In this document: one piece after another, positions 1-64,000 of the stretch
Position numbering within the stretch: the stretch's first letter is position 1
Layout of the letters: each line of letters opens with the position of its first letter
NCBI GenBank assembly: GCA_041650715.1
Contig: JBAZKQ010000001.1
Span: 326,945 to 390,944, forward strand
DNA from: Patescibacteria group bacterium
GTDB taxonomy: Bacteria; Patescibacteriota; Patescibacteriia; Patescibacteriales; UBA12465
DNA: 64,000 nucleotides
Direction of reading: 5' to 3'
The notes under the pieces: model-generated
What the model was told of the DNA's origin: nothing
Database searches by the model: none
What the model saw: only the letters and a program-made list of their open reading frames with translations
Translations under genes and position numbers: made by a program

Positions 1-2
1 CG

Positions 3-1997
3 GCCATTAGCAAGACTAATAAAAATTTGAGTGAGTTTTTAAATGACGCTAAAATTAAGTTAAATCCCCTGGCTACCAATTTGACCATCGGTGTCCTTTT
101 TGAAAATAAATTATATTTTTCCAGTTTCGGCAAGAATCGGGCGCTTTTGATTTATCGCCACGGTGAGCAGTATGAAATCATTAATGTTGAGGCTAATGCC
201 GCGGAGGCTAACCCGGAACCGGAGCTGACGGATAATAAGGCGGTTTTTAAAATTCCCTCCTTGTTTTCATCTGTTATTAGCGGCGAAATTCCGACTGCGT
301 CCTATTTCGTCTTTGCGAGTGAAGCCTTGCCGGAGTATGTCTCGAATCGTGATTTAATTAATATTATTACCAAGTTGCCGCCGATTGTAGCCGCTGAACA
401 AATTAAAAATATCTTGGCCCATATCAATTCCTTTATTCCCTTCCTGGGCATTATTATAAAGAACACGATCGGACTTGATAATCAGGAGCTCCGAGAAGAA
501 CCCGAAGAAAACCTAACGGCACACAGCTCGATTTCAAGTTTAAATTATACCGAACAAAAGACGGAGCGCATGTTGGCGCCGGCGGGTTTGATTAGTTTTT
601 CTAAGCTGGCAAGGGGACTCGGCGATTTATTTGCTAAATTACGCCCGAAACCGAAGGCGGCCTCTAAAAAAATATATCGCGGCGAAGAGGAGGAAAAAAG
701 CAGCCCCTTGCCGCTTGATCTCGGCAAGGTTAAAAGTTTGAATCTCGCGCGCGCTGATTCCTTTCTGATTAAAGAAAAAATATTTTTCAAAAAGAAACCG
801 AGCAATATCGGCGTTAGTTTAAAAAATATAAGCTTAGGCATTCCCGCTTTGCTTAGTCCTCGCTTTTGGGGCGGCCTCGGTGCCGGTATACGCAATTGGA
901 CCGGCAGTTTAAACAAAAAAAATCGTTTGCTTTTTGTTGCCTTGGGAGCGGTCGTAATTATATTTTTTGTGAGCGTGGGAATAACTAATTATCGCCATAA
1001 ACAGCAAGCGGCCACCAATAATTATAATAATTTAGTGGCAACCATTGAGGAAAAACAGAATTCAATTGACGCCTATCTATTATATAACAATGAAGACGGC
1101 GCCAAGACAGCGCTGGTCGATGTTCGCGCCTTGCTTGCATATTTGCCGCGCCTTAAAGATGCTCAAATTAATACCTATAATCGGCTTGAAGTGAAATTTA
1201 ATGAGCAAATGGACAAGATTCAGAAAATTGTCCGGATCGATAGCCCGGAAAAGGTGAATGATTTAAGCGGACTGCAAATTGCCAATTTGGCCTGGGCCGG
1301 CGGCAAAATGTATGCGGCGAGTGCTAATTTAGTTTTGGAGCTTACTCCGCTTTCATCGTCTTCGACGCGAATCGATGTCCCCGGCGCGACTAATTTAAGC
1401 AATCCTCAGTACGATACTAAGAGTTCCCTTTATTATTGGGATAGCAATAAAATTGTTAAACTTGATTTAAAAACTAAACAGACGACTTCTTATAATGTTA
1501 GTTCGGCATATAGCGCCGATGGTATTACGAGCTATAAAATTTTTGGGACAAGCCTGTATGTACTCGCTAAAAATAAGAATCAAATTTATCGTTTTGCCCT
1601 CAGTCAAGGAGCTTATAATACTAAAACTGATTGGTTAAAGGCGCCGACCGATTTGAGCCAAGCGACTGATTTAGCGATTGATGGCAGCATCTATGTCTTA
1701 AAAGCGGACGGTGCGGTTAATAAATTTTATCTGAATAATCCGATTGACTACGGCGCCACGGCACCGGAACCGGTTATGACCAGCGCCAATAAAATTATTG
1801 TCAGTGCAAAATATGTTTATGTTTTTGAGGCGAGCTCCAAGCGCCTGCTTGTTCTCGCAATCAAAGATGGGCATTTAATGAATCAATATGAAGTAAGCTC
1901 TTTAAATACTCTTAAAGATTTTACAGTTGACGAGGCTAATAAAATGGCTTATTTCCTTGACGGCGAATCGGTTTATCGCATAACTCTTAATCAGTAA
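3..1997 (+). CDS. membrane protein, probably 5'-truncated by the window edge; PPM/SpoIIE-like N-terminal region, one TM helix, beta-propeller-like C-terminal domain
   Basis: The ORF track gives 27..1997 starting at TTG, but the frame stays open back to nt 3. TM segment LLFVALGAVVIIFFVSVGITNY. The C-terminal ~250 aa carry repeated strand-like motifs (SLYVLAKN, SIYVLKADG, YVYVFEAS, MAYFLDGE). No named family recognised. Confidence 0.5.
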   Translation, partial: AISKTNKNLSEFLNDAKIKLNPLATNLTIGVLFENKLYFSSFGKNRALLIYRHGEQYEIINVEANAAEANPEPELTDNKAVFKIPSLFSSVISGEIPTASYFVFASEALPEYVSNRDLINIITKLPPIVAAEQIKNILAHINSFIPFLGIIIKNTIGLDNQELREEPEENLTAHSSISSLNYTEQKTERMLAPAGLISFSKLARGLGDLFAKLRPKPKAASKKIYRGEEEEKSSPLPLDLGKVKSLNLARADSFLIKEKIFFKKKPSNIGVSLKNISLGIPALLSPRFWGGLGAGIRNWTGSLNKKNRLLFVALGAVVIIFFVSVGITNYRHKQQAATNNYNNLVATIEEKQNSIDAYLLYNNEDGAKTALVDVRALLAYLPRLKDAQINTYNRLEVKFNEQMDKIQKIVRIDSPEKVNDLSGLQIANLAWAGGKMYAASANLVLELTPLSSSSTRIDVPGATNLSNPQYDTKSSLYYWDSNKIVKLDLKTKQTTSYNVSSAYSADGITSYKIFGTSLYVLAKNKNQIYRFALSQGAYNTKTDWLKAPTDLSQATDLAIDGSIYVLKADGAVNKFYLNNPIDYGATAPEPVMTSANKIIVSAKYVYVFEASSKRLLVLAIKDGHLMNQYEVSSLNTLKDFTVDEANKMAYFLDGESVYRITLNQ

Positions 1998-2035
1998 AAA
2001 ATCATAATTCCCGATAAAATTAATGACTATAACAA

Positions 2036-2064
2036 AAGACCGCCGATAAAGGCGGTCTTTTATT
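2036..2064. terminator. bidirectional intrinsic terminator between convergent genes
   Basis: Stem aagaccgcc / ggcggtctt with a 6-nt loop, flanked by an A-run and a T-run. Confidence 0.7.
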
Positions 2065-2081
2065 TATGTATTTTGTGAAGC

Positions 2082-2477
2082 TTATTTTAAGGTTACTTTT
2101 GCACCGGCTTCTTCCAATTTTTTCTTCATGGCTTCAGCTTCGGCTTTCTTAACACCTTCCTTAAGAACTTTCGGGGCGCCATCGACTAAGTCTTTAGCTT
2201 CCTTTAAGCCCATTTCTGTCAATTCACGGACAGCTTTGATAACGTTGATCTTGCTGGCACCCGCTTCAGTGATTTCAACATCAAAGGCATCTTTCTCTTC
2301 GACAGCGGCCGCTGCACCGGCAGCCGGAGCCATCATCATGGCTGGAGCAGAAGCGCTCACGCCGAATTTATCTTCCAAGATTTTAACGAGTTCCGCTAAA
2401 TCAAGGACGCTCATCTTTTCGATTTCGCCAACCAGCTTTTCAAATTTTGCCGGGACGACAACTTTGTTTTCTTCCAT
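2082..2477 (-). CDS. rplL: 50S ribosomal protein bL12 (L7/L12)
   Basis: 131 aa. Ala-rich hinge ([16 protein letters not shown]) and canonical C-terminal domain [48 protein letters not shown]. Confidence 0.97.
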
Positions 2478-2516
2478 AGATTTAAAATTAAATTTATTAT
2501 TAATTATTTATTGTTA

Positions 2517-3047
2517 TTAAGCTTTCTTTTCTTCGAGCGCTTTTAAAACATAAAGCAAATTTTTGATGTTTCCGGCTAAAGCGTTAACAAATCCGGAAAT
2601 CGGCGCATTCATCGTGCCGACTAAACGGCCATAAAGCTCTTGTTTGCTCGGTAGTTTGGACAAGGCTTCCATTTCTTCTTTGTTCAGTAATTTATTTTCT
2701 AAAATACCGCCCAAGAAGAAGATACGTGCTTCCTTGTCTTTGTCTTTACGGAAATTACCGACAATCTTAGCGGCGGCGACTTCATCTTCGTAGGAAAAGA
2801 TGGCAGCTAATTTTCCGTCCATCGTTCTGACGTTCAGGTCACTCATCTGATCCTTGAAAGCGATGTTCATCAAGGTTTTCTTAGCGACATAGTACTCGCT
2901 GTTTTCGCTACGTAATTGGTCGCGCAATTTTTCGTTGTCCTTAACCGTTAAGGCATTGAAACCGGCAAAAACCACCGATTTGGACTTCTTAAATTTTTCG
3001 CTCAAATTACGCAAAATTTCTTGTTTTTGAATTTTGTTCTTTGGCAT
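2517..3047 (-). CDS. rplJ: 50S ribosomal protein uL10
   Basis: 176 aa, immediately upstream of rplL. The N-terminal half (KSKSVVFAGFNALTVKDNEKLRDQLR..) is uL10-like. Confidence 0.92.
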   Translation of the reverse strand: MPKNKIQKQEILRNLSEKFKKSKSVVFAGFNALTVKDNEKLRDQLRSENSEYYVAKKTLMNIAFKDQMSDLNVRTMDGKLAAIFSYEDEVAAAKIVGNFRKDKDKEARIFFLGGILENKLLNKEEMEALSKLPSKQELYGRLVGTMNAPISGFVNALAGNIKNLLYVLKALEEKKA

Positions 3048-3190
3048 ATATATTTAATTTGATTATAAAAAAATCTGTGTGACCACAGACCATAAAAATA
3101 CTTGGATAAAGTATTAATGATACCTCGGCAAGACTTATAGGTGCGTGGCACCAGGCTGGCTGTCTGTGGTTATCGCTAAATTGTTATGTA
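3048..3190 (-). promoter_or_regulatory. rplJ leader with terminator/antiterminator alternative (L10-leader-like attenuator)
   Basis: On the minus strand, accacagac pairs with gtctgtggt about 85 nt downstream. The same gtctgtgg segment can instead form tctgtg-gtca-cacaga followed by a T7 run (plus coordinates 3067-3089), just before the rplJ start. Confidence 0.55.
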
Positions 3191-3193
3191 AGA

Positions 3194-3221
3194 ATATTAG
3201 CAGATTATAAGTATTTGTCAA
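3194..3221 (-). promoter_or_regulatory. sigma70-type promoter for rplJ-rplL
   Basis: Minus strand TTGACA (3221-3216), 16-nt spacer, TAATAT (3199-3194). Confidence 0.6.
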
Positions 3222-3233
3222 GGATTATCTCTT

Positions 3234-4412
3234 CTATTTGAGTTTTTTGCTCTTATCGCGCTTGCGGCCATAATTAGCAAAACGATGGGCTTCTTCGCGC
3301 AACTTAAGAAGAGTCGGTTTTATGTTGTTGGCCAGATCGCGAATTTCATTTTTGGTCTTCGGAGTGAAAACTAATTTATCGCCGCCGAATTTAGAAATGC
3401 CGACGAGCGGGATGTTAATATTATTCTCGGTGAAGACGCGCGATAAAAAACTAATCTGCGGCGAGCCGCCGTCAATCATGATAATGTCAGGCATGGTCCA
3501 TTCCGTATGTTTAAAACGGCGCAAGAGCACCTCGCTGAGCGCGCGTTCATCGTCTCCGCCCGGCGCGTCTTTGATTTTAAAAAGGCGATACTCGCGTTTA
3601 GCCGCTTCCCCGTTTTCGAAAACCACCATCGAGCCGTAGCTTTCTTTACCTTGGTGATGAGAAATATCATAGCCTTCCAGGCGGTTAACTTTTAATTCAT
3701 TGAGATCTTCGTCGCGAGTCAGCAAGGAAACGTCCTGAATATGTTTAAGAGCGTTTATTTTATCCGGATTGTCTCGCATCAGTTTGGCGGTAAGTCGTTT
3801 CTTTTCACCGGCCAAAAGCAAGGAAATATTATTAATATTTTTTTTATAGTCACGCGCCGAAATAGCGTCAATACAGCCGCCCGGGCAAAGTCCGATTTGA
3901 TAATCGAAACAAGCCCGCCCGCTATGGGGCGTGCAGTTGCCGTAAGGGAAAATGCGTCGAATCAAACGGAGAGCTCCCTGGAGAAGATAGAAAGACTGGT
4001 AAGGCCCAAAGACTTTTGCCTTTGAGGCTGGAAATTTCTTTAAATCAGTCGCGCGCACGATTAGCGGCTTGGCAAAATCAATTTTCGGAATAACGACATA
4101 GATAAAGGAACGGTCATCACGGTCAACGATATTATACTTGGGCCAGAATTTTTTAATATTTTTCGCCTCAAGAATAATCGCTTCAAGTAGGGTGTCGCAG
4201 ACTTCATATTTTATATCAGAAGCGGCGTCCACCATCTCGGCAATGCGCGGCGAAATGTTTTTTTGGAAGTATTGGCTCAGGCGATTTTTTAAACTTGTGG
4301 CCCGGCCGACATAAAGAACCTTGCCTTTTTTATCCAACCAAAAATAAACTCCCGGCTTTTTCGGAATTGTTTTTAGTTTATTTTTTAATTGATTTTTTAG
4401 AGTTAAACTCAT
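3234..4412 (-). CDS. uvrC: excinuclease ABC subunit C, compact form (GIY-YIG + Cys-rich region + RNase H-like endonuclease domain only)
   Basis: GIY-YIG N-terminus (PGVYFWLDKKGKVLYVGRATSLKNRLSQYF). Four-Cys region (CTPHSGRACFDYQIGLCPGGC). C-terminal nuclease motifs (LEGYDISHHQG, IIMIDGG). 392 aa versus about 600 aa for the typical protein. Confidence 0.9.
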   Translation of the reverse strand: MSLTLKNQLKNKLKTIPKKPGVYFWLDKKGKVLYVGRATSLKNRLSQYFQKNISPRIAEMVDAASDIKYEVCDTLLEAIILEAKNIKKFWPKYNIVDRDDRSFIYVVIPKIDFAKPLIVRATDLKKFPASKAKVFGPYQSFYLLQGALRLIRRIFPYGNCTPHSGRACFDYQIGLCPGGCIDAISARDYKKNINNISLLLAGEKKRLTAKLMRDNPDKINALKHIQDVSLLTRDEDLNELKVNRLEGYDISHHQGKESYGSMVVFENGEAAKREYRLFKIKDAPGGDDERALSEVLLRRFKHTEWTMPDIIMIDGGSPQISFLSRVFTENNINIPLVGISKFGGDKLVFTPKTKNEIRDLANNIKPTLLKLREEAHRFANYGRKRDKSKKLK

Positions 4413-4707
4413 AAAGATATTTGCTTAGGTCAATTTTGTTGTCCTTAATAATAATACCTTCTTGGCGGAGAATGGCAATCTTGCGCTTGGGGCCGCTTGC
4501 AAAACCGCCGACTTCCCCGTTGGCGCGGATAACTCGGTGGCATGGGACAAGAGGCGCAAACGGATTTTTATTTAAGGTGTTACCGACGGCACGCGCTGCA
4601 CCAGGATTATTTAGAGCTCGGGCAATTTCTTTATACGTTGAAATTTTACCCTTGGGAATAAGGGCGCAATATTTATAGACGAGCTGTGGAAAACTTAAGT
4701 TATTCAT
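4378..4707 (-). CDS. ogt: methylated-DNA--protein-cysteine methyltransferase (MGMT/Ogt DNA-binding/catalytic domain only)
   Basis: 109 aa with the active-site motif PCHRVI and a helix-turn-helix region (ISTYKEIARALNNPGAARAVGNTL). Overlaps the uvrC start by 35 nt. Confidence 0.9.
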   Translation of the reverse strand: MNNLSFPQLVYKYCALIPKGKISTYKEIARALNNPGAARAVGNTLNKNPFAPLVPCHRVIRANGEVGGFASGPKRKIAILRQEGIIIKDNKIDLSKYLYEFNSKKSIKK

Positions 4708-4708
4708 A

Positions 4709-4736
4709 TTGACAATTTTTTAGCGTCTGATAATAT
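4709..4736 (+). promoter_or_regulatory. consensus sigma70-type promoter driving the plus-strand RNA below
   Basis: TTGACA 4709-4714, 16-nt spacer, TAATAT 4731-4736. Confidence 0.6.
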
Positions 4737-4740
4737 CAGG

Positions 4741-5024
4741 GTAGTTAGTCGTGGTTTGTCTAAGTTGCCCGCCTAACGCGCAGAGTTCATTTTACATTGC
4801 AATCCCGACACAAGGGATTTCCGGCCCGAAATAAGAAATGAAATTTCTTTTTCTCGAGAAAGGTGGCGAAGCAGATTGAATAATATCAACAGCATCATCA
4901 CATTCTTTCATCCAGAAAGAAATTTACCCCGAGCAGGCAAAAAGCTTATTAGGTCCTAAAGAACCGTGAAATTGAGTAAGGAAAACGTTATAACGTATTC
5001 CAACTTAAGACCCACGGTTTTTTT
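4741..5024 (+). ncRNA. candidate structured non-coding RNA of unknown class (~280 nt)
   Basis: ORF-free 315-bp gap. A promoter lies just upstream. Nt 4750-4767 pair with 5001-5017, followed by a T7 run. Internal long rod hairpin at 4840-4926 and local hairpins at 4801-4819 and 4985-4996. Confidence 0.5.
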
Positions 5025-5880
5025 ATTTGCTTAAAAGTCCAATCAGTAGGCTGGCGCCGACCGCCAGGCCTGCGCCGAGGTATTGAATTTTCGTTATCTT
5101 TTCTTTATTAATAATTATGCCAAGCGCAAGCGCAATAACGACATAACTTTCGGTTATCGCGATCGTAATTGAGAGTTCTTCTTTGGCAACAGCGAAGACA
5201 TAGGCTGTCCAAGCCAAGAGATCGACGACTACCATCACTAAAACGAGAAGCCAATTTTTCGCGCTCTCCCGGAAAAAATTATTTAAACTATTCTGGCGGA
5301 TCCAGACAAAACAGATTAATCCGCAAACAAACCATGGCAGCCAGAGGGCCATCAAGGGTGATATTTCCTTGGCCTGCGAAGCACTGCCGAAGTTTACGAT
5401 AGCGATTAAGACGCCGGAGAGAATTGCGAGCAGCGAGCCTTTTTCTAAAAAATCCTTTTTATTTATTTTAGTAGTATCAATCGAAATTAGAATGATGCCG
5501 ATAAATAAAATGATAATTAAGAATATTTGTCGCAGACCGAGACTCTCTCCGAAAACAAGAATGCCGAGCAGGATTGTTAAGGGTAGCTCAATCGACATGA
5601 TTATTTCGACGACCGATAGTTTTCCGATTTCCAAGGCTTTAAAATGAACATAACCGCTGGCAAAATTTGCCAGCCCTAAAATAATTAGGGTGATGAATTG
5701 CGCAGAGTTAATAGTTTTTAAGTCGTTAACTACAAACGGAATTAAAATTATTGAACTGAATAAACTAATCCAACAAAGGGTTTCAATTGGTCCGATTTTA
5801 TTAATTGTTTTTTGAATTAAAAAATCGCCCAAGCCCCAGCCGAACATCGCGCCAAATGCCAGTAGTATCGCTAAATTCAT
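5023..5880 (-). CDS. EamA/DMT-superfamily transporter
   Basis: 285 aa with about 10 predicted TM helices and a two-fold EamA-like architecture. Confidence 0.75.
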   Translation of the reverse strand: MNLAILLAFGAMFGWGLGDFLIQKTINKIGPIETLCWISLFSSIILIPFVVNDLKTINSAQFITLIILGLANFASGYVHFKALEIGKLSVVEIIMSIELPLTILLGILVFGESLGLRQIFLIIILFIGIILISIDTTKINKKDFLEKGSLLAILSGVLIAIVNFGSASQAKEISPLMALWLPWFVCGLICFVWIRQNSLNNFFRESAKNWLLVLVMVVVDLLAWTAYVFAVAKEELSITIAITESYVVIALALGIIINKEKITKIQYLGAGLAVGASLLIGLLSK

Positions 5881-5882
5881 AG

Positions 5883-8396
5883 TTACTTTAAATACTCTTT
5901 TAAATATTTTCCCGTAATGCTTTTCGGTTCGCGGACAATATCTTCCGGCGCGCCATGAGCGACCAAACGTCCCCCGTCTTCCCCGCCGTCCGGACCAAGA
6001 TCAATAATATAGTCCATTGATTTTAGCATATGCATATTATGCTCGATCACTAAAACAGAGTTTCCCTTCTCGACCAGTTTATTTAAAACGGCGAGCAACA
6101 TATCGATATCATAATAATGCAAACCAGTGGTCGGTTCATCGAGTAAATATAAAGTCCGTTTGCCGAGAGTATGAGTCAGCTCTTTGGCAATCTTAATGCG
6201 TTGGGCTTCCCCGCCTGATAAAGTCGTGGCGCTTTGGCCAATCTTAATATAACCGAGTCCGACTGATTGTAGAACTTTTAATTTATCAGTGATAAAATAA
6301 TTTCCTTCGAAATGATCAATTGCTTCATCAATGGTTAGGTCCAGGATCTCGGCGATGTTTTTATTTTTATATTTGACTTGTAAGGTTTCCCGGTTAAAAC
6401 GTTTACCGCGGCAAACTTCGCATTCAACCAGCACGGGAGGCAGAAAATGCATCTCTATTAGGTTCGCTCCGGCCCCCTGACAGGCCTCACAACGCCCACC
6501 AGGGCGGTTAAAGGAGAAACGGCCAATTCCGTATCCTCTCTCCCGGGAATCGGGCAAGGAGGCGAAAAAATCACGAATCGGGGTAAATATTCCGGTATAG
6601 GTAGCCGGGTTAGAGCGTGGCGTGCGGCCGATAGGCGATTGGTCGATAACTACTACCTTGTTTATGTATTCCGCGCCCCTGACATCTTTGGCAAATTCCA
6701 GTTTCGCTTTACCCGGGCGGTTTTTAATATGCGTGATATTTTTATAAACGACATCATATAAGAGCGATGATTTGCCGCTTCCGGAGACACCACTCACGCC
6801 GACAAGACGGCCGAGCGGGATTTCCACATTTAAGTTTTTTAGGTTATTAGCATAAGCGCCGACAATTTTTAGGGAGCCATGATTTTGTTCGCGCCGTTTG
6901 GCCGGTAAGCCGATTTCGCGTTGGCCGGCCAGGTATTGGAGAGTTAAAGATTTTTTTAGTTCTGTTTGATTCTTTTTTTCATTTAATAAATCCTTAGTAT
7001 TGCCACTCGCCACAACCTCCCCGCCGTGTACCCCGGCGAGCGGTCCCATATCAACTAAATAATCGGAGGCAAGTATCGTTTTTTCGTCGTGCTCAACAAT
7101 AATAACGGTATTATTTTTATCCCGTAATTTTTTCAGAGTGTCGATTAAGCGTTCGGTATCGCGTTCGTGCAAACCGATAGTCGGTTCATCCAGAACGTAG
7201 AGGGTGCGCGAAAGATGGGAGCCGATTTGGGAAGACAGGCGGATGCGCTGCGCTTCGCCCCCGGATAAAGTATGAGCTTCCCGTTCTAACGAAATATAAT
7301 TCAAACCGACTTTAAGTAAAAACTCAAGACGACTGATAATTTGGATAACAACATTCTCCGCGATTATTCTTTGGCGCTTCGTCATCTTCTCATAATATTT
7401 ATTAAAGAAGTCTAAACTTTTATTCATCGGTAGGCGGCAGACTTCGGCAATATTTTTACCGGCGATGCGGACTGATAAGGCTTCGGGGCGTAAACGGTCG
7501 CCTTTGCAGACCTTGCATTTATCATCCTTAAAGAAATTAGTTTTGCCGAGTCCGGAACATTCCGGGCAGGCGCCATGCGGTGAGTTGAAAGAGAAAAGAC
7601 GCGGTTCAACTTCCGGAAAAGAAAAATTATCATTCGGGCAGGTCCAATTTGATGATAATAAAAATTCTTGTTTTTTATATTGGGCAATAACCAGACCTTT
7701 ACTGTATTCGAGCGAATTTTCGACAGCCTCAAAAAGGCGCGATTGGTCGCTCAGTAGAATTTTATCGATAATGATTTCAATATCATGTTTTTGTTTTGGT
7801 GCGAGTTTAACTTGATCACGCAAGGAATGAATTTTTCCGTCGATGCGCGACTCGCTATAGCCGAGCGATAAATAATTATAAAGTATTTGGTAATATTCAC
7901 CTTTGCGGTCGCGGACAATCGGTGACATGATAGTAACATATTCTTCTTTTAATTCCTGACCGCGGTTGATAATAATATCCACCATTTCCTCAACAGTTAG
8001 TTTTTCAATTTTAGTGCCGCAGATTGGGCAAAAAACTTCGCCCACGCGCGCATAAAGAACACGCAAGTAATCATAAATATCCGTGAGTGTCCCCACAGTT
8101 GAACGCGGATTATGAGAGAGGGCTTTTTGATCGATAGAGATGGATGGAGCGAGACCAATCATCTCATCGACATCGGCCGCTTTCTTTTGACCCAAGAATT
8201 GGCGCATATAGGGCGACAAGGATTCGACGTATTGTCTCTGCCCTTCCGCAAAGATTGTATCAAAAGCCAGCGACGATTTGCCGCTCCCTGAAACGCCGGT
8301 AATAACGGTTAATTTATTATGCGGTATTTCTAAGTTGATATTTTTTAAGTTGTGCGTCCGCGCGCCGCGGATGATTAATTTTTCTTCACTTGCCAT
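5883..8396 (-). CDS. uvrA: excinuclease ABC subunit A lacking the insertion domain
   Basis: Two ABC modules ([10 protein letters not shown] twice, LSGGEAQRI twice) plus zinc modules. [11 protein letters not shown] is followed after 10 aa by CKVCKGDRL, where E. coli UvrA has about 110 aa. 837 aa in total. Confidence 0.95.
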
Positions 8397-8982
8397 ATTG
8401 GTTGTTTATAAACGGATTAGGTATATCAAAAGTAATTTTTTTGGTTTCTTTATTTATTACGTCAATTGGCGTGCCATATTTTTTATTATAGAGAGTATCC
8501 ACAGAACAGAATAGCGCCTGGCTATAATCAAAACCCAATTTTTCGCTAACTGTTTTTACTTCCTCTTCGGATTTTCCCTCGACTTCGACGTAGGGTTCAA
8601 GATAAGGCCATTCATCAATCATTACTTCGACACCATCCAAAGACCATAACTCGCGATAGCTTTCCTGGTAAGCTTTTTGTTTAGCCCCGATAGTTTCTAA
8701 AAAGTTAATACCTTCATTATAATTATCAATTTTAAGACAAATCTCTTTTTGGTCATCAATATTTGAGCCATTAACCAATTTAAAACTCATAGTAATCTTG
8801 TCCTGTTCATCCCTGACTCTTAACCATCCGCCCTTAATTTGATGTCCGCTTGGTAAATCAAGGCAGACTCTTTTTTGTAAAAATTCAGGTTTGATTAAAG
8901 TTGCGCCAGTTTCTTTTAATCTATTTCTGATTTCTTCTTTGTTAATATTAGTAAATGTTGCCTCGTATTCAATATTGATCAT
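8386..8982 (-). CDS. CYTH-domain protein (CyaB/triphosphatase-like)
   Basis: 198 aa. The N-terminal strand INIEYEATF resembles the CYTH ExExK signature with K replaced by T. Overall length and charge pattern fit the CYTH barrel. Overlaps the uvrA start by 11 nt. Confidence 0.5.
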
Positions 8983-9066
8983 AGTATTGACAATTATATT
9001 ATAATGTGTTATGATTATATTTCGCAGTTCTGTTATTCCGAAACTAACCCCCTAATCCCTATATTT

Positions 9067-9654
9067 ATGCGTTCTGTTCTTTTCATCGCCATTTTCGTGC
9101 TTTTGGCCAGCGCAATGTCTAATGCTCAGTCCATCGAGGCTTTTGCCAAGTTTGACCAGAATGGCAAACTCGTTAATAAAGATGCCAATATGGCGTTCTC
9201 AATTGCTCTGTCGAAGGATACGACCAGTTTCTGGAGCCATATGAAGTTTACTTCATTTATCCTTGTTGAGCCAGGTTGGGGCGAGTCAATGTTCGGTCTG
9301 TCCTACGCTCCGGCCAGCTGGGTCGAAATCGGTCTATCTGGAGGATTTGAGCAAAACCCGAATGTCTATCGCGGCTGTGCCACTCTCTGGCTTGGCAAAG
9401 GCAGGTTTTCCTCCTTCACTGCCTTCGAAAGGGGTGTCGGACACGATAATTGGTGGTATAGGAATATTACCAAGTATAAGGTGTCAGATGACATTTCGCT
9501 TGGTTTCCAGGGTTGGCGATATAATGGACTCGGCCCGATAATCGAGTTCGGCATTGTCAAACATGTCACGATCTGGATTAACCCGGTCTTAGACCCGGAA
9601 AAAGATAGTAACGGCAACAAAGCCGTAATAGTAGGTCTGGGGATTAACTTGTAA
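9067..9654 (+). CDS. secreted beta-strand-rich protein, unknown family
   Basis: Signal peptide MRSVLFIAIFVLLASAMSNAQS. Alternating aromatic/Gly-rich strands. The ATG at 9067 is preferred over the track start at 9004. Upstream TTGACA (8990) with TATGAT 17 nt later. Confidence 0.6.
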   Translation: MRSVLFIAIFVLLASAMSNAQSIEAFAKFDQNGKLVNKDANMAFSIALSKDTTSFWSHMKFTSFILVEPGWGESMFGLSYAPASWVEIGLSGGFEQNPNVYRGCATLWLGKGRFSSFTAFERGVGHDNWWYRNITKYKVSDDISLGFQGWRYNGLGPIIEFGIVKHVTIWINPVLDPEKDSNGNKAVIVGLGINL

Positions 9655-9675
9655 TCACCCGCCGAACAGCGTACC

Positions 9676-9705
9676 GAGCTTCTACTTTAGGAGCTCTTTT
9701 TTTTT
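9676..9705 (+). terminator. intrinsic terminator
   Basis: Stem gagctt / gagctc followed by a T9 run, directly after the 9067..9654 gene. Confidence 0.65.
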
Positions 9706-9724
9706 ATTTCAATTTACAGGTATT

Positions 9725-11560
9725 TTAATCTTCCGCCACGTCCAAAAATTCTTCAATTTTTTTGGTAATCGTGGTTGGGGTTATATTATATTTTTTGTTA
9801 TAAGCTAATTGTTTCGTGCGGCGGCGTTCAGCTTCATTAATCGCCCGTTTCATCGAATCGGTTTTTTTATCGGCGTATAGAATAATTTTACCTTTAACAT
9901 TTCTCGCGGCGCGGCCCATGGTTTGCATGAGTGAGGTTTGACTGCGTAAGAATCCTTCACGGTCGGCGTCCAGAATCGCCACCAGCGTTACTTCCGGCAA
10001 ATCAAGGCCTTCGCGCAACAGATTAACGCCGATTAAAACATCAAACTTCCCTTCCCGAAAATTCATCAATATTTCAGTGCGCTCGAAAGTTTTAATATCA
10101 GAATGTAGATAATTAGATCTGATGTTTTTATTATTTAAGTAGGTATTCAAATCTTCGGCTTGTTTTTTGGTTAAGGTATTAATAATGGCTCTTTCGCCAA
10201 GCGCAGCAATTTTAATTACTTCGGCCGTGATATCATTAATTTGGCTATAATTTTCTTTCTTGTTAAAGACCGGGCGGATTTCAATCTCGGGATCAACAAG
10301 ACCGGTCGGACGAATTACTTGTTCGGCAGTTTGCTTTGAGTTTTTTGCTTCAAAATCACCGGGAGTGGCAGTCGTAAAAATCATTTGGCCGATACGTTTT
10401 TCAAATTCCGGAAAACGTAGAGGGCGATTATCAAGGGCTGAGGGTAGGCGCCAGCCATATTGCACTAAAGTTTTTTTACGTGCTTGATCGCCGTTATACA
10501 TGCCGCGAATTTGCGGGATAGCGATATGAGATTCATCGACGATAGTTAAAAAATCCGGCTTACCATCTTTCCAGGGGAAATAGGAAATTAAAGAGTCCGG
10601 TGCTTCCCCGGCAAGTTTCCCTGTGATATGGCGCGAGTAATTTTCTATGCCGTGGCAGTAGCCAAGCGTGCGCAGCATTTCCATATCATATTTTGTGCGC
10701 CGCTCTAATCGTTCCGCTTCGAGTAGAAAACCCTCCTTTTTAAAATAGGCTAAGCGTTCTTTTAATTCCTCATTAATATTTTTTATCGCCTGCTCAATCT
10801 GTGGTTTTGTGGAAACAAAATGCTTCGGCGGAAAAATAACAATTTCTTCGAGGTTACCGATAATATTTTTTGTGACATTATCAACGATAGTTAAATCTGA
10901 TATCACTTGTCCGGCGAGGTCGAGACGATAAATAACATTCTCCGACATGGAGCGAATTTCAAAAGCATCACCGCGCACGCGAAATTGGCCGCGCTTAATT
11001 TCGCCGTTGACGCGTTCAAATTGGATTTTAATTAATTGCTTAATTAAATCGGCGCGGACAATCGTCTTCCCTTTTTCTAAAACGAGACGCGCCTCTAAAT
11101 AAGTTAGCGGCACGCCCAAATTATATATACAGGAAACGGAAGCAACGATGATGACATCACGGCGTGAAACTAAAGCCGAAGTCGCCCCATGACGTAAACG
11201 ATCAATCTCTTGGTTAATCATCGCCTCCTTATCAATATAAGTATCGGTAATCGGCAGATAGGCTTCTGGTTGATAGTAGTCGTAATAGGAAACAAAATAA
11301 TGAACCGCATTTTCCGGAAAGAAGTTTTTGTATTCGCGGTAGAGTTGCGCCGCCAGTGATTTATTGGGGGCAATTACTAAAACTGGTCGGTCCAGTTCAC
11401 TTATGACATTGGCGACGGTAAAAGTCTTTCCCGACCCGGTAACGCCCAGTAAAGTTTGGTAATCATAACCCGCCTCTATTCCTTGTAAGAGTTTTTTAAT
11501 AGCTGCCGGTTGGTCACCGGCTGGCGCGAAATCAGATTTTAACTTAAATAATCCGGACAT
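9725..11560 (-). CDS. uvrB: excinuclease ABC subunit B lacking the C-terminal UVR domain
   Basis: N-terminus FKLKSDFAPAGDQPAAI, helicase motifs (GVTGSGKT, DESH), and an end ..ERRRTKQLAYNKKYNITPTTITKKIEEFLDVAED without the coiled-coil UVR tail. The ATG at 11560 is preferred over the TTG at 11572. Confidence 0.95.
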   Translation of the reverse strand: MSGLFKLKSDFAPAGDQPAAIKKLLQGIEAGYDYQTLLGVTGSGKTFTVANVISELDRPVLVIAPNKSLAAQLYREYKNFFPENAVHYFVSYYDYYQPEAYLPITDTYIDKEAMINQEIDRLRHGATSALVSRRDVIIVASVSCIYNLGVPLTYLEARLVLEKGKTIVRADLIKQLIKIQFERVNGEIKRGQFRVRGDAFEIRSMSENVIYRLDLAGQVISDLTIVDNVTKNIIGNLEEIVIFPPKHFVSTKPQIEQAIKNINEELKERLAYFKKEGFLLEAERLERRTKYDMEMLRTLGYCHGIENYSRHITGKLAGEAPDSLISYFPWKDGKPDFLTIVDESHIAIPQIRGMYNGDQARKKTLVQYGWRLPSALDNRPLRFPEFEKRIGQMIFTTATPGDFEAKNSKQTAEQVIRPTGLVDPEIEIRPVFNKKENYSQINDITAEVIKIAALGERAIINTLTKKQAEDLNTYLNNKNIRSNYLHSDIKTFERTEILMNFREGKFDVLIGVNLLREGLDLPEVTLVAILDADREGFLRSQTSLMQTMGRAARNVKGKIILYADKKTDSMKRAINEAERRRTKQLAYNKKYNITPTTITKKIEEFLDVAED

Positions 11561-11583
11561 ATTAATAATCAATATTAACGGGT

Positions 11584-12804
11584 TTAAACGATTAAATCAA
11601 CCTGCTGTTCTTCAATTTTCATTTTAGCTTCAGGTAAATCCGGGCCTTGGCAATTGTTTCTCTCGCAATCAACATATAGAATCACGAAGGCAATTAGCCC
11701 AAAAAGACCGGCGGCCCAAAATGGCAGGCTGGCCCTAAGCCCAAAAAGTACACCGGCAATTATCGGGCCGAGAATCATACTCAGTGACATCACGGAATTA
11801 AGGACGCCCAGAATTTGTCCTTGTTCACCCGCCTCGCCTTTTTTAGCTATTTGGCTAGTCATGACGGCACGCAATACGGATTGAGCGAGGCTGATGAGGG
11901 CGATACCAATAATAAAGATGATAAGATAACTGATTCCCGTTAGGAAGAAGCCAAGGGCGAGCAGCAGCATTAACCAAATAATTAAAGTTTCTTCTTTGAA
12001 GTATTTTAACCAAATCTTTTTAAGAGCGAAGGCTTGATTGATGATTAGGATAACGCCCATGCCGGTCATAACAAATCCGACTTTAATGGCTGTAAAATTA
12101 AATTCTTGGTTTAGATATAAAGAAAAAATAGATTGCTGGCTGGCCAGGGCGAGCCCGAATAGAAACCAAGCAATAAAGCCGAAACGGAGTTTATGATTAC
12201 GCAAAGATACTCCGAGCGGCTTAAAGGGATTAAGTTCGATTTTTTTAGCCGCGTCTTGATGTTTATTAGTTTCCGGCAAATTTTTCAAAGCCAGAAAGAA
12301 ATTTAAAAGAGCCAGACCGCCGACAAACCAAAATGGAAAATTAAGTGAAATAGAGCTTAGTAAGCCGCCGATGAGCGGTCCAACAATAAACCCTACCCCA
12401 AAGATGGCGCCGATTAGCCCCAGATTAACCGTTTTTTCCTTATCGTCGCGAGCAATATCTATTAAGTAGCTTTGGGCAATCGGAAAATTACCGGCAGCCA
12501 GGCCGTCGATAATTCTTCCCAGGAATAAAAAGAAAATATTGCCGGCTGCCGCGAAGACCAACCAGCCAATCGCGGTGCTTAAAATACTGATAATAAGAAC
12601 CGGCCGGCGCCCTATTTTATCCGACCAAGCACCGAGTAAGGGCGCGCTGAAAAATGAGAAAAAAGAAAAGACGGCAAATAATAAAGTTACCGTAAAAGCC
12701 GTGGCGCCGAAGGACTCCACATAAAAAGGCAAAATCGGAATGATGATGCCGATGCCAAGAACATCGATGAAAACAGTAAGTAAAATTATTATTTTTTTAT
12801 TCAT
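11584..12804 (-). CDS. MFS transporter (DHA1/TetA-like)
   Basis: 406 aa, 12 TM helices, with the motif GAWSDKIGRRPVL between TM2 and TM3. Confidence 0.85.
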   Translation of the reverse strand: MNKKIIILLTVFIDVLGIGIIIPILPFYVESFGATAFTVTLLFAVFSFFSFFSAPLLGAWSDKIGRRPVLIISILSTAIGWLVFAAAGNIFFLFLGRIIDGLAAGNFPIAQSYLIDIARDDKEKTVNLGLIGAIFGVGFIVGPLIGGLLSSISLNFPFWFVGGLALLNFFLALKNLPETNKHQDAAKKIELNPFKPLGVSLRNHKLRFGFIAWFLFGLALASQQSIFSLYLNQEFNFTAIKVGFVMTGMGVILIINQAFALKKIWLKYFKEETLIIWLMLLLALGFFLTGISYLIIFIIGIALISLAQSVLRAVMTSQIAKKGEAGEQGQILGVLNSVMSLSMILGPIIAGVLFGLRASLPFWAAGLFGLIAFVILYVDCERNNCQGPDLPEAKMKIEEQQVDLIV

Positions 12805-12815
12805 TAAATTGTATT

Positions 12816-13196
12816 TTATTGGATGGGTCCTAATAAGTAATTAGGGAGCATGGCCGTGGCTTGTCCTTGATGTTTCCCGACGGAGGCAAATAAAGCACTC
12901 GCGTCTTGCCCGCAACCCTGCAATATTTTATCGCCGCCCGGATGGGCGCCAGACGCAGTATAAGCACTTAGGTCGTATACTTGGCCGTTAATTAATTGCC
13001 AGCAATCAGTTTTAGAATTATGAAGAGCAAGTTCACTCATGGTCAGCGGTCCAGTCGCTTTGGGAGCGGCGCTGCCGGTCTGTATAGTGTTCACTGTATT
13101 GTTAAAATTTTGTGAGTTGGCTTGACCGGTTAGGCTGCAAGCACTTAAAGTCAGCGCGAGTAAGGGTAAAAGCAAAAAAAGTCTGGTTTTCTTCAT
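12816..13196 (-). CDS. lipoprotein with cytochrome b5-like heme/steroid-binding domain
   Basis: Lipobox LLALTLSAC after MKKTRLF (internal ATG preferred). Domain signature CWQLINGQVYDLSAYTASGAHPGGDKILQGCGQDAS. Confidence 0.75.
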   Translation of the reverse strand: MKKTRLFLLLPLLALTLSACSLTGQANSQNFNNTVNTIQTGSAAPKATGPLTMSELALHNSKTDCWQLINGQVYDLSAYTASGAHPGGDKILQGCGQDASALFASVGKHQGQATAMLPNYLLGPIQ

Positions 13197-13328
13197 ATTT
13201 TTGTTATTTTTTCTTAAATTATTAATAATATAATACCATAATACGCCTAAAATTAAAAAGAAAATCACAAATAAAAAGAGCGGCCTTTGGGGTCGCTCAG
13301 AATGCTACATGTCAATTGATTGGGCGAA

Positions 13329-14873
13329 TTATTCCTGTAAACGTCGGAGTTCCCCGTTAAGGAAAATCGTTTCTTCATTTTCGCGGCCGACTGATAGAAT
13401 CATAATTTTAGCGCCGGTAAATTTTTCAATAAATACAAGAATATCAACGAGCTCTTTCGGTAATTCCGAAAATGATCGCATTTTTGAAATATCCTCAGTC
13501 CATCCGGGAAATTCAGTATAAACTGGCTGAAAGCGATAGAGAATCTCTGAATCGCGAATGAACTCGTTAATCTCATCGCCATCTTTAATCATTTTGCCGG
13601 CATAATTGACAGGTGGACCCGAATATTTATAGCCAGTACAAAGTCTGATTATTTCTAAACCAGTTGAAGTATCAAACTTCATTGCTGAAATATAGGGACT
13701 TTTATTAACCTCGATTGAATACTTTAATTCAACTAAATTGTCCCAACCCATACGACGGGGGCGCGTGGTTGTACCGCCATATTCCCCACCGCGGATGCGG
13801 AGGACTATGCCTTGGATCATTTCATCTTTGCTGTTTACATCAATATCAAGGTCTAGACCCATGGCCTGTTCGCTAATCGCGTTATTGGTTGCGGCATCCC
13901 GACAATATTCTTCGCTCTTTTTCCCACCAAGTTCTGAAACAAAAGGGCCACCTCCGACTCGACTCGTGACTGGTCCTTTGACAATCCCCAGGACGCGATC
14001 AACATCTTCAACTTTAAAGCCACAACCTTGGGCGAGACCATCTACTGTGGTATCGCTCATTGTTTGGTAAAAAGTTGTTCCATAGCGGCTGCTAATCAAA
14101 GTACCCTGCGAACCCTCTAAAATAATTTTTCGCTGGTTAGCCAGGACGTCGGCATTAAAAGCCTTGAGGTCAATAATCATGGGCACAAACCGGGGTGCTA
14201 ATTCACCCAGGTAGTGGTCGATGATGGCTTGACGATTAAAAACATGCAGGTCGTCAAAATATTTTCCATTCCCGAACTTGGCTCCATATTTTTTGCCGGT
14301 CATTATGTATTCAATTTCCCGATGTTGCAGATGATTGAACTTTTCCTGTTTAGCATCCATGTAACGATTCAATTTAGTGATGAAAATATCCTCATTGGAT
14401 AAATCATTCATTGAGATCAAGAGTCTGGGGTCAGCGTAGAAGGGGCCAACGCCGCAGGCTGTAGTCCCTATTAATTTTGATTCAGGCGAAGTTATATCTT
14501 CTAAAATGTGCCAAGGCATAATCAAGCCGGTCTCGTGACTAATGTGCAGATTTTCTAAGTTCAAAAATGAACACAAATCAATTTCATTATTTAAAACCAG
14601 TAAATCAAGGGCCACGTGGCTGCCAATGATATTTTTTACTCCGGGTTCAGTAATGCCTGAGGGTAAAAGATGGGTAGTAAAGGGTTTCCCTTTGTAAATA
14701 AAGGTATGAGCGGCATTTGGGCCGCCCACTCCGCGATAGATTGCGTACGCCCACGGACAGAGGAGATTTACTATTTTGCCTTTGCCAGTATCACCATACT
14801 GATAGCAAATTATCGCAATAATATTGACACCATCCGTGAGGTAAAGGATTTGCTCTTGAAAAGTCTTTTTCAT
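13329..14873 (-). CDS. purA: adenylosuccinate synthetase-like protein, unusually long
   Basis: P-loop GDTGKGK, GPNAAHT, THLLPSG, IGTTACGVGPFY, TSRVGGGPF and GGTTTRPRRMGW motifs are all present. 514 aa versus about 430 aa for the typical protein. Confidence 0.8.
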   Translation of the reverse strand: MKKTFQEQILYLTDGVNIIAIICYQYGDTGKGKIVNLLCPWAYAIYRGVGGPNAAHTFIYKGKPFTTHLLPSGITEPGVKNIIGSHVALDLLVLNNEIDLCSFLNLENLHISHETGLIMPWHILEDITSPESKLIGTTACGVGPFYADPRLLISMNDLSNEDIFITKLNRYMDAKQEKFNHLQHREIEYIMTGKKYGAKFGNGKYFDDLHVFNRQAIIDHYLGELAPRFVPMIIDLKAFNADVLANQRKIILEGSQGTLISSRYGTTFYQTMSDTTVDGLAQGCGFKVEDVDRVLGIVKGPVTSRVGGGPFVSELGGKKSEEYCRDAATNNAISEQAMGLDLDIDVNSKDEMIQGIVLRIRGGEYGGTTTRPRRMGWDNLVELKYSIEVNKSPYISAMKFDTSTGLEIIRLCTGYKYSGPPVNYAGKMIKDGDEINEFIRDSEILYRFQPVYTEFPGWTEDISKMRSFSELPKELVDILVFIEKFTGAKIMILSVGRENEETIFLNGELRRLQE

Positions 14874-14954
14874 GGCTTTTTTGGTTTTTGTTTTACGTTA
14901 GTTTGGGGGTTATATGTAGGTTTCGTCGATTATTTTTAAAGTACAAAATTAATT

Positions 14955-14970
14955 GGATATTTAAATATCC
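14955..14970. promoter_or_regulatory. perfect 16-bp palindrome upstream of purA-like gene (candidate operator)
   Basis: ggatatttaaatatcc, about 80-95 nt upstream of the purA-like start codon. The flanking attg/caat extend the symmetry. Confidence 0.3.
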
Positions 14971-15005
14971 TCAATAAACTTACTGCCGTTTCGGCTCTTT
15001 GTCAA

Positions 15006-15032
15006 TAAAAAAACTCCGGGGTTATCCGGAGT
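15006..15032 (-). terminator. intrinsic terminator after the permease gene
   Basis: Stem actccgg / ccggagt. On the minus strand it is followed by a T7 run. Confidence 0.65.
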
Positions 15033-15038
15033 CATATT

Positions 15039-15953
15039 TTAAAATAAATACTGAATTATCAAGCCGGCGAGAACACTGATGCCGAAGAGCAAGCCGATTA
15101 CCGTAAAGACGTCGCGCCTATTCTTGTCCTCTTTCAAGAGAACCAGGAGTCCAAGGCCGCCGCTGGCCGATAAACCGGCGATAACCGCCCCATAGGTAAT
15201 TACGCCCTTTAAATATAGTTCGGTAATCGCGACCGAAGATGCACAATTCGGGATTAAGCCAAAAAGGGCGGCGAGGAATGGTTGCAAGATTTGATGCTGT
15301 GAAAAAATTAATTGCAAATTGTTTTCCCCAATGTAGAAAATTAAAAGGTTGATTAAAAACGAAGCGGCAAAAACAAAACCAAAAATTTTGAAGGTATGAA
15401 TAAGCGGATGGATAATAATTTCTTTGGTGCTGAACTTTTTTGCTTTTGAACTTAGACAGTGGCCGCAGCAGGCGGTCTCTTCAACCAAGCGGTCATGATG
15501 ATGCTCTGGGATATCAACGCCACTCGCGTAGGCAGCCGCATGCTGTAAGGTTTGGCGGTTTTTTTTACGAAAAATTAAATCTAAAAGATAACCGGCAATC
15601 AGCGCGATGATAATTTTTGTCAGAATTAAGGGGATAATAATTCCGGCTTTATCTGGTTGTGAGAGAATGACCGGAATAGCTTCGTCTGAGGTCGAAAGAT
15701 AAACAGCGACCAAAGATCCGATTGTGAGGAGACGCTGGGTATAAAGGGCGGTCGAAATAACCGAAAAGCCGCATTGTGGGAAACTGCCCACTAATGCGCC
15801 AATTGCCGGTCCGGCGTGGCCCGCTTTTTGAATTTTTTGTCTGATTTGATTGCCGTACTTATATTCGATTAACTCAATAAGGATATATACTACCAATAAA
15901 AACGGAATCATTTTGAGTGAATCAAGTAAGGCGTCAATAAATATTTGTATCAT
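15039..15953 (-). CDS. putative 10-TM metal permease (ArsP_2/DUF2899-like)
   Basis: The N-terminus MIQIFIDALLDSLKMIPFLLVVYILIELIEYKYG resembles this family. The central His/Cys-rich loop (PEHHHDRLVEETACCGHC) suggests metal handling. Confidence 0.55.
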   Translation of the reverse strand: MIQIFIDALLDSLKMIPFLLVVYILIELIEYKYGNQIRQKIQKAGHAGPAIGALVGSFPQCGFSVISTALYTQRLLTIGSLVAVYLSTSDEAIPVILSQPDKAGIIIPLILTKIIIALIAGYLLDLIFRKKNRQTLQHAAAYASGVDIPEHHHDRLVEETACCGHCLSSKAKKFSTKEIIIHPLIHTFKIFGFVFAASFLINLLIFYIGENNLQLIFSQHQILQPFLAALFGLIPNCASSVAITELYLKGVITYGAVIAGLSASGGLGLLVLLKEDKNRRDVFTVIGLLFGISVLAGLIIQYLF

Positions 15954-15996
15954 ATATATCTATTATCAGCAGAAAATCATGTTTCGTCAAGATTTC

Positions 15997-16716
15997 TCAG
16001 TAGCCAATAAATTCTTCAATTTTAATATCATCATCACTGATACCGGCTTCGTTCAATAATTGATGAAGCGATTGAACCATTTCGGCCGGCCCGGCAATAT
16101 AGTATATCGGAGATTTTAAATCCGGCAAATATTTTTTTAAAAGCGCAACACTGATATAACCAGTTTCCCCCGTCCATTTTTTGGATGCATTTTTCGGGCG
16201 AGTCATGGTCGGAATCAATTTATAATTTTTATTATGCTCTTCTAAGGCAGTAAGCTCATCGAGAAAGGGTGCGTCGGCGGGAGTTCGGTTACTATAAAAG
16301 AGAAATATTTTGTGGGGCATTTTTTTTTCGCTGGCTTCAACGATGAGGCTGCGGAATGGGGTAACACCGATGCCGCCGGCTAAAAATACCAAGGGGCGAC
16401 TACTATCCTTGCGGAGGGTAAAAACACCTAAGGGGGCATCTACTATTAAGTCGCTTTCCGGCTTTAAACCTCTAAGCACTCGCTTAAAGGCCGTGTCGCG
16501 CAAGCGAGTCGTGATGGCCAGATACTCTTCGTCCGGAGCACTCGAAAAGGTAAAACTGCGTGAATTCCCTTCCGCGTCCGTTTCCGGAGCGTTAATCAGG
16601 GTAAAGTCGCCGAACTGGCCGGCACGATAAGTAAAACCGGGCGGTTTTTCAAAATAAAAAATAGCTGTGTCCTTAGCGCTGGGCTCAGTTTTCAAATATT
16701 TAATGACGTGTATCAT
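15997..16716 (-). CDS. FAD/NAD(P)-binding oxidoreductase (ferredoxin-NADP reductase family)
   Basis: FAD-binding RAGQFGDF..SFTFSS and NAD-binding LAGGIGVTPF motifs. 239 aa. Confidence 0.75.
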   Translation of the reverse strand: MIHVIKYLKTEPSAKDTAIFYFEKPPGFTYRAGQFGDFTLINAPETDAEGNSRSFTFSSAPDEEYLAITTRLRDTAFKRVLRGLKPESDLIVDAPLGVFTLRKDSSRPLVFLAGGIGVTPFRSLIVEASEKKMPHKIFLFYSNRTPADAPFLDELTALEEHNKNYKLIPTMTRPKNASKKWTGETGYISVALLKKYLPDLKSPIYYIAGPAEMVQSLHQLLNEAGISDDDIKIEEFIGY

Positions 16717-16875
16717 ATAATTAACTCTAAATGTCTAATATTACAATTATTACTACGCATCATTATAGCATTTATATACATTTGACGAAAATATATATTT
16801 ATGATTAAATTTGAAGTCAAAGAGAATAGTATGGATCATTAAAAATTTACGGAATGTATAACCAATACTTTTAAA

Positions 16876-17922
16876 ATGGAAACGAAAAAGGTTGTTTATT
16901 ACTGCGGACGCGGTAATCACAGATTGAGTTCAAGAATACTCAAGAATTATGGCGAGTATCTTGGTAAAGAATGTTTTTTTAGTCACATTGATTTCGAAGA
17001 ATTCCCCGACGAAGAGCCAGACGTAAAACTCCCCAAGTGGTCCGAAATTAAGGGCAGTACGGTGGTTTTTTTCCAGAGTATTTATAAAAAAGAATATTTG
17101 GAAGAACTTATGGAACTTGTTTGGGCCATGAAGAAACAATACGGCGCCAAACATGTTATTGTTGTTTTGCTGTTCATGCGCTTTCGTCGCCAAGACCATG
17201 AAGAAAAGATGGAGGAGATTTGTCGCCTTAAAATGGTGATAGATCGCCTTAAGCATGATGGGGTTGATGAAATTATTACCGTTTCACCGCACTCACCGAA
17301 GATGCGGGAATTTTGTACTGAAGTTGGCATTAAGATGCATGAAGTTGACCCCTCGCCTTTGTTTGCTTCAACCGTGAAAACTTATTTAGCCGATAAGCCG
17401 ACAATTTATGCGCCGGATGCGGGGTCAGTACCAAGAGCCGTTAAATTGGCCAAACTACTTGATTGTCAGGTTGTTATGAGTCTCAAAGAAAGGGGGCTTG
17501 ATAACGAAGCGATGATTAAAGCGGAAGACCGGGACGAAATTGAAATAATTTTGCGGAAACTTCGGCTTCAGTATGAGTACCGCGATATTTATTACGCCGA
17601 TTCTGATCATGTCAAAGGACAATCGATCGTTATGACTGAGGATGAAGTTACGACCGGATCGACCGCTAATAAAACTGGTCAACGAATTAAAAAAATTGGC
17701 GCTAAGTATCTAATTCTATTGGCGATGCATGCTGTTTTAGTCAGAAGTTGGCGGCGTAAATTATTTGATAAGCGTCCGTTTGATAAAGTAATTATGGGTG
17801 ACACAATTCCCCGAGATTATGAAAAAATGACCGGTGGTTTAATCCATGATATTTCCGTAGCAGAACTCATGGCACAGGCTTTATACAAAGTCGTGCATCA
17901 AATTCCGGAAAAGACAAAATAA
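16876..17922 (+). CDS. ribose-phosphate pyrophosphokinase-like phosphoribosyltransferase
   Basis: N-terminal Prs-like domain (FPDEEPDVKL, FRRQDHEE) and PRTase loop (VMTEDEVTTGSTA). Divergent from canonical Prs. Confidence 0.65.
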   Translation: METKKVVYYCGRGNHRLSSRILKNYGEYLGKECFFSHIDFEEFPDEEPDVKLPKWSEIKGSTVVFFQSIYKKEYLEELMELVWAMKKQYGAKHVIVVLLFMRFRRQDHEEKMEEICRLKMVIDRLKHDGVDEIITVSPHSPKMREFCTEVGIKMHEVDPSPLFASTVKTYLADKPTIYAPDAGSVPRAVKLAKLLDCQVVMSLKERGLDNEAMIKAEDRDEIEIILRKLRLQYEYRDIYYADSDHVKGQSIVMTEDEVTTGSTANKTGQRIKKIGAKYLILLAMHAVLVRSWRRKLFDKRPFDKVIMGDTIPRDYEKMTGGLIHDISVAELMAQALYKVVHQIPEKTK

Positions 17923-17936
17923 TCACAAAAAATACA

Positions 17937-17965
17937 AAGGGAGCTTATTCAGCTCCCTTTTTTAT
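17937..17965. terminator. bidirectional intrinsic terminator
   Basis: Stem aagggagct / agctccctt with T/A runs on both sides, between convergent genes. Confidence 0.7.
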
Positions 17966-17981
17966 TTCTCCGTATAATTGT

Positions 17982-19352
17982 TTAGTGGCTTTGATTTCGA
18001 TTAAAGTAGTTTTGCGCCGGTCGTCCGGTTGAGCGGCCACCGCCGGCACGGCTGCCGTTTGACGGTCTGCTTTGTCCGAAAGATTTTCTGGCTTGTCCCT
18101 GAGAACGTTCTTGCGGACGGCCTTGAGAGCGGCCTTGAGAGCGGCCTTGAGGGTGGCCTTGAGAACGCTTCGGCGGACGGCCTGAGCTATTTTCAAATTT
18201 AGCAAATTCCCTGATCGGCAAACTTTTATTAATTAGGCGTTCAATATCGCGCACATCCTTTAATTGATTAGGGGTTGCCAAGGAAATGGCTTTACCGATT
18301 TTTCCAGCGCGTCCCGTGCGGCCGATACGATGAACATAATCAGAAGTCGCATCCGGTAGATTATAATTGACGACAAGTTCAATTCCGTTAACATCTAAAC
18401 CGCGAGCGGCCACGTCAGTTGCCACCAGAATTCGCGAGCGTAAACTCTTAAAAGAATCCAGGGCGGCTTTACGCCGACTTAAAGATAAATTCGAATGTAT
18501 CTCCGTTGCTTTATGTCCGAGGGCTACTAATTTTTGCGTAACTTCTTTTACACCGTGTTTGGTGCGGACGAAAACAAGAATGGAACCGGCATGTTCTTTA
18601 ATAATTTTTTCCAAATGAGAAAAGCGTTCGGTCGGCTTGATAACAAAAATTTCCTGTTCGACTCTTTCGGCTGTTGTTCCTTGCGGGGCCACTTCAATGC
18701 TAATCGGCAGTTTCAAATGATTAGCCGCTAGTTTGGCAATTGTGACCGGCATCGTGGCCGAAAATAACATTGTTTGTTTGTCTTTCGGTGTCTGCTTCAA
18801 AATTTCTTCAACTTGAGGCGCAAAACCAAGATCAAGCATCATATCAGCTTCGTCGAGAACTAAAATTTTAATTTGGTCGAGCTTTACGGTCCGTCTTTTT
18901 AGGTGGTCGATTAAACGTCCGGGAGTCGCGACAATGATATGTGGTCTCTTGCGCAACATAAATAATTGGCGATCAACCGCTTCGCCGCCGATTAGGGTAG
19001 CGAGACGAAGACCCAGCGATAGGCCAAGTTTTTTTAAGCTTTCGGTAACTTGGATAGCGAGCTCACGCGTCGGCACAACGACTAAAGCCTGACCTTTCTC
19101 GAGGCCAAGTCTTTGCAGAATCGGGATACCGAAGGCCAGAGTTTTACCGGTTCCGGTTTGGGCAATCCCAATAATATCCTGCCCCTTAAGAGCAATCGGA
19201 ATAGCTTGGTGCTGAATTGGTGTCGGCGTATCGAGGCGAAGGACTTCCAAAACCTTAAGAATTGAAGGGCTGATTCCTAAATCGGAAAATTTCGGGCCGG
19301 CTTTTGGCTCAACTAAAGAGACTTTTTGCTTCGTTTTTGTAATAGTTTCCAT
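17982..19352 (-). CDS. DEAD-box ATP-dependent RNA helicase with R/G/Q-rich C-terminal tail
   Basis: Q motif, AQTGTGKT, DEAD (LVLDEADMML), SAT, HRIGRTGRAG. The tail is GRSQGRSQGRPQ... The ATG at 19352 is preferred. Confidence 0.93.
   Translation of the reverse strand: METITKTKQKVSLVEPKAGPKFSDLGISPSILKVLEVLRLDTPTPIQHQAIPIALKGQDIIGIAQTGTGKTLAFGIPILQRLGLEKGQALVVVPTRELAIQVTESLKKLGLSLGLRLATLIGGEAVDRQLFMLRKRPHIIVATPGRLIDHLKRRTVKLDQIKILVLDEADMMLDLGFAPQVEEILKQTPKDKQTMLFSATMPVTIAKLAANHLKLPISIEVAPQGTTAERVEQEIFVIKPTERFSHLEKIIKEHAGSILVFVRTKHGVKEVTQKLVALGHKATEIHSNLSLSRRKAALDSFKSLRSRILVATDVAARGLDVNGIELVVNYNLPDATSDYVHRIGRTGRAGKIGKAISLATPNQLKDVRDIERLINKSLPIREFAKFENSSGRPPKRSQGHPQGRSQGRSQGRPQERSQGQARKSFGQSRPSNGSRAGGGRSTGRPAQNYFNRNQSH
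18119..18166. repeat. 4 x 12-nt tandem repeat inside the helicase tail
   Basis: ggccttgagagc ggccttgagagc ggccttgagggt ggccttgagaac, encoding the (S/P)QGR repeats. Confidence 0.85.
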
Positions 19353-19454
19353 AAAAAAAATAAGTGACCCGATTTCTCTCAAAGGCCACTTAATTTCTAT
19401 ATGACATTTAAATAGTTGGAGGAGATTCGAATCTTTTGTTAGATTAAGATAATA

Positions 19455-20705
19455 TCACAAGTGAATATTTTTGTCAACTGATGATTCACCGGCTATATAA
19501 CCCGTACTCCAGCATAATTGTAAATTAAAACCGCCGGTCGGTCCGCTAAGATCGAGAAGCTCGCCGGCAATATAGAGATTGGATATTAACTTAGAGCGCA
19601 TTGTTTTCGGATCAATTTCTTTAAGATCAGCGCCGCCGGCCGTAATCATGGCTTGGGAGAAATCACCGCTGCCGGAAATGCTAAGTGGAAATTTTTTGAG
19701 CAGTTTAATTATGACTTGCTTCTCGGATTTAGTCACCATGTTTCCCTGTTTGTCAGCCGCAATACCCAGTAAAGAAAAAAGCACGGGTGCGAGTTTCGGA
19801 GGGACGAGCGAATCTAAAATATTTTTGAATAGTTTATGACCGCTGTGAAATAATGTTTGTAATCTGATGTCGAGTTCTGGTTCTTTCATATCGGGAAACA
19901 AATCTAATTCGAGACGATATTTTTTGGGTGATGCTGATTCAAGGTAGCGACTTGCGTCTAAGGCAATGGGGCCGCTAATCCCCTGTCCGGTAAAGATTAA
20001 ATCACCTCTTAGAGTTGAAACAAGTTTATTTTCAGAAAATAAGCTTAAAGAAAGGTCACTTAAGCTTAGCCCTTGTAAATCTTTAATGAAGTTTTCTCTA
20101 AGGAAAAGCGGAACAAGGGCAGGACGCGCTTTGATAATATTATGTCCTAATTTATGTAGCCAGGCATAAGCATCTCCCGTTGAACCTGTTATCGGATATG
20201 ATTTTCCGCCGGTTGCCAGTAAATAATTATCAGCGCTTAGTTCGGTACCGTTAAATAAAATTATTTTTTCAATCCTATTTCCTTTTTTTACGATTGTCTT
20301 GACACTGCTTTCAAATCTAATTTCGCCGCGTAAGGCGGCAATTTTTTTGAGCAAAACATTTAAAACATCAAACGCACGATTAGTTTTCGGAAAAACACGG
20401 CCGTTATTTTCTATTTTAGATTCAAGGCCGGCTGCATTAAAATAGCTAATGGTTTCTTGGGGGCCAAAGTGGGCCAGAGCCGAAATTAAAAAACGGCCGT
20501 TAGGCAAATAACGCGCCGCCATGATTCGGGGATCAGAAATGTTGTTGGTGAAATTACAACGACCGCCGCCGGTCGTTAAAAGTTTTATGCCGGGACGTTT
20601 ATTTTTTTCCAAAATAATAACTTTGGCGCCTAATTCCCCCGCTCGGCACGCTGCCATGAGGCCGGCGGGTCCGGCGCCGATAATTATTAAATTATACTGA
20701 TTCAT
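19455..20705 (-). CDS. HI0933-family FAD-dependent flavoprotein (BaiN-like)
   Basis: IIIGAGPAGLMAA Rossmann motif followed by KLLTTGGGRCNFTN, typical of the family. 416 aa. Confidence 0.85.
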   Translation of the reverse strand: MNQYNLIIIGAGPAGLMAACRAGELGAKVIILEKNKRPGIKLLTTGGGRCNFTNNISDPRIMAARYLPNGRFLISALAHFGPQETISYFNAAGLESKIENNGRVFPKTNRAFDVLNVLLKKIAALRGEIRFESSVKTIVKKGNRIEKIILFNGTELSADNYLLATGGKSYPITGSTGDAYAWLHKLGHNIIKARPALVPLFLRENFIKDLQGLSLSDLSLSLFSENKLVSTLRGDLIFTGQGISGPIALDASRYLESASPKKYRLELDLFPDMKEPELDIRLQTLFHSGHKLFKNILDSLVPPKLAPVLFSLLGIAADKQGNMVTKSEKQVIIKLLKKFPLSISGSGDFSQAMITAGGADLKEIDPKTMRSKLISNLYIAGELLDLSGPTGGFNLQLCWSTGYIAGESSVDKNIHL

Positions 20706-20724
20706 AATAGCTTATTTTCGAAAA

Positions 20725-21327
20725 TTATTTATCCATCCGTTTTGCAATCAGTGCACTGATTTTTTGGAATAAAAAGTAAATGGCGATAGCGACGCCAATA
20801 ATAATCATTAAGGCGTTTTCTCCACGAGCAATTGTTTTATCAAGATAAACATAGGCCGCGGCCGAATAAAAACCTAATAAGGCATACATTACCGATTTGG
20901 GGATGGCGATCGTAAGAGCGATTTTAATTAGTTTTTTAAAAGAAGCGCGGACTGAACCCAGAATCATTAGGCCGGCTGGTCCGATTAGCGGTGTTAATTT
21001 AACAAAGATAATAGCTTGACTCGTGCGATGGTGGAGTAATTTTTCAATTTTTTCGACGCGTTCAATCGTGATGCCCAAAAAACGAAGTCTGCCCGATTTG
21101 ATTAATTTATTAAGCGTATAGCCGATGCCGTAATAGAAAAAATCGCCGCCCGCATCACCGGCAATCGAAAGCAGCATAATAATATAAATATCGTAGTAAC
21201 CAAGGGCGGCCGCCACACCACCGGCGGCGGTGACGAGCGGGCCTTCGATAAAGGCGGCCATAAAGAAAAGCAAATAGCCGTGTGAGATTACCCAGGGTAC
21301 TAATGTAACTAAACCGGATGAATGCAT
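20725..21327 (-). CDS. DedA/VTT-domain membrane protein
   Basis: 200 aa. GYLLFFMAAFIEGPLVTAAGG motif and 4-5 TM helices. Confidence 0.7.
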   Translation of the reverse strand: MHSSGLVTLVPWVISHGYLLFFMAAFIEGPLVTAAGGVAAALGYYDIYIIMLLSIAGDAGGDFFYYGIGYTLNKLIKSGRLRFLGITIERVEKIEKLLHHRTSQAIIFVKLTPLIGPAGLMILGSVRASFKKLIKIALTIAIPKSVMYALLGFYSAAAYVYLDKTIARGENALMIIIGVAIAIYFLFQKISALIAKRMDK

Positions 21328-21333
21328 AATTAA

Positions 21334-22041
21334 TTACTGATAAGCTGGAATTCCCAGCAGAGCTTCAACGCTGACAATTTCATAGCCCCGTCTTTTTAAT
21401 TCGGGAATAAATAAATCAATGGCTTTGACGGTTTCGCTGCGATTGCCGTTCTTATTAATACCATCATGAAAAACCATTATCTGACCTGGCTTAAGATTGC
21501 TGCAAGCATCATTAAAAATTTTTTTCGCGGGAACAAGGTAAACTTCTTTTTGAGTGCCGAAGATTCCGGAAATGGGCGTCATTTTATTAGCGGCAAGTAC
21601 GCGGAACATTCCGGGATTGCGAATGAGCCACGGCGAGCGGAAGTAGGCCGGCTTTTTTCCCGTTACTTTAAATATAATTTCTTGGGTAAGCTCAATCTCG
21701 TCTTTCAAGCTTGGACTGCTTAAGTATTTGCCTAATTGGTGGCTGTAAGCGTGATTACCAATTGTTTGGCCGGTTGCGATAATGCGACGGGCTAATTCCG
21801 GGTTTTTCTCGACATTTTTTCCAACCAGAAAAAAGGTTCCCGGCACGCCGTGTTTAGCGAGAACCGCCAACATATCGGCCGTATAAGGTTCACTTGGACC
21901 GTCATCAAAACTTAGCGCTATAATTTTCTTGTCAGTTTTTAGGCCGTACGGATAATAGCCGAAAGCGCTTGATTTCGGCCACATAAAAATATAATAAGCA
22001 GTAATGATTATTATTGCTAATATAATTAGCGAATATAGCAT
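21334..22041 (-). CDS. polysaccharide deacetylase (NodB homology domain), membrane-anchored
   Basis: IALSFDDGP and GNHAYSH motifs, with an N-terminal TM helix. Confidence 0.88.
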   Translation of the reverse strand: MLYSLIILAIIIITAYYIFMWPKSSAFGYYPYGLKTDKKIIALSFDDGPSEPYTADMLAVLAKHGVPGTFFLVGKNVEKNPELARRIIATGQTIGNHAYSHQLGKYLSSPSLKDEIELTQEIIFKVTGKKPAYFRSPWLIRNPGMFRVLAANKMTPISGIFGTQKEVYLVPAKKIFNDACSNLKPGQIMVFHDGINKNGNRSETVKAIDLFIPELKRRGYEIVSVEALLGIPAYQ

Positions 22042-22055
22042 ACGAATTTACTTTA

Positions 22056-22826
22056 TTAGGATTGTGTCTGCTCGGTGACTTTTTTTTCTTCTTCACGATG
22101 GGGTTGGCGGATGGCCGGAAACGAAGATAAACCGCGACCAAAAAAGCGGCGGAAATTATAGTCAATAATATTATAGAATATTAATATGACAAATATATTA
22201 TAGAGGAGTCCTTTGCTTAAGCGCCGCGCCGAAGTCTCTACTGTATTATGACGCAAGAAAACAATTTTTCCTTCCTTACGCAACTCTTTAAGGAGAGCGA
22301 TCTCATCGCCGCCTTGATCAAATTTAGAGTTATAGCCGTGCCAGATTTCCTTTTTAAAGGCAGTATTGCTACCGGGCATGTAAATGAGGCGATCGGTTAA
22401 TTTATAGATGATATTAGTTACGCCAAAAAGTAAGCCGGTAAAAGGCGTCCCCCACCAGGGCCCGTCAAAAAAATGGAATGAGCCGATGACGGCCACGACA
22501 TCGTCGTGATCGCCGAAACCCTTCATTATTTTTGATAGCCAGTCTGTCGGGAAGGTTGTATCTGCGTCGGTTTGGATTATAATGTCTCCAGTTGCGGCCA
22601 AGGTTCCCTTTTCTCGGGCGGGAATTACGCCGCGGGTCTCTTCGAATAAGACGAGGGCGCCTTCCTCTCGGGCGACCGCCCCGGTTCGATCAGTACTGTT
22701 ATTATCAACCACGATAATTTCTTTTTCGCCCTGATAATCCTGTTGTTTTAGAGAGCGCAAGCAGGCGGCAATATTCCGCTCTTCATTAAGCGCCGGAATA
22801 ATAATAGAGATTTTTTTTTCGTTCAT
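22056..22826 (-). CDS. family 2 glycosyltransferase
   Basis: ISIIIPALNEE.., VVDNNSTD and TDADT motifs. Confidence 0.88.
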   Translation of the reverse strand: MNEKKISIIIPALNEERNIAACLRSLKQQDYQGEKEIIVVDNNSTDRTGAVAREEGALVLFEETRGVIPAREKGTLAATGDIIIQTDADTTFPTDWLSKIMKGFGDHDDVVAVIGSFHFFDGPWWGTPFTGLLFGVTNIIYKLTDRLIYMPGSNTAFKKEIWHGYNSKFDQGGDEIALLKELRKEGKIVFLRHNTVETSARRLSKGLLYNIFVILIFYNIIDYNFRRFFGRGLSSFPAIRQPHREEEKKVTEQTQS

Positions 22827-22854
22827 AAATAATTAACAATTTATAAATTCCCGC

Positions 22855-23607
22855 TTATTGTATATTTTCTACTGTATTCTCACCGTCGTCAATAGTGATA
22901 TCAAGATTGAGCTCGCCGCTCATTAGCGTCGAGGTGGCGTTAGTTGTTTTCTGTAATGCGGAGCAAGCCTGAAGATCGCTTTTATAAATCTGCCAGCCTT
23001 CATTTTTCGCCTTTTGCATACTTTCATTATTAGCTTTCATGCTTGTTTGATAGGCTTCAACGCAGCCTTTATTGGCTGTGGCCTGAGCTTCTCTCGTTGC
23101 CAAATCAATCGCGGCTAATTGGCATGAAGTGCGGACATCGACTGCGCTTAGAATGCTTTGAGTATAAGTGTTGACGGAGGCTTTAAGAGAGCTGTCTTTT
23201 TTATTAATAGCGTCCTTGACGCATTGGGCAGCCACTGGCTGAACAAAGGCTTGGTTGGTGTTCGATTTTGGAGCCATGTTTTTACGAATACCCCAAAGAG
23301 CGGTACCGATTTGTTTAATTTTTTCAAATAAGCTAATTTGGGCCGGGTTGGGGATTTTTTCATAGTTGCTAGCCGTGCCTGAGGCGTTCGCCTTGGCGAC
23401 ATCGGCTGCTTGTTTTAGCTGGATAGCGGTACTTGTGGCTCGGTTCATGATGCGAACGCCGAATAGGGCGCCACCCTCCTTTTTGATTACTCGGAAATTT
23501 TTAATCTGATCAGGTGAAGGAATCCTTTCCAGCTCTTGGGCTAAAGCGATTCCGGCAAAAGCGAAGACAAGAGAAAAAATAATGGTGCTTAGTAGAAATT
23601 TTTTCAT
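22855..23607 (-). CDS. secreted hypothetical protein with internal duplication
   Basis: Signal peptide ending AGIALAQE. Two copies of E(R/K)IPxPxQIxxFxxIKxxGxALxGxR. Four-Cys C-terminal domain. Confidence 0.6.
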   Translation of the reverse strand: MKKFLLSTIIFSLVFAFAGIALAQELERIPSPDQIKNFRVIKKEGGALFGVRIMNRATSTAIQLKQAADVAKANASGTASNYEKIPNPAQISLFEKIKQIGTALWGIRKNMAPKSNTNQAFVQPVAAQCVKDAINKKDSSLKASVNTYTQSILSAVDVRTSCQLAAIDLATREAQATANKGCVEAYQTSMKANNESMQKAKNEGWQIYKSDLQACSALQKTTNATSTLMSGELNLDITIDDGENTVENIQ

Positions 23608-23656
23608 AGATTTTTTATTAATTTTAATATGGCTATATTATAGCATATTTTCAATT

Positions 23657-23688
23657 AAAAAACCCGCCGGTTGCCCGGCGGGTTTTTT
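23657..23688. terminator. bidirectional intrinsic terminator after cspA
   Basis: Stem aacccgccgg / ccggcgggtt, loop ttgc, A6/T6 flanks. Confidence 0.8.
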
Positions 23689-23700
23689 AAAAAGAAGTGA

Positions 23701-23898
23701 TTAGGCAAGCTTTACGTTTACCGCGTTCATTCCTTTAGCTGATTGTTCCTGTTCAAAGGAAACAGCTTGACCTTCGTGAAGTTCGTTGTAGGCAACTCCA
23801 ACTAAAGCATTGCTGTGAAAGAATAAATCTTTCTCTTGGCCCTCAACAGTGATGAAGCCAAATCCTTTGTCAGTTAACGTTTTAATAACACCAGTCAT
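23701..23898 (-). CDS. cspA: cold-shock protein
   Basis: 65 aa with RNP1 KGFGFI and RNP2-like FFHSN motifs. Confidence 0.95.
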   Translation of the reverse strand: MTGVIKTLTDKGFGFITVEGQEKDLFFHSNALVGVAYNELHEGQAVSFEQEQSAKGMNAVNVKLA

Positions 23899-24041
23899 TG
23901 ATTTGTTAACTTAATAAATAAATTGCAATTTTTTTGATATTTTTTTGAAACTCGACGACTTTTCGAACCAATAAAATTACGTTTGATTATAGTATCACGT
24001 ATCTTTAAAAAAGTAAAGGTTTCACGGATAGATACTTTGGG

Positions 24042-24611
24042 CTATTTCTTTATCGCTTTTTTGATTGCCTTTTTAACGACTTTTTTCGTCTCTTTGCTCA
24101 CTTTTTTAACGATTTTGGCTATTTTAACCGGTTCAATAATTAGTTCTGGTTGGGATACTTTCGGGACAATCGGAGCGGCTGTTTTTCCCAATAAATTTAA
24201 AATCTGATCCAATTTGGCATTAATAGATTCTAATTTATCTCTCATTTGGTTATTTTCCGGACGAACTTCGCTGCGTTCCGGGCGCATATTTGATGGTCGG
24301 CTATCCATTCTTGGGCTGGAAGCATGATCATGATCGTTTTTAAAACATTGGCTGCAATAAACCGGTCTCAAACCGCTCGGTTTAAACGGTACTTCGCAGG
24401 GTTGGCCACAGTCGGCACAGATTGTTTTAAACATTTCCGGTCGATCACCTCGATCGCGACGTTCGCCACCGAAACCACCGCGTTCGCTACGGCCTCCGCC
24501 GCCACCAAAACCACCGCGATCGCTACGGCCTCCGCCAAAACCGCCCCGTCCTCCGGAAAAGCTCTTTTTCTTAAAATCACCCCTGTCACCCTCTCGATTG
24601 AAATTCTTCAT
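24042..24611 (-). CDS. CxxC-x17-CxxC zinc-ribbon protein with RGG-rich N-terminus and Lys-rich C-terminus
   Basis: CADCGQPCEVPFKPSGLRPVYCSQCF core, flanked by (R/S)(D/E)RGGFGGG repeats. Confidence 0.8.
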   Translation of the reverse strand: MKNFNREGDRGDFKKKSFSGGRGGFGGGRSDRGGFGGGGGRSERGGFGGERRDRGDRPEMFKTICADCGQPCEVPFKPSGLRPVYCSQCFKNDHDHASSPRMDSRPSNMRPERSEVRPENNQMRDKLESINAKLDQILNLLGKTAAPIVPKVSQPELIIEPVKIAKIVKKVSKETKKVVKKAIKKAIKK

Positions 24612-24668
24612 AATATAAAATTATTTTTATTAATTATTTTGATTAGTATAAACAGTTTAGTCTATTAA

Positions 24669-25916
24669 TTAGAAAACTACAATATTCTGCGCTGCCTGAC
24701 CTAATTCCTTGATAAAGTTAAAATCTACCAAGAGTAAGGATAAAACCAGGATGATCAGTAATATTGTTTGAAAAATAACGGATTTATGTTGGACGGTGGC
24801 GCGGACTACAATATTTATAATCAAAGCGAGCATTAAAAACAGTAAAAAAGAAAAGTAAATTACTTTCGAAACATTTATCACTTTAGCTGCGTTTTCGACT
24901 TGCGGGTTAACATTCAGATCAACATAGGACGGATTAAGTGGTAAATTATTAAGAACTTCTGGCTCGGCAGGAGATATTTTTTGGGGCGCAGAAGTAGCAA
25001 GTGCCGTCTTAATGGTGGGCGGAGTGTAACTCTTTTCTTCAGCTTTAACGACAACGGAGTGCGCGACTTGAGCTCCCGTCTTCATGTCCGGGTTGATAAT
25101 TGGCTCTTTTGTCTCCCCACTTGAAATCGCGGCAACGGTCTTAATCGGCGTGGCCGCCAATAGCGGAGTTTCGTTTTTGGCTCCAAAAATTTCCACCAAT
25201 ATATTAGTTTCTTCGCCGTTTATTTTGCCATTCACGACGGCCAGGCCAAGGTCGGTATATTTGGGGTTTAAAATATTTTTTTTATGTCCCGGCGAAGCCA
25301 TTAAAGCGGCGTGGGCATCGTCCGCCCCTAAGAAGTTAAGAGCTAAATTTTCGCCGACTAAAGTATAGGCATATGAATTTCGATTAACAAAATTCCAAGG
25401 CATGCGTCCGTCCGGACTGGTGTGAGAAAAATAATCGTTAATTAACATATCTTCGGCCTTGCTTTGTGCCGCCTGGTTCAAAATAGCATTTGAGTTTAAA
25501 GGTGAAACATCGTTTGCTATCCGCGATTCATTCGTTAAGCTTAAAATTTGGGCAGCTGTTGTTTCCGACATCTTAGCCTCATCTTGATAGACTAAAAACA
25601 GGTAGCCGACTGAAAAAATTTTCAAAGTTAAAAGTAAAATTGTAATTATTACTAATTGGCGCGGACGCAAAATTTTCGGCTTATTGTCGTTATTATCATT
25701 AGGTATGAAATAGTCGCGAAAAATAGAAAGTGAATCATGAAAATAACGTTTCATATTTTCCTGGCCATTCTTTAATTCAGTGACTTCCCTTTTTTCTTCT
25801 TTTACAAAATCGCCAAAATTATCTTTGGCGTCAGATGTATTTTTTTTAATTATTTTTAGCAATTTTTTTAGCATATTTTCTATAACCACAATATCATTTT
25901 TCCATTGTTTCGTCAA
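24669..25916 (-). CDS. membrane-anchored CAP/SCP (PR-1-like) domain protein
   Basis: CAP-domain motifs (YFSHTSPDG, GENLA, SPGHKKNIL), with an N-proximal TM helix and C-terminal TM helices. Confidence 0.8.
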   Translation of the reverse strand: MTKQWKNDIVVIENMLKKLLKIIKKNTSDAKDNFGDFVKEEKREVTELKNGQENMKRYFHDSLSIFRDYFIPNDNNDNKPKILRPRQLVIITILLLTLKIFSVGYLFLVYQDEAKMSETTAAQILSLTNESRIANDVSPLNSNAILNQAAQSKAEDMLINDYFSHTSPDGRMPWNFVNRNSYAYTLVGENLALNFLGADDAHAALMASPGHKKNILNPKYTDLGLAVVNGKINGEETNILVEIFGAKNETPLLAATPIKTVAAISSGETKEPIINPDMKTGAQVAHSVVVKAEEKSYTPPTIKTALATSAPQKISPAEPEVLNNLPLNPSYVDLNVNPQVENAAKVINVSKVIYFSFLLFLMLALIINIVVRATVQHKSVIFQTILLIILVLSLLLVDFNFIKELGQAAQNIVVF

Positions 25917-26550
25917 TGTTAATTAAATCAGAAACTATCACTAATCGATTTTTTGTAGAATAAATCGGGTCGCACGTATACAGGGTGACAATCGCTTTAG
26001 GGCTTATATTATATGGTGAAGAATTACTCGGATCGATAATCATTGTTTGCCGCACACGGTAATTATATTGCCTTCCCTGCCAGAGTATAGAAAAGATATC
26101 TCCTGTTTTGAGCTTATCAAATAAATAAAAAGTCGTATTATTGGGTGGCAAATATTTAAAGCGGTGCCCGGTAATAATTGTGTTTCCTCCCTTGTCTGGA
26201 GTGGAACCAAACGGTACAAGCCAGGCGCCTTTGGATAATCCGGTCTTTTCATTGTCGCTCAAGATAATTGGGGCATTAACGCCGATTTTCGGAATTATAA
26301 GGCGATCGGGAGAAATGGAAAATTCGCTAGCCGGTAATTTATTAATTATTGTTTTAACCGCGGCGTTAACTTGTGAAATATCCTGGCTTTCTTTGTCTTT
26401 AGCTCCGAAAAATCGGTATTTAATTTGCGGATAAAACGGATAAACTATGAGATAAAGCAATAGCGCGATGTTTAAAATTTTTAACCCAAAAACGAGGGTT
26501 TGAAAAATTTCTCTCTTCTTCTCTATTTTTCCGGGAAATATTTTATTCAT
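25894..26550 (-). CDS. sortase (transpeptidase)
   Basis: Catalytic triad context ITGHR ... TLYTCDP ... NRL, with an N-terminal membrane anchor. Overlaps both neighbours. Confidence 0.88.
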   Translation of the reverse strand: MNKIFPGKIEKKREIFQTLVFGLKILNIALLLYLIVYPFYPQIKYRFFGAKDKESQDISQVNAAVKTIINKLPASEFSISPDRLIIPKIGVNAPIILSDNEKTGLSKGAWLVPFGSTPDKGGNTIITGHRFKYLPPNNTTFYLFDKLKTGDIFSILWQGRQYNYRVRQTMIIDPSNSSPYNISPKAIVTLYTCDPIYSTKNRLVIVSDLINIDETMEK

Positions 26551-29500
26551 TTATTCTTTTTTCAAGATAAAAACTAAAACCGGTTGACAAAAAGAGGAGT
26601 AGGACAAGCCCGGCAAGTTCGAAAGGATTAAAGCCGGTTTCCGCTAAGACCGCTATTTTTCTGATTTCTAAACTTGAACTGGCAGTAACAACATCATTGT
26701 TATCGGAGCTGGCGTAAGCTTGGGTCGCTAAATTTTTAGCAGCGGCGTCTCGCGCGACATCGATTTTAACTTTGATTACTTTTGTTTCTCCCGAAGCCAT
26801 ATCGCCTAAGCTCCAACTTTGTTCCTGTTTACCGGTATCGCTAAAGCTTAGTTCGGGCGGAAGCACGTGTTTTAAAATTGTATTATATGAACTCAAATTA
26901 CCATTATTAGTAACGGTAAGTTCGAATTCGACTCCTTTTGTTCCCGGGTTAGCATAAGGGACAAGAACTTTATTAGTGATACTAAGCTGCGGTGCTCCTT
27001 CTTCACCGAGCACAAGAACTTGTCCCGGAGCAGCCCCTGAATTGCAAGTTAAAGTCTGAGTCAGCGGCTTTTCTTCTCCGACCAGCTCAGATAAATTGTA
27101 GGTGGAAATCGGGCGGAGATAATAGGCCGTATTTGGGTTTAAACCATCGATATTTATACTATGGCCGCTTACTTGGTTCGAGTTTAACGGCGTTGAGCTG
27201 GCATATCCGTAATTAGGCGATACGGCGAGAGTCGGATGTGATTCGGTATCGAAGATTACGCGCGAGTCGGCCGCGTAGCTTGTTAACCAGGTAAAAGTTA
27301 AATTAACTTTGTCGCCCGAACATAACATAGTTATTTGCGGATTTGAAATGCCAAAACTAATTATTCCACCTCCACCGCCGCCTCCGCCACCACCACCTCC
27401 ACCGCCGTTTGATTCGTTTTCACAATTAGCGCTGCAGCCATCACCGCTTACAACGTTGCCGTCGTCGCATTGTTCTCCGCTTTCAAGAATATTGTTTCCG
27501 CAAATCGGAATTATGGCGACACAGGCGGAACCATTCCAATTAAAGCCGGCGGCGCAGGAAAAATAACAAGCTTCGGTTGTTGATGCCAAACTGTAAATAG
27601 TGGAGCTGGCTATTTTTGACCAGCTGGTGCAAGTTGTCCCGTTTGAAGCTATACATGTCTGCTCATAACCGCTTACCGTGTTCCAGACGCTATTTTCCGG
27701 TTTTGCACTGCAGGAAAAATTATTAGTTTCCCACTGGCAAGTACTACTGCAGCCGTCACCAGCACCTATATTATTGTCATCACATTGCTCGCCCTGGCCG
27801 CTATCTACAATACCGTCTCCGCAGGAGGCGCCGTTTATCGTCGCTGTTTTGCATTGATTTGTACAGTAATTGCAAGTTTCGCCATATGCGGCTGAACAGA
27901 TTGTCCCGTTTTGCGTACCGTCGTCGCATTGTTCATCTGCTTGATTTATCGAAGTATCGCCACAGTAAGGATCGGGAGTATCGGGCGTACAGATATTGCC
28001 GCTTCCTAAATGATAGCCGGCAGCGCAGGCAATTTGGCAAGCAGCGTTGCATAGACCATGGCTAATAACATCGCCATCACATTGCTCGCTGCTTTGATTA
28101 ATAGTTAAATCACCACAATAAGGCAAATTAATTAATGTACAGGTTGCAGAACAAGATTGATTTGCTCCAACGCCACTCGAGCCATCGCATTCTTCGCTGC
28201 CGTTTTTAATTTTATCGCCGCAGTTAGGTCCTGTGACCGAAGCTGTTTGGCAAAGCGACGAACAGTAATCACATGTCATGTTGTAATCAGCTTTACAGGT
28301 TTGACCGTTTAAGGCGCCGTCATCGCACTGCTCGCCGGGGTCTTGGATCGTGTTTCCACACACGCCAATATAGTTTCCGAAATCTTGGCCGCTGATATTT
28401 TGGCCTTCATTTAGGGTTATGGTGTAGGGACTTCCCGCCAGTGGGTAGCTTTGCGTATATGAGCTGACGCCAGTTTTTCCACCCTCGGAAATCGTGTAAG
28501 TTCCCGGCAGCAATCCGCTAAAAGAATATTTACCCAGGGAGTCTGTTTTTTGAGTTGAGCTGGCTGAACCGCTAAGATTAATGACCCAGTCGGAATCAGC
28601 GGTTTCACCGGTCAATAATCCGTCATTATTAGCATCAATATATTTTGTGCCCGATATGGAACCGTACTGGCAAATTCTTTGGGATATGGTGTTGTATATT
28701 TCTTGCAAATCACTTGGGCTCGGAGCAAAGTAGTATTCGGCATTTGTGCTACTGGCGATATCCTGCAGCATTGTTGCGTTTACGTCTGTGCCCAGGCCGA
28801 TTGTAAAAATTTTATACCCGGCAGCAGCGGCGGCCAGCGCCTTGGTTTTAGCATAATCCACATCATCGGCATTTTCACCCGATCCATTACCATTCGGTAA
28901 ATTAGCCATACCGTCAGTCAATAAAATTTCGATTTTAACGGCTTGCGGGTTTGCGCGGCTTGACCCAAGCTCGGTATTCGCTAATTTTATCGCGTCTCCA
29001 ATATTAGTCGAGCCTCCGGATATTAAGTTGTTGATGCTTGTTTTGGTGGCCGCATGGCCGTTTGATAGTCCCTTGTCTAAAGTAGAGTAGCTCGCAAACG
29101 AGACAAGGGCTGATTGGTCGTTGCTCATTAGTAAGTCAACAAAGTTATTTGCCGCTGCTTTAGCTGAACTAAATTTACTATAAGTTAGTGTCCAGGACCC
29201 AGTTTTCTGCATACACCAGTCTTTGTCTATATCGGTTTTCGTTTTTTTAATTCCATCTTTATAATATACGCAAGTGCCCAATTCTCCCTGGGCCATACTT
29301 CCAGAACGGTCGAGAATCAAAACGACGTCGACCGGCGCAGTACACATTTGAGGGGCGCTCGCGTTGGCCGCCGGGGCAACAAAAAACACGCCCAGGAGAG
29401 ACATGTTAATAACCGAAAGAAACATTGTGAAAATAGACAGAGTTTTTTTAAGCTCGCTATTTTTTTTATTTGCACTTAAAGATGCTTGTCTTTTAGACAT
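26543..29500 (-). CDS. large sortase-anchored surface protein: vWA domain, Cna-B/SdrD-like domain, multiple Cys-rich repeats, poly-Gly linker, LAETG sorting signal
   Basis: Signal peptide. MIDAS motif DRSGSM. GTKYIDANNDG...GTYTISEG. At least 6 repeats of CG(D/N)xxxxxxEQCDDG. A run of 13 Gly. C-terminal LAETG plus a hydrophobic stretch plus KRINE. Confidence 0.9.
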   Translation of the reverse strand: MSKRQASLSANKKNSELKKTLSIFTMFLSVINMSLLGVFFVAPAANASAPQMCTAPVDVVLILDRSGSMAQGELGTCVYYKDGIKKTKTDIDKDWCMQKTGSWTLTYSKFSSAKAAANNFVDLLMSNDQSALVSFASYSTLDKGLSNGHAATKTSINNLISGGSTNIGDAIKLANTELGSSRANPQAVKIEILLTDGMANLPNGNGSGENADDVDYAKTKALAAAAAGYKIFTIGLGTDVNATMLQDIASSTNAEYYFAPSPSDLQEIYNTISQRICQYGSISGTKYIDANNDGLLTGETADSDWVINLSGSASSTQKTDSLGKYSFSGLLPGTYTISEGGKTGVSSYTQSYPLAGSPYTITLNEGQNISGQDFGNYIGVCGNTIQDPGEQCDDGALNGQTCKADYNMTCDYCSSLCQTASVTGPNCGDKIKNGSEECDGSSGVGANQSCSATCTLINLPYCGDLTINQSSEQCDGDVISHGLCNAACQIACAAGYHLGSGNICTPDTPDPYCGDTSINQADEQCDDGTQNGTICSAAYGETCNYCTNQCKTATINGASCGDGIVDSGQGEQCDDNNIGAGDGCSSTCQWETNNFSCSAKPENSVWNTVSGYEQTCIASNGTTCTSWSKIASSTIYSLASTTEACYFSCAAGFNWNGSACVAIIPICGNNILESGEQCDDGNVVSGDGCSANCENESNGGGGGGGGGGGGGGIISFGISNPQITMLCSGDKVNLTFTWLTSYAADSRVIFDTESHPTLAVSPNYGYASSTPLNSNQVSGHSINIDGLNPNTAYYLRPISTYNLSELVGEEKPLTQTLTCNSGAAPGQVLVLGEEGAPQLSITNKVLVPYANPGTKGVEFELTVTNNGNLSSYNTILKHVLPPELSFSDTGKQEQSWSLGDMASGETKVIKVKIDVARDAAAKNLATQAYASSDNNDVVTASSSLEIRKIAVLAETGFNPFELAGLVLLLFLSTGFSFYLEKRINE
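27366..27407. repeat. (GGN)n tract encoding the poly-glycine linker
   Basis: ccacctccaccgccgcctccgccaccaccacctccaccgccg on the plus strand, in frame within the 985-aa ORF. Confidence 0.9.
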
Positions 29501-29737
29501 ATTTTTATAATTAGTTTGAAGACATTACATAACCCGTAACTTCAGTCTTGAAAACAAACAGTTTCAGGCTATAAACAGCCTCGAACTAATTATTTTAAAT
29601 ATCTCTAAAATGTATATATATTATAATTCCGCTTTTTTAAAAAATCAACTGTATTGAAACAAAATGAACGATTTGTCAAATTATTAACAACTTATTTTAA
29701 ATGTGTTAAAATTAATAAACAGATAGATTAAAATCAT

Positions 29738-30409
29738 ATGAAAATTTTAATCGTCGAAGATCAAGAAAATTTAGCTCGTTTAATTTCTGATGGTTTAGAG
29801 GCGGAAGGCTTCTCGACAGAATATGTTCTTGACGGCGAATTTGCAGCCGCGCGGATAAATTGTAATCAGGATTTGTATGACCTTATCATCCTGGATATAA
29901 TGCTGCCCGGAAAGAACGGCCTGGATGTTTGTCGTTTTTGTCGAGAGAAGAATATTACGACGCCGATTTTAATGCTTACCGCCAAAGACAGTCCCGAGGA
30001 TATAGTCGCCGGATTAAGTTTGGGCGCCGATGATTACTTGGTTAAGCCCTTCTCTTTTGAGGTTTTAATTGCGCGTATTCGCGCCTTATTGCGGCGGCCC
30101 GCGAGTAGCTTACCGGCTATATTAAAAATTAAGAATATTACGCTCGATCCGAATCAAAAAATAGTTTTCAAAAATAGGATTGAGATAAAGTTAACCAAAA
30201 AAGAATTGTGCATTTTAGAATATTTGATGCGGCACCCTAATCAAGTTATAAATCGAGATCAAATTATTGCCAATATCTGGGACCTGTCAAATGAATCCTT
30301 CAGCAATTTCGTTGATGTGCATATCAATAATTTAAGAAAAAAAATCGGCAGCAAGAAAGATAAGGTCATCGAAACAATCAGCGGGCTCGGCTATCGTATA
30401 AAAAATTAA
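29738..30409 (+). CDS. OmpR-family response regulator
   Basis: Receiver domain (DLIILDIMLPG, LMLTAKD, DDYLVKPF) plus winged-helix C-terminus (GLGYRI). Confidence 0.93.
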   Translation: MKILIVEDQENLARLISDGLEAEGFSTEYVLDGEFAAARINCNQDLYDLIILDIMLPGKNGLDVCRFCREKNITTPILMLTAKDSPEDIVAGLSLGADDYLVKPFSFEVLIARIRALLRRPASSLPAILKIKNITLDPNQKIVFKNRIEIKLTKKELCILEYLMRHPNQVINRDQIIANIWDLSNESFSNFVDVHINNLRKKIGSKKDKVIETISGLGYRIKN

Positions 30410-30440
30410 AATAAAAATTAAAATCGCGATTCATATTAAA

Positions 30441-32363
30441 TTATAGCTCCGACAACGGGGTATTTTTTGTATCCGGCCAAAGCGGCTCCTGTTTATTCGG
30501 AAAATGTTTTTTCAAAAGGGGGAAAGAAATATAAAACGTAGTTCCCTCACCAAGTTGAGATTCGAAGTGAATCTCGCCCCCCGCTTGTTCGGCCAAGGCT
30601 TTGACGATATATAGACCCAAGCCGTTACCGGAAGGACAGATTTCTCTGGCATTTTTGGCACGGAATAGTTTCGTAAAAATTTTATTTTTGTCCTCCTCGG
30701 GAATTCCGCAACCGGTGTCGCTAATCGCCAGTAAAATTGAGTTGTCGCGAATTTTCGCTTGAATTCTGATAGTCCCCTCCGGAGGCGTATAGCTGATGGC
30801 GTTAGCTAATAAATTTTCCAGAATAATTTTTATTACTTGCGCGTCAAATAAAATTTTAGGCAGGGGGATATCGTCATAGCAAACTTGCAATTTTTTTGCC
30901 CGTAGCTGCCGGGTTAAGTCATTGAGTATTTGCTGGATATTTGCTTCTAAACTAACCGCTTCCAATCTGACTATATATGTCCCCAGTTCGACTCGAGATA
31001 CATTCAATAAATTTTTTATTACATCCGTCATGCGCTTGGTTGAGTCATGGATCTCCCCGAGATAGCGCGCCTGCTTGTTGTCAATCGGTCCCGCGACGCT
31101 ACGCAATAATAGCTCTGTGCCTAAGCGGACGCTCGTTAAATGCGTTCTTAATTGGTGCGAGACTAAAGAAATAAATTCCGTTTTCGCATACTCGATATCT
31201 TTTGTTTCAGTCACGTCGTGGATAATCCATAAAATATAAGGGGCAATATTATTTTCTTCTTTAACCAGGGAAACGCTGGTGTCACCCCATAAAACAGTCC
31301 CGTCTTTTTTATGATATTTATTTTCGAAATTATAGTAGTCGAGGCGGCCGGCTCTTAGTTCCTGCAGTTCAGATATTTCCGGCAAATTAGCGGTCAAAAG
31401 GTTTGGCGCAAATAAAACTATTTTAGACAAATCCTGTGGGCTGTATTGGCTTATTTTCGTAAAGCGTTGATTACATTCAATGATTCGCCCGTCTAAATCT
31501 GTCATCAAGATACCGACGGTGGCGTTATTAAAAATGGCATGAAATTTTTGTTCGCTGCGCCGGAAATTCATTTCGCTGTCTTTAATTTCTTTAAATAAAA
31601 GGGCGAAGGGTTTGCGTAATCCGATCTCAATAAAAACAATATAGATGAGATTAAATCCGGCCAGTTTAAATAAATGAGCTAATATGCTGGCATGGTTCTG
31701 GCTGCCGTCATAAAAAATTAAAATAATTTCCGAGATCAAACTTAAAACCAGCGCCCACATTAATAAGCGATAAACACGCTTATTAAAGTTGGCGGATTCT
31801 TGAGTGAGCTTTATCATGGCCGCTATTTGAAGTAGGCAGATAATGAGCTCGCTTATCTTAGCAAGAGTGCTTGGCCAGGAACTTATCGCCTGACTTGGGG
31901 TCAAGGACGGCCACCAGATAATTAAAGCGATAATAATAATTGAAATTAAGGTGGAGAAATAAAAAATGCGCAGTGTTTTTATGCTTTTACCGATAAAAAA
32001 ACAAGCCATCAAAAAAGAAAAAGCTTGCACATAGCGAGCGGCTAACCAAAATTGCTCTGATAAATTTGTAAAATTATTGCCAAACAAAGCACCGGATTTT
32101 TGGAACGAAAAAACATGCAGCAGGTCGAAGGTCGCGACAAAGAAAAAAGCGACTCCTAAAAAAACAAAATATTTATTCGCAATTAAGCGGCGCGAGTTCC
32201 AGGTAACCATGTAAACTCCGTAGCCGATTGTTATCGCAATTATTTCCGCCAAAGAATGGAAAAGTGTATAGCTATAAAGACTGACGAGGACAACTATTAA
32301 AATAATTACTTCTCGCTGCCATAAATCAAAATAAATATTTTGTCTCGATAATTTTTTAAACAT
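30441..32363 (-). CDS. sensor histidine kinase (multi-TM N-terminal sensor, PAS, HisKA, HATPase_c)
   Basis: About 7 TM helices. PAS-like segment. H-box SHQLRTHL, N-box LLANAISYT, G-boxes DTGCGI and GNGLGL. The ATG at 32363 is preferred. Confidence 0.92.
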   Translation of the reverse strand: MFKKLSRQNIYFDLWQREVIILIVVLVSLYSYTLFHSLAEIIAITIGYGVYMVTWNSRRLIANKYFVFLGVAFFFVATFDLLHVFSFQKSGALFGNNFTNLSEQFWLAARYVQAFSFLMACFFIGKSIKTLRIFYFSTLISIIIIALIIWWPSLTPSQAISSWPSTLAKISELIICLLQIAAMIKLTQESANFNKRVYRLLMWALVLSLISEIILIFYDGSQNHASILAHLFKLAGFNLIYIVFIEIGLRKPFALLFKEIKDSEMNFRRSEQKFHAIFNNATVGILMTDLDGRIIECNQRFTKISQYSPQDLSKIVLFAPNLLTANLPEISELQELRAGRLDYYNFENKYHKKDGTVLWGDTSVSLVKEENNIAPYILWIIHDVTETKDIEYAKTEFISLVSHQLRTHLTSVRLGTELLLRSVAGPIDNKQARYLGEIHDSTKRMTDVIKNLLNVSRVELGTYIVRLEAVSLEANIQQILNDLTRQLRAKKLQVCYDDIPLPKILFDAQVIKIILENLLANAISYTPPEGTIRIQAKIRDNSILLAISDTGCGIPEEDKNKIFTKLFRAKNAREICPSGNGLGLYIVKALAEQAGGEIHFESQLGEGTTFYISFPLLKKHFPNKQEPLWPDTKNTPLSEL

Positions 32364-32526
32364 ATTAAGCAAAGTTAAAATTTTTGTTTTTGCTTGTGGA
32401 TAATTAGCGTTTTCGCCTTGAGATTGATTAAAGATTAGCCATTTTCTAAATAGTTAATAAGTATAGTGCAATTTAATGGTTTCTTAATTTTAAATTATTA
32501 TACTTTTACTTGTTAAAAGGTCGAAG

Positions 32527-32563
32527 CGTTCCCTGCTTTAACGGGACGAAAGCGCAAGCTTTC
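32527..32563 (+). promoter_or_regulatory. two adjacent GC-rich hairpins in the 5' region of the secreted-protein operon
   Basis: cgttccc-tgctttaac-gggacg, then gaaagc-GCAA-gctttc (GNRA-type loop), inside an otherwise AT-rich 258-bp gap. Confidence 0.3.
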
Positions 32564-32630
32564 AAATTATAATCATTAATAATATTTAGACTTATCTTTT
32601 CTTGCGATTGATCAGTTTAAATTCAAATGT

Positions 32631-33731
32631 ATGAAAAAAAAATATTTTAACATTTTTGCAATTGTGACGGTGATTTCATTTTCCCTGTCGCCGTTATTAG
32701 CTTTAGCACAAACAACTTCTTCTGTGGACACCATGCTGACGCGTGATTCTTCAGGCGGAGCAAATCCCATAGTTAAGGCGAAATGGGAAATGAATTCCAC
32801 TAAAGGAACAGATCAGAAATATTTAGGGACGGATGCCGCGACAACGGCCGGTGCCCAATTTATGCCCTCTGGCCAATATCAAGTCGGTAAGACAATCACG
32901 GTTTGTGGCATTGTGACAGACCCTGACGGCGTTGCTGATATAGACAATGTCTACTCGGATGTTTTTTATCCGGTCGATATTTCAACCGGACCAAATCATG
33001 AGCCTAACCGCTTGGGCTGCGGTCAACAATTGCCCGAGTTCACTTTAACCAAACTTTCTAAGGCGGACGGTATTGAATTGTTCTGCAATAAGATCAAGAA
33101 CAATAACAATAATCTGCCAACCTTTAATGAGGGTTATGGTTATAGCGAAATCTGTGCCCTTGATGGCGAACTCTGGAAAGAAACCGCCTACGCTTTTTGC
33201 GGCGAAATAACTCTTTCCTATGAAGATCCTTCGGGCAGTTATAACACTCAAGTTTTAGCTCAAGATAAAAGTGGTAAGGACGGGATGCTAACCAATACAT
33301 TTACGTATTTACCGCTCACAGCCTTTGAAGCCGACTTCAATAGCGTTGCTTATGGTAATGTTCGTTTGAACACCCATAAAATTATCAGCGGTGATTTGAA
33401 TTATTCGCCAAATGATGGTCGGGCCACGGTACGAAACATCGGTAATACGCGCCTAAGCATGAAGGTTTGGCAGAATGATATGGGGCTCAGCCAAACGGAC
33501 GGGCAATGGAACGTAAAGTACGATGGTCGAGTCGGCAGTTCGGCTGAATTTGCCAATTACTGGCCGGAAACGACTAAAACCTTAACAGAGTCGCTAAATC
33601 TATCACAGACGAACGAAATGGATTTCTCTGTGACTATTACTAAGTTTCCGCCTAATCATGACGGCGACAACTACGTCGGTAATATGGTGTTAAGCGCAAC
33701 GCCAGTTGCTCATCTGACTTGTGCCATTTAA
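32631..33731 (+). CDS. secreted hypothetical protein (Ig-like/CARDB-like folds suspected)
   Basis: Signal peptide ..LLALAQT. 366 aa. The segment ATVRNIGNTRLSMKV resembles CARDB/DUF11-type strands. Confidence 0.6.
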   Translation: MKKKYFNIFAIVTVISFSLSPLLALAQTTSSVDTMLTRDSSGGANPIVKAKWEMNSTKGTDQKYLGTDAATTAGAQFMPSGQYQVGKTITVCGIVTDPDGVADIDNVYSDVFYPVDISTGPNHEPNRLGCGQQLPEFTLTKLSKADGIELFCNKIKNNNNNLPTFNEGYGYSEICALDGELWKETAYAFCGEITLSYEDPSGSYNTQVLAQDKSGKDGMLTNTFTYLPLTAFEADFNSVAYGNVRLNTHKIISGDLNYSPNDGRATVRNIGNTRLSMKVWQNDMGLSQTDGQWNVKYDGRVGSSAEFANYWPETTKTLTESLNLSQTNEMDFSVTITKFPPNHDGDNYVGNMVLSATPVAHLTCAI

Positions 33732-33776
33732 GATGCTTATTTACTAACACGTTTCTTCGATAACGTGGAAGTCATG

Positions 33777-33802
33777 CCGGGGAGGTGCTTGCCCCTCCCC
33801 GG
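33777..33802 (+). promoter_or_regulatory. GC-rich intercistronic hairpin without U-tract
   Basis: ccggggagg-tgcttgc-ccctccccgg. The flanking catg/catg extend the stem over the ATG at 33805. Confidence 0.5.
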
Positions 33803-33816
33803 TCATGCCCAATTAT

Positions 33817-34767
33817 ATGAAAAATTTTAAAAAGTCATTTATATATTTATTGCTAATTTTTGGCTTCTACCCTTTTACAAGTTCAGCGATTGGACAAATA
33901 ACAAGTCCGATTAATATTTCTGATGCTTTGCCCAGCGAAAGCTACGAAGAGGAACTTATGATAATTGGCGAGCGCACGGCGAGCTCAAGCATCGCTTTGA
34001 GCGCTTCGGGCGAAGTTAGCGATTGGATTACTTTCTACAAACCCGAAAATTTAAATTTGGCTATTAACTCAATTCAACTGGCCGCGGGAGAAAGTGCTAA
34101 GGTGATAGCGAAAATAATGATTCCAGCCAACGCCAGCTTGGGAAAACACTCCGGCATCGTCAGTGTCGCCCTGGGGACGGGCAAAAATGAAATCAATAAC
34201 CAATCAGGTGCCTACGTGACCCAAAAAATTGATCGTGATGTAAATATAAACGTGAGCTCAGAGGAAAAAATCAATTTTAATGTTTCAATTATCCCCGAGA
34301 CTTATGATTTGGCGCTGGGTGAGCCCCTAAATATCCGCATTATCTACGATAATCAAGGAAACACGAATATCGCCCCCGACATTCATTTAAAAATGCAAAA
34401 TGGCGATCAAGTGGTTTATAGCGTTATATTTCCTTATCCCGATAATACGCCGGAAACTAAACCGGGCTCACAGTTCGAAATTAAAAGTTTGCAAATTCCA
34501 AGCACGGGATTAGAACGAGGAAAGTATACAGTTAATTTAGATTTTTATAATAATAGCACTCTTTCTCTGCAAAAGGACTTCTCTTTCAGTTTACGGACGC
34601 CGGCCGAAAAACAATCCCTGCTGGCCGGTTTTTTCAGCCAGCTGAATAAGCAAATTCCTTTGTTTTTTCTTCTCGGAATAGCTCTTTTGTTCGCCCTTCT
34701 GGTTATGGTTAGGGGCGCAAATTTTTTTAAAGAAAAAAAGAAAAGCGTGAAACTATTTGAGAAATAA
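33817..34767 (+). CDS. cell-surface protein with signal peptide and C-terminal TM anchor (COG1470/NEW3-like repeats suspected)
   Basis: MKNFKKSFIYLLLIFGF.. signal. Beta-rich repeats. C-terminal IPLFFLLGIALLFALLVMV followed by a basic tail. The track start at 33805 is also possible. Confidence 0.6.
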   Translation: MKNFKKSFIYLLLIFGFYPFTSSAIGQITSPINISDALPSESYEEELMIIGERTASSSIALSASGEVSDWITFYKPENLNLAINSIQLAAGESAKVIAKIMIPANASLGKHSGIVSVALGTGKNEINNQSGAYVTQKIDRDVNINVSSEEKINFNVSIIPETYDLALGEPLNIRIIYDNQGNTNIAPDIHLKMQNGDQVVYSVIFPYPDNTPETKPGSQFEIKSLQIPSTGLERGKYTVNLDFYNNSTLSLQKDFSFSLRTPAEKQSLLAGFFSQLNKQIPLFFLLGIALLFALLVMVRGANFFKEKKKSVKLFEK

Positions 34768-34843
34768 ATGAGATTTATTTAATTTTAGCAGGCGTATTAT
34801 TTAGATCGGAAAATTTTAATATTCCGAATTAAGCTAAAATTAT

Positions 34844-35347
34844 ATGAAGAAATTATTTTTATTGTTACCCTTGGTCATAATCATAGCGGCCGGATGTACG
34901 CTGGGTAACTCGCCAAGCGCCAGTAATACGCCGTCTTCCGCGCTTAAGGTTGTGGCAACCGGTAGCGAGGCCCTGAACGCGGGACTAAACAGTGAACTCG
35001 GGACGACGACTACGATAGCTGGCAGTATGAAATTAGTGGACTCTCCATATGCTGACAATGCCTATTTAATTTCCGGCGATATATTATCGGCTGAGGCACA
35101 AAAAGCGCTTACCGGCTTTACTTTAAATAAACAGCTTCAGTCTGACGGTTCAACGCTTATAAGCTTAACCGCCACGAACCCGGAATATAGCGATCAGAAG
35201 TATGTGATTCAAACCGGACAATCATTGTATTTTGTTGATCGCATGCTCAGCGACGACTCCGGAATCGAAGGTAATCAGGCTGATGACTTTGGACTTATTA
35301 CTGACGGAAACGGTTATATCGTGCCCTCCAGTCTGCCTTTGCCTTAA
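34844..35347 (+). CDS. lipoprotein, unknown function
   Basis: Lipobox LVIIIAAGC. 167 aa. Confidence 0.6.
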   Translation: MKKLFLLLPLVIIIAAGCTLGNSPSASNTPSSALKVVATGSEALNAGLNSELGTTTTIAGSMKLVDSPYADNAYLISGDILSAEAQKALTGFTLNKQLQSDGSTLISLTATNPEYSDQKYVIQTGQSLYFVDRMLSDDSGIEGNQADDFGLITDGNGYIVPSSLPLP

Positions 35348-35359
35348 TAATATTAAAAG

Positions 35360-36037
35360 CTATAAAGGCAGTATTTTTTGGGCATCTATCCAGGCGGATA
35401 GTTCAGCGGCGGTAGGGACGTAACCCCGCAATTCAACGGCGCTTCCGCGGTGGATGCTTAAGTGCAGGTGCTTGCGTTCCCCGTCGGTTTCCTGGCTATA
35501 GGCCTTGCCTAATACGGCTATTTTTTGGGAAACCGGTAATTCATCCCCTACTCGGTTTGTAATCGAGGCTAATTTAAGATGGCCATAAAGCACGGTAACC
35601 ACCTCCTGGTTAATTGTGCATTTTTGGATTGCCACACCGCCGTAGCCATTAACATAATTTTTATAGATTAAAGTTCCGGCACAAATTGTCGATATCGGCA
35701 CGTCGCTATTTTCTTCCCCGGGCAATATTTCAAAATCTACACCCGTATGGTAGCCGGAAAATTTTTCCGGTTGGACGGGAGAATTTTGCGGAGAAACCTT
35801 TATGCCAAAGGGTTTTCTTGTTATTCTTTCGGCGGCCGAACTAATCGGTAGAGCCAAGGACGACTTAGTAGTTGTCGCCACGGCCACTTTTTGGTCGACA
35901 GTAGTCGCGCTGGTACTGGCAGCATTCCCGTTTGTATCATCTATTTTTACGACCGTTTTTGGTTTGAAAATAATAAAAGTGAGGCCAAGCGCAACAATAA
36001 TAACAAGAACCACTAAAAAATATGTATTTTTTGACAT
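35360..36037 (-). CDS. M23 family metallopeptidase (LytM domain)
   Basis: HTGVDF ... GHL ... HLHLSIH motifs, with an N-terminal TM anchor. Confidence 0.88.
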   Translation of the reverse strand: MSKNTYFLVVLVIIVALGLTFIIFKPKTVVKIDDTNGNAASTSATTVDQKVAVATTTKSSLALPISSAAERITRKPFGIKVSPQNSPVQPEKFSGYHTGVDFEILPGEENSDVPISTICAGTLIYKNYVNGYGGVAIQKCTINQEVVTVLYGHLKLASITNRVGDELPVSQKIAVLGKAYSQETDGERKHLHLSIHRGSAVELRGYVPTAAELSAWIDAQKILPL

Positions 36038-36061
36038 TTTATGTCTTTACTTGTTAAGCCT

Positions 36062-36829
36062 TTATTTATTGAAATTTTCTTCTTTGCGGATTGTTTTTAT
36101 GGCTTCTTCAACCGTAGTCATAAACTGAGCCGGGAAAATAATGGTTGAATTTTTTTCGACGCTGATTTCGGCCATGGTTTGGAGGGTGCGTAATTGAAGA
36201 GCGACTGGGTGAGCCGAAATTAAATCAGCGGCCTGGCCTAATTTAGCAGCGGCCTGAAATTCGCCTTCTGCGGCCACAATTTTAGCACGTCTTTCTCTTT
36301 CCGCCTCCGCTTCTTTAGCCATCGCGCGCTGCATATTATCGGGTAGAAAAATATCTTTGATTTCTACGGCGGTAACTTGCGCGCCCCAAGGTTCAGTGTG
36401 AGTATCAATCACGTTTTTTATCTGTTCATTAATCTGGGCGGTTTGAGATAGTAATTGATCTAAATAAAATTGGCCGACGACATTGCGCACCGTAGTTTGG
36501 CTGATTTGGTTGACGGCCTGATAGATATTTTCTATGGCGATGACTGCCTTGGAAGCATCGACAATATGAAAATAGGCTACTGCGGCGATATCAATGGACA
36601 CATTGTCTTTGGTAATAATTTTTTGTGAAGGAATATCCATGGTAACCGTTCGCAAGACTACCCGAGACATTTTTTCAAATATCGGGATGAGAAAAATTAA
36701 GCCCGGTCCGCGCATGCCCGTGTATTTTCCGAGAAAGAAAATAACGCCGCGTTCATACTGCTTAATGACTTTTAGTGAAATTGCCAAAATGAATATGACA
36801 ATTAGCGCGATGAGGTAAAATGTGTTCAT
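36062..36829 (-). CDS. SPFH/band 7 (stomatin-like) protein
   Basis: N-terminal TM helix, the SPFH core and an Ala/Glu-rich coiled coil ([22 protein letters not shown]). Confidence 0.9.
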
Positions 36830-36902
36830 ATAGTTATTATTAATTTATCTCAGCATTATAGCATAAATCGCAATATTTTCCAATTTAATGTATAATTCAA
36901 GC

Positions 36903-37964
36903 ATGAAAATCAAATACAATAGATTGACTCCCCTCTTGGTTTGCGCCCTAATTTTGGGCTTTGGGCCGGCGGCCGGGGCGAGTATTACCGATAGCCATTT
37001 AGGCTATATTTTATTACAGGTGGAAGCGAAGGGTGAGGCCTGGTATCTTTATCCGAAAAATGGCCAACGCTATTTTTTGGGTCGACCGGCCGACGCCTTT
37101 TCTATTATGAAAAAATTGGCTCTCGGCGCCAAACACGATTATATCGCCAATACGACAGTCTTTCCTGATAGTCTTAGCGGATTAATTCTTTTAGACGTGG
37201 AACAGAATGGCGAAGCCTATTATATTTATCCAAAAAATAAGCAAAAATATTATCTGGGCCGGCCGGCTGACGCCTTTCGAATTATGAGCGACTTGGGCTT
37301 AGGAATTTCAAGTAATGATTTAAATACTATTTTAAAAGCAGATATAAATAGTACCCCGGTCATATCAACGCCAGGTTCAGTTGGTAAAATACTACAAAGT
37401 GTCCCCTTTACTTCTCAGGCACCCTATGGAAATTGGCAGGATTTACGCCAAGAAGACGGTTGCGAGGAAGCAAGTTCCCTGATGGCGGTCAGATGGGCCT
37501 TGGGCAAAGGTTTAAGCAAAGATGAGGCACTCGCTGCCATTATCGCCTCCTCGGATTATACATTAAAAAAATATGGTGAATATCGTGACATATCGGCGGC
37601 AGACACCCTAAATTGGATAATCAAGGATTATTTTAATTATCAAAAAGCCGCCGTTTTAAATAATGTTAGTCAAGCTGATATCATTGCGGAATTAAATAAA
37701 GGTAATGTGATTATTGCACCTATGAACGGACAAGCGCTTGCTAATCCGTATTTTACGCCTCCCGGACCGATTACTCATATGCTGCTTATTCGCGGCTATG
37801 ATGCCGCGCGGAATGTCTTTATTACCAATGATCCAGGCACGCGTCACGGCGAGCTCTATGAATATGATGCGGATATTTTGTTTAAGGCTATTCGCGCCTA
37901 TCCGACCGGGAATCATGAGCCAATAACGAAAATCGAAAAAAACGTGATTGTTGTTTGGAAATAA
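36903..37964 (+). CDS. secreted protein with two ~50-aa N-terminal repeats and C39-like cysteine peptidase domain
   Basis: The unit LLQVEAKGEAWYLYPKNGQRYFLGRPADAF is duplicated. The C-terminal SVPFTSQAPYGNWQDLRQEDGCEEAS is Peptidase_C39_2-like. TATAAT at 36891-36896 places the transcript start at about the ATG at 36903. Confidence 0.7.
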   Translation: MKIKYNRLTPLLVCALILGFGPAAGASITDSHLGYILLQVEAKGEAWYLYPKNGQRYFLGRPADAFSIMKKLALGAKHDYIANTTVFPDSLSGLILLDVEQNGEAYYIYPKNKQKYYLGRPADAFRIMSDLGLGISSNDLNTILKADINSTPVISTPGSVGKILQSVPFTSQAPYGNWQDLRQEDGCEEASSLMAVRWALGKGLSKDEALAAIIASSDYTLKKYGEYRDISAADTLNWIIKDYFNYQKAAVLNNVSQADIIAELNKGNVIIAPMNGQALANPYFTPPGPITHMLLIRGYDAARNVFITNDPGTRHGELYEYDADILFKAIRAYPTGNHEPITKIEKNVIVVWK

Positions 37965-37983
37965 TTCAGTCTTTATAAAAGCA

Positions 37984-38016
37984 AAAAAAGAAAGCAGCTT
38001 TAGGGCTGCTTTTTCT
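37984..38016. terminator. bidirectional intrinsic terminator
   Basis: Stem aaagcagc / gctgcttt with A/T runs on both sides. Confidence 0.7.
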
Positions 38017-38035
38017 TGAGCTTGAATGAGATAAT

Positions 38036-38266
38036 TTAATTGATATCCATTTCAAGTTGAGGTTCTTCTTCAAGACTGAGTTTTGCCGGGTTAAATCCGG
38101 GGATAAAACTAATTCTTGATCTAATGATACCGAATGTTTTTCTTAAAAAACTGGGCGCTCTTACTTCTAATTCAGTGCCGCTTGCTTGATCGTCGTTATT
38201 TTCGACAATGCTCAGGTTTCTTTTCATAGCTCTCTTTTTAAATGTCTTGTCTTTAAAATATAGCAT
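38036..38266 (-). CDS. small hypothetical protein
   Basis: 76-aa ORF ending next to the bidirectional terminator. No recognisable family. Confidence 0.3.
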   Translation of the reverse strand: MLYFKDKTFKKRAMKRNLSIVENNDDQASGTELEVRAPSFLRKTFGIIRSRISFIPGFNPAKLSLEEEPQLEMDIN

Positions 38267-38393
38267 TAATATTATATTCTTCCTAATATTTATTAAATCG
38301 CAAAATATGTTAACTAAGAACTTGCTTTAATAATTAAACTAACAAAAAAAGCCGCGGGTTAGCAGCTTATTTTACAAGCAATGAAATTGAAAT

Positions 38394-38516
38394 TTAACGA
38401 TGACTACGCTTCTTGGCGAGTGCCTCAAGCATCGCTTTCTTAATCGCTAAACGCTTTTTTGTTTTTGGAGAGTGGGATGGTTTTTTCTTACCAACGCCGG
38501 TTGATCTTTTTGCCAT
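38394..38516 (-). CDS. 40-aa highly basic small protein (not in ORF track)
   Basis: My translation of the minus strand gives MAKRSTGVGKKKPSHSPKTKKRLAIKKAMLEALAKKRSHR. It is followed on the minus strand by the hairpin aagcugc/gcggcuu plus a U-run (plus coordinates 38344-38368). Confidence 0.4.
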   Translation of the reverse strand: MAKRSTGVGKKKPSHSPKTKKRLAIKKAMLEALAKKRSHR

Positions 38517-38582
38517 ATTAATTATTCGCTATTAATAAAGAATTAACAAAGGGATTATAACACAATTCTAATTAATTACAAG

Positions 38583-39014
38583 CTATTTCTTTCCTAAGTC
38601 ATCAAGACGCTTAATAATCTCGGCCAGTTTCTCGTTTTCGATGCGGGCAATTGATTTTTGCAGATCCTCAATTTCCTTTTTTGCTTTAACATTAGTCTGA
38701 AAATCCTCTGCGGCGTGAATACGGTCGCGCTCGTTCTGGCGGTTTTGCGACATCATAATTATCGGAGCGGCATAGGCGGCTTGGGTCGAAAAGAGCAGAT
38801 TTAGGAGAATAAAGGGGTAGACATCCCAATGATGGAACCAACCAATAAGGTTGAGACTTATCCAAAGGAGGACAAAAATCGATTGGACGATGATAAATAG
38901 CCATGAACCCATGCCATTGGCGACAAAGTCGGCTACTTTTTGGCCGATACTTAAATTTTCTTGGTGCCTTTGGTGCCAATTTTTTAAATTTTCTTGATTT
39001 ACGTCGGTTGTCAT
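38583..39014 (-). CDS. DUF1003 membrane protein
   Basis: Two TM helices followed by STQAAYAAPIIMMSQNRQNERDR, the hallmark of DUF1003. Confidence 0.8.
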   Translation of the reverse strand: MTTDVNQENLKNWHQRHQENLSIGQKVADFVANGMGSWLFIIVQSIFVLLWISLNLIGWFHHWDVYPFILLNLLFSTQAAYAAPIIMMSQNRQNERDRIHAAEDFQTNVKAKKEIEDLQKSIARIENEKLAEIIKRLDDLGKK

Positions 39015-39027
39015 ATTTTTTAAATAT

Positions 39028-39678
39028 TTATTTTTTTATACCTTTGACTTCTTTAATAATGAAGTCAACGCCGTCGCATAATACTTTTACGTAGCCGGCG
39101 TTTAAGAGAGCATCTCCCGGCAGTTCGCCATATTTATAATAACCGGTATGCATTAAAAATTGACGAATTGGACCGCCATGGCTCGTTACGAGAACCGTTT
39201 GGCCCGGATAAGCGACTGCAATTTCTCTTAATTTAGTGATGAAGCGGCTGACGAGCTCGTCGTCGCTTTCGATATCGGAGGCGAGTTTATTCTTTTTTTG
39301 TTCTTCGACTGAAAGATCGGCAATTCTTTCATTCATCTTTAAAAAAGCGGTCTTAAATTCCGAGCTTGGCTTGCCTTCAAACTTGCCGAAATTTCTCTCC
39401 CGGAGTTCTCGTGTCGTTTCTATGGCCAGTTCCCTTTCCAGGCGAATTATTTCCGCCGTTTTTTCGGCTCGGCTTGAATCCGAGGAAAATATAGCGGCGA
39501 AAGGGACGTGTTTTAGTTCTTTGGCGGTTGCTTCGACTTGTCTGATTCCTTGCTGAGTTAGGGGCGAATCTTTAATTCCTTGGACGATATGAGCCGCATT
39601 CCATTCCGTTTCGCCGTGACGAACTAAATATAGAGTACAAAAATTTTTATCAATCGATTCTTTGTTTTTTGTTTTCAT
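39028..39678 (-). CDS. histidine phosphatase family protein (phosphoglycerate mutase-like)
   Basis: LYLVRHGETEWN catalytic motif. The ATG at 39678 is preferred over the GTG at 39693. Confidence 0.85.
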   Translation of the reverse strand: MKTKNKESIDKNFCTLYLVRHGETEWNAAHIVQGIKDSPLTQQGIRQVEATAKELKHVPFAAIFSSDSSRAEKTAEIIRLERELAIETTRELRERNFGKFEGKPSSEFKTAFLKMNERIADLSVEEQKKNKLASDIESDDELVSRFITKLREIAVAYPGQTVLVTSHGGPIRQFLMHTGYYKYGELPGDALLNAGYVKVLCDGVDFIIKEVKGIKK

Positions 39679-39717
39679 AATAATCAAATTCACTTGCTAA
39701 TTTAGGGGCGCTTATAG

Positions 39718-40197
39718 TTACCATTTATAATTTTGGTCGTCATGTTGTGATATTTCATCAGTAGTCAGATAGCGGTGGTTAACGCGAGCGTGCTTGGCAT
39801 CATTATCGCAAACTACACGAAGTGCAAATAATTCTTTGCCCAAGCCTTTTTTGATGGTTAATTTATCTACTGCATTTTCTTCGGCAATGACCCCTTTTTT
39901 AGAAAAAATATAGATAAAAGGATAGACGATTAGGTATTTAAACCAACCTTTTTCTTGATAGCGGCTGAGATGGGATAATTCATGGCCGAGCAGTCCGCGC
40001 AAGGCGTCGTCCTCAAGCGTATCGGTGCGCGGGCTTAATAATATAACATGAAATGGAATAAGCCAAATTGCCGAAGCCCAGAAATAACGAAAGTGATAGC
40101 GAAATAAATAAATCTTCATGTTTTTTAATTCCGGATAATGAAGATCAATTAGGTTTTGCATTGTGGCGCGGTAGCGTCTGGCAGCAGCTTCAATCAT
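39718..40197 (-). CDS. putative zinc metallopeptidase (HExxH)
   Basis: LLGHELSHLSRY motif. Otherwise unassigned, and the start is uncertain. Confidence 0.4.
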   Translation of the reverse strand: MIEAAARRYRATMQNLIDLHYPELKNMKIYLFRYHFRYFWASAIWLIPFHVILLSPRTDTLEDDALRGLLGHELSHLSRYQEKGWFKYLIVYPFIYIFSKKGVIAEENAVDKLTIKKGLGKELFALRVVCDNDAKHARVNHRYLTTDEISQHDDQNYKW

Positions 40198-40603
40198 ATT
40201 CTTTTTTTTGCATGTAAATAATTATGCCGAGATTAATGAGCGTAAACGCGACCAAAGAAAGAAAAGGCAGGGAGATAAATCCGAGAGGCAAGGGTCCACT
40301 GCTAACGCAGGGCGTTTCCAAGGAGCAAGTCGTAATTTTTTCCGGGATAACTCCGTTTTGCAGTAAATTGTGGTAAAGGGCGAAAGCAAATCCGGTTAAG
40401 GAAAACGGAAGAATTAAATAGGGTAAATCTTTAATTTTCCGCCAAATGACTACCCCAACAATGATAACGAGCGGATACATTAAGATTCGCTGGTACCAGC
40501 ATAGGACGCAGGGCGTTAAGCCCATAAATAAACTGGCGTATAGGCTGCCCGCGGTAGCTAAAATTGCCTGGAGCCAGATAAGATACAAAATTAACTTATT
40601 CAT
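40190..40603 (-). CDS. disulfide bond formation protein (DsbB/BdbC family)
   Basis: 4 TM helices, with CVLCWYQR in the first periplasmic loop and a second Cys pair (CSLETPC). Confidence 0.85.
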   Translation of the reverse strand: MNKLILYLIWLQAILATAGSLYASLFMGLTPCVLCWYQRILMYPLVIIVGVVIWRKIKDLPYLILPFSLTGFAFALYHNLLQNGVIPEKITTCSLETPCVSSGPLPLGFISLPFLSLVAFTLINLGIIIYMQKKEYD

Positions 40604-41571
40604 AAATTAAAAATTGGCACCTTAGTTCCCTTCATATTATAAATACGCTGCTCTTCCAAATATTTTTTAAAGCTCGGTATGGCCTCACTTAATTTAATAG
40701 TGCCCTGCTTACTAATAAACTCGGGATCAGTATGCCTAAATTTTTTGCTTACACATTCGGTCTTTCCGGATTTCGGTATTTTTTTCTTTTCCAGAATTTT
40801 TAGGGCTGATAAAATGTGTGGATTTTTCGTTTTAAGGAGTTTTTTAATTACATAATCGTCATTCTGCAAAAAATCACGAAGATTAAGAGTGCCTTCGGCG
40901 ATAGCCAGCTTTAATAAATTAGAAAAAATTTTATAGCGCGACACCGCCTCAAAGCCACCCCAATGCTGTTTCTGCAAGGTTAGAAAATTTAGAGCGAAGG
41001 CATGAGCCGATTTTTTATCTTTAAAAACTATTTTATTATTTACCTTCGTTAGAGATTTAATTAATGGTTTTGCTTTTTTTACGGCTAATTCTCGTAAAGA
41101 GTAGTCAATCCGGTCGGCACAAATTTCCGGTATATCGCTTTCCAGTAATTTAAAGCGGTGGTGGTCGGCGATGGCTTGCGGCAAATAACCATATTTTTTT
41201 AATATCCCTCCGATTTCTTTAGAATTTATCGAATTTTCTGTTTGCTTATCTTGGTAATTCTCATCCCCGGCTTCGCCGATTATCCAATCATAAACATGTG
41301 AAAACGCAGTATGGGAAATATCATGCAGGAGGCCAGCCACTTGTTCCTCAACTGAGGCCCCGAGAATTCTTAGGAGCATCATAACCCCGACGGAATGCTC
41401 ATAGCGATTGAAATTCTTTTGGTGGTAGTATTTATCGGGTACGCCGAATTGATTGATTTTTTTCAGGCGTAGAACAGCCTTAGTTTTCAAAAGAGCGATG
41501 AGCACCGGTTCGGTAATCACTTGAGTGCCATACAGTCTATCTTTAATAATAAGCTTTTTTGAAATTGACAT
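40600..41571 (-). CDS. HD-domain phosphohydrolase (COG1078/SAMHD1-like family)
   Basis: LRLKKINQFG ... YEHSVGV ... GLLHDISHTAFSH motifs. Confidence 0.8.
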   Translation of the reverse strand: MSISKKLIIKDRLYGTQVITEPVLIALLKTKAVLRLKKINQFGVPDKYYHQKNFNRYEHSVGVMMLLRILGASVEEQVAGLLHDISHTAFSHVYDWIIGEAGDENYQDKQTENSINSKEIGGILKKYGYLPQAIADHHRFKLLESDIPEICADRIDYSLRELAVKKAKPLIKSLTKVNNKIVFKDKKSAHAFALNFLTLQKQHWGGFEAVSRYKIFSNLLKLAIAEGTLNLRDFLQNDDYVIKKLLKTKNPHILSALKILEKKKIPKSGKTECVSKKFRHTDPEFISKQGTIKLSEAIPSFKKYLEEQRIYNMKGTKVPIFNL

Positions 41572-41576
41572 ATAAG

Positions 41577-42842
41577 TTAAGACAATTTTTCCTTTTTAAA
41601 AGCGGCAATAATTTTTTCTACCTCATTTTTGGAATTATGCTCGGCCGCCATATTTATAATACTGTTTTCTAAATCAATTTTATATGTTTCAACTTTATTT
41701 CTGGCTGATTCAATGCCAAACCTTTGCGGGCCGGTCGGACCAAATAATTGGCTCAACATAACAGTTAGAGAATCCTTGGATTTTATGCCCGGCGTCCAGG
41801 CAAGCCGGTCGTCTAATGACACGCTCGAATCAAAGAATGGGGCCCCCAGAGCCTTGTTAAAGGCAAGAGTACGATTAACTGAATCCGGATGAAACCAGCC
41901 CATTTGGTCGGATGACTGCACCAATTTTCCAATAATTGATTGCGGTGATTTCAAGGCGGGGGTTAGTTCAGCGCTTTGGAAATCGTGGCATAGAATTGCC
42001 TCTTCAACATAGGGGATTAATATATCAAGACTCTGCGTCTCACAAAATTTAGCGGCACGCTGAGCACTGAGAATATGATGGTGATTCTGCTCGGCTGCAA
42101 GTACCTCGCCCGCCTCGTTAAAACGGCCGCAATCGTGGAATACGGCGGCGAGCTCAAAGGCCAGAGTCGCAAATTTTTCGGAATCAATCGGGTAAATATT
42201 TTTGCCTTCTTGGGCTAATTGTTCCCTTTCGGCCGTATTTAGATTGGCAATTAATTTTAAAGCAGCTTCCCTTACCTGATTGCCATGTTTAAAACCGTGG
42301 TGGCTATCAGTTAGGAAAACCTGAAGCCAGACAGCGTCATTAAAACTTTTTTTTAGTAATGCAAAAAATTCATTTTCGTCGTTTTCTATAGCCGTCAGAA
42401 CGAATTCACAGTTTTGAATGTATTTGTCATTATTTTCCGAGGAATCAGGTACAAAATAATCTTTTAAAACATTTTGTGTGATTAGGGTAAAATTTTTATT
42501 TAGGTAATCATTATTAGCGCTCACTAAAATATAACCGCTTCCTTCGTTTACGATAATTTTATCTGTCTTAATATTTTTGGCTAAATATACGTAACATTCA
42601 CAATCCTCGCCATGGGTAGCTAAGATTTTTTTGTATAAACCAAAAAATTGATAGTTATCTATATCAATACTGATTTCTTCTTTAATTTCTCTTTTTAGGG
42701 CGTCTTCGATATTTTCATTATCCTCAACCTGGCCCCCGAATAGAGCAACTCTCTCCGGATTAATAATAGCATTAATATCGCGTTGCTGAAGAATTACTTC
42801 ATTTAAGTTTGTGATAAGAAGCGCCCCGACCCATTTTTTCAT
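41577..42842 (-). CDS. Nudix hydrolase fused to HD-domain protein
   Basis: Nudix box GGQVEDNENIEDALKREIKEEISI in the N-terminal third. The HD motif HG..HG ... FHDCGR follows later. Confidence 0.75.
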   Translation of the reverse strand: MKKWVGALLITNLNEVILQQRDINAIINPERVALFGGQVEDNENIEDALKREIKEEISIDIDNYQFFGLYKKILATHGEDCECYVYLAKNIKTDKIIVNEGSGYILVSANNDYLNKNFTLITQNVLKDYFVPDSSENNDKYIQNCEFVLTAIENDENEFFALLKKSFNDAVWLQVFLTDSHHGFKHGNQVREAALKLIANLNTAEREQLAQEGKNIYPIDSEKFATLAFELAAVFHDCGRFNEAGEVLAAEQNHHHILSAQRAAKFCETQSLDILIPYVEEAILCHDFQSAELTPALKSPQSIIGKLVQSSDQMGWFHPDSVNRTLAFNKALGAPFFDSSVSLDDRLAWTPGIKSKDSLTVMLSQLFGPTGPQRFGIESARNKVETYKIDLENSIINMAAEHNSKNEVEKIIAAFKKEKLS

Positions 42843-42922
42843 ATTTTATTTTTATTGGGTTTATCTTTGATTTTATCTAATGTAATTATAGCATATTTTA
42901 GCCGATTTATGCTTAAACGAGC

Positions 42923-42950
42923 AAAAAGGGGCCCAATGGACCCCTTTTTA
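42923..42950 (-). terminator. intrinsic terminator
   Basis: Stem aaagggg.. / ..ccccttt with a U-run on the minus strand, downstream of the Trx-TrxR gene. Confidence 0.6.
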
Positions 42951-42973
42951 ATTTGATTGGCGAAATTATTGTA

Positions 42974-44254
42974 TTATTTATTTATCTGTAGATACTTAAA
43001 TATGCTCTCGGCCGCAATTGCCCCCTCCGAGCAGGCGGTAATAATTTGCCGGAATGAATTGGAGCCAGTGGTAATGTCTCCGGCCGCCCAGACGCCCTCG
43101 CGATTCGTCGCCTGGCTTTCTTGAGTTACTATATAATGACTTTTATCAGTTTCAAGAGATAGTTGATTAATTATACTCAATTCTGGCTCTGAGCCAATTT
43201 CCACAAACACACCATCAAGCGATAACTGATTACTACCTGCAAATGTTTGATCTAATTTAAGACCGCTGACGCTGTCAGTACCTAAGAGTTCGGTAACATT
43301 AGTATTATAAATAATATTTATTTTGGGGTTGGCTTTAACTTGCTCGATCCAGGCAGTTTCGCCGCGCAAAGCGGAGCCGCGGTAGATTTGGTATACTTTT
43401 TCGGCAAACTGCGCCAGATGCAAGGCGGCCGTATTGGCGCTATCGCTACCGCCGATGACAGCGACTGTTTTATTTTTGAAAAACATAGCATCGCAAGTCG
43501 CACAGTATGAAACGCCTCGGCCGGTCAGGGCCTTTTCGTTTGCTATTCCTAAATGCCGATGTTTTGTACCGGTTGCCAGTAAAATAGTTTTGGCCCGAAT
43601 AATATCCTTATTTGTTAAGCTGATATTATATAGACCATTAGCCTGTTCGATTGACTCGACACGAGCCGCAATTTGAGGCACGGCTTGCGAATTTACTTGG
43701 TCTTGCATTTTTTGGCTCAAAGCCATTCCCGAAATTTCAATTTCCGAGGGATAATTACATATTTTATGAGAAGCTGTCATTAAGCCGCCGGGTAAATCTC
43801 CGACCAAGACCTGTTTAATTTTATAACGAGCGGCATAAACGGCCGCAGTTAGGCCGGCGGGACCATTGCCAATAATACAAAGATCGACAATTTCTGTTTT
43901 TTGCTCTGTGCTTGAAAGCTCGGAACTAATTTCGGCGCCGAGAGATATAAGCATGGCGCTTAATTCCTTTTCACTGATATCGCCCGATAAGCGCTCAGAA
44001 GATAATTCTCCCGACTTAAAAAATAAAACGGTGGGCGAGCCGCTGACGCCAAGCGAACTTGCTAAGTCGCGATGTTCCTGACGAAATATTTTAATAAATT
44101 TTACCGTTGGAAACTTAAGGGCCATTTTTTCATAAATCGGCACCAGTTTTTCGCAAGGCGGGCAATCATCGGAAAAAAAATCAACAACCAAAATGGTCGA
44201 AGCATTTTTTAAAGATTCAAATTCGCTGTCAGATTTAAGATAAGTAATTTCCAT
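42974..44254 (-). CDS. thioredoxin-thioredoxin reductase fusion protein
   Basis: N-terminal Trx fold with CPPC. Then FAD motif IIGNGPAGLTAA, redox-active CATC, and a second dinucleotide motif VIGGSDSA. Confidence 0.88.
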   Translation of the reverse strand: MEITYLKSDSEFESLKNASTILVVDFFSDDCPPCEKLVPIYEKMALKFPTVKFIKIFRQEHRDLASSLGVSGSPTVLFFKSGELSSERLSGDISEKELSAMLISLGAEISSELSSTEQKTEIVDLCIIGNGPAGLTAAVYAARYKIKQVLVGDLPGGLMTASHKICNYPSEIEISGMALSQKMQDQVNSQAVPQIAARVESIEQANGLYNISLTNKDIIRAKTILLATGTKHRHLGIANEKALTGRGVSYCATCDAMFFKNKTVAVIGGSDSANTAALHLAQFAEKVYQIYRGSALRGETAWIEQVKANPKINIIYNTNVTELLGTDSVSGLKLDQTFAGSNQLSLDGVFVEIGSEPELSIINQLSLETDKSHYIVTQESQATNREGVWAAGDITTGSNSFRQIITACSEGAIAAESIFKYLQINK

Positions 44255-44302
44255 ATATTATTTGTCCAGATTTAAGCGAAATATATCCGCCTCGCTGAGT
44301 GA

Positions 44303-44566
44303 TTATTTTAGATAAATATTTAATTGATTTAGATTCTTGACCAAAGTAGGTTCATTTAATCGATAAATAACTTTTAAACCCTTTTTATCGGAGTTAATCA
44401 ACCCGGCTTCACGCAAAACTTTAAGATGGTGTGAAACCAAATTTTGCGGCAATTCCATTTTTTCCCAGAGCTCGCCCACGCAGCATTCTCTTTTTAGATA
44501 ATGCAAAATTTTGAGCCTGGTCGGATCGGAAATCGTTTTCGTGAAAACCAATAAATCCTCTATCAT
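44303..44566 (-). CDS. ArsR/SmtB family transcriptional regulator
   Basis: 87 aa. ISDPTRLKILHYL...CCVGEL...LVSHHLKVLREAGLI. Confidence 0.9.
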   Translation of the reverse strand: MIEDLLVFTKTISDPTRLKILHYLKRECCVGELWEKMELPQNLVSHHLKVLREAGLINSDKKGLKVIYRLNEPTLVKNLNQLNIYLK

Positions 44567-44653
44567 ATAAGGGATATAATTAATAGTATATCAATTTATA
44601 TTGATATACTAATGTATATTTGATAATTAGTCAAGCCTTATCGTTTAGGCCCT

Positions 44654-45055
44654 TTATTTAGCGATTTGCGCCTTATGCTCCGCCATCACGCAGACACCGG
44701 AGACAAAATTAAGATTATTCGCTTGGCAAAGCTTGATGGCCTCATCCGATTCTGAGCCCGGTTGAAACCAAATATTATTTAAGCCTAATTTTACACATTG
44801 TTTAATTATTTCGAGCGCAATTTTTGGCGGGACGACAATATCAACCAAGTCCGGCTTAATCGGCAGTTCCGCTAAGGAGGGATAACATTTTATTCCTGAA
44901 ATATTTTCTTCCCTGGGGTTTATTGGATAAACCGTATAGCCTGACTCGAGCAGATAATTAAAAACCTGATTGCCATACTTGGCCGTGTCGCGGGAAACGC
45001 CGATCACAGCGAAAATATTGTTTTTATTTAAAAATTGATTAATTAATATTTCCAT
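44654..45055 (-). CDS. CoA-binding domain protein (YccU-like)
   Basis: 133 aa. IFAVIGVSRDTAKYGNQV... Rossmann-like CoA_binding_2 pattern. Confidence 0.8.
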   Translation of the reverse strand: MEILINQFLNKNNIFAVIGVSRDTAKYGNQVFNYLLESGYTVYPINPREENISGIKCYPSLAELPIKPDLVDIVVPPKIALEIIKQCVKLGLNNIWFQPGSESDEAIKLCQANNLNFVSGVCVMAEHKAQIAK

Positions 45056-45059
45056 AGTT

Positions 45060-45521
45060 TTAGCGGTGCAGGCCGGGGCAATTAGTTCCCCCGTAAAAGC
45101 GATTCATGCAGCCTTGATGTGAAAAATATGTATTTAATCCGGCCGCATCAACTAAATAGCCGGCGATGACAATAGCGGCTACGAAAACGATTATTAATAT
45201 TTTAAAATTGAATTTATAAGAAAAATCATATTTTCTAATCAGCCAAAGTCCGACCAGTAGGCCGAGGACGCCGAGAATGAGCGCCCACCAAGGAAAGGCA
45301 GCCACTAATTGGTCCCAGCGATATTCCCCCATCGGGCCATGAGAGCGCAAGGAAAATCTGATTAACGCAAAAAGAAAAATTGAAGTCAGGGCTGAAGCCA
45401 CGAGTCCGGCTAAAACTAAAATCGAACCAAGCACAAAATATAGCTTCGGTTTCATTTTTACTTCCCCATGGCGGATTTCACCCATGATGCTGGCGCTAAT
45501 GTCTTTTATATCTTTTGGCAT
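45060..45521 (-). CDS. membrane protein, possible anti-sigma factor
   Basis: 4 TM helices. Overlaps the upstream ECF sigma gene by 16 nt. Confidence 0.4.
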   Translation of the reverse strand: MPKDIKDISASIMGEIRHGEVKMKPKLYFVLGSILVLAGLVASALTSIFLFALIRFSLRSHGPMGEYRWDQLVAAFPWWALILGVLGLLVGLWLIRKYDFSYKFNFKILIIVFVAAIVIAGYLVDAAGLNTYFSHQGCMNRFYGGTNCPGLHR

Positions 45522-46048
45522 ATATTTTTTAAAATTAGTTTGGCCCGATTAATGCGGGTCGCGACTGTCCCCATCGGCAGTCTTAAAATGTCGCTTATTT
45601 CCTCGTATGATTTTTCATCAATATAATATAAACGTAGGGGTTCGGCGTATAGCAAGGTCATTTTAGAAAAACATTTTTCGACCTTCTCAACGATTTCTTG
45701 CCTTTCAAAATTCAATTCGATATTTTCTTCGCTTTTAAAATCCATGTCTTCTAAAATCGGCACTTCTCTTTGCCGCTTTTTAGCGATATTTATCGATTCA
45801 TTATGGACAATTCGATAAATCCAACTCGAAAATTTCTTTTTTGTATTAAAACCCCTTAAATTTATAAAGGCTTTGATGAATGCTTCTTGCACGATGTCGG
45901 CCGCATTATTTTCATCTTGAATCAAGTTCCCGGCGTAACGCAGGAGCTTATTTTGATAGCGATCGATAATAATAGCATAAAGCTCCTGATCTTCCGATCG
46001 GACTTTTTCGATAATGGCTTCATCGGAAAGTTGATTATTGTCTTTCAT
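45506..46048 (-). CDS. ECF-type RNA polymerase sigma factor
   Basis: Region 2 (DIVQEAFIKAF, WIYRIVHN) and region 4 (YEEISDILRLPMGTVATRINRA). Confidence 0.9.
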   Translation of the reverse strand: MKDNNQLSDEAIIEKVRSEDQELYAIIIDRYQNKLLRYAGNLIQDENNAADIVQEAFIKAFINLRGFNTKKKFSSWIYRIVHNESINIAKKRQREVPILEDMDFKSEENIELNFERQEIVEKVEKCFSKMTLLYAEPLRLYYIDEKSYEEISDILRLPMGTVATRINRAKLILKNICQKI

Positions 46049-46132
46049 AGTATCAATTATAACAAATTAAGCCCAATCACACACTAAGCCCCGAAATTCG
46101 CGGGGCTTAGTGAAATAATTCGCTCGCTTGTT

Positions 46133-46540
46133 TTAACGATTTAAACCGCGTCCAGAACCCATTCTGCCGGTTTTGCTGCCACTACCGTCTTGGAGGCCAC
46201 AACCGGCGCCTGTGCCGTTATGAAGGCCTAAACCGAGCTCCTGACGAATAGTCTGGGCTTCGACTGTCTTACCCTCTTCCGCTAAATTGTGCGCTTCCGC
46301 AAACTTGGCAAAGTTGTCCTGATTAACTACTTGCAGGACGCGGCCATTACCGGTCATTAAGCTCTTCCAGGCGTTATAGTCATTATTTTCAAAAGCCTGT
46401 TCCATGGCGGTGTGACGTTCAACGGTATAATTCGGTCCCTGAACACTCGGGTTGCCTTGATAAGCTAAAGCAGCGTTAGCCGATATAGCGGCGATACCGA
46501 TAAGCGCCAAAGCGCCTAAACCTAAAGTTAATTTTTTCAT
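46133..46540 (-). CDS. secreted hypothetical protein
   Basis: Signal peptide ..ISANAALA. 135 aa with a Gly-rich C-terminus. Confidence 0.55.
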   Translation of the reverse strand: MKKLTLGLGALALIGIAAISANAALAYQGNPSVQGPNYTVERHTAMEQAFENNDYNAWKSLMTGNGRVLQVVNQDNFAKFAEAHNLAEEGKTVEAQTIRQELGLGLHNGTGAGCGLQDGSGSKTGRMGSGRGLNR

Positions 46541-46624
46541 ATGTGTTTATTAATTAATTTATAAGCGATTTATTTTTTTATCGACCTTTGCTTCTAATAC
46601 AAAGTTCCTAAGCCTTTTCTTTCA

Positions 46625-46656
46625 AATAAAAAAGTCGCTGATTAACACAGCGACTC
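46625..46656 (-). terminator. intrinsic terminator
   Basis: Stem gtcgctg / cagcgac with a U-run on the minus strand. Confidence 0.65.
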
Positions 46657-46674
46657 AAGCTTAATTTCGGGTGC

Positions 46675-46956
46675 TTATGAATGCGGCTTAAACGGTAAAT
46701 TTTGATTGTCTATGCCAATTAATTGGCTTACCGTGTGCGTTGGCCCGAAGTTGATTACATTTAAAGTTTCCTCAATTGTATGATGTCCGAGCAAAATTAG
46801 ATACTGCGGGAAACTTGGGTGAGTGCTTACTTCGGTTACAAGACCAATGCGTAGTAAAACGAGTTCTATGTCGCCCCACAGTCCGTTTTTACGGTGCAGT
46901 ACAGTCATTTTTAGATCAGATTGATTGTTCTGATCATTTTTTTCACTTAAATACAC
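46675..46956 (-). CDS. hypothetical protein
   Basis: GTG start 6 nt after AAGGAGG, with a terminator downstream. No family recognised. Confidence 0.5.
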   Translation of the reverse strand: MYLSEKNDQNNQSDLKMTVLHRKNGLWGDIELVLLRIGLVTEVSTHPSFPQYLILLGHHTIEETLNVINFGPTHTVSQLIGIDNQNLPFKPHS

Positions 46957-47078
46957 TAATGTCCTCCTTTTTTAATGACTAAATATTTTTTTACAGTGAG
47001 GATAGTTTAGCACCTGAATATTGTCTTGTCAATGAATATGTTTTAATTTTCTCTAATTTTGTGCTAATATAAGTATAT

Positions 47079-47840
47079 ATGAAAAATTATATCAATTGGA
47101 AATCATTTTTTATTCTGTTGGGTTTAAGCCTCGTGAGCGTCATTTGTGTCTTTCCGTATATTATTTCTCTGCAGGGAGACGTCTTGAAGCAAATCGGCCA
47201 ACCGATAGAATTTATATTTTTGGCGCAGTTAATTCAGAGTTTAATCCTTTTTTCAATCGTTATTTTCCTCGGTTTGATTTTTACAAAAAAAATACATTTC
47301 CGGCTTCCACTGATTGAAGCTATACTCGAAAAAGGAGACTCAAAAAAAGTACTGAAGAATATTTTAGGAATATCAGTTACTCTCGGTGCTATAACCGCGA
47401 TAGTTATCTATGCCGTCGATACTTTATTTACAATCCAAGGTGCGGTGCTTAGTACTCATCAAAACTATGCCCCAATTTGGCAAAAACTTTTAGCGGCCAT
47501 ATACGGCGGGGCCACCGAAGAAATATTAATGCGCTTATTTTTAATGAGCTTTTTTATTTGGCTGAGCGTTAAATTATTCAAAAGACAGGAAGCGACACGG
47601 GCTGCGATTATTGTTTCCATTATCCTCGCCGCTGTTATATTCGGGCTCGGGCATTTACCGCTGACCGCTTCTTTAACGAATTTAACACCGCTTATAATCA
47701 TAAGAGCAGTTGTTCTAAATGGTATCGGCGGCATCGTCTTTGGCTGGCTATTCTGGAAAAAAGGACTTGAGTCGGCAATGATCGCCCACTTTACCGCTGA
47801 TATTTTTCTGCTCACGCTTTTACCCTTAGTGTTTAAGTAA
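47079..47840 (+). CDS. CPBP family intramembrane glutamic endopeptidase (CAAX protease/Abi)
   Basis: EExxxR motif (ATEEILMRLF), FGLGH and HFTADI motifs. Multi-TM. Confidence 0.88.
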   Translation: MKNYINWKSFFILLGLSLVSVICVFPYIISLQGDVLKQIGQPIEFIFLAQLIQSLILFSIVIFLGLIFTKKIHFRLPLIEAILEKGDSKKVLKNILGISVTLGAITAIVIYAVDTLFTIQGAVLSTHQNYAPIWQKLLAAIYGGATEEILMRLFLMSFFIWLSVKLFKRQEATRAAIIVSIILAAVIFGLGHLPLTASLTNLTPLIIIRAVVLNGIGGIVFGWLFWKKGLESAMIAHFTADIFLLTLLPLVFK

Positions 47841-47867
47841 TAGAGAGCAAAACAATTATTAAACACA

Positions 47868-47890
47868 AAACACCCGGCGGGGTGTTTTAA
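47868..47890. terminator. bidirectional intrinsic terminator
   Basis: Stem aaacaccc / gggtgttt, loop ggcg. Confidence 0.7.
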
Positions 47891-47931
47891 ATTTGGTTTT
47901 TATTGGCCTCAGATAACTAAGACCTGATTCT

Positions 47932-48429
47932 CTATTTGATAATGCCAATATTATGCTTAATAATCTCTAAGGCAGCTTTATGTAGTCTTGGCGAAGAATG
48001 ACTGGCCGTCAGATTTTTTAGAACAAGCACTGACATTCCGCGATCAAATGCATCTCGGGCAAAAGTCAGCACACAGTTTTCCGTATCAAAACCGGCCAAC
48101 TCGACCTGATCTATTTTATTTTTCTTTAACAAACTGAACAATTTGTTATCAACAAAACTGCTATATGTAAATTTAGGAAATAGATGGTTTCCATTAATAA
48201 GTTCTTTAATTTCATCCGCCAAATCTGTCTGATTTTTATCCATAAAACCACTCCATTTTAAGCTGCGTATAAAATTACTTCCTTTGCGATTAAAGTATTG
48301 AGTAAAGATTAAAAGATCATAGTGATTATTAGTCTTTAAAATATACTTTCGAATTTTTATTACAATAGGCTTTGTTAATTTATTAATAAAGCCTTTTTGA
48401 ACATCAATGATTATAAGTGCTTTTTTCAT
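47932..48429 (-). CDS. isochorismatase-family cysteine hydrolase
   Basis: ALIIIDVQKGF and GFDTENCV catalytic contexts. Confidence 0.82.
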   Translation of the reverse strand: MKKALIIIDVQKGFINKLTKPIVIKIRKYILKTNNHYDLLIFTQYFNRKGSNFIRSLKWSGFMDKNQTDLADEIKELINGNHLFPKFTYSSFVDNKLFSLLKKNKIDQVELAGFDTENCVLTFARDAFDRGMSVLVLKNLTASHSSPRLHKAALEIIKHNIGIIK

Positions 48430-48442
48430 AAAATTACAGTTG

Positions 48443-49024
48443 CTAACTCGGTCTTTTTTTACTTTTTTTAAAATCTGATTTTAACTTCGAAAAAATAAAA
48501 GTATTTCTAAAATCCTTAAAGTATTCACTATAAGTATCTTCTCGATATTTCCCTTCAAGAGTATACCCAGATTTTTTGGCAACACCAGCGGATGGGATAT
48601 TTCTTTCGTCGCATTTTATCTGAATTCTATTCAAATTAAGATTTAAAAAGGATTCTTTTTCCAGAACACCAAGCGCCTCAGTCATATAACCATTTCTCGT
48701 AAATTTTTTGGATAACCAATAACCAATTTCGCCAGATTTATTTTTTTTATTAATATCAAATATACCTATATTGCCAATATATTCGTTATTTAAATAAATT
48801 CCGTAATCAGTTTTTTCACCCAGTTTAAATTTTTCATCAACGGTAAATAGATATTTTAAAGCATCCTCGACATTATTTTCGCTAGTTACCCAAGGAAACC
48901 AGGGTGATAAATGTTGACGATTTTCATCAACAACCCTAAATAGTGCCTTTGCCGTTAACAAAGTTGGCTTGAGTCTTCTGAGAATAATTCTTTTTCCCGG
49001 CAATGTCGATTTAGATTTAGGCAT
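48443..49024 (-). CDS. GNAT family N-acetyltransferase (RimJ/RimL-like)
   Basis: 193 aa. EIGYWLSKKFTRNGYMTEAL acetyl-CoA-binding region. Confidence 0.8.
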   Translation of the reverse strand: MPKSKSTLPGKRIILRRLKPTLLTAKALFRVVDENRQHLSPWFPWVTSENNVEDALKYLFTVDEKFKLGEKTDYGIYLNNEYIGNIGIFDINKKNKSGEIGYWLSKKFTRNGYMTEALGVLEKESFLNLNLNRIQIKCDERNIPSAGVAKKSGYTLEGKYREDTYSEYFKDFRNTFIFSKLKSDFKKSKKRPS

Positions 49025-49102
49025 ATTGAATGAATTTATCTAATTTATTCTAATAATGTTTATAGAACAAAAATAGCACGAAAAGTGCTATTTTGTAAAA
49101 TT

Positions 49103-49129
49103 GCTCCGGGATAGGGACTCAGTTGGAAC
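49103..49129 (-). repeat. tRNA-Gln 3'-end-like 27-nt motif, copy A
   Basis: gctccgggatagggactcagttggaac. 22/27 identical to copy C. The first 16 nt resemble the tRNA-Gln 3' end. Confidence 0.8.
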
Positions 49130-49181
49130 AGTCTTAATGATTATTTAGCTTTTTATCATAACCAACATCATTTTGAATATA

Positions 49182-49421
49182 TTAAGCCTGATATTTTCCT
49201 ACAATTGGATATTTATTAATAATATCCATTAAATGTATGCTATGAAAATCCTCCGATAAATCTTGACCCGCTTGGTGATTGATGTGAGAACCGTTAATAA
49301 AGGCAGTCGTCACATCATAAACCAAACCATCAACGGCGACATAGGCCGGCTGGCCATTTTGTCCGTCGTAAAGACTCAGAGTTTTCGCAGTAAATATTTT
49401 GTCATTTATTTTATTTTTCAT
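49182..49421 (-). CDS. cytochrome b5-like heme/steroid-binding domain protein
   Basis: 79 aa. LSLYDGQNGQPAYVAVDGLVYDVT...HQAGQDLSEDF. Confidence 0.7.
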   Translation of the reverse strand: MKNKINDKIFTAKTLSLYDGQNGQPAYVAVDGLVYDVTTAFINGSHINHQAGQDLSEDFHSIHLMDIINKYPIVGKYQA

Positions 49422-49526
49422 ATTTTTAATTTGTAATTACAAATTTAAAAATACCGCGAAATATGGTATTTTGTCTATTTATCTATATCGTAAATATATA
49501 GCGGTCTTGTCTATGTTTTACTAAAT

Positions 49527-49827
49527 TTACATTCCGAGCATAACATCATACTTCCCATATACTTCTTTTTTTAAATCGGCCACTTTTGGATTGTTCCAAT
49601 CATGCATCCATTCGGATGCGATTGTTTCCCAGGTGATCGGAATAACGCCGGCTTGCAGCATACGTTCAATACCATATTTATGGGCGTCAGGCGTGGCATC
49701 TCCAGCGGCATCCATGAGACCATAAATATCCATTCCCCTCTGGATAAATTGAGGTCAGTATTGTAGGCACCTTCAATATGGCCGCTGCCTTATAAGTCTA
49801 ATTTTGAATTTTTCATATGATTAATAA
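49527..49827 (-). pseudogene. remnant of an isochorismatase/YcaC-family hydrolase gene
   Basis: Only the C-terminal 68 aa are in frame (DAAGDA...ERMLQAGVIPITWETIASEWMHDW). Upstream are an 8-codon start (MKNSKLDL, then a stop) and an out-of-frame AAAILKVPTILTSIYPEGNG segment. Confidence 0.7.
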
Positions 49828-50226
49828 TTATTCCGTCGTTTTTCCGTCAAATTCCTCTTTATTCTTCTCGGCCTCTTCTTTAGTCGCACGAATAATGCCA
49901 TCCTTATGGTTCGCGGGCGAGTAAATGGTATAAAGTTTTAGACTTTCCGAATTTGAAGTATTGATAATATTATGTTGAGCACCAGACGGCACAATTATTG
50001 CCGAGCCATCGGTGACAGGGTATTCATTCCCATCAATAATGCACTTGCCCTGCCCTTTTTCAAAACGGAAAAACTGATCATTATTCTCATGCACTTCCAT
50101 TCCAATGTCCTCGTTTGGCAAAAGACTCATTAGAACAAGCTGGCTATGCTTAGCAGTATACAAAACTTTACGAAAATTAGTATTTTTTAAAGTTTCTTTT
50201 TCTATATTAGCGTTGAATCCTTTCAT
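49828..50226 (-). CDS. cupin domain protein
   Basis: 132 aa. GMEVHENNDQFFRFEKGQG ... VPSGAQHNIIN two-motif cupin signature. Confidence 0.85.
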   Translation of the reverse strand: MKGFNANIEKETLKNTNFRKVLYTAKHSQLVLMSLLPNEDIGMEVHENNDQFFRFEKGQGKCIIDGNEYPVTDGSAIIVPSGAQHNIINTSNSESLKLYTIYSPANHKDGIIRATKEEAEKNKEEFDGKTTE

Positions 50227-50246
50227 AAATTTTTAAATTAATTTAA

Positions 50247-50639
50247 TTATTTCACCAATTTCTTTATTTTGCTTTGTTTCGGGGTCACCTTTGATGTCGT
50301 AATCTTCTTGGCTTTTGCGGCGCGGTCAATAGCGCGCCAGTGGGTTTTCAAATTCTGAGCGAGCGCTTTTATTTCCTGAGGGGTGGATTTCATTTCCTTT
50401 TCATATTTCGCGGCCACAGAATCAATGATGTCATTATAAATAGGTTCACTGACTTCTCTCGCTTGCTCAATTTTTTCAATCACATCCCCCTTCATTTTAA
50501 TAGCCCAAGATTTAGCGTCTTCAAGGTTTTTCTTCTTCTTGGGACCGAGAAAAAAATAGGCTGCGGCTAAACCAGCAACACTGGCGCCCAAGATTAATAG
50601 TTTCATCGCGCCGGAGCCATTTTTTGTTGTTTCCTTCAT
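50247..50639 (-). CDS. YtxH-like membrane-anchored protein
   Basis: N-terminal LILGASVAGLAAAYFFLGPKKKKN, then a helical charged region. Confidence 0.5.
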   Translation of the reverse strand: MKETTKNGSGAMKLLILGASVAGLAAAYFFLGPKKKKNLEDAKSWAIKMKGDVIEKIEQAREVSEPIYNDIIDSVAAKYEKEMKSTPQEIKALAQNLKTHWRAIDRAAKAKKITTSKVTPKQSKIKKLVK

Positions 50640-50695
50640 AAATTTAGGTTTAGTTTATTAAATATCTCTTTAATAATACGCAGGGAGAAGCTTTT

Positions 50696-51058
50696 TTAGT
50701 TTTTGGGAACAAATTTCATCGAAAGTGAATTTACACAATGACGAACATCTTTGTCGGTAAGGTGTTCTCCGGTAAATATATGTCCCAAATGGCCGCCACA
50801 TTTAGCGCAAGTAATTTCTGTGCGCCGGCCATCCGCATCCCAGCCCCTATGAACCGCTCCGATTATTTCCTGGTCAAAACTGGGCCAGCCACAATCTGAC
50901 TTGAGCTTGTCTTGAGACTTATAGAGCGGTTCTCCACATTGTCGACAAACATAAACACCCGACTTCATAGTATTCACGTATTCGCCGCTAAATGGGGCTT
51001 CTGTTCCCTTTTCTATTATTATTCTTTTTTCTTCGTCACTCAGCTTATTGAAATTCAT
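50696..51058 (-). CDS. msrB: peptide-methionine (R)-S-oxide reductase
   Basis: Two CxxC zinc motifs (CRQCGEPL, CAKCGGHLGH) and the catalytic RHCVNS. Confidence 0.95.
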   Translation of the reverse strand: MNFNKLSDEEKRIIIEKGTEAPFSGEYVNTMKSGVYVCRQCGEPLYKSQDKLKSDCGWPSFDQEIIGAVHRGWDADGRRTEITCAKCGGHLGHIFTGEHLTDKDVRHCVNSLSMKFVPKN

Positions 51059-51063
51059 ATAAA

Positions 51064-51330
51064 TTAGTTATTCATGTAATCTTTACGGTGGACACAGCCG
51101 GACCAACAACATGGTCGCCGCATACCCTCTTTTAATTCCGAAACAACTCTCTTAACATGCTCTTGGCGCGTCTTACTTTTCTTAACAGAAATAGTCCAGC
51201 AAATCCACTCATTGCGGGCGAGTTCTGTAATATCTTCCCATGCCAATAAAGCCCGGCGATCAGATAGTAAGGCTATTCGCAAGTCTTTCGGTAAATTATG
51301 CGCTACACCGCCGGAAATTTTATTTGTCAT
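51064..51330 (-). CDS. YdeI/OmpD-associated family protein
   Basis: 88 aa. LLAWEDITELARNEWICWTISVKKSKTRQEHVKR pattern. Confidence 0.7.
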   Translation of the reverse strand: MTNKISGGVAHNLPKDLRIALLSDRRALLAWEDITELARNEWICWTISVKKSKTRQEHVKRVVSELKEGMRRPCCWSGCVHRKDYMNN

Positions 51331-51455
51331 ATCTTATTTATTTTTGAGCCGGCCACATTGTTCAGATTCCGGTACCGCAGAAAGCTTTTCCCGGTAGTAA
51401 CCGATCTCTTTTCGTTCTGTCCATATATAGTACGAAATACATCGAATTTTTATTA

Positions 51456-51482
51456 GCTCAAAGTTTGGGATATGGTTGGAAC
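51456..51482 (-). repeat. tRNA-Gln 3'-end-like 27-nt motif, copy B
   Basis: gctcaaagtttgggatatggttggaac. 25/27 identical to copy D. Confidence 0.8.
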
Positions 51483-51539
51483 CACATTAAAAAATAAGCC
51501 GGTTTATTTATTTCTGAATTTTGATATAATATCCATAAT

Positions 51540-51773
51540 ATGAAATTAACTAATGACAGCTACATAATATCAATCGGCACAAAAAACTTTACCGAAAAAT
51601 ACCTTCGTGATAAGGATGGTTGGGTTAAAATTTCTGCAAAAGGTAATAAATTTAGAATGACCGCAGAACAACTTCTTAACCATCTATTGCCAGCCGTGGC
51701 TAATGTAAAACCGGGTTTGATTTGGGGGATTGAGTATAAGCCCAAGAAAGAATTAGGTAATTCAAAAAAGTAA
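51540..51773 (+). CDS. hypothetical protein
   Basis: 77-aa ORF preceded by the extended -10 TGaTATAAT (51522-51530) and followed by a hairpin terminator (51817-51845). Confidence 0.45.
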   Translation: MKLTNDSYIISIGTKNFTEKYLRDKDGWVKISAKGNKFRMTAEQLLNHLLPAVANVKPGLIWGIEYKPKKELGNSKK

Positions 51774-51850
51774 ATCCGTTTACTTTAAATAAGACTAAAA
51801 CATTTTTTTGTAAACAAAAACACCTGTACTTACAGGTGTTTTTGAGAGAT

Positions 51851-51877
51851 GCTCGGGAATAGGGATATAGTTGGAAC
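51851..51877 (-). repeat. tRNA-Gln 3'-end-like 27-nt motif, copy C
   Basis: gctcgggaatagggatatagttggaac. The first 16 nt match the tRNA-Gln 3' end at 15/16 positions. Confidence 0.8.
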
Positions 51878-51885
51878 GATTTTGT

Positions 51886-52398
51886 CTATAAATTAATAGT
51901 AAATACACTCTCGCCATTGCCAGTTGCAAATTGGTCTTTAAAATATTTGCCTTCATCGTATGTTTTACAGAATTCTTTGTATTTATCAAATAGTTCTGGA
52001 AAAACTGATAAATCATAGCCCTGTTCCTGAAGTTTCTTCCAAGAAGCTAAGGCGCCGCCCTGGACTACCTCATCACTACAAATTCCATTTAATTCTTTTC
52101 GTTTAGCTATATCTATTAGATGTTTATATAAATCTAGTGATAAATCTTTTCTGTTATAATTATCTCCTATACCGGCAAACCTAACTTTTATAAATTTATT
52201 ATCATTTTTTGAAATATAATCAAAAGAGATACTACCAATAAAATCTTGATTTTCCTTATTTAAGAGTCTAATCTTTTTCTCACCAAATTCATTATCATTA
52301 TCTTCTTCATTTGATAGAATAGTTTCAATTTTTTGTTCCGAGTCTTCTTGTTTCCCCCTAAAAACTGGATTAAATTGTTTTTCAATATTAATTTTCAT
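51886..52398 (-). CDS. hypothetical protein (weak GNAT-like C-terminal pattern)
   Basis: 170-aa ORF filling the module between motif copies D and C. Confidence 0.5.
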   Translation of the reverse strand: MKINIEKQFNPVFRGKQEDSEQKIETILSNEEDNDNEFGEKKIRLLNKENQDFIGSISFDYISKNDNKFIKVRFAGIGDNYNRKDLSLDLYKHLIDIAKRKELNGICSDEVVQGGALASWKKLQEQGYDLSVFPELFDKYKEFCKTYDEGKYFKDQFATGNGESVFTINL

Positions 52399-52468
52399 AA
52401 ATTAAATTTTTATTATCTTGTACATACACATAACAAAAATACCACAAAAGTGGTATTCTTGTCTATTT

Positions 52469-52495
52469 GCTCGGAGTTTGGGATATGGTTGGAAC
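52469..52495 (-). repeat. tRNA-Gln 3'-end-like 27-nt motif, copy D
   Basis: gctcggagtttgggatatggttggaac. Confidence 0.8.
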
Positions 52496-52500
52496 AATTA

Positions 52501-52529
52501 TTGACAACTATGGAATATCGTGATAATAT
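52501..52529 (+). promoter_or_regulatory. consensus sigma70-type promoter
   Basis: TTGACA 52501-52506, 17-nt spacer, TAATAT 52524-52529, upstream of the 52573 ORF. Confidence 0.6.
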
Positions 52530-52572
52530 TTTTAATTAATAATGCATTGTTGAACTTTAAAAATTATTAGAC

Positions 52573-52938
52573 ATGAAAGACACAGAAATTCAAGGAACAA
52601 GTATTTGTGTAATTGAAAAATGGATTGCAGTAATAGAGGGATACATAGAATCGAAAAATCTGTATGTAAAAGTGGGATCCCCCGATTTAGGAGTTTTAGC
52701 TTGCAGTAATTTTACAGAAGAAAAAGATAATAAAAAACTTCTTTTTCTTCAGAAAGATGTTGTTTTTCTACTTATAATGCTAAGCAAAGTTTTCCCGGAT
52801 ATTTTTCAGAAATTTAACAACACAGGGAGTTGCCCCTTTTTTGTGATTAAAAGAGAGCTTCGGATGAAAAATGAATGTTCTAAAAGCATTGCCAAGAAAG
52901 TCTCCATAGCGAAAGCGATAATCGCTTTGAGTAAGTAA
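52573..52938 (+). CDS. hypothetical protein
   Basis: 121-aa ORF with a consensus promoter upstream and a hairpin (52942-52968) downstream. Confidence 0.5.
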   Translation: MKDTEIQGTSICVIEKWIAVIEGYIESKNLYVKVGSPDLGVLACSNFTEEKDNKKLLFLQKDVVFLLIMLSKVFPDIFQKFNNTGSCPFFVIKRELRMKNECSKSIAKKVSIAKAIIALSK

Positions 52939-52972
52939 ACAAAGGGCTTGAGAAATCGAGCCCTTTTTATTA

Positions 52973-52989
52973 GCTCGGGGATAGGGATT
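52973..52989 (-). repeat. 17-bp perfect direct repeat of the tRNA-Gln 3' end (copy E)
   Basis: gctcggggatagggatt is identical to 53189-53205. That stretch covers the discriminator, the acceptor 3' strand, the T-stem 3' strand and the start of the T-loop. Confidence 0.9.
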
Positions 52990-53150
52990 TCCGCCTCAGC
53001 GAATTCGCCGTCGCTCATTCGCTTCGTTGTCGCGGTCAGAACTAAAGCTCCCCCGGAGCTTTAGCTACGCTCCCCTTTTCGCCGCTTTTGCTAAAGCGGC
53101 TCAAGACTCGCTTCTGCCCTGTTCGAATCCGCGCCTCTGCGAGGCGTATA
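52990..53150. other. GC-rich structured insert between the 17-bp repeats
   Basis: I counted 58 G+C in 53041-53140. Perfect hairpins at 53042-53064 (10 bp), 53081-53100 (8 bp) and 53132-53146 (6 bp). No ORF. Confidence 0.6.
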
Positions 53151-53185
53151 GCAAAAAAGAGAAGATATTATCTTCTCTTTTTTGC
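53151..53185. terminator. terminator hairpin immediately 3' of tRNA-Gln
   Basis: gcaaaaaagagaagata / tatcttctcttttttgc, a long symmetric stem. Confidence 0.7.
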
Positions 53186-53189
53186 TATG

Positions 53190-53260
53190 CTCGGGGATAG
53201 GGATTCGAACCCCAATAGCCAGGACCAGAACCTGGAGTCCTACCGTTAGACGATCCCCGA
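53190..53260 (-). tRNA. tRNA-Gln (anticodon CUG)
   Basis: Hand-folded cloverleaf. Acceptor TCGGGGA/TCCCCGA, D arm GTCT-AACGGTA-GGAC, anticodon arm CCAGG-TTCTGGT-CCTGG, T arm TGGGG-TTCGAAT-CCCTA. U1-A72 and discriminator G73 as in bacterial tRNA-Gln. CCA is not encoded. Confidence 0.9.
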
Positions 53261-53270
53261 ATAATGTCTT

Positions 53271-53705
53271 CTATTTAGTTATTTCCCACTTTTCTATTGC
53301 ACCAGACACTACCGTAAATAAAAAATGGGCTTCCAACCGTTTAATATCTTTAATCTCTGAATATTTTTTGTTGTCTCTAATCTTTAACTTCTTAAGTAGG
53401 TGAGAAAATTCGTAATCAAGCTGACCGCTATTTACTTTAATCTTTTTACTTAAAATTTTCAAGGTCTTAATCTTATCAGCCGAAAATTTATAGCCACGTG
53501 CTTCTGCTTCTAAATATATACCGTATAAATAAGCATTAATATTTACCAAAGCGTCCCTACTTTCTTTAAAACGGATTAGTTGCGGATGATTTTTATAACC
53601 CTTCGTATTCCCTTCCAGAACTTTTTTGGCAAGCAGGGCTTCTCGCCAGAGGGCCAAGAGACCTTGGCGATCAAGATATCGCGGGGAGAGGCTCCATAAA
53701 CGCAT
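53271..53705 (-). CDS. pyrimidine dimer DNA glycosylase (T4 endonuclease V-like, Pyr_excise family)
   Basis: The N-terminus MRLWSLSPRYLDRQGLLALWREALLAKKVLEGNTKGYKNHPQLIRF is characteristic of the family. Confidence 0.8.
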   Translation of the reverse strand: MRLWSLSPRYLDRQGLLALWREALLAKKVLEGNTKGYKNHPQLIRFKESRDALVNINAYLYGIYLEAEARGYKFSADKIKTLKILSKKIKVNSGQLDYEFSHLLKKLKIRDNKKYSEIKDIKRLEAHFLFTVVSGAIEKWEITK

Positions 53706-53709
53706 AAAT

Positions 53710-55224
53710 TTAAAGTTCCTTTTTCGGCCGCATCAACGGAAAAATTTGGCACTCTCGGGCCGGTCTATCCATTAAAAAGCTAAACAGTCTTTCGCTAAAA
53801 CCAAATCCGCAGGTCGGCGGCATGCCATATTCAAGCGCTTCTACGAAATCATGGTCGTGGCCCTGCGCCTCCTCATCGCCTGCTTCTTTCAATTTTTGCT
53901 GTTCCTTAAAGCGTCCTTCCTGATCGACTGGATTATTAAGCTCGCTATAACCGTTCCCTACTTCCGAACCGGCAATAATTATTTGGAATCTTTGGGCGAC
54001 TTCCTGGTTATCTTCATCGCGTTTAGCAAGAGGTGAAACGGCAATCGGTGTACCGACTAAAAATCCCGGACCGGCGATCTGCTTGCGGCAATATTTCCAA
54101 AGATTATCAATCGCGCGGGTAATATTAAAACCTTTGCTGTCATAATCGACTTTAAGTTCCTTTAATTTGGCGACTATTTCCTTCTCGCTGGCTTTTAAAA
54201 CATCGATTCCCGTCATTTTTTTTACTGTGTCCCGGTAGTCATAAATTTCCCACTCTTTACCTAAGTCAATCTCAAAATTCTTTATTTTAAATTTAAGGGT
54301 CCCGAAGCTTTCTTGAGCAATATATTTATACATCTCTTCGGTTAACGACATACCCATCTTATAGTCGGCATAGGCCCAATAAAATTCCATCTGGGTATAG
54401 TCCTGTAAATGTTCAGCGTCCATTCCCTCATTACGGAATTGACGTCCAATTTCAAAAGTTTTTTCCATTCCGGCAACCATCAATTTTTTCTGCCAAAGTT
54501 CGCCCGTGGATATTCTTAAATAAACATCGATATCCAATGCATTATGATGGGTTACGAAAGGTTTGGCGTCAGCGCCCCCGGCCATCGTTTCCAGAACCGG
54601 AGTTTCCACTTCAATAAAACCCTTGGCCATAAGAAATTCCCGGGTCGCCTGCCAGAATTTAGATCTTTTTAAAACAATATCTAAAGTTTCTTTATTCAAT
54701 AAAATATCGAGATAACGCTTGCGGAATAGCTCATCTTCATCTTTTAGTCCATACCAGGAATCCGGAATCGGACGTAAAGCTTTCGTCAGCAATTTCCACT
54801 CTTTAACCATCACGCTCTTCTCGCCTTTATGGGTTAAAAAAACAGAGCCCTTAACCTGAATAAAATCGGCGATATCGATTAATTTCAAAAATGTTTTATA
54901 TGAATCCGCACCTAAATCTTTCTTAGAGAAAGCTAATTGAATATTGCCGCTCGCATCTTCAAGATTAGCAAAAGCCAGATTGCCGTGTTCCCGCTTGGAG
55001 CGCAAACGGCCGACAATGTAAAATTCTTTTTGGCTTTCAGTAAGTGTCTCAAAATCGGACACGATTTGGGCAACAGAAAAATCGCGCTTTGATCGCGCCG
55101 GATAAGGATTAACACCCGATTCAATAAGTTCATTCAGTTTTTTTAGGCGATCATTGCGCTCACTCACAATTGAAGCGGTTTTTTCTTCGCTATTTTCTTT
55201 ATTTAGCTCTTGGCTCTTAGGCAT
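53710..55224 (-). CDS. lysS: lysine--tRNA ligase (class II)
   Basis: OB-fold N-domain and class II motifs (FRNEGMDAEHLQDYTQMEFY, GFGFSERL). Confidence 0.96.
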   Translation of the reverse strand: MPKSQELNKENSEEKTASIVSERNDRLKKLNELIESGVNPYPARSKRDFSVAQIVSDFETLTESQKEFYIVGRLRSKREHGNLAFANLEDASGNIQLAFSKKDLGADSYKTFLKLIDIADFIQVKGSVFLTHKGEKSVMVKEWKLLTKALRPIPDSWYGLKDEDELFRKRYLDILLNKETLDIVLKRSKFWQATREFLMAKGFIEVETPVLETMAGGADAKPFVTHHNALDIDVYLRISTGELWQKKLMVAGMEKTFEIGRQFRNEGMDAEHLQDYTQMEFYWAYADYKMGMSLTEEMYKYIAQESFGTLKFKIKNFEIDLGKEWEIYDYRDTVKKMTGIDVLKASEKEIVAKLKELKVDYDSKGFNITRAIDNLWKYCRKQIAGPGFLVGTPIAVSPLAKRDEDNQEVAQRFQIIIAGSEVGNGYSELNNPVDQEGRFKEQQKLKEAGDEEAQGHDHDFVEALEYGMPPTCGFGFSERLFSFLMDRPARECQIFPLMRPKKEL

Positions 55225-55233
55225 AAAGAATTT

Positions 55234-55692
55234 TTATTCAATCTTTAAAATTTTGTATTTAAACATTCCCTTTGGTGTCTCAACTTCAACGGAATCATTT
55301 TTTTTCTTGTTCAAAAAAGCGACCCCAAGCGGCGACTCATTCGAAATCAGACCGTTGATCGGGTCGGCTTCATTAAAACTAACGATTGTATACTGTTTCT
55401 CTTTATCGCCGGTCTTAACGGTTACTTTCGAGCCCATTACTACCTGGCCGACTGAATCTTCATGCGGAACAACCGTTACGTTTTTAAGGGTATTGGTGAG
55501 CTCGAGAACGCGTCCTTCGTTTAGTGCCTGGGCGTCTTTAGCTTCGCTATACTCCGCGTTTTCGCTTAAATCACCCAGTTCTTTCGCGCGTTCAATCCGT
55601 TCCGCAATTTCTTTGCGCTTAGTCGTGGTCAAAAAGGTCAATTCATCTTTTAATTTATCATAGCCTTCTTGCGAGATGATTTGCTCGTTCAT
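55234..55692 (-). CDS. greA: transcription elongation factor GreA
   Basis: 152 aa. Coiled-coil N-domain with DLSENAEY and a C-terminal FKBP-like domain. Confidence 0.95.
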   Translation of the reverse strand: MNEQIISQEGYDKLKDELTFLTTTKRKEIAERIERAKELGDLSENAEYSEAKDAQALNEGRVLELTNTLKNVTVVPHEDSVGQVVMGSKVTVKTGDKEKQYTIVSFNEADPINGLISNESPLGVAFLNKKKNDSVEVETPKGMFKYKILKIE

Positions 55693-55726
55693 AATTTTAT
55701 TTTATTTATTGAAGATTAGTTAATTT

Positions 55727-57211
55727 TTAATATACCTTATCTTTCTGAATTAGACAAGCCCCCAAGAGGAGTATTCCGATGCCGAGCGGATGGTTAAGGT
55801 ATGGAGTAAATACGTGTGTGACGGCCAAAAAAATTAGACCCGAACTTAAGCCCAGAAGTAAATAACCAGCATTTTTATGTCCGTATACCAAGGCGTTTTT
55901 AAATATAAAAAAGATTAGCAGTAAATAAGCAAGGGTGCCCAGTAAACCGATCTTCAGCAATAAATCAAGATAACCCCATTCAAAGGCATAGGTCGTATAT
56001 TCACCGCTGGGATTATTCTGCAAAACGCGAGGATCGCTCGAAATATAGGTAATGGTGGCACCAAATCCCTGGCCCAAGAATGGCTCTTTATTTATTTCCT
56101 TAACCAGGACCGGGAGCAAAGACCAGCGAGAACTTAGAGCTGCTTCATTACTATTGGTAACACGGTTTAAAAAATCAGCGTTAAATTTACCGGTCGGCGG
56201 AAATGGAAATACTGCCACCAGATAAATAATTGCTAAGCCCAGTAAAAAACTAAGGGATAGCCAAAGAGCGGATTTAAAAGCTTGGCGTAAATTTTTCTCG
56301 CGCCAAACTAAGAGCAGACTAAAAATTGACGTGACGACGAGCGCAACCCAAAAACTGCGCGAAAAACTAATTAGTAAGGCACTCGCGAAAAGTGCGCCTA
56401 AGATTAAGGGCAACGGTTTATAGAATATTTTGGCGGCTGTATTTTTTACGTTCATCCAGAAAAGCATAAATAGGGCAATTCCGGAAAAAATCTGGCCCTG
56501 GATAAAGACACGCGGCCAACCGGAGGCCGTCGGCGTCATTTCGCCAACCAAAGAACGGCGCAGCCAAAGATATATTTCCGGAGCGGCGCTTAAGTTATGC
56601 GTAAAGACAAAGAGGAGGAATAATGTTTTTAGACTCAGCCAAATAACGGCCGACAAAAATAAATCAATTAAATTCTGCCAGGTGCGCTTGTTGTCCGGAT
56701 GGTAGATAACGGCCAGAGGAAGAATCAGCAGCCAATAGAGCCAGGAATTAACATCGCTAAATATCAGGTTCAAGCTATGTCCGCGGAAATAGGCGTTAGC
56801 TATACCGACGAGGACAAAAATAGCGAGAAGCAAAAAATGCTTGGCGCCATAAAAACTCATTAAGCTTTTTAAATACGGGCTATTCTTCCCTCTTTTAATC
56901 AATTGGGTGATGAACTTAAAAGTAAAAATAAGCAAAACTAATGCCCAAAGCGCCATCCGAATAGAAATAGAAAATGCACCGGAGGAATAAACGAATAAAT
57001 GCCCCATGGAACCGATAAAAAGTTCGGCGAGAATTAAAAGCAGGCCGTATTCAAGGCGATAAATGCTTAAAATAACGGCCCCGGCGATAATTAGGCAGAA
57101 CGCGGACAAATTTAAAACAGGTATTTGCCAGGCAAAATAAGAGATTAATTCAATTAATGCAAAAATACCGAGATATAGATAAATTTTTTTATTTTTTAAA
57201 CTTAAGTTCAT
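55727..57211 (-). CDS. O-antigen ligase-like (Wzy_C) polytopic membrane protein
   Basis: 494 aa, about 12 TM helices, with SFSRSFWVAL motif context. Confidence 0.65.
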   Translation of the reverse strand: MNLSLKNKKIYLYLGIFALIELISYFAWQIPVLNLSAFCLIIAGAVILSIYRLEYGLLLILAELFIGSMGHLFVYSSGAFSISIRMALWALVLLIFTFKFITQLIKRGKNSPYLKSLMSFYGAKHFLLLAIFVLVGIANAYFRGHSLNLIFSDVNSWLYWLLILPLAVIYHPDNKRTWQNLIDLFLSAVIWLSLKTLFLLFVFTHNLSAAPEIYLWLRRSLVGEMTPTASGWPRVFIQGQIFSGIALFMLFWMNVKNTAAKIFYKPLPLILGALFASALLISFSRSFWVALVVTSIFSLLLVWREKNLRQAFKSALWLSLSFLLGLAIIYLVAVFPFPPTGKFNADFLNRVTNSNEAALSSRWSLLPVLVKEINKEPFLGQGFGATITYISSDPRVLQNNPSGEYTTYAFEWGYLDLLLKIGLLGTLAYLLLIFFIFKNALVYGHKNAGYLLLGLSSGLIFLAVTHVFTPYLNHPLGIGILLLGACLIQKDKVY

Positions 57212-57220
57212 AAGAGATTA

Positions 57221-57697
57221 TTAATAAATCACACTGTCACCCGCTTTAATATTGTATTTCTGGCAATAACCGGCATTAAGCTCCAAGACGGCGTCGGCCG
57301 GTTCCGCACTAACATAATAATTCTCTACCGGGTCGCTCTCGGGCATTAAGTTTTCATCAATATTAATTATTTTGCCTTCTGAAATAAAGATAATATCCAA
57401 AGGAAATTCCATATCGCGCATCACGAAATCACGTATCTCTTTATCCGGGAAAAGGAAAAGCATGCCGCAACCAGCGCACATTTCTGGGCGCTTGCTCAAA
57501 CCCAAATACATTTTCGGGCCCGATTTTACTATTTCCGCCTTAATGGTCTGTCCGTTAATTTTAAGATCGATAATCGGATTAGGACTACTCTGCGCACGAT
57601 TTAAGGAAAACAGGACAATAAAAATAAATAAAGCAAAAGCGACCACGATAACCAGGACGAAACTAAGCAAAAATTTTTGGAAGCGATTAAAGGCCAT
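57221..57697 (-). CDS. DUF192 domain protein
   Basis: GLSKRPEM..GMLFLFP...MRDMEFPLDIIFI pattern, with an N-terminal TM helix. Confidence 0.8.
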   Translation of the reverse strand: MAFNRFQKFLLSFVLVIVVAFALFIFIVLFSLNRAQSSPNPIIDLKINGQTIKAEIVKSGPKMYLGLSKRPEMCAGCGMLFLFPDKEIRDFVMRDMEFPLDIIFISEGKIINIDENLMPESDPVENYYVSAEPADAVLELNAGYCQKYNIKAGDSVIY

Positions 57698-58385
57698 GTT
57701 TTTCTTTAATTATTTTTTCCGCGCGTTTATATTTTTTGACCGCTGGTAAAAAAGGCATAAGTTTATAAGCAAAACTCGGCACCCAGGAACTAATCGTGCC
57801 GCCGGGCGTAACCGTAAATAAAATCTCGGGAATATGCATGCCAATTTTTCCCTGTTCGAGCATAGTTAACCATAAATCCCAATCCTGTAATTTTTTTATG
57901 CTTTCATCCCAGCCGAGACTCGGAAAATCAGAGCGCCGAATCAGGGACATGGTATGGATATAGGGCATTTTTTTTAATTTTTCGGGGTCAAATTCGCCAA
58001 GCTTAAATAATTTTTTACCCCAAAGAAAGGAGGAATAGGCATAGCTAATACTGGGATTCGCTTCTAAGTTACGCACCAGGGTTTCTAAAGCGTTCGGCGT
58101 TAGCACAGCATCAGCATCACAGAAAAATAAATAATTACCCTTAGCCTCCTTGGCGCCACGATTTCGGGCCGCCGGCGCACCGGCGTTCGCTTGGTTTAAA
58201 AATAAATATGACTGATTGGTAACTAAAGATTCTAAATACTTACCGCAAATATTAGCGACGCCATCACTCGAACCATCATTTACGATAATAACTTCGTAAT
58301 CTTGATAGCTTTGAGCGGCAATGCTTTTTAAAGTTTTAATAATTTTTTGCGCTTGGTTATAAACGGGAATAATTATTGATATCAT
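57687..58385 (-). CDS. family 2 glycosyltransferase
   Basis: ISIIIPVYNQ.., IVNDGSSD and FCDADA motifs. Confidence 0.9.
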   Translation of the reverse strand: MISIIIPVYNQAQKIIKTLKSIAAQSYQDYEVIIVNDGSSDGVANICGKYLESLVTNQSYLFLNQANAGAPAARNRGAKEAKGNYLFFCDADAVLTPNALETLVRNLEANPSISYAYSSFLWGKKLFKLGEFDPEKLKKMPYIHTMSLIRRSDFPSLGWDESIKKLQDWDLWLTMLEQGKIGMHIPEILFTVTPGGTISSWVPSFAYKLMPFLPAVKKYKRAEKIIKEKHGL

Positions 58386-58396
58386 AATTTCTTAAT

Positions 58397-59482
58397 TTAC
58401 TCTTTAATTAATTGCCAGGTTTGAGCGGCTTGCTTTTCCCAAGAAAAATCACGGATAGCGCGGGCTCGCCCTTGCGCGCCGAGACGTTCTCGCAAAACCG
58501 GGTCGTCCGCTAAACGGACAATGGCCGCTCCAATCGCGTCCACTTTATCGGGATCAACCAAAAGTCCAGTTTCCTCGTTAATAACGGCATCACGCACGCC
58601 ACCGGAATTACCGGCGATAACCGGTTTGCTACAAAGATTAGCTTCTAAGTAAACGATACCGAAACCTTCAAAATCACCGGAAATATCGCGCGAGGGCATT
58701 ATAAAAATATCACAAAGTTTTAGCCAGGCCCACTTCTCTTCCTCGCTTAACTCGCCTAAAAAAGTAATGCGCTCCGCGCAATGCGCCGGTACTAATTGTT
58801 TTAGATATTCTTCGCGCGGGCCGGCGCCGGCAATAAAATAGCGTAGATTCTGCTTGATATTCTCCGGAATGTGCACTAATGCCTCTATCGTCCGATCAAC
58901 TCCTTTCCTTTTTACCAGCCGGCCAAGACTTAAAAGTATCGTCTGGCCGTCAAGATTATATGAATTTTTCAGGTTGCGCAGTTCCGCTTCGTCAATATTC
59001 GGCGCATCACCCTCAATACCGGGATTAATTAATCCCGTTTTGTCTGCCAGCCTTGAATCAAACTCCATGAGTTTTTCCTGAACAAAACTATTAGCGCAGA
59101 TTATTTTATGGGCCCGCCTTAAAATTAAGTGGCTTAAGCCGCGCTTCCATTCGGAGCGCAAAGCAAAGGCCAAGTCCATGCCATGTAAAAAAACAATATA
59201 CTTCGTCGGGCGAAATAATGAGACTATAAAAGCAGCCGTCCCCAGGGGCAGAATCTGTCCAACCAGCAGAAAATCATATTTATCGCGCGCTAATTTACGC
59301 TTCAGCGCAAAAATAGCCGGCCACCACGACATAAAGCCGTTGCCGGTACTTAATTCACCGCGATTATTATCAAGGACATTCAACTTTTCCTTAATCGGCC
59401 AAAATTTAGCCAAGTTACCATAGTAATTGGCAATACCTCCCCGAAAGGGGGGATATTCGAGCGTAAATAAAAGACTTTTCAT
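58397..59482 (-). CDS. family 4 (GT-B) glycosyltransferase
   Basis: C-terminal EGFGIVYLEA...GGVRDAV motif typical of GT4. Confidence 0.88.
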   Translation of the reverse strand: MKSLLFTLEYPPFRGGIANYYGNLAKFWPIKEKLNVLDNNRGELSTGNGFMSWWPAIFALKRKLARDKYDFLLVGQILPLGTAAFIVSLFRPTKYIVFLHGMDLAFALRSEWKRGLSHLILRRAHKIICANSFVQEKLMEFDSRLADKTGLINPGIEGDAPNIDEAELRNLKNSYNLDGQTILLSLGRLVKRKGVDRTIEALVHIPENIKQNLRYFIAGAGPREEYLKQLVPAHCAERITFLGELSEEEKWAWLKLCDIFIMPSRDISGDFEGFGIVYLEANLCSKPVIAGNSGGVRDAVINEETGLLVDPDKVDAIGAAIVRLADDPVLRERLGAQGRARAIRDFSWEKQAAQTWQLIKE

Positions 59483-59485
59483 AAT

Positions 59486-60919
59486 TTAACGCTTAAATGA
59501 GTGTACGACACTCATAATGTCTTCGCGCTTAAAGCCACCCAAGAGAAGCAAAATTCCGAAATACAAAGCCGCACCAATTAGGGTTGCGACGAAAACATTT
59601 AAATAAGTTTTACCTAAATAAATTATCATCCCCATGACGACGGAGGCGAGCAGGACTTTTGCAAATACAATTATATTTTTCCTTGCCCGGTACGGAATAA
59701 TTTTTCTGACCCAATAAATGCCCAGTACAAACATAAGCGCGTTGGTTGCCAGTACCGTTATGCTTGCGCCAACTGCTTGCCAGTGCGGTATCAGGAGTAA
59801 ATTAAGAACGACACTCGCTACCATGACCAGCCCCATGTTAAAAGTATTTTTTTGCTGGCGATCGCAGGCGTTAAGAAGCGAGCCGATTGGAAAATTTACA
59901 AAAATGAAGAATAAGGAAATTATTGAAATCTGCAGTGGCAACAAGGCGCCGCCATAGCCCGCTTTAAACAATAAAACAATCTTATCGGCAAGGACGACTG
60001 CCCCGACAATTATCGGCAAAGAAATAATAATCAGATAACTTAAAGCGCGTTCAAAAGAAATGAGTAGCTGTTCCCGGTTACTATGCCAATAAGTGCTCAT
60101 CGCCGGATAGAGTGAGGCGGTAAAGGCGAGCGGCAAAAATTGCAAGGCAAAAATTATTTTGAATGCTATTTGATACAGACCAACTTGTTCATCCCCCGCC
60201 AAAATAGACAGAAAAACCGAATCTAAATAAGTATAAAGCCGTTGAAAAATCGCGTAGGCAGCGAAAGGCCAGCTGATTATCAAAATTTCCCTGACTAAAA
60301 CTTTATCATAAGCTAATTTAATAAATATTTTTAGTTTATGACGCAAAATTATGAACGCATAGACAAAATTAAAAGAACTGGCGAGAGCAAGGGCGAACAT
60401 CGCCGGGACGAGACCGCCACCGAGCAAGAGCGCACTATAGCCGAAGCCCAGTACAATTAATTGGAAAACTACCGACGAGATGCTCTCATATTTTAAATTA
60501 TGGTAACCGCGCACCACCGAGAAAAAAGTAGAAGTGAAAGAATCAAGTACCATGCAAATCGAACTGATGTAAACAAGATTTCGCGTCTGTTCGTCGTAAC
60601 CTAAGACCTTAATCAAAATAAAAACCGCCAAGAGCGCGACAAGCGCGAGTGGTATTTTTAGAGAAACGATATTAGCTAACCATTTTTGCGTCCGGCTTGA
60701 ATCCTTGGCGACCTCCCGCGTTAAGACATTGGCAAAACCAAGATCAATAAATATCGCAAAAATAGTGGTAAAAGAGATGGCAAAATAATACTTTCCTAAA
60801 CTGGCCGGGCCGACATAGCGAGCCAAAAGCGTAAAGTAGGTAAAAGAAATGATTTTCTGTAAAATCAGGGCTAAAGTCAAATATGAGGTATTTTTCGCAA
60901 TATTACTAATTTTAGGCAT
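59486..60919 (-). CDS. MOP-superfamily polysaccharide flippase (Wzx-like)
   Basis: 477 aa, about 12-14 TM helices. The N-terminus NTSYLTLALILQKIISF is typical of the family. Confidence 0.8.
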   Translation of the reverse strand: MPKISNIAKNTSYLTLALILQKIISFTYFTLLARYVGPASLGKYYFAISFTTIFAIFIDLGFANVLTREVAKDSSRTQKWLANIVSLKIPLALVALLAVFILIKVLGYDEQTRNLVYISSICMVLDSFTSTFFSVVRGYHNLKYESISSVVFQLIVLGFGYSALLLGGGLVPAMFALALASSFNFVYAFIILRHKLKIFIKLAYDKVLVREILIISWPFAAYAIFQRLYTYLDSVFLSILAGDEQVGLYQIAFKIIFALQFLPLAFTASLYPAMSTYWHSNREQLLISFERALSYLIIISLPIIVGAVVLADKIVLLFKAGYGGALLPLQISIISLFFIFVNFPIGSLLNACDRQQKNTFNMGLVMVASVVLNLLLIPHWQAVGASITVLATNALMFVLGIYWVRKIIPYRARKNIIVFAKVLLASVVMGMIIYLGKTYLNVFVATLIGAALYFGILLLLGGFKREDIMSVVHSFKR

Positions 60920-61093
60920 AATCGTCTAAGGTATATTATAGCAAATCGGCAGATTTTGTTAATATGAGCGGCTCAGCTCATTTCCGGGAGCCCTTGATTT
61001 AATTTAAGAGTTATGATACCATAATACTACCATAATTTGAATATATTCAATAGTTCAAATTTTATTAATTTTCAATAAAATTTTTTTATTTGT

Positions 61094-61426
61094 ATGAAAA
61101 ATGACATCCACCCAAAATATTACCCGAACTGCAAGGTAACCTGCGTTTGTGGCAACACTTTTACAACCGGCTCGACTGAACCGGAAATTAAGGTTGAACT
61201 TTGTTCCGCCTGCCACCCTTTCTATACTGGTAAGCAAAAATTGGTTGATACGGCTCGCCGCGTCGAAAAATTTGAAGCCAAGGTTAAAGCTAAAGCTAAT
61301 GTTAGCGATCTTAAAGGTAAAAAAGTTAAGAGAGCAGCCCGTGCTGAAGCTCGCGCCAAGAAAGAAGTGGTTGTCAAAACAAAAGATATCAAAAAAATCG
61401 CTCAAGTAAAATTAAACAAAAAATAG
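61094..61426 (+). CDS. rpmE: 50S ribosomal protein bL31 with Lys-rich C-terminal extension
   Basis: [10 protein letters not shown]...CVCGN...[13 protein letters not shown] core, plus a basic tail of about 40 aa. Confidence 0.93.
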
Positions 61427-61552
61427 CTTCATAAAAAGCAATCGGTTTTAGTTTTGTGGTCCTAATATGCTACAATATTAATAATGATTGCTTTTTTGTA
61501 GGCAAAACACCTTTAACACATAGAATTTAAAAAAAACGATAAGAAAAATATT

Positions 61553-62599
61553 ATGTACGAAGATATTAAACAACGCTTTGGCGCACTTGAGGAAAAACTG
61601 GCAGACCCGGAGTTGTTTAAGGACGCCAAAGAAATGGTAAAAACATCCCAGGACCACGCCAACTTAAAGAAAGCGATGGGTCTTATTTTAGAATTAGAAA
61701 AAGTCGATGACAATATTCGCCAAAATAACGAAATCATAAATAATGAAAGCGACCCCGAATTAAAAACGATGGCGAATGATGAATTATCCGCTCTTAATTC
61801 CCGTTCCCTCGAACTCGCCGAGGAAATCGAAGATGAGGTTCATCCGGCCAGCCCGAATGATAAGAAAAACGCAATTATCGAAATTAGAGCCGGCGCGGGC
61901 GGTGATGAAGCGGCGCTTTTTGCCGGAGATTTATTTCGCATGTATGCCCGTTTTTGCGAACGCCAAGGCTGGAAATTAAGCTTAATAGATTCTTCCGTTA
62001 TCGGCATCGGCGGTTACAAAGAAATTATTTTTTCCGTATCCGGCGAGGGTGCTTACGGTTTACTAAAATTTGAAGCCGGAACGCACCGTGTTCAGCGTGT
62101 ACCGGAAACAGAAAAACAAGGGCGCGTCCATACTTCGACCGCCACGGTCGTTACCTTACCTGAAGCCGAGGAGGTTGATGTGGAAATTAAAGCCAACGAA
62201 ATTAGAATCGATACTTTCTGTTCAAGCGGTCCGGGCGGGCAATGCGTCAATACTACTTACTCAGCTATTCGTATCGTCCATCTTCCAACCGGAATCACAG
62301 TTTCCTGTCAGGATCAAAAATCTCAACATCAAAATAAAGAAAAAGCTTTGCAGGTTTTGCGCTCCCGTCTTTTAGCCAAACAAGAAGAAGAGCGTCTGGC
62401 CGAGCAATCCAGCGCACGCAAGAGCCAAATTGGCGACGGCGATCGCTCAGATAAAATCCGCACTTACAATTTTCCCCAAGATCGCGTCACCGATCATCGG
62501 ATCAACGTTTCTTGGCATAGTATTATCCGCATCATGGACGGCGAGATCGCCGAGATTGTCGGGGCTTTACGTAAAGCGGACAAAGACAACCGTAAATAA
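61553..62599 (+). CDS. prfA: peptide chain release factor 1
   Basis: PxT tripeptide (RVPETE), GGQ motif (SGPGGQCVNTT). 348 aa. Confidence 0.95.
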   Translation: MYEDIKQRFGALEEKLADPELFKDAKEMVKTSQDHANLKKAMGLILELEKVDDNIRQNNEIINNESDPELKTMANDELSALNSRSLELAEEIEDEVHPASPNDKKNAIIEIRAGAGGDEAALFAGDLFRMYARFCERQGWKLSLIDSSVIGIGGYKEIIFSVSGEGAYGLLKFEAGTHRVQRVPETEKQGRVHTSTATVVTLPEAEEVDVEIKANEIRIDTFCSSGPGGQCVNTTYSAIRIVHLPTGITVSCQDQKSQHQNKEKALQVLRSRLLAKQEEERLAEQSSARKSQIGDGDRSDKIRTYNFPQDRVTDHRINVSWHSIIRIMDGEIAEIVGALRKADKDNRK

Positions 62600-62604
62600 A
62601 AATA

Positions 62605-63480
62605 ATGAACGCCTGGCAATTGTTAAAAAATTCCACGCTTGATCCTGGAGAGGCAGAGATGCTGCTCGCTTTTTTGGTTGGTAAGGAACGAATTTATATT
62701 TTAACGCACCCGGAAATTGGCGTGAGCGCCACAACCGTTCGCAACTTTCAGGCTCTTGAGAAAAAGCGCCTCGCCGGCTGGTCAATGGCGGCCATAACCC
62801 GCGAGAAGGAATTTTACGGTCTCAATTTTTCTGTTGATAAAAACGTTCTAATTCCCCGCCCGGAAACAGAGCTGATGGTCGAAACGGCTCTTTCTTTATT
62901 AAATAATTCTGATCAAGCGGCCACGATTATAGACATCGGCACCGGTTCGGGCGCGATTATTGTGACACTCGCCCATAATACGCAAATTTCAGCAGCCGCT
63001 CTATACTCTAAACTTTCTTTTTACGCCCTTGATATTTCAGCGGCCGCTTTAAAAATTGCCCGCCGTAATGCGCAGCAAAATAAGCAATTTTCTAAAATTA
63101 AATTTTATCGGGGCAACTTAATAGAACCTTTAATTAAGTCTAAGAGTTGGCCACAAATTACCCGCGATTCTATAATAATTTGTGCTAACTTACCCTATTT
63201 AAGCCCTCGGCAAGTAGCGCAGTCGCCCAGTATCCACAAAGAGCCGAAACTCGCGCTGATTGGCGGCCCAGACGGTCTGAAGTACTATCGGGCACTCTTT
63301 AAGCAACTGAGCAAACTTAATAATAAAGCAGATGGCCCCGACTCTTATGTCTTATGTGAAATTGACCCGAGTCAAAGTCGAACGATACAAAAGCTTGCTA
63401 AACAGTATTTTCCTTCGTCCAAGATAGTAATGTTAAAAGACTTATCCGGCCAATACCGGCTAGCACAGATTAAAATATAA
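62605..63480 (+). CDS. prmC: release factor glutamine methyltransferase
   Basis: SAM motif IDIGTGSGAI. The catalytic tetrapeptide position reads NLPY instead of NPPY. Sits directly downstream of prfA. Confidence 0.88.
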   Translation: MNAWQLLKNSTLDPGEAEMLLAFLVGKERIYILTHPEIGVSATTVRNFQALEKKRLAGWSMAAITREKEFYGLNFSVDKNVLIPRPETELMVETALSLLNNSDQAATIIDIGTGSGAIIVTLAHNTQISAAALYSKLSFYALDISAAALKIARRNAQQNKQFSKIKFYRGNLIEPLIKSKSWPQITRDSIIICANLPYLSPRQVAQSPSIHKEPKLALIGGPDGLKYYRALFKQLSKLNNKADGPDSYVLCEIDPSQSRTIQKLAKQYFPSSKIVMLKDLSGQYRLAQIKI

Positions 63481-63510
63481 AACCCCCGAAACAATCGGGG
63501 GTTTTATTTT
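63481..63510. terminator. bidirectional intrinsic terminator
   Basis: Stem aacccccg / cgggggtt followed by a T-run. Confidence 0.75.
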
Positions 63511-63527
63511 TGATCAGATAAAATATT

Positions 63528-64000
63528 TTATTTTTTTGCTTCTTCTTTCTTGGCATCCTTGGCTTCAGCTTCAGCCGGCGCGGCTTCAACCGGTTTTTCT
63601 TCTTCAACCTGAACCTTCGGTTCGACAACGACTACAACAACATCGGACGGATGATTGTGAGTTAGTCTGAAAGTTTCCGGTAAAACCAGGTCACCAATTT
63701 TTATAACATCATCATACGTAGCAAGGACCGAAATATCGATATCGATATGATCAACTAAATCGCTCGGCAAACATTCAACTTCAAGCTCGTTGATTTCCTT
63801 CATTAACATGCCACCCAATTCTTTAATCGCCTTCGATTCGCCAATAAAATGAAGCGGGATTTCAGTTGTGATTTTTTCTTTCATATTAACCTGATAGAAA
63901 TCAACATGAGTATAGGTATTCTTTAAGGGATCGCGTTGCAGATCTTTAACCAAAACTTTGACTGCGCCCGCGCCAAAATCAAGACTGATTAAGTTAGATT
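63528..64000 (-). CDS. 50S ribosomal protein bL25/Ctc, 5' end beyond window
   Basis: DPLKNTYTHVDFYQV...LEVECLPSDLVDHIDIDIS pattern and an acidic/Lys-rich tail. The frame is open to the window end. Confidence 0.85.
   Translation of the reverse strand, partial: SNLISLDFGAGAVKVLVKDLQRDPLKNTYTHVDFYQVNMKEKITTEIPLHFIGESKAIKELGGMLMKEINELEVECLPSDLVDHIDIDISVLATYDDVIKIGDLVLPETFRLTHNHPSDVVVVVVEPKVQVEEEKPVEAAPAEAEAKDAKKEEAKK

What the first reader, a model, noticed from the sequence alone, without database searches (positions are those of the whole stretch)
3234..11560. Concerted loss of the UvrB-UvrC interaction (UVR) domains, plus loss of the UvrC (HhH)2 domain
UvrB ends at ...NKKYNITPTTITKKIEEFLDVAED. 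It therefore lacks the ~60-aa C-terminal tail whose coiled-coil UVR domain normally recruits UvrC. UvrC (392 aa) goes from the Cys-rich region (..ISLLLAGEKKRL..) to the RNase H-like nuclease domain (LEGYDISHHQG) in about 45 aa, where E. coli has about 185 aa including the matching UVR domain. It stops right after ..HRFANYGRKRDKSKKLK, so it has no helix-hairpin-helix pair. Both partners have lost the same interface while keeping their catalytic motifs, which argues for co-evolution rather than decay. It also raises the question of how the 3' and 5' incisions are coupled here.
Basis: partly seen in the sequence, partly recalled or inferred. Interest (0 to 1): 0.6.

Follow-up and report, generated by a model that had tools for sequence, protein, structure and literature searches.

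The report
Stripped-down UvrABC repair system without handshake
This candidate-phyla-radiation bacterium, like many of its relatives, keeps a conserved DNA excision-repair trio (UvrA, UvrB, UvrC) in which both halves of the textbook UvrB-UvrC docking motif and several DNA-binding or regulatory domains are gone, so the cutting enzyme must be recruited some other way.

Summary
UvrB (9725-11560, 611 aa) stops just after its helicase core and has no linker or UVR domain. UvrC (3234-4412, 392 aa) has no (HhH)2 domain and no inactive RNase H1 platform domain. It keeps only two short helices of its UVR hairpin, because the central 17 profile positions, which carry the Phe/Arg interface residues, are deleted. 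UvrA (837 aa) also lacks its insertion domain. Both UvrC nuclease sites and the four cluster cysteines are invariant, and dN/dS is about 0.03. The uvrB-uvrA-uvrC gene order is conserved.

Across 83 loci where both partners could be scored, 60 lack UVR in both, 23 have it in both, and none is discordant. At least two losses are independent: one shared deletion across many Parcubacteria-type lineages, and a separate event in L115. UvrCs without HhH and RNase H1 are far more widespread in the radiation and mostly keep UVR, so that loss came earlier and was not concerted with the UVR loss.

The most likely reading is a working, streamlined excinuclease that UvrB recruits without the UVR contact, as Cho is. 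Losing the autoinhibitory RNase H1 domain probably made that contact dispensable. This is a new variant of a known system. I found no description of it in the literature searched, and NCBI labels these proteins only "GIY-YIG nuclease family protein".

The parts
9725..11560 (-). uvrB, 611 aa from the ATG at 11560 (ORF listing offers an upstream TTG at 11572). It has the complete helicase core (domains 1a, 1b, 2, 3) but no linker and no UVR domain 4.
   Evidence: (NF003673 909 bits, cutoff 743, profile positions 2-597 of 653).
9725..9880 (-). C-terminal end of UvrB. The PF12344 segment (aa 565-606 in TTG numbering) is followed by 9 residues (EEFLDVAED) and the stop codon. Canonical UvrBs continue here for 54-83 aa with a linker and the UVR hairpin.
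   Evidence: The next gene downstream is convergent (9004-9654, plus strand), so there is no room for a split-off domain.
5883..8396 (-). uvrA, 837 aa. It has both ABC modules, the zinc modules and the UvrB-binding domain, but lacks the insertion domain.
   Evidence: UvrA_inter present, no UvrA_DNA-bind; aa 287-836 match profile positions 402-941 of 943.
7533..7550 (-). Site in uvrA (about aa 283-288, GKTNFF) where roughly 115 residues of the insertion domain are missing relative to solved UvrA structures.
   Evidence: query 5-~286 aligns to 9gxk_A 24-~305, and query 286-836 aligns to 420-960.
3234..4412 (-). uvrC, 392 aa, a minimal dual nuclease.
   Evidence: (TIGR00194 305 bits, cutoff 285).
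4131..4355 (-). UvrC GIY-YIG 3'-incision nuclease domain (aa 20-94). Y23, Y34, R37, R44, E82 and N94 are invariant.
3873..3935 (-). UvrC four-cysteine motif (C160, C168, C176, C180), the predicted iron-sulfur cluster ligands. All four are invariant.
   Evidence: PF27096 UvrC_M in homologs.
3729..3803 (-). Remnant of the UvrB-binding UVR hairpin: two short helices (aa 204-214 and 216-228) joined by the invariant N215-P216. The hairpin tip that carries the Phe/Arg interface residues is deleted.
   Evidence: the role of the Phe/Arg residues is from PMC10085695.
3693..3728 (-). Short, low-confidence (probably flexible) tether (aa 229-240). It replaces the ~120-aa inactive RNase H1 domain of canonical UvrC.
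   Evidence: pLDDT below 50; PF22920 absent here, present in L079.
3276..3692 (-). UvrC catalytic RNase H-like 5'-incision domain (aa 241-379). D249, D314 and H376 are invariant.
3234..3275 (-). Basic C-terminal tail (NYGRKRDKSKKLK) followed by the stop codon. No (HhH)2 domain follows.
   Evidence: The 186-bp spacer before the L10 ribosomal protein gene gives no HhH hit.

Best explanation
This is a working, evolutionarily streamlined UvrABC excision-repair system, typical of a large part of the candidate phyla radiation (Falkowbacteria and other Parcubacteria-type lineages).

Inferred steps. UvrA, without its insertion domain, still loads UvrB through the retained UvrB-binding domain. UvrB, without its autoinhibitory and UvrC-binding domain 4, forms the pre-incision complex. 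The 392-aa UvrC is recruited without the UVR-UVR contact. Recruitment would go through other surfaces of the UvrB-DNA complex and the distorted DNA, as reported for Cho. The GIY-YIG domain makes the 3' cut. The RNase H domain, held about 12 residues away on a flexible tether, makes the 5' cut on the nicked DNA without an (HhH)2 clamp.

Evolutionary reading (inferred). In canonical UvrC the UVR contact mainly releases the GIY-YIG domain from the inactive RNase H1 platform. Once RNase H1 was lost deep in the radiation, that release was no longer needed. The handshake became dispensable and was removed from both partners together.

Shown: the domain content, its conservation, purifying selection, the order of losses and the strict co-occurrence. 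Not shown: activity, incision positions and the replacement interface.
For: - All three proteins pass NCBI equivalog cutoffs for UvrA, UvrB and UvrC.
- Both nuclease sites and the four cysteines are invariant across 55 homologs. dN/dS is 0.02-0.04.
- The truncated forms and the gene order uvrB-uvrA-x-uvrC are conserved in Falkow-, Magasanik-, Azam- and Pacebacteria and others.
- Among 83 scored pairs, 60 are UVR-/UVR-, 23 are UVR+/UVR+ and none is discordant. L115 is a second, mechanistically different loss.
- UvrCs without RNase H1 and HhH that still carry UVR are the sister groups of the UVR-less clade. RNase H1 loss therefore preceded UVR loss.
- Literature: RNase H1 blocks the GIY-YIG site, and UvrB binding to helices alpha7-alpha8 is proposed to release it. 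D. radiodurans UvrC without (HhH)2 keeps full 3' incision and partial 5' incision. Its C-terminal half is recruited by 3'-nicked DNA without a UvrB contact (PMC10085695). UvrB domain 4 is autoinhibitory (PMC7835731).
Against: - No biochemical data exist for any member of this group.
- In E. coli the UVR-UVR contact is required for pre-incision complex formation and 3' incision, and (HhH)2 is required for 5' incision (PMC7835731). Function here therefore requires an unidentified substitute contact.
- No sequence feature that could compensate was found. The UvrB indels at aa ~334 and ~445 also occur in UVR+ lineages, and no accessory gene is conserved in the cluster.
- Only 64 kb of this genome and +/-10 kb of each relative were searched for detached domains.
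- The claim that Cho acts independently of the UvrB C-terminus rests on my recollection of Moolenaar et al. 2002 (PNAS 99:1467). That paper is not in the library.
Confidence: 0.65

Rival explanations
1. The missing modules are supplied in trans. A separate small protein encoded elsewhere in the genome, carrying a UVR-like coiled coil and/or an (HhH)2 domain, bridges UvrB and UvrC or clamps the DNA. Under this reading the handshake is relocated rather than lost.
For: Only the 64-kb window and +/-10 kb around relatives' genes could be searched. The stub helices of the UvrC UVR hairpin are strongly conserved, including invariant N215 and P216. They might therefore still bind something.
Against: UVR, HhH and RNase H1 profiles give no hit in any frame of the window or in about 80 loci of the UVR-less clade. 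The same profiles readily hit the controls. UvrB has no UVR for such an adaptor to dock onto. The genes between uvrB, uvrA and uvrC differ between lineages, so no conserved partner travels with the cluster.
Confidence: 0.12
2. The trio no longer performs classical coupled dual incision. UvrA and UvrB might act as a damage sensor or translocase, while the short UvrC works as a largely UvrB-independent, structure-specific nuclease. For example, it might make a single nick that other enzymes then process.
For: The canonical recruitment contact, the autoinhibitory platform and the DNA clamp are all absent. NCBI's pipeline does not even name the protein UvrC. D. radiodurans UvrC fragments show unexpectedly plastic incision behaviour (PMC10085695).
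Against: The three genes stay tightly linked in the same order across many lineages. UVR is lost strictly together in UvrB and UvrC, which implies the two proteins still co-evolve as partners. Both nuclease active sites remain invariant.
Confidence: 0.15
3. The truncations are decay or assembly artefacts: pseudogenes, frameshifts or chimeric metagenome bins.
For: Most of the related sequences come from metagenome-assembled genomes.
Against: The same ends and the same deletion junction recur in about 60 independent assemblies, including closed chromosomes. dN/dS is about 0.03. Catalytic residues are invariant. No out-of-frame remnants of the missing domains lie downstream.
Confidence: 0.02

Closest known systems
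Canonical UvrABC excinuclease (E. coli, Bacillus, Thermotoga, Deinococcus)
   Same: The proteins are orthologous and pass NCBI equivalog cutoffs. UvrA keeps its ABC modules and UvrB-binding domain. UvrB keeps its helicase core. UvrC keeps the GIY-YIG domain, the four-cysteine motif and the catalytic RNase H domain, with all catalytic residues.
   Different: Five modules are missing:
- UvrB domain 4 (UVR)
- the tip of the UVR hairpin in UvrC
- the inactive RNase H1 domain (PF22920)
- the (HhH)2 domain
- the UvrA insertion domain
Cho (E. coli YdjQ, the UvrC homolog)
   Same: Both have a GIY-YIG nuclease plus a Cys-rich region without a UvrB-binding UVR motif (PMC1564403; PMC10085695). Cho still cuts at UvrB-DNA complexes, and from memory of Moolenaar 2002 it does so through a different part of UvrB. 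This is the best precedent for UVR-independent recruitment.
   Different: Cho has its own C-terminal domain, has no RNase H nuclease and makes only a 3' cut. The window protein is UvrC-derived (TIGR00194 305 bits, against 49 bits for the Cho model whose cutoff is 367) and keeps the 5'-incision domain.
UvrB* and engineered truncations: UvrB lacking its C-terminus, UvrC-delta(HhH)2, UvrC-N and UvrC-C of D. radiodurans
   Same: These are laboratory versions of the same deletions. Delta(HhH)2 keeps 3' incision and partial 5' incision. UvrC-C cuts 3'-nicked DNA without a UvrB contact (PMC10085695). Domain 4 of UvrB is autoinhibitory (PMC7835731).
   Different: Those are crippled derivatives of full-length proteins. 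In E. coli, loss of the UVR contact abolishes 3' incision. Here all the deletions are combined in a natural, conserved system under selection.
Short UvrCs of other candidate-phyla-radiation lineages that keep UVR (for example L081, L085, L103, and L077)
   Same: They have the same architecture of about 390-460 aa without RNase H1 and HhH. They often have the same gene order, and several also have a UvrA without the insertion domain.
   Different: They keep a recognisable UVR motif, and their UvrBs keep the linker and UVR domain.

Membership tests
UvrC (excinuclease ABC subunit C) | N-terminal GIY-YIG nuclease with its catalytic Tyr, Tyr, Arg, Glu and Asn residues | tested here: met
   PF01541 at aa 20-94. 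Aligns to 1yd6. Y23, Y34, R44, E82 and N94 are invariant.
UvrC (excinuclease ABC subunit C) | Four-cysteine (iron-sulfur) middle region | tested here: met
   C160, C168, C176 and C180 are invariant. PF27096 UvrC_M is found in homologs.
UvrC (excinuclease ABC subunit C) | UvrB-binding UVR motif (PF02151) | tested here: not met
   No Pfam hit at E<=1. The central 17 of 40 profile positions are deleted. Controls are positive.
UvrC (excinuclease ABC subunit C) | Central inactive RNase H1 domain (PF22920) | tested here: not met
   Absent. Present in Clostridium L079.
UvrC (excinuclease ABC subunit C) | Catalytic RNase H-like domain with the Asp-Asp-His triad | tested here: met
   PF08459 at aa 241-379, E = 4e-36. 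Aligns to 2nrt. D249, D314 and H376 are invariant.
UvrC (excinuclease ABC subunit C) | [quoted passage not shown] | tested here: not met
   No HHH family hit. The protein ends 19 aa after EAHRF. The home-made HhH profile is negative.
UvrC (excinuclease ABC subunit C) | Whole-protein score above a curated equivalog cutoff | tested here: met
   TIGR00194 scores 305 bits against a cutoff of 285.45. The other UvrC equivalog models score below their cutoffs.
UvrC (excinuclease ABC subunit C) | UvrB-dependent dual incision around a lesion | not testable with these tools
   Needs biochemistry.
UvrB | Helicase core (domains 1a, 1b, 2, 3) including the UvrA-interaction domain | tested here: met
   Pfam ResIII, UvrB_inter, Helicase_C and PF12344. 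NF003673 scores 909 bits against a cutoff of 743. Aligns end to end with solved UvrBs up to residue 599.
UvrB | C-terminal domain 4 (UVR coiled coil that binds UvrC) | tested here: not met
   Profile positions 598-653 are unmatched. No PF02151 hit. The stop codon lies 9 aa after PF12344.
UvrA, class I | Two ABC ATPase modules plus the UvrB-binding domain | tested here: met
   PF00005 in four stretches and PF17760 at aa 134-240. NF001503 scores 1191 bits against a cutoff of 1147.
UvrA, class I | Insertion domain (DNA-contacting) | tested here: not met
   About 115 residues are missing between query aa ~286 and 288 relative to 9gxk, 2r6f and 3pih. No UvrA_DNA-bind hit.
Cho | [quoted passage not shown] | tested here: not met
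   NF007833 scores 49 bits against a cutoff of 367. An RNase H domain is present.

The most novel reading that the evidence does not exclude
The UVR-UVR handshake, the RNase H1 platform and the (HhH)2 clamp are regulatory add-ons rather than core parts of bacterial excision repair. A 611-aa UvrB and a 392-aa UvrC would form a self-sufficient minimal excinuclease. It would use a still undescribed docking surface, for example the conserved stub helices and the iron-sulfur region of UvrC against the UvrB core or the DNA bubble. That surface may also exist, unnoticed, in canonical systems.
Probability: 0.35. Interest if true: 0.7.

Novelty: new variant of a known kind. Interest (0 to 1): 0.55.

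Why it matters
Textbook bacterial excision repair depends on the UvrB C-terminal coiled coil gripping its twin in UvrC to trigger the first cut, and on an (HhH)2 clamp for the second cut. A large branch of bacteria appears to do without both, under strong selection.

If the system is active, it defines the minimal parts list of the excinuclease. It would point to a second UvrB-UvrC docking mode, and it gives a small natural system for structural work on the long-elusive UvrB-UvrC-DNA incision complex.

There is also a practical consequence. NCBI labels these proteins only "GIY-YIG nuclease family protein". Genome-based surveys may therefore wrongly score candidate-phyla-radiation bacteria as lacking UvrC.

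Tried and rejected
1. I looked for compensating insertions in UvrB. Two indels relative to solved UvrBs (aa ~334 WKDGK and aa ~445 NKKENY) also occur in UVR+ sister lineages, so they are not linked to the loss.

2. I looked for a conserved accessory gene inside the cluster. The intervening genes differ between lineages: MGMT, EamA and CYTH here, other genes in L161, L163 and L165.

3. I first counted L127 and L134 as further independent UVR-less UvrCs. A full-sensitivity profile search shows divergent but recognisable UVR motifs in both, so I dropped them. L138 is similarly ambiguous.

4. I considered the P0251-type linker (FLKSxxPKT...) as an independent deletion. Its member L161 groups with the KENP clade in the tree. 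It may therefore be further shrinkage, and I do not count it as independent.

5. I tried to obtain UvrB partners for the L115-like lineage.

6. Taxon names for the UVR+ short UvrCs could not be obtained.

7. A UvrB-UvrC complex prediction was not attempted. The structure tool takes single chains and returns no coordinates or inter-chain confidence.

8. Literature searches for a prior description (UvrC with Patescibacteria or candidate phyla radiation) found nothing relevant.

Full report
**What is in the window**

Five genes lie head to tail on the minus strand between 3234 and 11572, with one plus-strand ORF (9004-9654) among them.
- uvrC, 3234-4412, 392 aa.
- A 109-aa methylguanine-methyltransferase-like gene, 4378-4707.
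- An EamA-type transporter, 5023-5880.
- uvrA, 5883-8396, 837 aa.
- A CYTH-domain gene, 8386-8982.
- uvrB, 9725-11572.

The uvrB start is better placed at the ATG at 11560. That gives 611 aa, the length of nearly all of its 120 closest homologs, and it matches the finding's end coordinate. All three Uvr proteins exceed NCBI equivalog cutoffs: UvrB 909 bits against 743, UvrA 1191 against 1147, and UvrC TIGR00194 305 against 285.

The closest relatives are labelled Candidatus Falkowbacteria or Patescibacteria group.

**Check of the observation**

Pfam at E<=1 gives these results.
- UvrC: only GIY-YIG (aa 20-94) and the catalytic RNase H domain (241-379).
- UvrB: the helicase core families and PF12344 (565-606).
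- No UVR (PF02151), no HHH family and no PF22920 in either protein.

UvrB aligns to residues 4-599 of a 661-aa solved UvrB. It ends nine residues after PF12344, and the next gene is convergent. UvrC ends 19 residues after its EAHRF motif, where canonical UvrCs continue for about 72.

Non-detection is not due to general divergence. Pfam finds UVR in the UvrB and short UvrC of related loci L081 and L103, and in the short UvrC of L077. It finds UVR, PF22920 and HHH in a Clostridium UvrC.

I built profiles for the UvrC UVR motif, the UvrB tail, the (HhH)2 tail and the middle domain from related sequences. They hit those controls strongly. They find nothing in any reading frame of the 64-kb window (best E = 0.085). 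At E<=0.001 they find nothing in 76 related loci.

**Refinement of the observation**

An alignment of the segment between the last cysteine and the RNase H domain shows that most short UvrCs carry the motif LxxEMKxASKxxxFEKAAxxRxQIFALxHIxD. The window protein reads KKRLTAKLMRD-NP-DKINALKHIQD. Profile positions 1-12 and 30-40 remain, and the central 17 are gone.

The deleted part is the tip of the helical hairpin. In other species this tip holds the Phe and Arg residues shown to be key to the UvrB-UvrC interface (PMC10085695).

An AlphaFold2 model (mean pLDDT 79.5) predicts the following.
- Two stub helices (204-214 and 216-228), joined at the invariant N215-P216.
- A low-confidence 12-residue tether (229-240).
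- The RNase H domain.

So the UvrB-binding element is gutted, not erased, and the remnant is strongly conserved.

Two further losses belong to the same picture.
- The ~120-aa region between UVR and the catalytic domain is absent. This region is now known to be an inactive RNase H1 platform (PMC10085695).
- UvrA lacks its ~115-aa insertion domain. Query residues 5-~286 align to 9gxk_A 24-~305, and 286-836 align to 420-960.

**Not decay**

Several results exclude decay.
- In 55 homologs of 72-92% identity, the GIY-YIG residues (Y23, Y34, R37, R44, E82, N94), the four cysteines (C160, C168, C176, C180) and the RNase H triad (D249, D314, H376) are all invariant.
- Against the closest genomes dS is saturated (above 1.2), and dN/dS is 0.02-0.04 for all three genes.
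- The 120 best UvrC homologs are 359-414 aa and the 120 best UvrB homologs are 608-625 aa. None has a precomputed UVR or HHH hit.

**Distribution**

A scan of species-representative genomes with UvrA returned 80 loci.
- In about 55 candidate-phyla-radiation genomes, uvrB, uvrA and uvrC lie together. UvrB ends 0-17 residues after the core and UvrC is about 385-400 aa.
- Clostridium loci show the canonical forms.

A search of 1.84 billion cluster representatives with UvrC shows that short UvrCs are a very large family. Of the 137 best representatives in which the EAHRF motif was found, 118 have a tail of only 16-34 residues. Most also lack the middle domain. Most of these nevertheless keep the UVR motif.

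The UVR-less form shares one deletion junction (KKENP[ED]K...ALKHIQDV). Proteins with this junction are labelled Falkow-, Magasanik-, Azam-, Harrison-, Pace- and Wolfebacteria, Minisyncoccota and Parcubacteria. Three further lineages examined in their contigs have a UvrB of 605-661 aa without UVR, a UvrA of 832-843 aa and a UvrC of 387-392 aa, in the same order.

**Test of concerted loss**

A metagenome scan seeded with UVR-containing short UvrCs gave 80 more loci. I scored every locus where both the UvrC linker and the UvrB C-terminus are visible.

| UvrC UVR | UvrB UVR | Loci |
|---|---|---|
| absent | absent | 60 |
| present | present | 23 |
| one only | one only | 0 |

These loci are related, so the count overstates the number of events. 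A neighbour-joining tree of UvrC, built without the linker columns, puts all KENP-type sequences in one clade. That clade counts as one event.

L115 lies far from that clade, among UVR-containing lineages. Its UvrC linker is full length but has no recognisable UVR motif. Its UvrB ends at a different position, three residues after the core. This is a second, mechanistically different paired loss.

The order of events follows from the tree and the counts.
1. Loss of RNase H1 and (HhH)2 in UvrC, which is the most widespread state. 59 scored UvrCs lack both but keep UVR, and 11 lack RNase H1 but keep HhH.
2. Loss of the UvrA insertion domain, which also occurs in about ten UVR-containing lineages.
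3. Paired loss of UVR.

**Likely mechanism**

Canonical knowledge gives the background.
- The UvrC element homologous to the UvrB C-terminal domain is required for UvrB binding, pre-incision complex formation and 3' incision. (HhH)2 is required for ssDNA binding and 5' incision. UvrB domain 4 is autoinhibitory (PMC7835731).
- In the D. radiodurans model, the GIY-YIG site is blocked by packing against RNase H1, and UvrB binding to helices alpha7-alpha8 is proposed to release it.
- D. radiodurans UvrC without (HhH)2 keeps full 3' incision and partial 5' incision. Its C-terminal half is recruited by 3'-nicked DNA without contacting UvrB (PMC10085695).

My inference is as follows. Once RNase H1 was lost, the release function of the handshake was obsolete. 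Recruitment could then rely on other contacts with the UvrB-DNA complex, as reported for Cho, which lacks a UvrB-binding motif (PMC1564403). That Cho uses a different part of UvrB is my recollection of Moolenaar et al. 2002, which is not held in the library. The two nuclease domains now sit on a short tether, which may offset the missing clamp. None of this has been tested experimentally.

**Rivals**

- A trans-acting adaptor encoded elsewhere cannot be excluded, because only the window and short flanks of relatives were searchable. Against it, UvrB has nothing for a UVR adaptor to grip, and no conserved partner gene travels with the cluster.
- A non-canonical role, such as UvrB-independent nicking, fits poorly with the strict linkage and the paired loss.
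- Decay or an assembly artefact is effectively excluded.

**Comparison with known systems and novelty**

The proteins are UvrA, UvrB and UvrC orthologs that fail several family-defining domain tests; the membership table gives the details. The 2006 survey of UvrC-like architectures lists C4-UvrBb-EndoV-HhH, the Cho variants and a Mycoplasma form without the Cys-rich region. It lists no form with C4 and the nuclease alone. Literature searches found no description of this reduced system.

It is a new variant of a known system, not a new kind of system. Interest is moderate to high for repair specialists, because nature has combined the classic crippling deletions into a conserved system. The Cho precedent and the D. 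radiodurans truncation data temper the surprise.

Noticed in passing
window 5883-8396 (-): UvrA lacks the ~115-aa DNA-contacting insertion domain but keeps the UvrB-binding domain and zinc modules. UvrAs without this domain also occur in about ten lineages whose UvrB and UvrC still have UVR, so this loss is older and broader than the UVR loss.
   Followed up: partly
window 4378-4707 (-): A 109-aa single-domain O6-methylguanine methyltransferase-like gene (PF01035, active-site PCHRV retained). It overlaps the uvrC start by 35 nt, which suggests co-expression with the repair cluster.
   Followed up: partly
window 8386-8982 (-): A CYTH-domain gene overlaps the uvrA start codon region by 11 nt. 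It is not conserved at this position in other lineages.
   Followed up: no
P0019, P0042, P0251, P0467 and others: NCBI names these short UvrCs only 'GIY-YIG nuclease family protein', while JGI calls them excinuclease ABC subunit C. Annotation-based surveys may therefore score these genomes as lacking UvrC.
   Followed up: partly
L164 202-1044 versus L163 4253-6238: In one Magasanikbacteria contig variant, the position of uvrB holds a 280-aa product with phage-integrase domains plus a UvrB PF12344 tail. The sister contig has an intact uvrB there. This may be an integrase insertion into uvrB.
   Followed up: no
L115 58-1494 (+): This independent UVR-less UvrC carries a ~50-aa Pro/Arg/Gly-rich low-complexity insertion inside its catalytic RNase H domain.
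   Followed up: no
L163 4253-6238: The Magasanikbacteria UvrB has a ~23-aa insertion near aa 445 and a 30-aa basic, non-UVR C-terminal tail (…PDAPDPAQNRTGKISIEPDRRGKRSVKRSRA).
   Followed up: no
window 48000-50000: GC content drops to 0.33, against about 0.41 elsewhere. The stretch holds small accessory genes (GNAT acetyltransferase-like, isochorismatase-like, cupin) and is flanked by a CPBP-type membrane protease and MsrB.
   Followed up: partly
window 53189-53260 (-): tRNA-Gln(CTG) is the only RNA gene detected in the 64-kb window.
   Followed up: yes
window 9004-9654 (+): A 216-aa ORF with a hydrophobic N-terminal segment, convergent with uvrB. It was not compared with any protein family, and it occupies the space where a UvrB C-terminal extension would otherwise be.
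   Followed up: no

What the first reader, a model, noticed from the sequence alone, without database searches (positions are those of the whole stretch)
4709..5024. Orphan ~280-nt structured RNA gene with a consensus promoter, antisense to all neighbouring genes
A 315-bp ORF-free gap sits in a genome where most junctions are under 50 bp. On the plus strand I read TTGACA (4709-4714), a 16-nt spacer and TAATAT (4731-4736), which puts a transcript start near 4741-4744. Nt 4750-4767 (cgtggtttgtctaagttg) pair with 5001-5017 (caacttaagacccacgg), and a T7 run (5018-5024) follows immediately. The 5' and 3' ends are therefore closed by a helix of about 15 bp, as in several stable RNAs. Inside that helix I see an irregular rod hairpin of about 87 nt (4840-4926), with aaatttcttt/aaagaaattt at the base, gaaag/ctttc and gtgg/tcac in the middle and ttga/tcaa at the tip. 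There are also local hairpins at 4801-4819 (aatccc/gggatt) and 4985-4996, and a long-range aataag/cttatt pair (4829-4834 with 4945-4950). Every flanking gene is on the other strand, so it is not a 5' leader or riboswitch. By eye I could not find the RNase P signatures (GGAAAGUCC, ACAGAA..GGCUUA), tRNA-like ends of tmRNA, or a convincing SRP domain IV.
Basis: partly seen in the sequence, partly recalled or inferred. Interest (0 to 1): 0.7.

Follow-up and report, generated by a model that had tools for sequence, protein, structure and literature searches.

The report
New structured small RNA gene family
The gap holds a real, stand-alone gene for a roughly 280-nt folded non-coding RNA. It belongs to a fast-evolving family, found so far only in one group of ultra-small (Patescibacteria/CPR) bacteria and matching no catalogued RNA family, and its one constant sequence looks like the BoxA signal of ribosomal RNA transcripts.

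Summary
A 315-bp ORF-free gap (4708-5022) carries a near-consensus promoter (TTGACA-16-TG-n-TAATAT) and, 280 nt on, a long hairpin followed by T7, both on the + strand. No Rfam family, tRNA or tmRNA matches.

The genome is a Patescibacteria (CPR) MAG. At least ten relatives (UvrC 79-92% identical) carry a homologous unit at the same site, between uvrA/EamA and ogt/uvrC. Others carry shorter or longer variants, some as tandem pairs.

The fold is conserved while the sequence drifts:
- 5' hairpin P1
- a single-stranded GUUCUUU motif
- hairpin P2
- terminator

Covariation supports this fold: 17 pairs changed on both sides versus 6.8±2.0 in shuffles.

It competes with P1 and the terminator, 7 of its 15 pairs break in the nearest relative, and it is no better than shuffled controls.

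No ORF is conserved. The constant motif fits the core of BoxA (GYUCUUUAANA), the NusB/S10 anti-termination signal of rRNA leaders. I infer, but have not shown, that it shields this untranslated RNA from Rho. The function of the mature RNA is unknown.

The parts
4709..4714 (+). -35 hexamer TTGACA; sits one base from the ATG of the - strand ogt gene (4705-4707)
   Evidence: The CAT-AT-TGACA junction recurs in about ten of the relatives' units that abut ogt or uvrC.
4728..4736 (+). Extended -10 element, TG-n-TAATAT
   Evidence: The same TGATAATAT is present in L003, L023, L026 and L062.
4743..5024 (+). Predicted transcript of about 282 nt. The start is inferred from the -10 element; the end is the U-run.
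   Evidence: nhmmer finds homologues in L062, L026 and L023. No experiment supports the ends.
4744..4777 (+). P1, the 5' hairpin (base GUUAG/CUAAC)
   Evidence: In the MFE fold. Kept in L062 with GC->GU and UG->UA changes. The equivalent helix in subgroup A3 has 7 pairs changed on both sides.
4785..4796 (+). Single-stranded conserved motif GUUCAUUUUACA (family consensus GUUCUUU-U/G-N-A); BoxA-like
   Evidence: G1, U2, U6 and U7 are invariant and C4 is present in 21 of 23 RNAs. Predicted unpaired probability is 0.77 against 0.37 for the whole RNA. The published consensus is GYTCTTTAANA (PMC5725501).
4801..4819 (+). P2 hairpin AAUCCC/GGGAUU
   Evidence: Present in all ten type-A RNAs. The outer pairs vary: U-A/C-G and A-U/G-C/G-U.
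4823..4835 (+). P3 5' strand (GGCCC-GA-AAUAAG)
   Evidence: The outer five pairs covary across subgroups: G-C/A-U and A-U/U-A/C-G/U-G.
4841..4925 (+). Its base is AAAUUUCUUU/AAAGAAAUUU, with an inner CUcGAG/AUCcAG element.
   Evidence: Five of eight L062 differences fall in its loops or bulges and three open the top of the basal helix. The inner base pairs covary: C-G/G-C and U-A/C-G.
4927..4937 (+). P5, a weak 2-bp CC/GG hairpin in the junction
   Evidence: It is a real 3-5 bp hairpin in L003, L023, L026 and L066, but only CC/GG in the window.
4945..4956 (+). P3 3' strand (CUUAUU-A-GGUCC)
4957..4962 (+). A-rich linker UAAAGA. On the - strand it reads UCUUUA just after the same hairpin.
   Evidence: Sequence. 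An A-rich linker is conserved in all type-A RNAs. Its use as the U-tract of a two-way terminator for EamA is inferred; the terminator scan did not list it.
4963..5024 (+). Intrinsic terminator: a long hairpin (ACCGUG...CACGGU, tip ACGU-UAUA-ACGU) plus U7. The U-run overlaps the EamA stop codon by 2 nt.
   Evidence: The tip pair changes U-A to C-G in L062. The base pair U-A in the window is A-U in eight relatives.

Best explanation
**Shown**
- Window 4709-5024 is a stand-alone gene on the + strand for a non-coding, structured RNA of about 282 nt.
- It has a near-consensus sigma-70 promoter as strong, by sequence, as the genome's rplJ promoter. It ends at an intrinsic terminator.
- It belongs to a lineage-restricted, fast-evolving RNA family that holds the same site, between uvrA/EamA and ogt/uvrC on the opposite strand, in related Patescibacteria.
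- The family keeps a fold rather than a sequence: P1 hairpin, single-stranded GUUCUUU motif, P2 hairpin, long-range helix P3 closing a junction with rod P4 (and P5), then the terminator.

**Inferred (about 45% likely)**
- The one motif common to every variant is a BoxA element. On the nascent RNA it would recruit NusB-S10 and the other Nus factors to RNA polymerase.
- This untranslated, strongly transcribed RNA would then be shielded from Rho and would fold co-transcriptionally, as in rRNA operons and CRISPR arrays. The intrinsic terminator would still stop it.

**Not shown**
- What the mature RNA does. The most likely role is a stable protein-binding or scaffold RNA acting in trans.
For: **Promoter and terminator**
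- Both are on the + strand.
- The rplJ promoter has the same two hexamers, 16-nt spacer and TG.

**Not a known RNA, not coding**
- No Rfam family matches at gathering or E<=10, and none matches the relatives' units.
- No tRNA or tmRNA is found.
- No peptide is shared between subgroups. Indels of 1, 2 and 3 nt separate the window from L062.

**Homology**
- The site is syntenic in L003, L023-L026, L062, L064, L066 and L069.
- nhmmer from the window hits L023 and L026 at E 6e-5 and 2.5e-4.
- A covariance model built from four other relatives hits L024a (1.5e-22), L026 (3.4e-6) and L003 (1e-4).

**Structure**
- Subgroup A3: 93% of cells are paired, and 17 pairs changed on both sides against 6.8±2.0 in shuffles (0/500) and 1-4 when partners are slid.
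- Subgroup A2: the same architecture is predicted, with 7 of 44 pairs compensatory.
- The hand-aligned core helices across all ten RNAs are 93% paired, with several pair types in P3, P4, P2 and the terminator base.
- Window versus L062: changes avoid paired columns (odds ratio 0.35, p = 0.004), with one U-A to C-G swap.
- G-U pairs favour the + strand.

**Motif**
- It is conserved in 23 RNAs of five types.
- It is predicted to be more open than the rest of the RNA (0.61 against 0.41, p = 0.0009).
- It fits the first seven positions of the published BoxA consensus GYTCTTTAANA.
- BoxA is known to protect other untranslated RNAs from Rho, and its consensus drifts between phyla.
Against: - There is no transcript evidence; both ends are predictions.
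- The window's own motif, GUUCAUUUUACA, matches only 6 of the 10 specified BoxA positions.
- The rRNA-leader BoxA of this lineage could not be fetched for comparison.
- Whether these genomes encode NusB or Rho was not tested. Neither was found among the roughly 63 window ORFs scanned against Pfam; the two ORFs past 61.5 kb were not scanned.
- The covariance model built from subgroup A3 did not reach the window itself.
- The covariation structures came from RNAalifold on the same small alignments (3-5 sequences), and the cross-family table is hand-aligned.
- Some relatives (L030, L032, L037, L050, L052-L054) have no gap at this site, so the RNA is not universal there.
Confidence: 0.65

Rival explanations
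1. Cis-acting antisense or transcriptional-interference element. What matters is the act of strong + strand transcription, which starts one base from the ogt/uvrC start codon. It would collide with, or pair with, the - strand ogt-uvrC transcript and so set the level of the repair genes. The RNA product would be secondary.
For: - The -35 hexamer abuts the ATG of ogt or uvrC (CAT-AT-TGACA) in the window and in about ten relatives' units.
- No good - strand promoter for ogt lies between the terminator and ogt, so any ogt 5' UTR must overlap the RNA gene.
- The neighbours form a repair cluster: uvrB, uvrA, ogt and uvrC.
Against: - Helices far from the overlap (P3, P4, the terminator tip) covary and are kept. 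Mere interference would not require that.
- G-U pairs fit the + strand RNA.
- A single-stranded motif is conserved in all variants.
- Tandem second copies lie hundreds of bases away from the start codon.
Confidence: 0.15
2. Base-pairing trans-acting sRNA. The open GUUCUUU element would be a seed or an Hfq/Sm-like chaperone site, flanked by hairpins and followed by a terminator with a U-tail, as in classical regulatory sRNAs.
For: - It has its own promoter and terminator.
- The conserved U-rich element is accessible and lies between two hairpins.
Against: - No target stands out among 63 translation-start regions of the window (best -15.4 kcal/mol against a mean of -9.1±2.4).
- The RNA is longer and more elaborately folded than most such sRNAs.
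- Whether the lineage has a chaperone gene was not tested.
Confidence: 0.12
3. A highly diverged housekeeping RNA (6S, SRP, RNase P or tmRNA) that the Rfam models fail to recognise in this lineage.
For: - The promoter is very strong and the gene stands alone.
- The size is in the range of such RNAs, the sequence drifts fast while the fold is kept, and some relatives carry paired copies.
Against: - No hit to any of these models even at E<=10, and no tmRNA by ARAGORN.
- There is no conserved 5'/3' closing stem.
- By eye I found no SRP domain IV motif, no RNase P P4 sequences and no tRNA-like ends.
- The RNA is absent from this site in several relatives.
Confidence: 0.05
4. No RNA function: a spacer holding DNA-level signals (promoters, operator sites, a two-way terminator), or a small-protein gene.
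For: - On the - strand the motif reads as a -10-like TAAAAT/TAAAAA in several members.
- The hairpin can serve as a terminator for EamA.
Against: - In type C the reverse complement of the motif is not -10-like. The invariant part (GUUC) falls outside any promoter hexamer, and no consistent GAAC/GTTC dyad exists.
- Compensatory changes occur in helices.
- No conserved ORF exists.
Confidence: 0.03

Closest known systems
BoxA (nut-like) antitermination elements of rRNA operon leaders, CRISPR-array leaders and the suhB 5' UTR
   Same: - A short single-stranded G-Y-U-C-U-U-U element lies near the 5' end of a strongly transcribed RNA, untranslated in the rRNA and CRISPR cases, next to hairpins. rrn leaders have the order boxB hairpin, boxA, boxC (my own knowledge).
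- Its known job is to keep Rho off untranslated RNA.
   Different: - No rRNA, CRISPR array or ORF lies downstream. The transcript ends at an intrinsic terminator about 230 nt later.
- Positions 8-11 differ from the gamma-proteobacterial consensus.
- Binding to NusB-S10 is untested.
6S RNA (Rfam RF00013)
   Same: A stand-alone, strongly promoted RNA of roughly 200-300 nt. The sequence evolves fast while the fold is kept. Paralogous copies occur in some genomes.
   Different: - There is no long closing stem joining the 5' and 3' ends, and by eye no large central bubble.
- No model hit even at E<=10.
- This RNA instead has a 5' hairpin, a junction domain and a terminator.
Lineage-restricted structured RNAs of unknown function found by comparative genomics (for example raiA, OLE, ROOL and HEARO motif RNAs, all in Rfam)
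   Same: - Discovered as a long conserved intergenic region with covarying helices and no coding capacity.
- Restricted to one bacterial group.
- Multi-helix junction architecture.
   Different: - It matches none of their models.
- It is smaller than OLE or ROOL.
- It is found in Patescibacteria at a fixed site within a DNA-repair gene cluster.
Classical trans-acting bacterial sRNAs with an intrinsic terminator
   Same: Own promoter, an accessible conserved element between hairpins, and a terminator hairpin with a U-tail.
   Different: It is about three times longer and carries a conserved three-way-junction domain. No target or chaperone has been identified.

Membership tests
6S RNA | Match to the Rfam covariance model RF00013 or its variants | tested here: not met
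   No hit at gathering score or at E<=10 on 4600-5150.
6S RNA | 5' and 3' ends pair in a long closing stem, giving a rod with a central bubble | tested here: not met
   The closing helix costs 14.8 kcal/mol and loses 7 of 15 pairs in L062. 5'/3' complementarity is no better than shuffles in all ten type-A RNAs.
6S RNA | Binds the RNA polymerase holoenzyme and templates pRNA | not testable with these tools
   Requires biochemistry.
SRP RNA / RNase P RNA / tmRNA | Match to the Rfam models; tRNA-like ends and a tag ORF for tmRNA | tested here: not met
   No Rfam hit. ARAGORN finds no tRNA or tmRNA in 4500-5200.
Riboswitch / T-box / ribosomal-protein leader (cis-regulatory 5' leader) | A regulated gene downstream on the same strand | tested here: not met
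   The next + strand ORF of 100 aa or more begins at 9004. EamA and uvrA downstream are on the - strand. The same holds in the relatives.
Riboswitch / T-box / ribosomal-protein leader (cis-regulatory 5' leader) | A known aptamer or T-box fold | tested here: not met
   No Rfam hit.
Type I toxin-antitoxin antisense RNA | A conserved small hydrophobic ORF on the opposite strand | tested here: not met
   The - strand ORFs (39 and 42 aa) are not membrane-like. Indels of 1-2 nt relative to L062 interrupt them. No peptide is shared between subgroups.
BoxA (NusB-NusE binding element) | Sequence fits the BoxA consensus (GYUCUUUAANA in gamma-proteobacteria) | tested here: inconclusive
   The family consensus GUUCUUU-(U/G)-N-A fits positions 1-7. 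The window's copy fits 6 of 10 positions; L023, L063 and type C fit 8 of 10. The consensus is known to drift between phyla.
BoxA (NusB-NusE binding element) | Single-stranded, near the 5' end of a strongly transcribed RNA (untranslated in rRNA and CRISPR arrays) | tested here: met
   It lies 42 nt from the predicted start, between P1 and P2. Unpaired probability is 0.77 against 0.37 in the window and 0.61 against 0.41 over 23 RNAs.
BoxA (NusB-NusE binding element) | The same element occurs upstream of the organism's own 16S and 23S rRNA genes | not testable with these tools
   No rRNA gene is present in the window or in any of the 77 fetched loci.
BoxA (NusB-NusE binding element) | The genome encodes NusB (and Rho), and the RNA binds NusB-S10 | not tested
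   Neither gene was found among the roughly 63 window ORFs scanned. The rest of the genome was not available.
Conserved structured ncRNA (general criterion) | Helices kept through compensatory changes in relatives | tested here: met
   Caveats: the alignments are small and the structures were derived from them.

The most novel reading that the evidence does not exclude
The hairpin-BoxA-hairpin module is the only part common to all variants at this site, including the minimal 133-157-nt ones. These abundant stand-alone RNAs may therefore act through that module in trans, as decoys that titrate NusB-S10 (Nus factors) and so tune rRNA synthesis in ultra-small CPR cells. That would be a '6S-like' logic applied to the antitermination machinery, for which I know of no precedent.
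Probability: 0.1. Interest if true: 0.8.

Novelty: new member of a known kind. Interest (0 to 1): 0.5.

Why it matters
- My literature searches found no described regulatory or structured RNAs in Patescibacteria/CPR. These bacteria have tiny, tightly packed genomes, so 300-800 bp of conserved non-coding sequence driven by a promoter of ribosomal-protein strength is unlikely to be idle.
- The result defines a new RNA family with a testable fold.
- It corrects the proposed secondary structure.
- It points to a concrete, checkable link (a BoxA-like element) between a stand-alone small RNA and the Nus/Rho transcription machinery.

Tried and rejected
1. **Known RNA families.** Rfam at gathering and at E<=10 on the window, L003, L069, L071 and 20 loci gave only junk hits or L10 leaders elsewhere. 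ARAGORN found nothing.
Rejected.
3. **ogt as an anchor to collect relatives.** The gene is scattered by horizontal transfer, its nearest hits are DPANN archaea, and only L003 was useful. This spent the single genome-contig scan.
4. **Automatic MAFFT alignments across subgroups.** These were poor, so I analysed subgroups separately and aligned the core helices by hand.
5. **Covariance models.** The shorter model built from four A3 sequences reached A2 but not the window. I did not iterate, because its alignment of L026 was unreliable.
6. **Riboswitch-like antiterminator.** CUUAUU can pair with AGUAAG in the terminator's 5' arm in the window, but by inspection of the sequences there is no equivalent in A2 or A3. 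Rejected.
7. **The motif as a - strand -10 box or a LexA-type GAAC/GTTC dyad.** Inconsistent across members. Rejected (sequences).
8. **Seed-target search in the window.** No outlier.
9. **Other copies.** None in the 64-kb window. The two other GTTCATTT sites in gaps lie in a promoter spacer and inside a small ORF.
10. **Viral contigs.** No match to the family's terminator pattern.
11. **Type C alignment.** Too poorly aligned to add evidence.
12. **Literature.** Searches for CPR non-coding RNAs or NusB/Rho in CPR found nothing relevant. Arnvig et al. 2008, on BoxA across phyla, is not held.

Full report
**What is in the sequence**

The window comes from a Patescibacteria (CPR) metagenome-assembled genome. 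The ogt protein recurs exactly on a 758-kb ENA contig, and the closest UvrC homologues carry the names Patescibacteria or Falkowbacteria.

On the - strand the neighbourhood reads uvrB, CYTH, uvrA, EamA, [gap], ogt, uvrC, rplJ, rplL.

The gap 4708-5022 has no ORF of 100 aa or more. It is the eighth-largest of 64 junctions, whose median is 41 bp.

On the + strand it carries these signals:
- TTGACA (4709-4714), a 16-nt spacer, then TG-n-TAATAT (4728-4736). The rplJ promoter has the same two hexamers, 16-nt spacer and TG.
- Some 230 nt further on, a long hairpin (4963-5018) followed by T7 (5018-5024). The T-run overlaps the EamA stop codon.

The 283-nt stretch folds much better than shuffles (z = -4.25). 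The reverse strand does nearly as well (z = -3.8), so folding energy alone does not pick the strand.

**It is not a known RNA and not a protein gene**
- Rfam 15 finds only a tRNA in the whole window. It finds nothing better than E of about 1 in the gap on either strand.
- ARAGORN finds no tRNA or tmRNA.
- The short ORFs in the gap are interrupted by 1-, 2- and 3-nt indels in the nearest relative.
- No peptide is shared between subgroups of relatives on either strand.

**Relatives**

ogt proved a poor anchor. Its nearest homologues are in DPANN archaea, and only one Patescibacteria locus (L003) came back. UvrC was a good anchor: hundreds of homologues at 74-92% identity, 39 metagenome loci and 16 more loci fetched by exact look-up.

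In many of these, the stretch just upstream of ogt or uvrC, on the opposite strand, holds one or two units, each with a strong promoter and a terminator.
- **Type A.** Ten units are clearly homologous to the window's: L062, L003, L023, L026, L024a, L066, L025, L064 and L069a, plus the window itself.
- **Other types.** Longer (type B, about 430 nt), differently built (type C, about 320 nt) and minimal (type D, 133-157 nt) variants hold the same site. Some form tandem pairs: A+B in L024 and L069, D+C in L071 and L075.
- **No gap.** A few relatives have no gap at this site (L030, L032, L037, L050, L052-L054).
- **Rfam.** None of these units matches any family.

Sequence drifts quickly. The window sequence alone detects only L062, L026 and L023 by nhmmer. 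A covariance model built from four type-A3 sequences reaches L024a, L026 and L003, but not the window. Homology to the window therefore rests on three things: the nhmmer link to L023 and L026, the identical site and promoter junction, and the shared order of elements.

**The conserved fold**

Three subgroups, analysed independently, give the same architecture. It is also the minimum-free-energy fold of the window RNA taken alone.

| Element | Window coordinates |
|---|---|
| P1, 5' hairpin | 4744-4777 |
| Single-stranded motif | 4785-4796 |
| P2 hairpin | 4801-4819 |
| P3, long-range helix | 4823-4835 with 4945-4956 |
| P4, irregular rod | 4841-4925 |
| P5, small hairpin | 4927-4937 |
| Terminator hairpin | 4963-5018 |

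Evidence from each comparison:
- **Subgroup A3 (five sequences).** 93% of cells are paired. Seventeen pairs changed on both sides, against 6.8±2.0 in shuffles (0 of 500) and 1-4 when the partners are slid by 1-3 columns.
- **Subgroup A2 (three sequences).** 7 of 44 pairs are compensatory, including the base of P4.
- **Across all ten RNAs.** A hand alignment of the alignable core helices is 93% paired.
  - P3's outer pairs show G-C/A-U and A-U/U-A/C-G/U-G.
  - P4's inner base shows C-G/G-C and U-A/C-G.
  - The terminator base shows U-A in the window and A-U in eight relatives.
- **Window versus L062.** I used the window-only fold as the model, so it is independent of L062. Changes avoid paired columns (16 of 182 paired against 23 of 106 unpaired; odds ratio 0.35, p = 0.004). 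The 3-nt insertion falls in the P4 tip loop, and the terminator tip pair swaps U-A for C-G.
- **Strand.** G-U pairs would be C-A mismatches on the other strand, so they favour the + strand.

These alignments are small and the structures were derived from them. The numbers are supportive rather than definitive.

- Confirmed and conserved:
  - the rod (P4);
  - the 4801-4819 hairpin (P2);
  - the 4985-4996 hairpin (the terminator tip);
- The 15-bp helix joining 4750-4767 to 5001-5017 can be drawn (-16.4 kcal/mol), but the evidence is against it:
  - enforcing it costs 14.8 kcal/mol;
  - it destroys both P1 and the terminator;
  - it loses 7 of 15 pairs in L062;
  - 5'/3' complementarity is no better than shuffled controls in any of the ten RNAs.

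The ends are therefore a 5' hairpin and a terminator, not a closing stem. That also removes the main resemblance to 6S-type rods.

**The one constant element**

All 23 RNAs of all types share a short motif, almost always between a 5' hairpin and a GC-rich hairpin. Only L077, where the motif begins 14 nt from the predicted start, seems to lack the 5' hairpin. At the first seven positions the counts are G 23/23, U 23/23, U 18/23, C 21/23, U 17/23, U 23/23 and U 23/23, followed by U or G, any base, then mostly A.

A loose form of the pattern occurs by chance about 0.3 times per kb per strand. The motif is predicted to be more open than the rest of the RNA: 0.77 against 0.37 in the window, and 0.61 against 0.41 overall (p = 0.0009).

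GUUCUUU is the core of BoxA, the NusB-NusE(S10) binding site of rRNA leaders. The published gamma-proteobacterial consensus is GYTCTTTAANA (PMC5725501).

BoxA also protects CRISPR-array transcripts from Rho. Its consensus is reported to drift with phylogenetic distance (PMC7665894).

From memory, not from a held paper, the Firmicutes/Mollicutes rRNA version is GUUCUUUGAAAAC. That string is the standard Mycoplasma 16S-23S spacer PCR primer (PMC3019172), and it is close to the type-C copies (GUUCUUUGCAAU).

From this I infer that the motif recruits Nus factors to the polymerase making this untranslated RNA. That would shield it from Rho and aid folding, while the intrinsic terminator still ends it.

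This inference could not be tested. No rRNA gene is present in any sequence I hold. The presence of nusB or rho in these genomes is unknown. The window's own copy matches only 6 of the 10 specified positions. I put it at roughly 45%.

**Alternatives weighed**
- **DNA-level reading of the motif.** A - strand -10 box or a LexA-type dyad does not hold across members.
- **Riboswitch-like alternative pairing.** It is not conserved.
- **Interference or antisense role.** This stays possible as an added layer, because the -35 hexamer abuts the ATG of ogt or uvrC in about ten relatives' units. It does not explain covarying helices far from the overlap.
- **Base-pairing sRNA.** No mRNA target stands out in the window.
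- **Diverged housekeeping RNA.** Unlikely, given the failed membership tests.

**Verdict**

This is a real, previously uncatalogued, lineage-specific structured small-RNA gene. Its secondary structure is corrected here, and a BoxA-like module offers a testable lead. What the mature RNA does remains unknown. I rate it a new member of a known kind (a bacterial structured sRNA), with interest 0.5.

Noticed in passing
L024:1757-2200, L069:1453-1900, L071:1970-2515, L075:1950-2515 (RNA strand is '-' in locus coordinates): Several relatives carry two different promoter-plus-terminator RNA units in tandem at this site (type A + B, or D + C). Each has its own GUUCUUU-like motif followed by a hairpin. 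None matches Rfam.
   Followed up: partly
window 4378-4707 (-): The 109-aa ogt-like gene (only the PF01035 domain, PCHRV site present) has its closest homologues in DPANN and other archaea, at up to 67% identity. Only one Patescibacteria hit (72%) turned up in the species-representative genomes. It is present or absent among close relatives, which suggests horizontal transfer.
   Followed up: partly
L023:3695-3990: In L023 the ogt region is recognisable at the DNA level (the PCHR motif is readable), but no ORF of 90 aa or more remains. It is probably a pseudogene next to an intact RNA unit.
   Followed up: no
window 4705-4714, and the same junction in L003, L023, L026, L027, L062, L068, L073, L075, L077: The start codon of ogt or uvrC and the -35 hexamer of the RNA promoter are fused as CAT-AT-TGACA. 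The 5' UTR of the repair genes must therefore run antisense through the RNA promoter.
   Followed up: partly
window 4957-5018: The A-rich linker before the terminator is conserved in all type-A RNAs. It gives the same hairpin a U-rich tail on the - strand, so the hairpin may also terminate the convergent EamA/uvrA transcript.
   Followed up: no
window 4857-4862 with 4910-4915; also L003, L023, L024a, L026, L062, L066: The base of P4 holds a conserved element, NN-C-GAG paired with CUC-C-NN, with an invariant C-C mismatch. Similar C-N-GAGAAA strings recur three times per RNA: on the P4 5' strand, the P4 3' strand and the terminator 5' strand.
   Followed up: no
window 3194-3221 (-) and 3048-3193 (-): The rplJ promoter has the same two hexamers, 16-nt spacer and TG as the RNA promoter. 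Rfam's L10 leader model hits this position in L036, L041 and L043, but not in the window.
   Followed up: no
L027:5863-6085 (+) and L025:7867-8002 (+): Weak nhmmer hits of the family profile (E = 0.001 and 0.014) lie inside the large conserved ~750-aa ORF of unknown function, on its antisense strand. They contain ACCGTGTTTTTTATAATTATCCCTAAAAAGGGAAT, which resembles the motif plus P2. This is probably chance.
   Followed up: partly
window 2082-11572: uvrB, uvrA and uvrC are clustered with ogt and with rplJ-rplL in one - strand block. A pyrimidine-dimer glycosylase lies at 53271-53705.
   Followed up: no

What the first reader, a model, noticed from the sequence alone, without database searches (positions are those of the whole stretch)
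24669..29500. Sortase operon with a 985-aa vWA / Cys-repeat LAETG substrate and a CAP-domain membrane protein
Three overlapping minus-strand genes form one unit. The first is a giant surface protein with a signal peptide and a vWA MIDAS motif (DRSGSM). It also has a Cna-B/SdrD-like domain, at least six CGxxxxxxxEQCDDG-type cysteine-rich repeats, a Gly13 linker, a DUF11-like domain and a C-terminal LAETG, hydrophobic stretch and KR tail. The second is a sortase (TGHR...TLYTCDP...NRL) whose start overlaps that gene by 8 nt. The third is a CAP/SCP protein overlapping the sortase by 23 nt. LAxTG rather than LPxTG is the signal preferred by class E sortases. In an organism of this type, likely an epibiont, a covalently wall-anchored vWA adhesin is a strong candidate for a host-attachment module. 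The co-transcribed CAP protein is not a usual sortase-locus component.
Basis: partly seen in the sequence, partly recalled or inferred. Interest (0 to 1): 0.55.

Follow-up and report, generated by a model that had tools for sequence, protein, structure and literature searches.

The report
CPR sortase operon with CAP partner
An ultra-small (Patescibacteria/CPR) bacterium encodes a giant adhesin-like surface protein next to the enzyme that should anchor it to the cell wall, followed by a membrane protein with a CAP domain that sits beside sortases in many other CPR genomes and looks like an undescribed helper of the anchoring machinery.

Summary
The three minus-strand genes are real. They are a 985-aa secreted vWA/MIDAS protein with an LAETG sorting signal, a 218-aa membrane sortase whose start overlaps it by 8 nt, and a CAP-domain membrane protein. 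Small corrections: the Gly run is 14, not 13. The CAP gene most likely starts at the ATG at 25874, leaving a 19-nt gap rather than a 23-nt overlap. The host is a Patescibacteria MAG on a contig of about 0.76-0.81 Mb.

The class E reading fails. Every NCBIfam class model scores far below its cutoff, the class E hallmark Tyr is a variable Leu, and relatives of this sortase pair with both LAxTG (18) and LPxTG (7) substrates. This is an unclassified, CPR-typical sortase clade.

The unit is conserved. In close CPR relatives a sorting-signal protein lies directly upstream in at least 25 of 44 loci, and the CAP gene lies within 2 kb downstream in 23 of 44. Starting from the CAP family, 21 of 80 metagenome loci have a sortase immediately adjacent. 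Both gene orders occur, with two very different sortase subfamilies.

The substrate-sortase pair is ordinary. The recurrent CAP partner appears undescribed, and its role is inferred, not shown.

The parts
29620..29648 (-). Promoter-like site (TTGATT-17-TATAAT), about 120 nt upstream of the substrate ATG, in the 237-nt divergent intergenic region
   Evidence: (10 of 12 consensus matches). This is a consensus match only, not evidence of function.
26543..29500 (-). Substrate gene: 985-aa secreted protein with the architecture of a fibrillar adhesin
29357..29500 (-). Signal peptide (about aa 1-48): basic n-region, hydrophobic core, ANA-SA cleavage-type site
   Evidence: Read directly from the translation. 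No predictor was run.
28670..29326 (-). vWA domain (aa 59-277) with a complete MIDAS: DRSGS at aa 64, GGST at aa 162, TDG at aa 195
   Evidence: VWA 73.7 bits, VWA_2 48.1 bits
28466..28642 (-). SdrD_B / CnaB-like stalk domain (aa 287-345)
   Evidence: 24.2 bits, below the cutoff of 29.7. The equivalent region of related substrates gives stronger SdrD_B hits.
27410..28360 (-). Cys-rich region with six CG...EQCD(D)G repeats (aa 381-697)
   Evidence: regex positions 381, 427, 462, 513, 560, 667; DUF4215 52.9 bits; TIGR02232 84 bits
27365..27406 (-). Gly14 linker (aa 699-712)
27110..27316 (-). FN3-like domain (aa 729-797; sub-threshold Pur_ac_phosph_N hit)
   Evidence: 21 bits against a cutoff of 30. 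The same domain recurs in related substrates.
26696..26986 (-). DUF11 / CLIPPER (CnaA-like) stalk domain (aa 839-935)
   Evidence: 41.8 bits against a cutoff of 24.6; domain described in PMC12617251
26546..26647 (-). Cell-wall sorting signal: LAETG (aa 952-956), then GF..E[FL], a hydrophobic segment and the EKRINE tail
   Evidence: The family consensus is L[A/P]xTGF[S/N/D]xxE[F/L].
25894..26550 (-). Sortase: 218 aa, N-terminal TM anchor, catalytic His129 (26164-26166), Cys193 (25972-25974) and Arg202 (25945-25947)
   Evidence: triad invariant in 28 sequences; AF2 pLDDT 83
24669..25874 (-). Polytopic CAP-domain membrane protein (401 aa from the ATG). Order: conserved cytoplasmic N-region ending in FIPxxxNxxxPKILR, TM1, CAP domain, disordered linker, C-terminal TM hairpin.
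25197..25586 (-). Extracytoplasmic CAP/SCP domain, with invariant His (FSH), GENL and His (SHKKN)
   Evidence: 57.9 bits; pLDDT above 90; 4IFA, E 1.5e-8
24726..24863 (-). C-terminal TM hairpin with the conserved loop motif NIxVRxxVQHK

Best explanation
This is a dedicated surface-protein anchoring operon of a Patescibacteria (CPR, Falkowbacteria-like) bacterium.

Gene 1 is a Sec-exported protein built like a fibrillar adhesin. It has a metal-dependent vWA/MIDAS head. Its stalk consists of a CnaB-like domain, six disulfide-rich repeats, a Gly14 hinge, an FN3-like domain and a CLIPPER domain. It ends in a C-terminal sorting signal, LAETG-GF..EL-TM-KR.

Gene 2 is a membrane-anchored Cys transpeptidase with a His129/Cys193/Arg202 triad. 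It belongs to an unclassified sortase clade found mainly in CPR bacteria (motifs TGHRFKYLPP and TC.PIYS). Inferred step: it cleaves the signal between Thr and Gly and transfers the protein to a cell-wall precursor, leaving the vWA head exposed for binding a partner surface.

Gene 3 is a polytopic membrane protein that holds a CAP domain on the outer face between TM1 and a C-terminal TM hairpin. It is a recurrent genomic partner of CPR sortases. Inferred role: an accessory factor of the sortase, for example tethering it to the wall or to sites of wall synthesis, or stabilising or regulating the enzyme or its substrate.

Shown here: domain content, catalytic residues, the sorting signal, and conservation of the gene linkage. 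Inferred: the cleavage and anchoring chemistry, the adhesin role, and any activity of the CAP protein.
For: Genes and domains.

Origin: a Patescibacteria MAG, contig 758-809 kb.

Sortase:
- The catalytic triad is invariant in 28 homologues.
- The AF2 model has a sortase barrel, and Foldseek matches sortases at E about 1e-10.

Substrate-sortase coupling:
- The two genes overlap by 8 nt.
- A sorting-signal ORF ends within 500 nt upstream of the sortase in at least 25 of 44 close CPR relatives.
- The extended signal L[A/P]xTGF..E[F/L] is conserved in 27 substrates, with F in 25 of 27 and E in 25 of 27.
- Substrates share the C-terminal FN3-like, CLIPPER and sorting-signal module but carry varied heads: vWA, TSP1/PKD or SdrD_B.

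CAP linkage:
- The CAP gene lies on the same strand within 2 kb downstream of the sortase in 23 of 44 close relatives.
- It is the commonest neighbour family: 29 loci, against 14 or fewer for any other family.
- In L082 the order is permuted to CAP, substrate, sortase. In L083 it is sortase then CAP.
- Starting from the CAP family, 21 of 80 metagenome loci have an adjacent sortase. Five are sortase then CAP with the HRFKYLPP type. Sixteen are CAP then sortase (gap -16 to 292 nt) with a different GHSS...SCWP(V/I)G subfamily found in Yanofskybacteria and Paceibacterota.

CAP protein architecture:
- The architecture and non-CAP motifs are conserved: FIPxxxNxxxPKILR and NIxVRxxVQHK.

Precedents:
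- A CAP-like lipoprotein, DalA, binds peptidoglycan non-covalently (PMC10470522).
- A small membrane protein, SafA, is genetically linked to actinobacterial sortase and protects it (PMC9282373).
Against: - No biochemical or expression data exist for any of the three proteins.
- The CAP link is not obligate. Many CAP-family loci lack a sortase (31 of 43 with at least 1 kb on both sides). Many sortase loci lack CAP.
- Part of the linkage sits inside conserved synteny: CAP-mnmA-rpsB-tsf and secY-adk-map-(CAP)-sortase.
- The wall acceptor in CPR bacteria is unknown.
- The adhesin role rests only on architecture.
- The SdrD_B and FN3-like hits in this protein are below the Pfam cutoffs.
Confidence: 0.6

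Rival explanations
1. One reading: the enzyme is a class E (housekeeping, LAxTG-specific) sortase like Streptomyces SrtE1/E2.
For: The substrate carries LAETG. Class E enzymes are the known LAxTG users (PMC5148588). LAxTG predominates among this clade's partner substrates, 18 of 27.
Against: - The class E model scores 43 bits against a cutoff of 160, below class C (66) and class D (50.6). All 28 family members fall below every class cutoff.
- The PDB profile search ranks SrtE1 (3.5e-8) well behind class C enzymes (3e-15).
- The hallmark Tyr (the GH-Y position) aligns to Leu111, a variable position.
- Seven of 27 partner substrates use LPxTG, and no sortase residue tracks the A/P difference.
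Confidence: 0.07
2. It is a pilus locus. A class C-like sortase polymerises or caps a sortase-assembled pilus, with the vWA protein as tip adhesin, as with RrgA- or SpaC-type tip pilins (comparison from my own knowledge).
For: The best HMM and PDB similarities are to class C pilus sortases. The vWA plus CnaB-like plus sorting-signal architecture resembles known pilus tip adhesins (from my own knowledge, not tested here).
Against: - The class C model scores 66 bits against a cutoff of 160.
- No DP[FWY] lid motif is present in any of the 28 sortases.
- The substrate has no YPK pilin motif or E-box.
- No second sorting-signal gene or shaft pilin occurs in the window.
- Foldseek E-values for classes A, C, D and E are all about 1e-9 to 1e-10, so fold similarity does not discriminate between classes.
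Confidence: 0.08
3. The CAP gene is merely a syntenic neighbour, a cell-envelope housekeeping gene with no functional relation to the sortase.
For: CAP occurs without a sortase next to mnmA-rpsB-tsf and elsewhere. Thirty-one of 43 CAP loci with adequate flanks have no sortase. Sortases occur without CAP.
Against: - Adjacency recurs in both gene orders, with two deeply divergent sortase subfamilies, and in at least four different flanking contexts.
- CAP is twice as frequent near the sortase as any other neighbour family.
- The gaps are tiny, and in some loci the genes overlap.
Confidence: 0.25
4. The CAP protein acts on the substrate or on the host rather than on the sortase. It could process or regulate the adhesin proteolytically, or bind lipids or sterol-like molecules. 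Lipid and sterol binding is known for eukaryotic CAP/PR-1 proteins (from my own knowledge).
For: The putative CAP-cavity residues are invariant: His in FSH, Glu in GENL, His in SHKKN. The fold matches PR-1, GAPR-1 and Pry1, and more distantly the CAP domain of the enterococcal surface protein PrgA.
Against: The matches to PrgA and Pry1 are weak (E 0.05 and 1.5e-3). The conserved cytoplasmic and TM motifs point to a role inside a membrane complex. There is no direct evidence for any ligand.
Confidence: 0.15

Closest known systems
Dedicated sortase-substrate gene pairs of Gram-positive bacteria (sortase superfamily, PF04203)
   Same: Signal peptide plus a C-terminal L-x-x-T-G, hydrophobic and basic sorting signal. 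An adjacent membrane-anchored His/Cys/Arg transpeptidase. A sortase beta-barrel fold.
   Different: The enzyme belongs to none of the curated classes A-F. The signal has a conserved primed-side extension, GF[S/N/D]xxE[F/L]. The host is a CPR bacterium with an uncharacterised envelope. A CAP membrane protein is attached to the unit.
Class E sortases (Streptomyces coelicolor SrtE1/E2; PMC5148588)
   Same: Use of an LAxTG-type signal, here LAETG.
   Different: Fails the class E HMM (43 bits against 160). Lacks the conserved beta3/beta4-loop Tyr, having a variable Leu111. Clade members also pair with LPxTG.
SafA, the sortase-associated membrane factor of Actinobacteria (PMC9282373)
   Same: A membrane protein genetically linked to a sortase gene across a large lineage. 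It sets a precedent for an accessory protein that maintains sortase in the membrane.
   Different: SafA is a small TM protein acting through an FPW motif. The CPR protein is 300-540 aa, polytopic, and carries an extracytoplasmic CAP domain. No homology is implied and none was tested.
Bacterial CAP/SCP proteins: YkwD family, B. anthracis 4IFA, Borrelia BB0689, R. sphaeroides DalA
   Same: CAP fold and the conserved His/Glu/His cavity residues. DalA binds peptidoglycan non-covalently.
   Different: Scores fall below the YkwD (99 against 171) and DalA (54 against 200) cutoffs. The CPR protein is anchored at both ends by TM segments with conserved cytoplasmic motifs, and is linked to a sortase.
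Fibrillar adhesins with CLIPPER (DUF11) stalks (PMC12617251)
   Same: N-terminal adhesive head, tandem Ig-like stalk domains including CLIPPER, and a C-terminal sorting domain.
   Different: The head is a vWA/MIDAS domain followed by six myxo-type Cys repeats and a Gly14 hinge. There is only one CLIPPER copy. Whether it forms an isopeptide bond was not tested.

Membership tests
Sortase superfamily (PF04203 / TIGR01076) | Family HMM score above the curated cutoff | tested here: met
   PF04203 72.4 bits against 26.6. TIGR01076 69.2 bits against 39.35.
Sortase superfamily (PF04203 / TIGR01076) | Catalytic His-Cys-Arg triad | tested here: met
   His129, Cys193 and Arg202 are invariant in 28 homologues.
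Sortase superfamily (PF04203 / TIGR01076) | Sortase beta-barrel fold | tested here: met
   AF2 model pLDDT 83. Foldseek hits to sortases of classes A, C, D and E at E 7e-11 to 1e-8.
Sortase superfamily (PF04203 / TIGR01076) | Transpeptidation of a sorting signal to a wall acceptor | not testable with these tools
   Needs enzyme assays or wall fractionation.
Class E sortase | NF033747 score at or above 160 bits | tested here: not met
   43 bits, lower than class C (66) and class D (50.6). All 28 relatives are below the cutoff.
Class E sortase | Conserved Tyr in the beta3/beta4 loop (SrtE1 Y229; the GH-Y position) | tested here: not met
   The position aligns to Leu111 (GAW-L). It is variable in the family (L/H/R/A) (PMC5148588).
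Class E sortase | LAxTG substrates | tested here: inconclusive
   This locus has LAETG. Across the clade position 2 is Ala in 18, Pro in 7, Thr in 1 and Val in 1 of 27 substrates.
Class C (pilus) sortase | NF033745 score at or above 160 bits | tested here: not met
   66 bits.
Class C (pilus) sortase | N-terminal lid with a DP[F/W/Y] motif | tested here: not met
   Found in 0 of 28 sequences.
Class C (pilus) sortase | Adjacent pilins with a YPKN pilin motif or E-box | tested here: not met
   No YPK motif or E-box in the substrate. No second sorting-signal gene in the window.
Sortase substrate (cell-wall sorting signal protein) | N-terminal signal peptide, plus a C-terminal LPXTG-like motif, hydrophobic segment and basic tail | tested here: met
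   LAETG at aa 952-956, followed by 29 residues with a hydrophobic core and a KR tail. The signal peptide was judged by inspection only.
vWA domain with MIDAS | PF00092 above cutoff and the DxSxS...T...D motif | tested here: met
   73.7 bits against 23.8. DRSGS at aa 64, GGST at aa 162, TDG at aa 195.
CLIPPER / DUF11 (PF01345) | HMM above cutoff | tested here: met
   41.8 bits against 24.6.
CLIPPER / DUF11 (PF01345) | Intramolecular Lys-Asn isopeptide triad | not tested
   PMC12617251 notes that not all DUF11 domains have it. No structure of this domain was predicted.
CAP / SCP superfamily (PF00188) | HMM above cutoff and the CAP alpha-beta-alpha fold | tested here: met
   57.9 bits against 21.1. 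AF2 pLDDT above 90 over the domain. Foldseek hit to 4IFA at 1.5e-8 and to BB0689 at 3.8e-7.
YkwD subfamily (TIGR02909) / DalA (NF052539) | Score above the curated cutoff | tested here: not met
   YkwD 99.4 bits against 171. DalA 53.7 bits against 200.

The most novel reading that the evidence does not exclude
The polytopic CAP-domain membrane protein is a genuine, previously unrecognised subunit or partner of CPR sortases. It would be a lineage-specific accessory factor that couples protein anchoring to the unusual envelope of ultra-small epibiotic bacteria. It might do this by binding the wall or its precursor through the CAP domain, or by recognising the conserved primed-side GF..E[F/L] part of the sorting signal in the membrane. 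If so, it would define a new sortase-plus-CAP anchoring system with its own extended signal.
Probability: 0.35. Interest if true: 0.7.

Novelty: new variant of a known kind. Interest (0 to 1): 0.5.

Why it matters
CPR/Patescibacteria make up a large share of bacterial diversity. The cultivated members live attached to other microbes, yet how they build and decorate their surface is largely unknown. Sortases are known to be common in CPR (PMC6744442). Their class, their signals and their partners have not been worked out, as far as my literature searches found.

This locus and its relatives provide three things:
- a CPR-typical sortase clade with an extended L[A/P]xTGF..E[F/L] signal;
- a family of modular adhesin-like substrates with exchangeable heads;
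- a conserved CAP membrane protein as a candidate accessory factor.

All three are directly testable in the few cultivable CPR co-cultures or by heterologous reconstitution. The sortase could also be useful as a ligase that tolerates Ala at P3.

Tried and rejected
- Class assignment by NCBIfam HMMs, by PDB profile search and by Foldseek. No class was reached, and fold similarity did not discriminate between classes A, C, D and E.
- Search for a sortase residue that co-varies with Ala or Pro at signal position 2. None was found, with 22 LA-type against 7 LP-type pairs.
- Pilus reading. No lid, pilin motif or E-box.
- Regulation by the adjacent response regulator and histidine kinase. These genes are not among the neighbour families conserved in relatives, so I did not pursue this.
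- Rfam and tRNA scans of the window found only tRNA-Gln.
- The terminator scan gave no enrichment over shuffled sequence.
- A PDB sequence search with the N-terminal 380 aa of the substrate gave only one weak hit, 4rck at E 9e-4.
- Literature searches for a CAP/YkwD-sortase link found nothing relevant. Papers on CPR sortases report presence only.
- A proper phylogeny with reference class A-F sequences could not be built, because reference sequences were not retrievable with these tools.

Full report
**Observation**

The three minus-strand ORFs are present exactly where stated: 26543-29500 (985 aa), 25894-26550 (218 aa) and 24669-25916.

Domain scans of the 985-aa substrate give:
- a vWA domain (73.7 bits);
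- DUF4215 / TIGR02232 cysteine repeats (52.9 and 84 bits);
- DUF11 (41.8 bits);
- a sub-threshold SdrD_B hit (24.2 bits against 29.7) and a sub-threshold FN3-like hit.

The sortase scores 72.4 bits on PF04203 and the third protein 57.9 bits on CAP PF00188.

A script confirmed these details:
- six CG...EQCD repeats;
- a Gly run of 14, not 13;
- MIDAS residues DRSGS at aa 64, GGST at aa 162 and TDG at aa 195;
- the C-terminal LAETG followed by 29 residues ending in KRINE.

The 8-nt overlap between substrate and sortase (ATGAATAA) is real. The 23-nt sortase/CAP overlap is an artefact of taking the longest ORF. Gene callers in two public assemblies start the CAP gene at the ATG at 25874, and homologues align from that Met. 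This leaves a 19-nt spacer.

A promoter-like TTGATT-17-TATAAT lies about 120 nt upstream of the first gene. This is the only sorting-signal protein in the window.

**Origin**

The identical sortase occurs on contigs of 758-809 kb annotated as a Patescibacteria group bacterium. The nearest named relatives are Falkowbacteria and Parcubacteria.

The rest of the window is ordinary small-genome housekeeping: UvrABC, PurA, LysRS and polysaccharide synthesis genes.

**The sortase**

Twenty-eight homologues at 47-76% identity share an N-terminal TM helix. They also share an invariant His129/Cys193/Arg202 triad and the family motifs TGHRFKYLPP and T(M/L)(F/Y)TC.PIYS.

Every NCBIfam class model is far below its cutoff for the window protein and for all 28 relatives:
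- class C: 66 bits against 160;
- class D: 50.6 against 165;
- class E: 43 against 160;
- class F: 18.7 against 166.

A profile search of the PDB ranks class C pilus sortases first (3e-15) and SrtE1 much lower (3.5e-8). The AlphaFold model (pLDDT 83) matches sortases of classes A, C, D and E with similar Foldseek E-values, so fold does not discriminate between classes.

The class E hallmark is a conserved Tyr of the beta3/beta4 loop, proposed to read the Ala of LAxTG (PMC5148588). It sits at the GH-Y position. Alignments put Leu111 of the window enzyme there, and that position varies in the family.

No class C lid motif (DP[FWY]) occurs in any of the 28 sequences. The substrate has no pilin motif or E-box.

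The enzyme is therefore a genuine sortase of an unclassified, mainly CPR clade. It is neither class E nor a pilus sortase.

**Conservation of the unit**

A scan of one genome per species returned 79 loci. I called ORFs in each and searched them with the window's domains.

Among 46 close CPR relatives:
- an ORF ending in a sorting signal lies directly upstream of the sortase in at least 25 of 44 loci with enough upstream sequence;
- a CAP homologue lies on the same strand within 2 kb downstream in 23 of 44, and within about 8 kb in 27 of 44.

Clustering all neighbours showed CAP in 29 loci. The next most common families were rpsB (14 loci), mnmA (12) and tsf (11).

**The sorting signal**

The signals align to L-[A/P]-x-T-G-F-[S/N/D]-x-x-E-[F/L]-x-x-L-L. 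Position 2 is Ala in 18, Pro in 7, Thr in 1 and Val in 1 of 27 substrates. The primed-side Phe (25 of 27) and Glu (25 of 27) are more conserved than position 2.

No sortase residue separates the enzymes paired with LA signals from those paired with LP signals.

More distant Lachnospiraceae and Butyrivibrio relatives sit next to very large LAKTG/LAQTG proteins and have no CAP gene. They too are below all class cutoffs.

**The substrates**

The substrates share the C-terminal module of an FN3-like domain, CLIPPER and the sorting signal. Their heads differ: vWA, TSP1/PKD or SdrD_B.

This fits the fibrillar-adhesin layout described for CLIPPER/DUF11 proteins (PMC12617251).

**The CAP protein**

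Its homologues share one architecture:
- a cytoplasmic N-region ending in an invariant FIPxxxNxxxPKILR motif;
- TM1;
- a CAP domain with invariant His (FSH), GENL and His (SHKKN);
- a variable linker of 110-200 residues, predicted disordered;
- a C-terminal TM hairpin whose loop carries NIxVRxxVQHK.

The AF2 model gives pLDDT above 90 for the CAP domain. Its best structural relatives are the B. anthracis SCP protein 4IFA, Borrelia BB0689 and S. aureus SAV1118, followed by eukaryotic PR-1 and GAPR-1.

It falls below the YkwD and DalA cutoffs. Full-length relatives found were all from CPR.

**Reciprocal test of the CAP-sortase link**

Look-ups of individual CAP homologues gave mixed results:
- a locus ordered CAP, DUF11/PKD substrate, sortase;
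- a sortase-CAP pair in a different genomic context;
- two loci without a sortase, one of them beside mnmA-rpsB-tsf.

A metagenome scan seeded with the CAP alignment returned 80 loci. Twenty-one have a sortase immediately adjacent, which is 12 of the 43 loci with at least 1 kb on both sides.
- Five have the window's order and the HRFKYLPP-type sortase.
- Sixteen have the opposite order, CAP then sortase, with gaps of -16 to 292 nt. These carry a very different sortase subfamily (GHSS...SCWP(V/I)G..KR). It scores only 1e-9 to 1e-21 against the window family's profile and is also unclassified.

That second subfamily is named in Yanofskybacteria, Paceibacterota and Parcubacteria genomes. There it sits at the end of the rpl-secY-adk-map operon, with or without the CAP gene in between.

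Adjacency in both orders, with two divergent sortase subfamilies and in several flanking contexts, argues for a functional link rather than inherited synteny. The link is clearly facultative.

**Mechanism**

Shown: the domain content, the catalytic residues, the sorting signal and the gene linkage.

Inferred from established sortase biology:
1. The 985-aa protein is exported by Sec and retained by its C-terminal TM segment.
2. It is cleaved between Thr and Gly by Cys193.
3. It is transferred to a wall precursor, exposing a metal-dependent vWA head on a stalk roughly 650 residues long.

For the CAP protein I favour an accessory role at the membrane-wall interface. There are two precedents. The CAP-like lipoprotein DalA binds peptidoglycan non-covalently (PMC10470522). 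SafA is a membrane protein genetically linked to actinobacterial sortase that protects it from signal peptidase (PMC9282373).

Alternatives remain open. The CAP protein could act on the adhesin or bind a ligand, or it could simply be a neighbour.

**Novelty**

Sortases in CPR are known (PMC6744442). I found no paper linking CAP/YkwD proteins with sortases.

The substrate-sortase pair is a new member of a known kind. The recurrent polytopic CAP partner and the extended signal make the system a new variant of a known kind.

My confidence is high for the anatomy and the linkage, and moderate to low for the CAP protein's role.

Noticed in passing
window 24042-24611 (-): The gene just downstream of the CAP gene encodes a 189-aa protein. 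It has an RGG/GGR-rich N-terminus, a zf_Tbcl_2 zinc finger and a Lys-rich tail. This is an unusual low-complexity protein for a bacterium.
   Followed up: no
window 36888-37964 (+); L016, L020, L024, L027, L051: This Peptidase_C39_2-like secreted protein has homologues lying directly downstream of the sortase (1-509 nt, same strand) in five related CPR loci, in the position the CAP gene occupies here.
   Followed up: partly
L052 7409-10393: A 994-aa ORF fuses a CnaB/DUF11 stalk protein in frame to a sortase catalytic domain (AHRFKYLPP...TC). There is no sorting signal or TM segment between them. A CAP gene follows 15 nt later.
   Followed up: partly
L016, L018, L022, L029, L032, L044, L045, L048 (3-6 kb upstream of the sortase): By my reading of its sequence (no family scan was run), a SipW-like type I signal peptidase gene recurs on the same strand upstream of the substrate-sortase pair in eight related loci. 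It is not present near the window's operon.
   Followed up: no
L165-L167 and L111-L164 (subset): In Yanofskybacteria and Paceibacterota a second CPR sortase subfamily (GHSS...SCWPVG..KR) sits at the end of the ribosomal-protein/secY-adk-map operon, with or without the CAP gene between map and the sortase.
   Followed up: partly
L064-L081 (Lachnospiraceae, Butyrivibrio, Pseudobutyrivibrio): The nearest non-CPR relatives of this sortase sit immediately after surface proteins of about 760-1760 aa with LAKTG or LAQTG signals. They are also below all NCBIfam class cutoffs (class E 122 bits, class C 111-123 bits, against 160).
   Followed up: partly
window 29738-30409 (+) and 30441-32372 (-): An OmpR-type response regulator is divergent from the operon, with a shared 237-nt intergenic region. 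A MASE3-PAS-HisKA kinase lies beside it. Neither is conserved next to the sortase in relatives.
   Followed up: partly
window 32631-35347 (+) and 27-1997 (+): Three consecutive ORFs (366, 320 and 167 aa) and a 656-aa ORF have no Pfam match.
   Followed up: no
window 42974-44254 (-): A single 426-aa ORF fuses a thioredoxin domain to a thioredoxin-reductase-like pyridine nucleotide-disulfide oxidoreductase.
   Followed up: no
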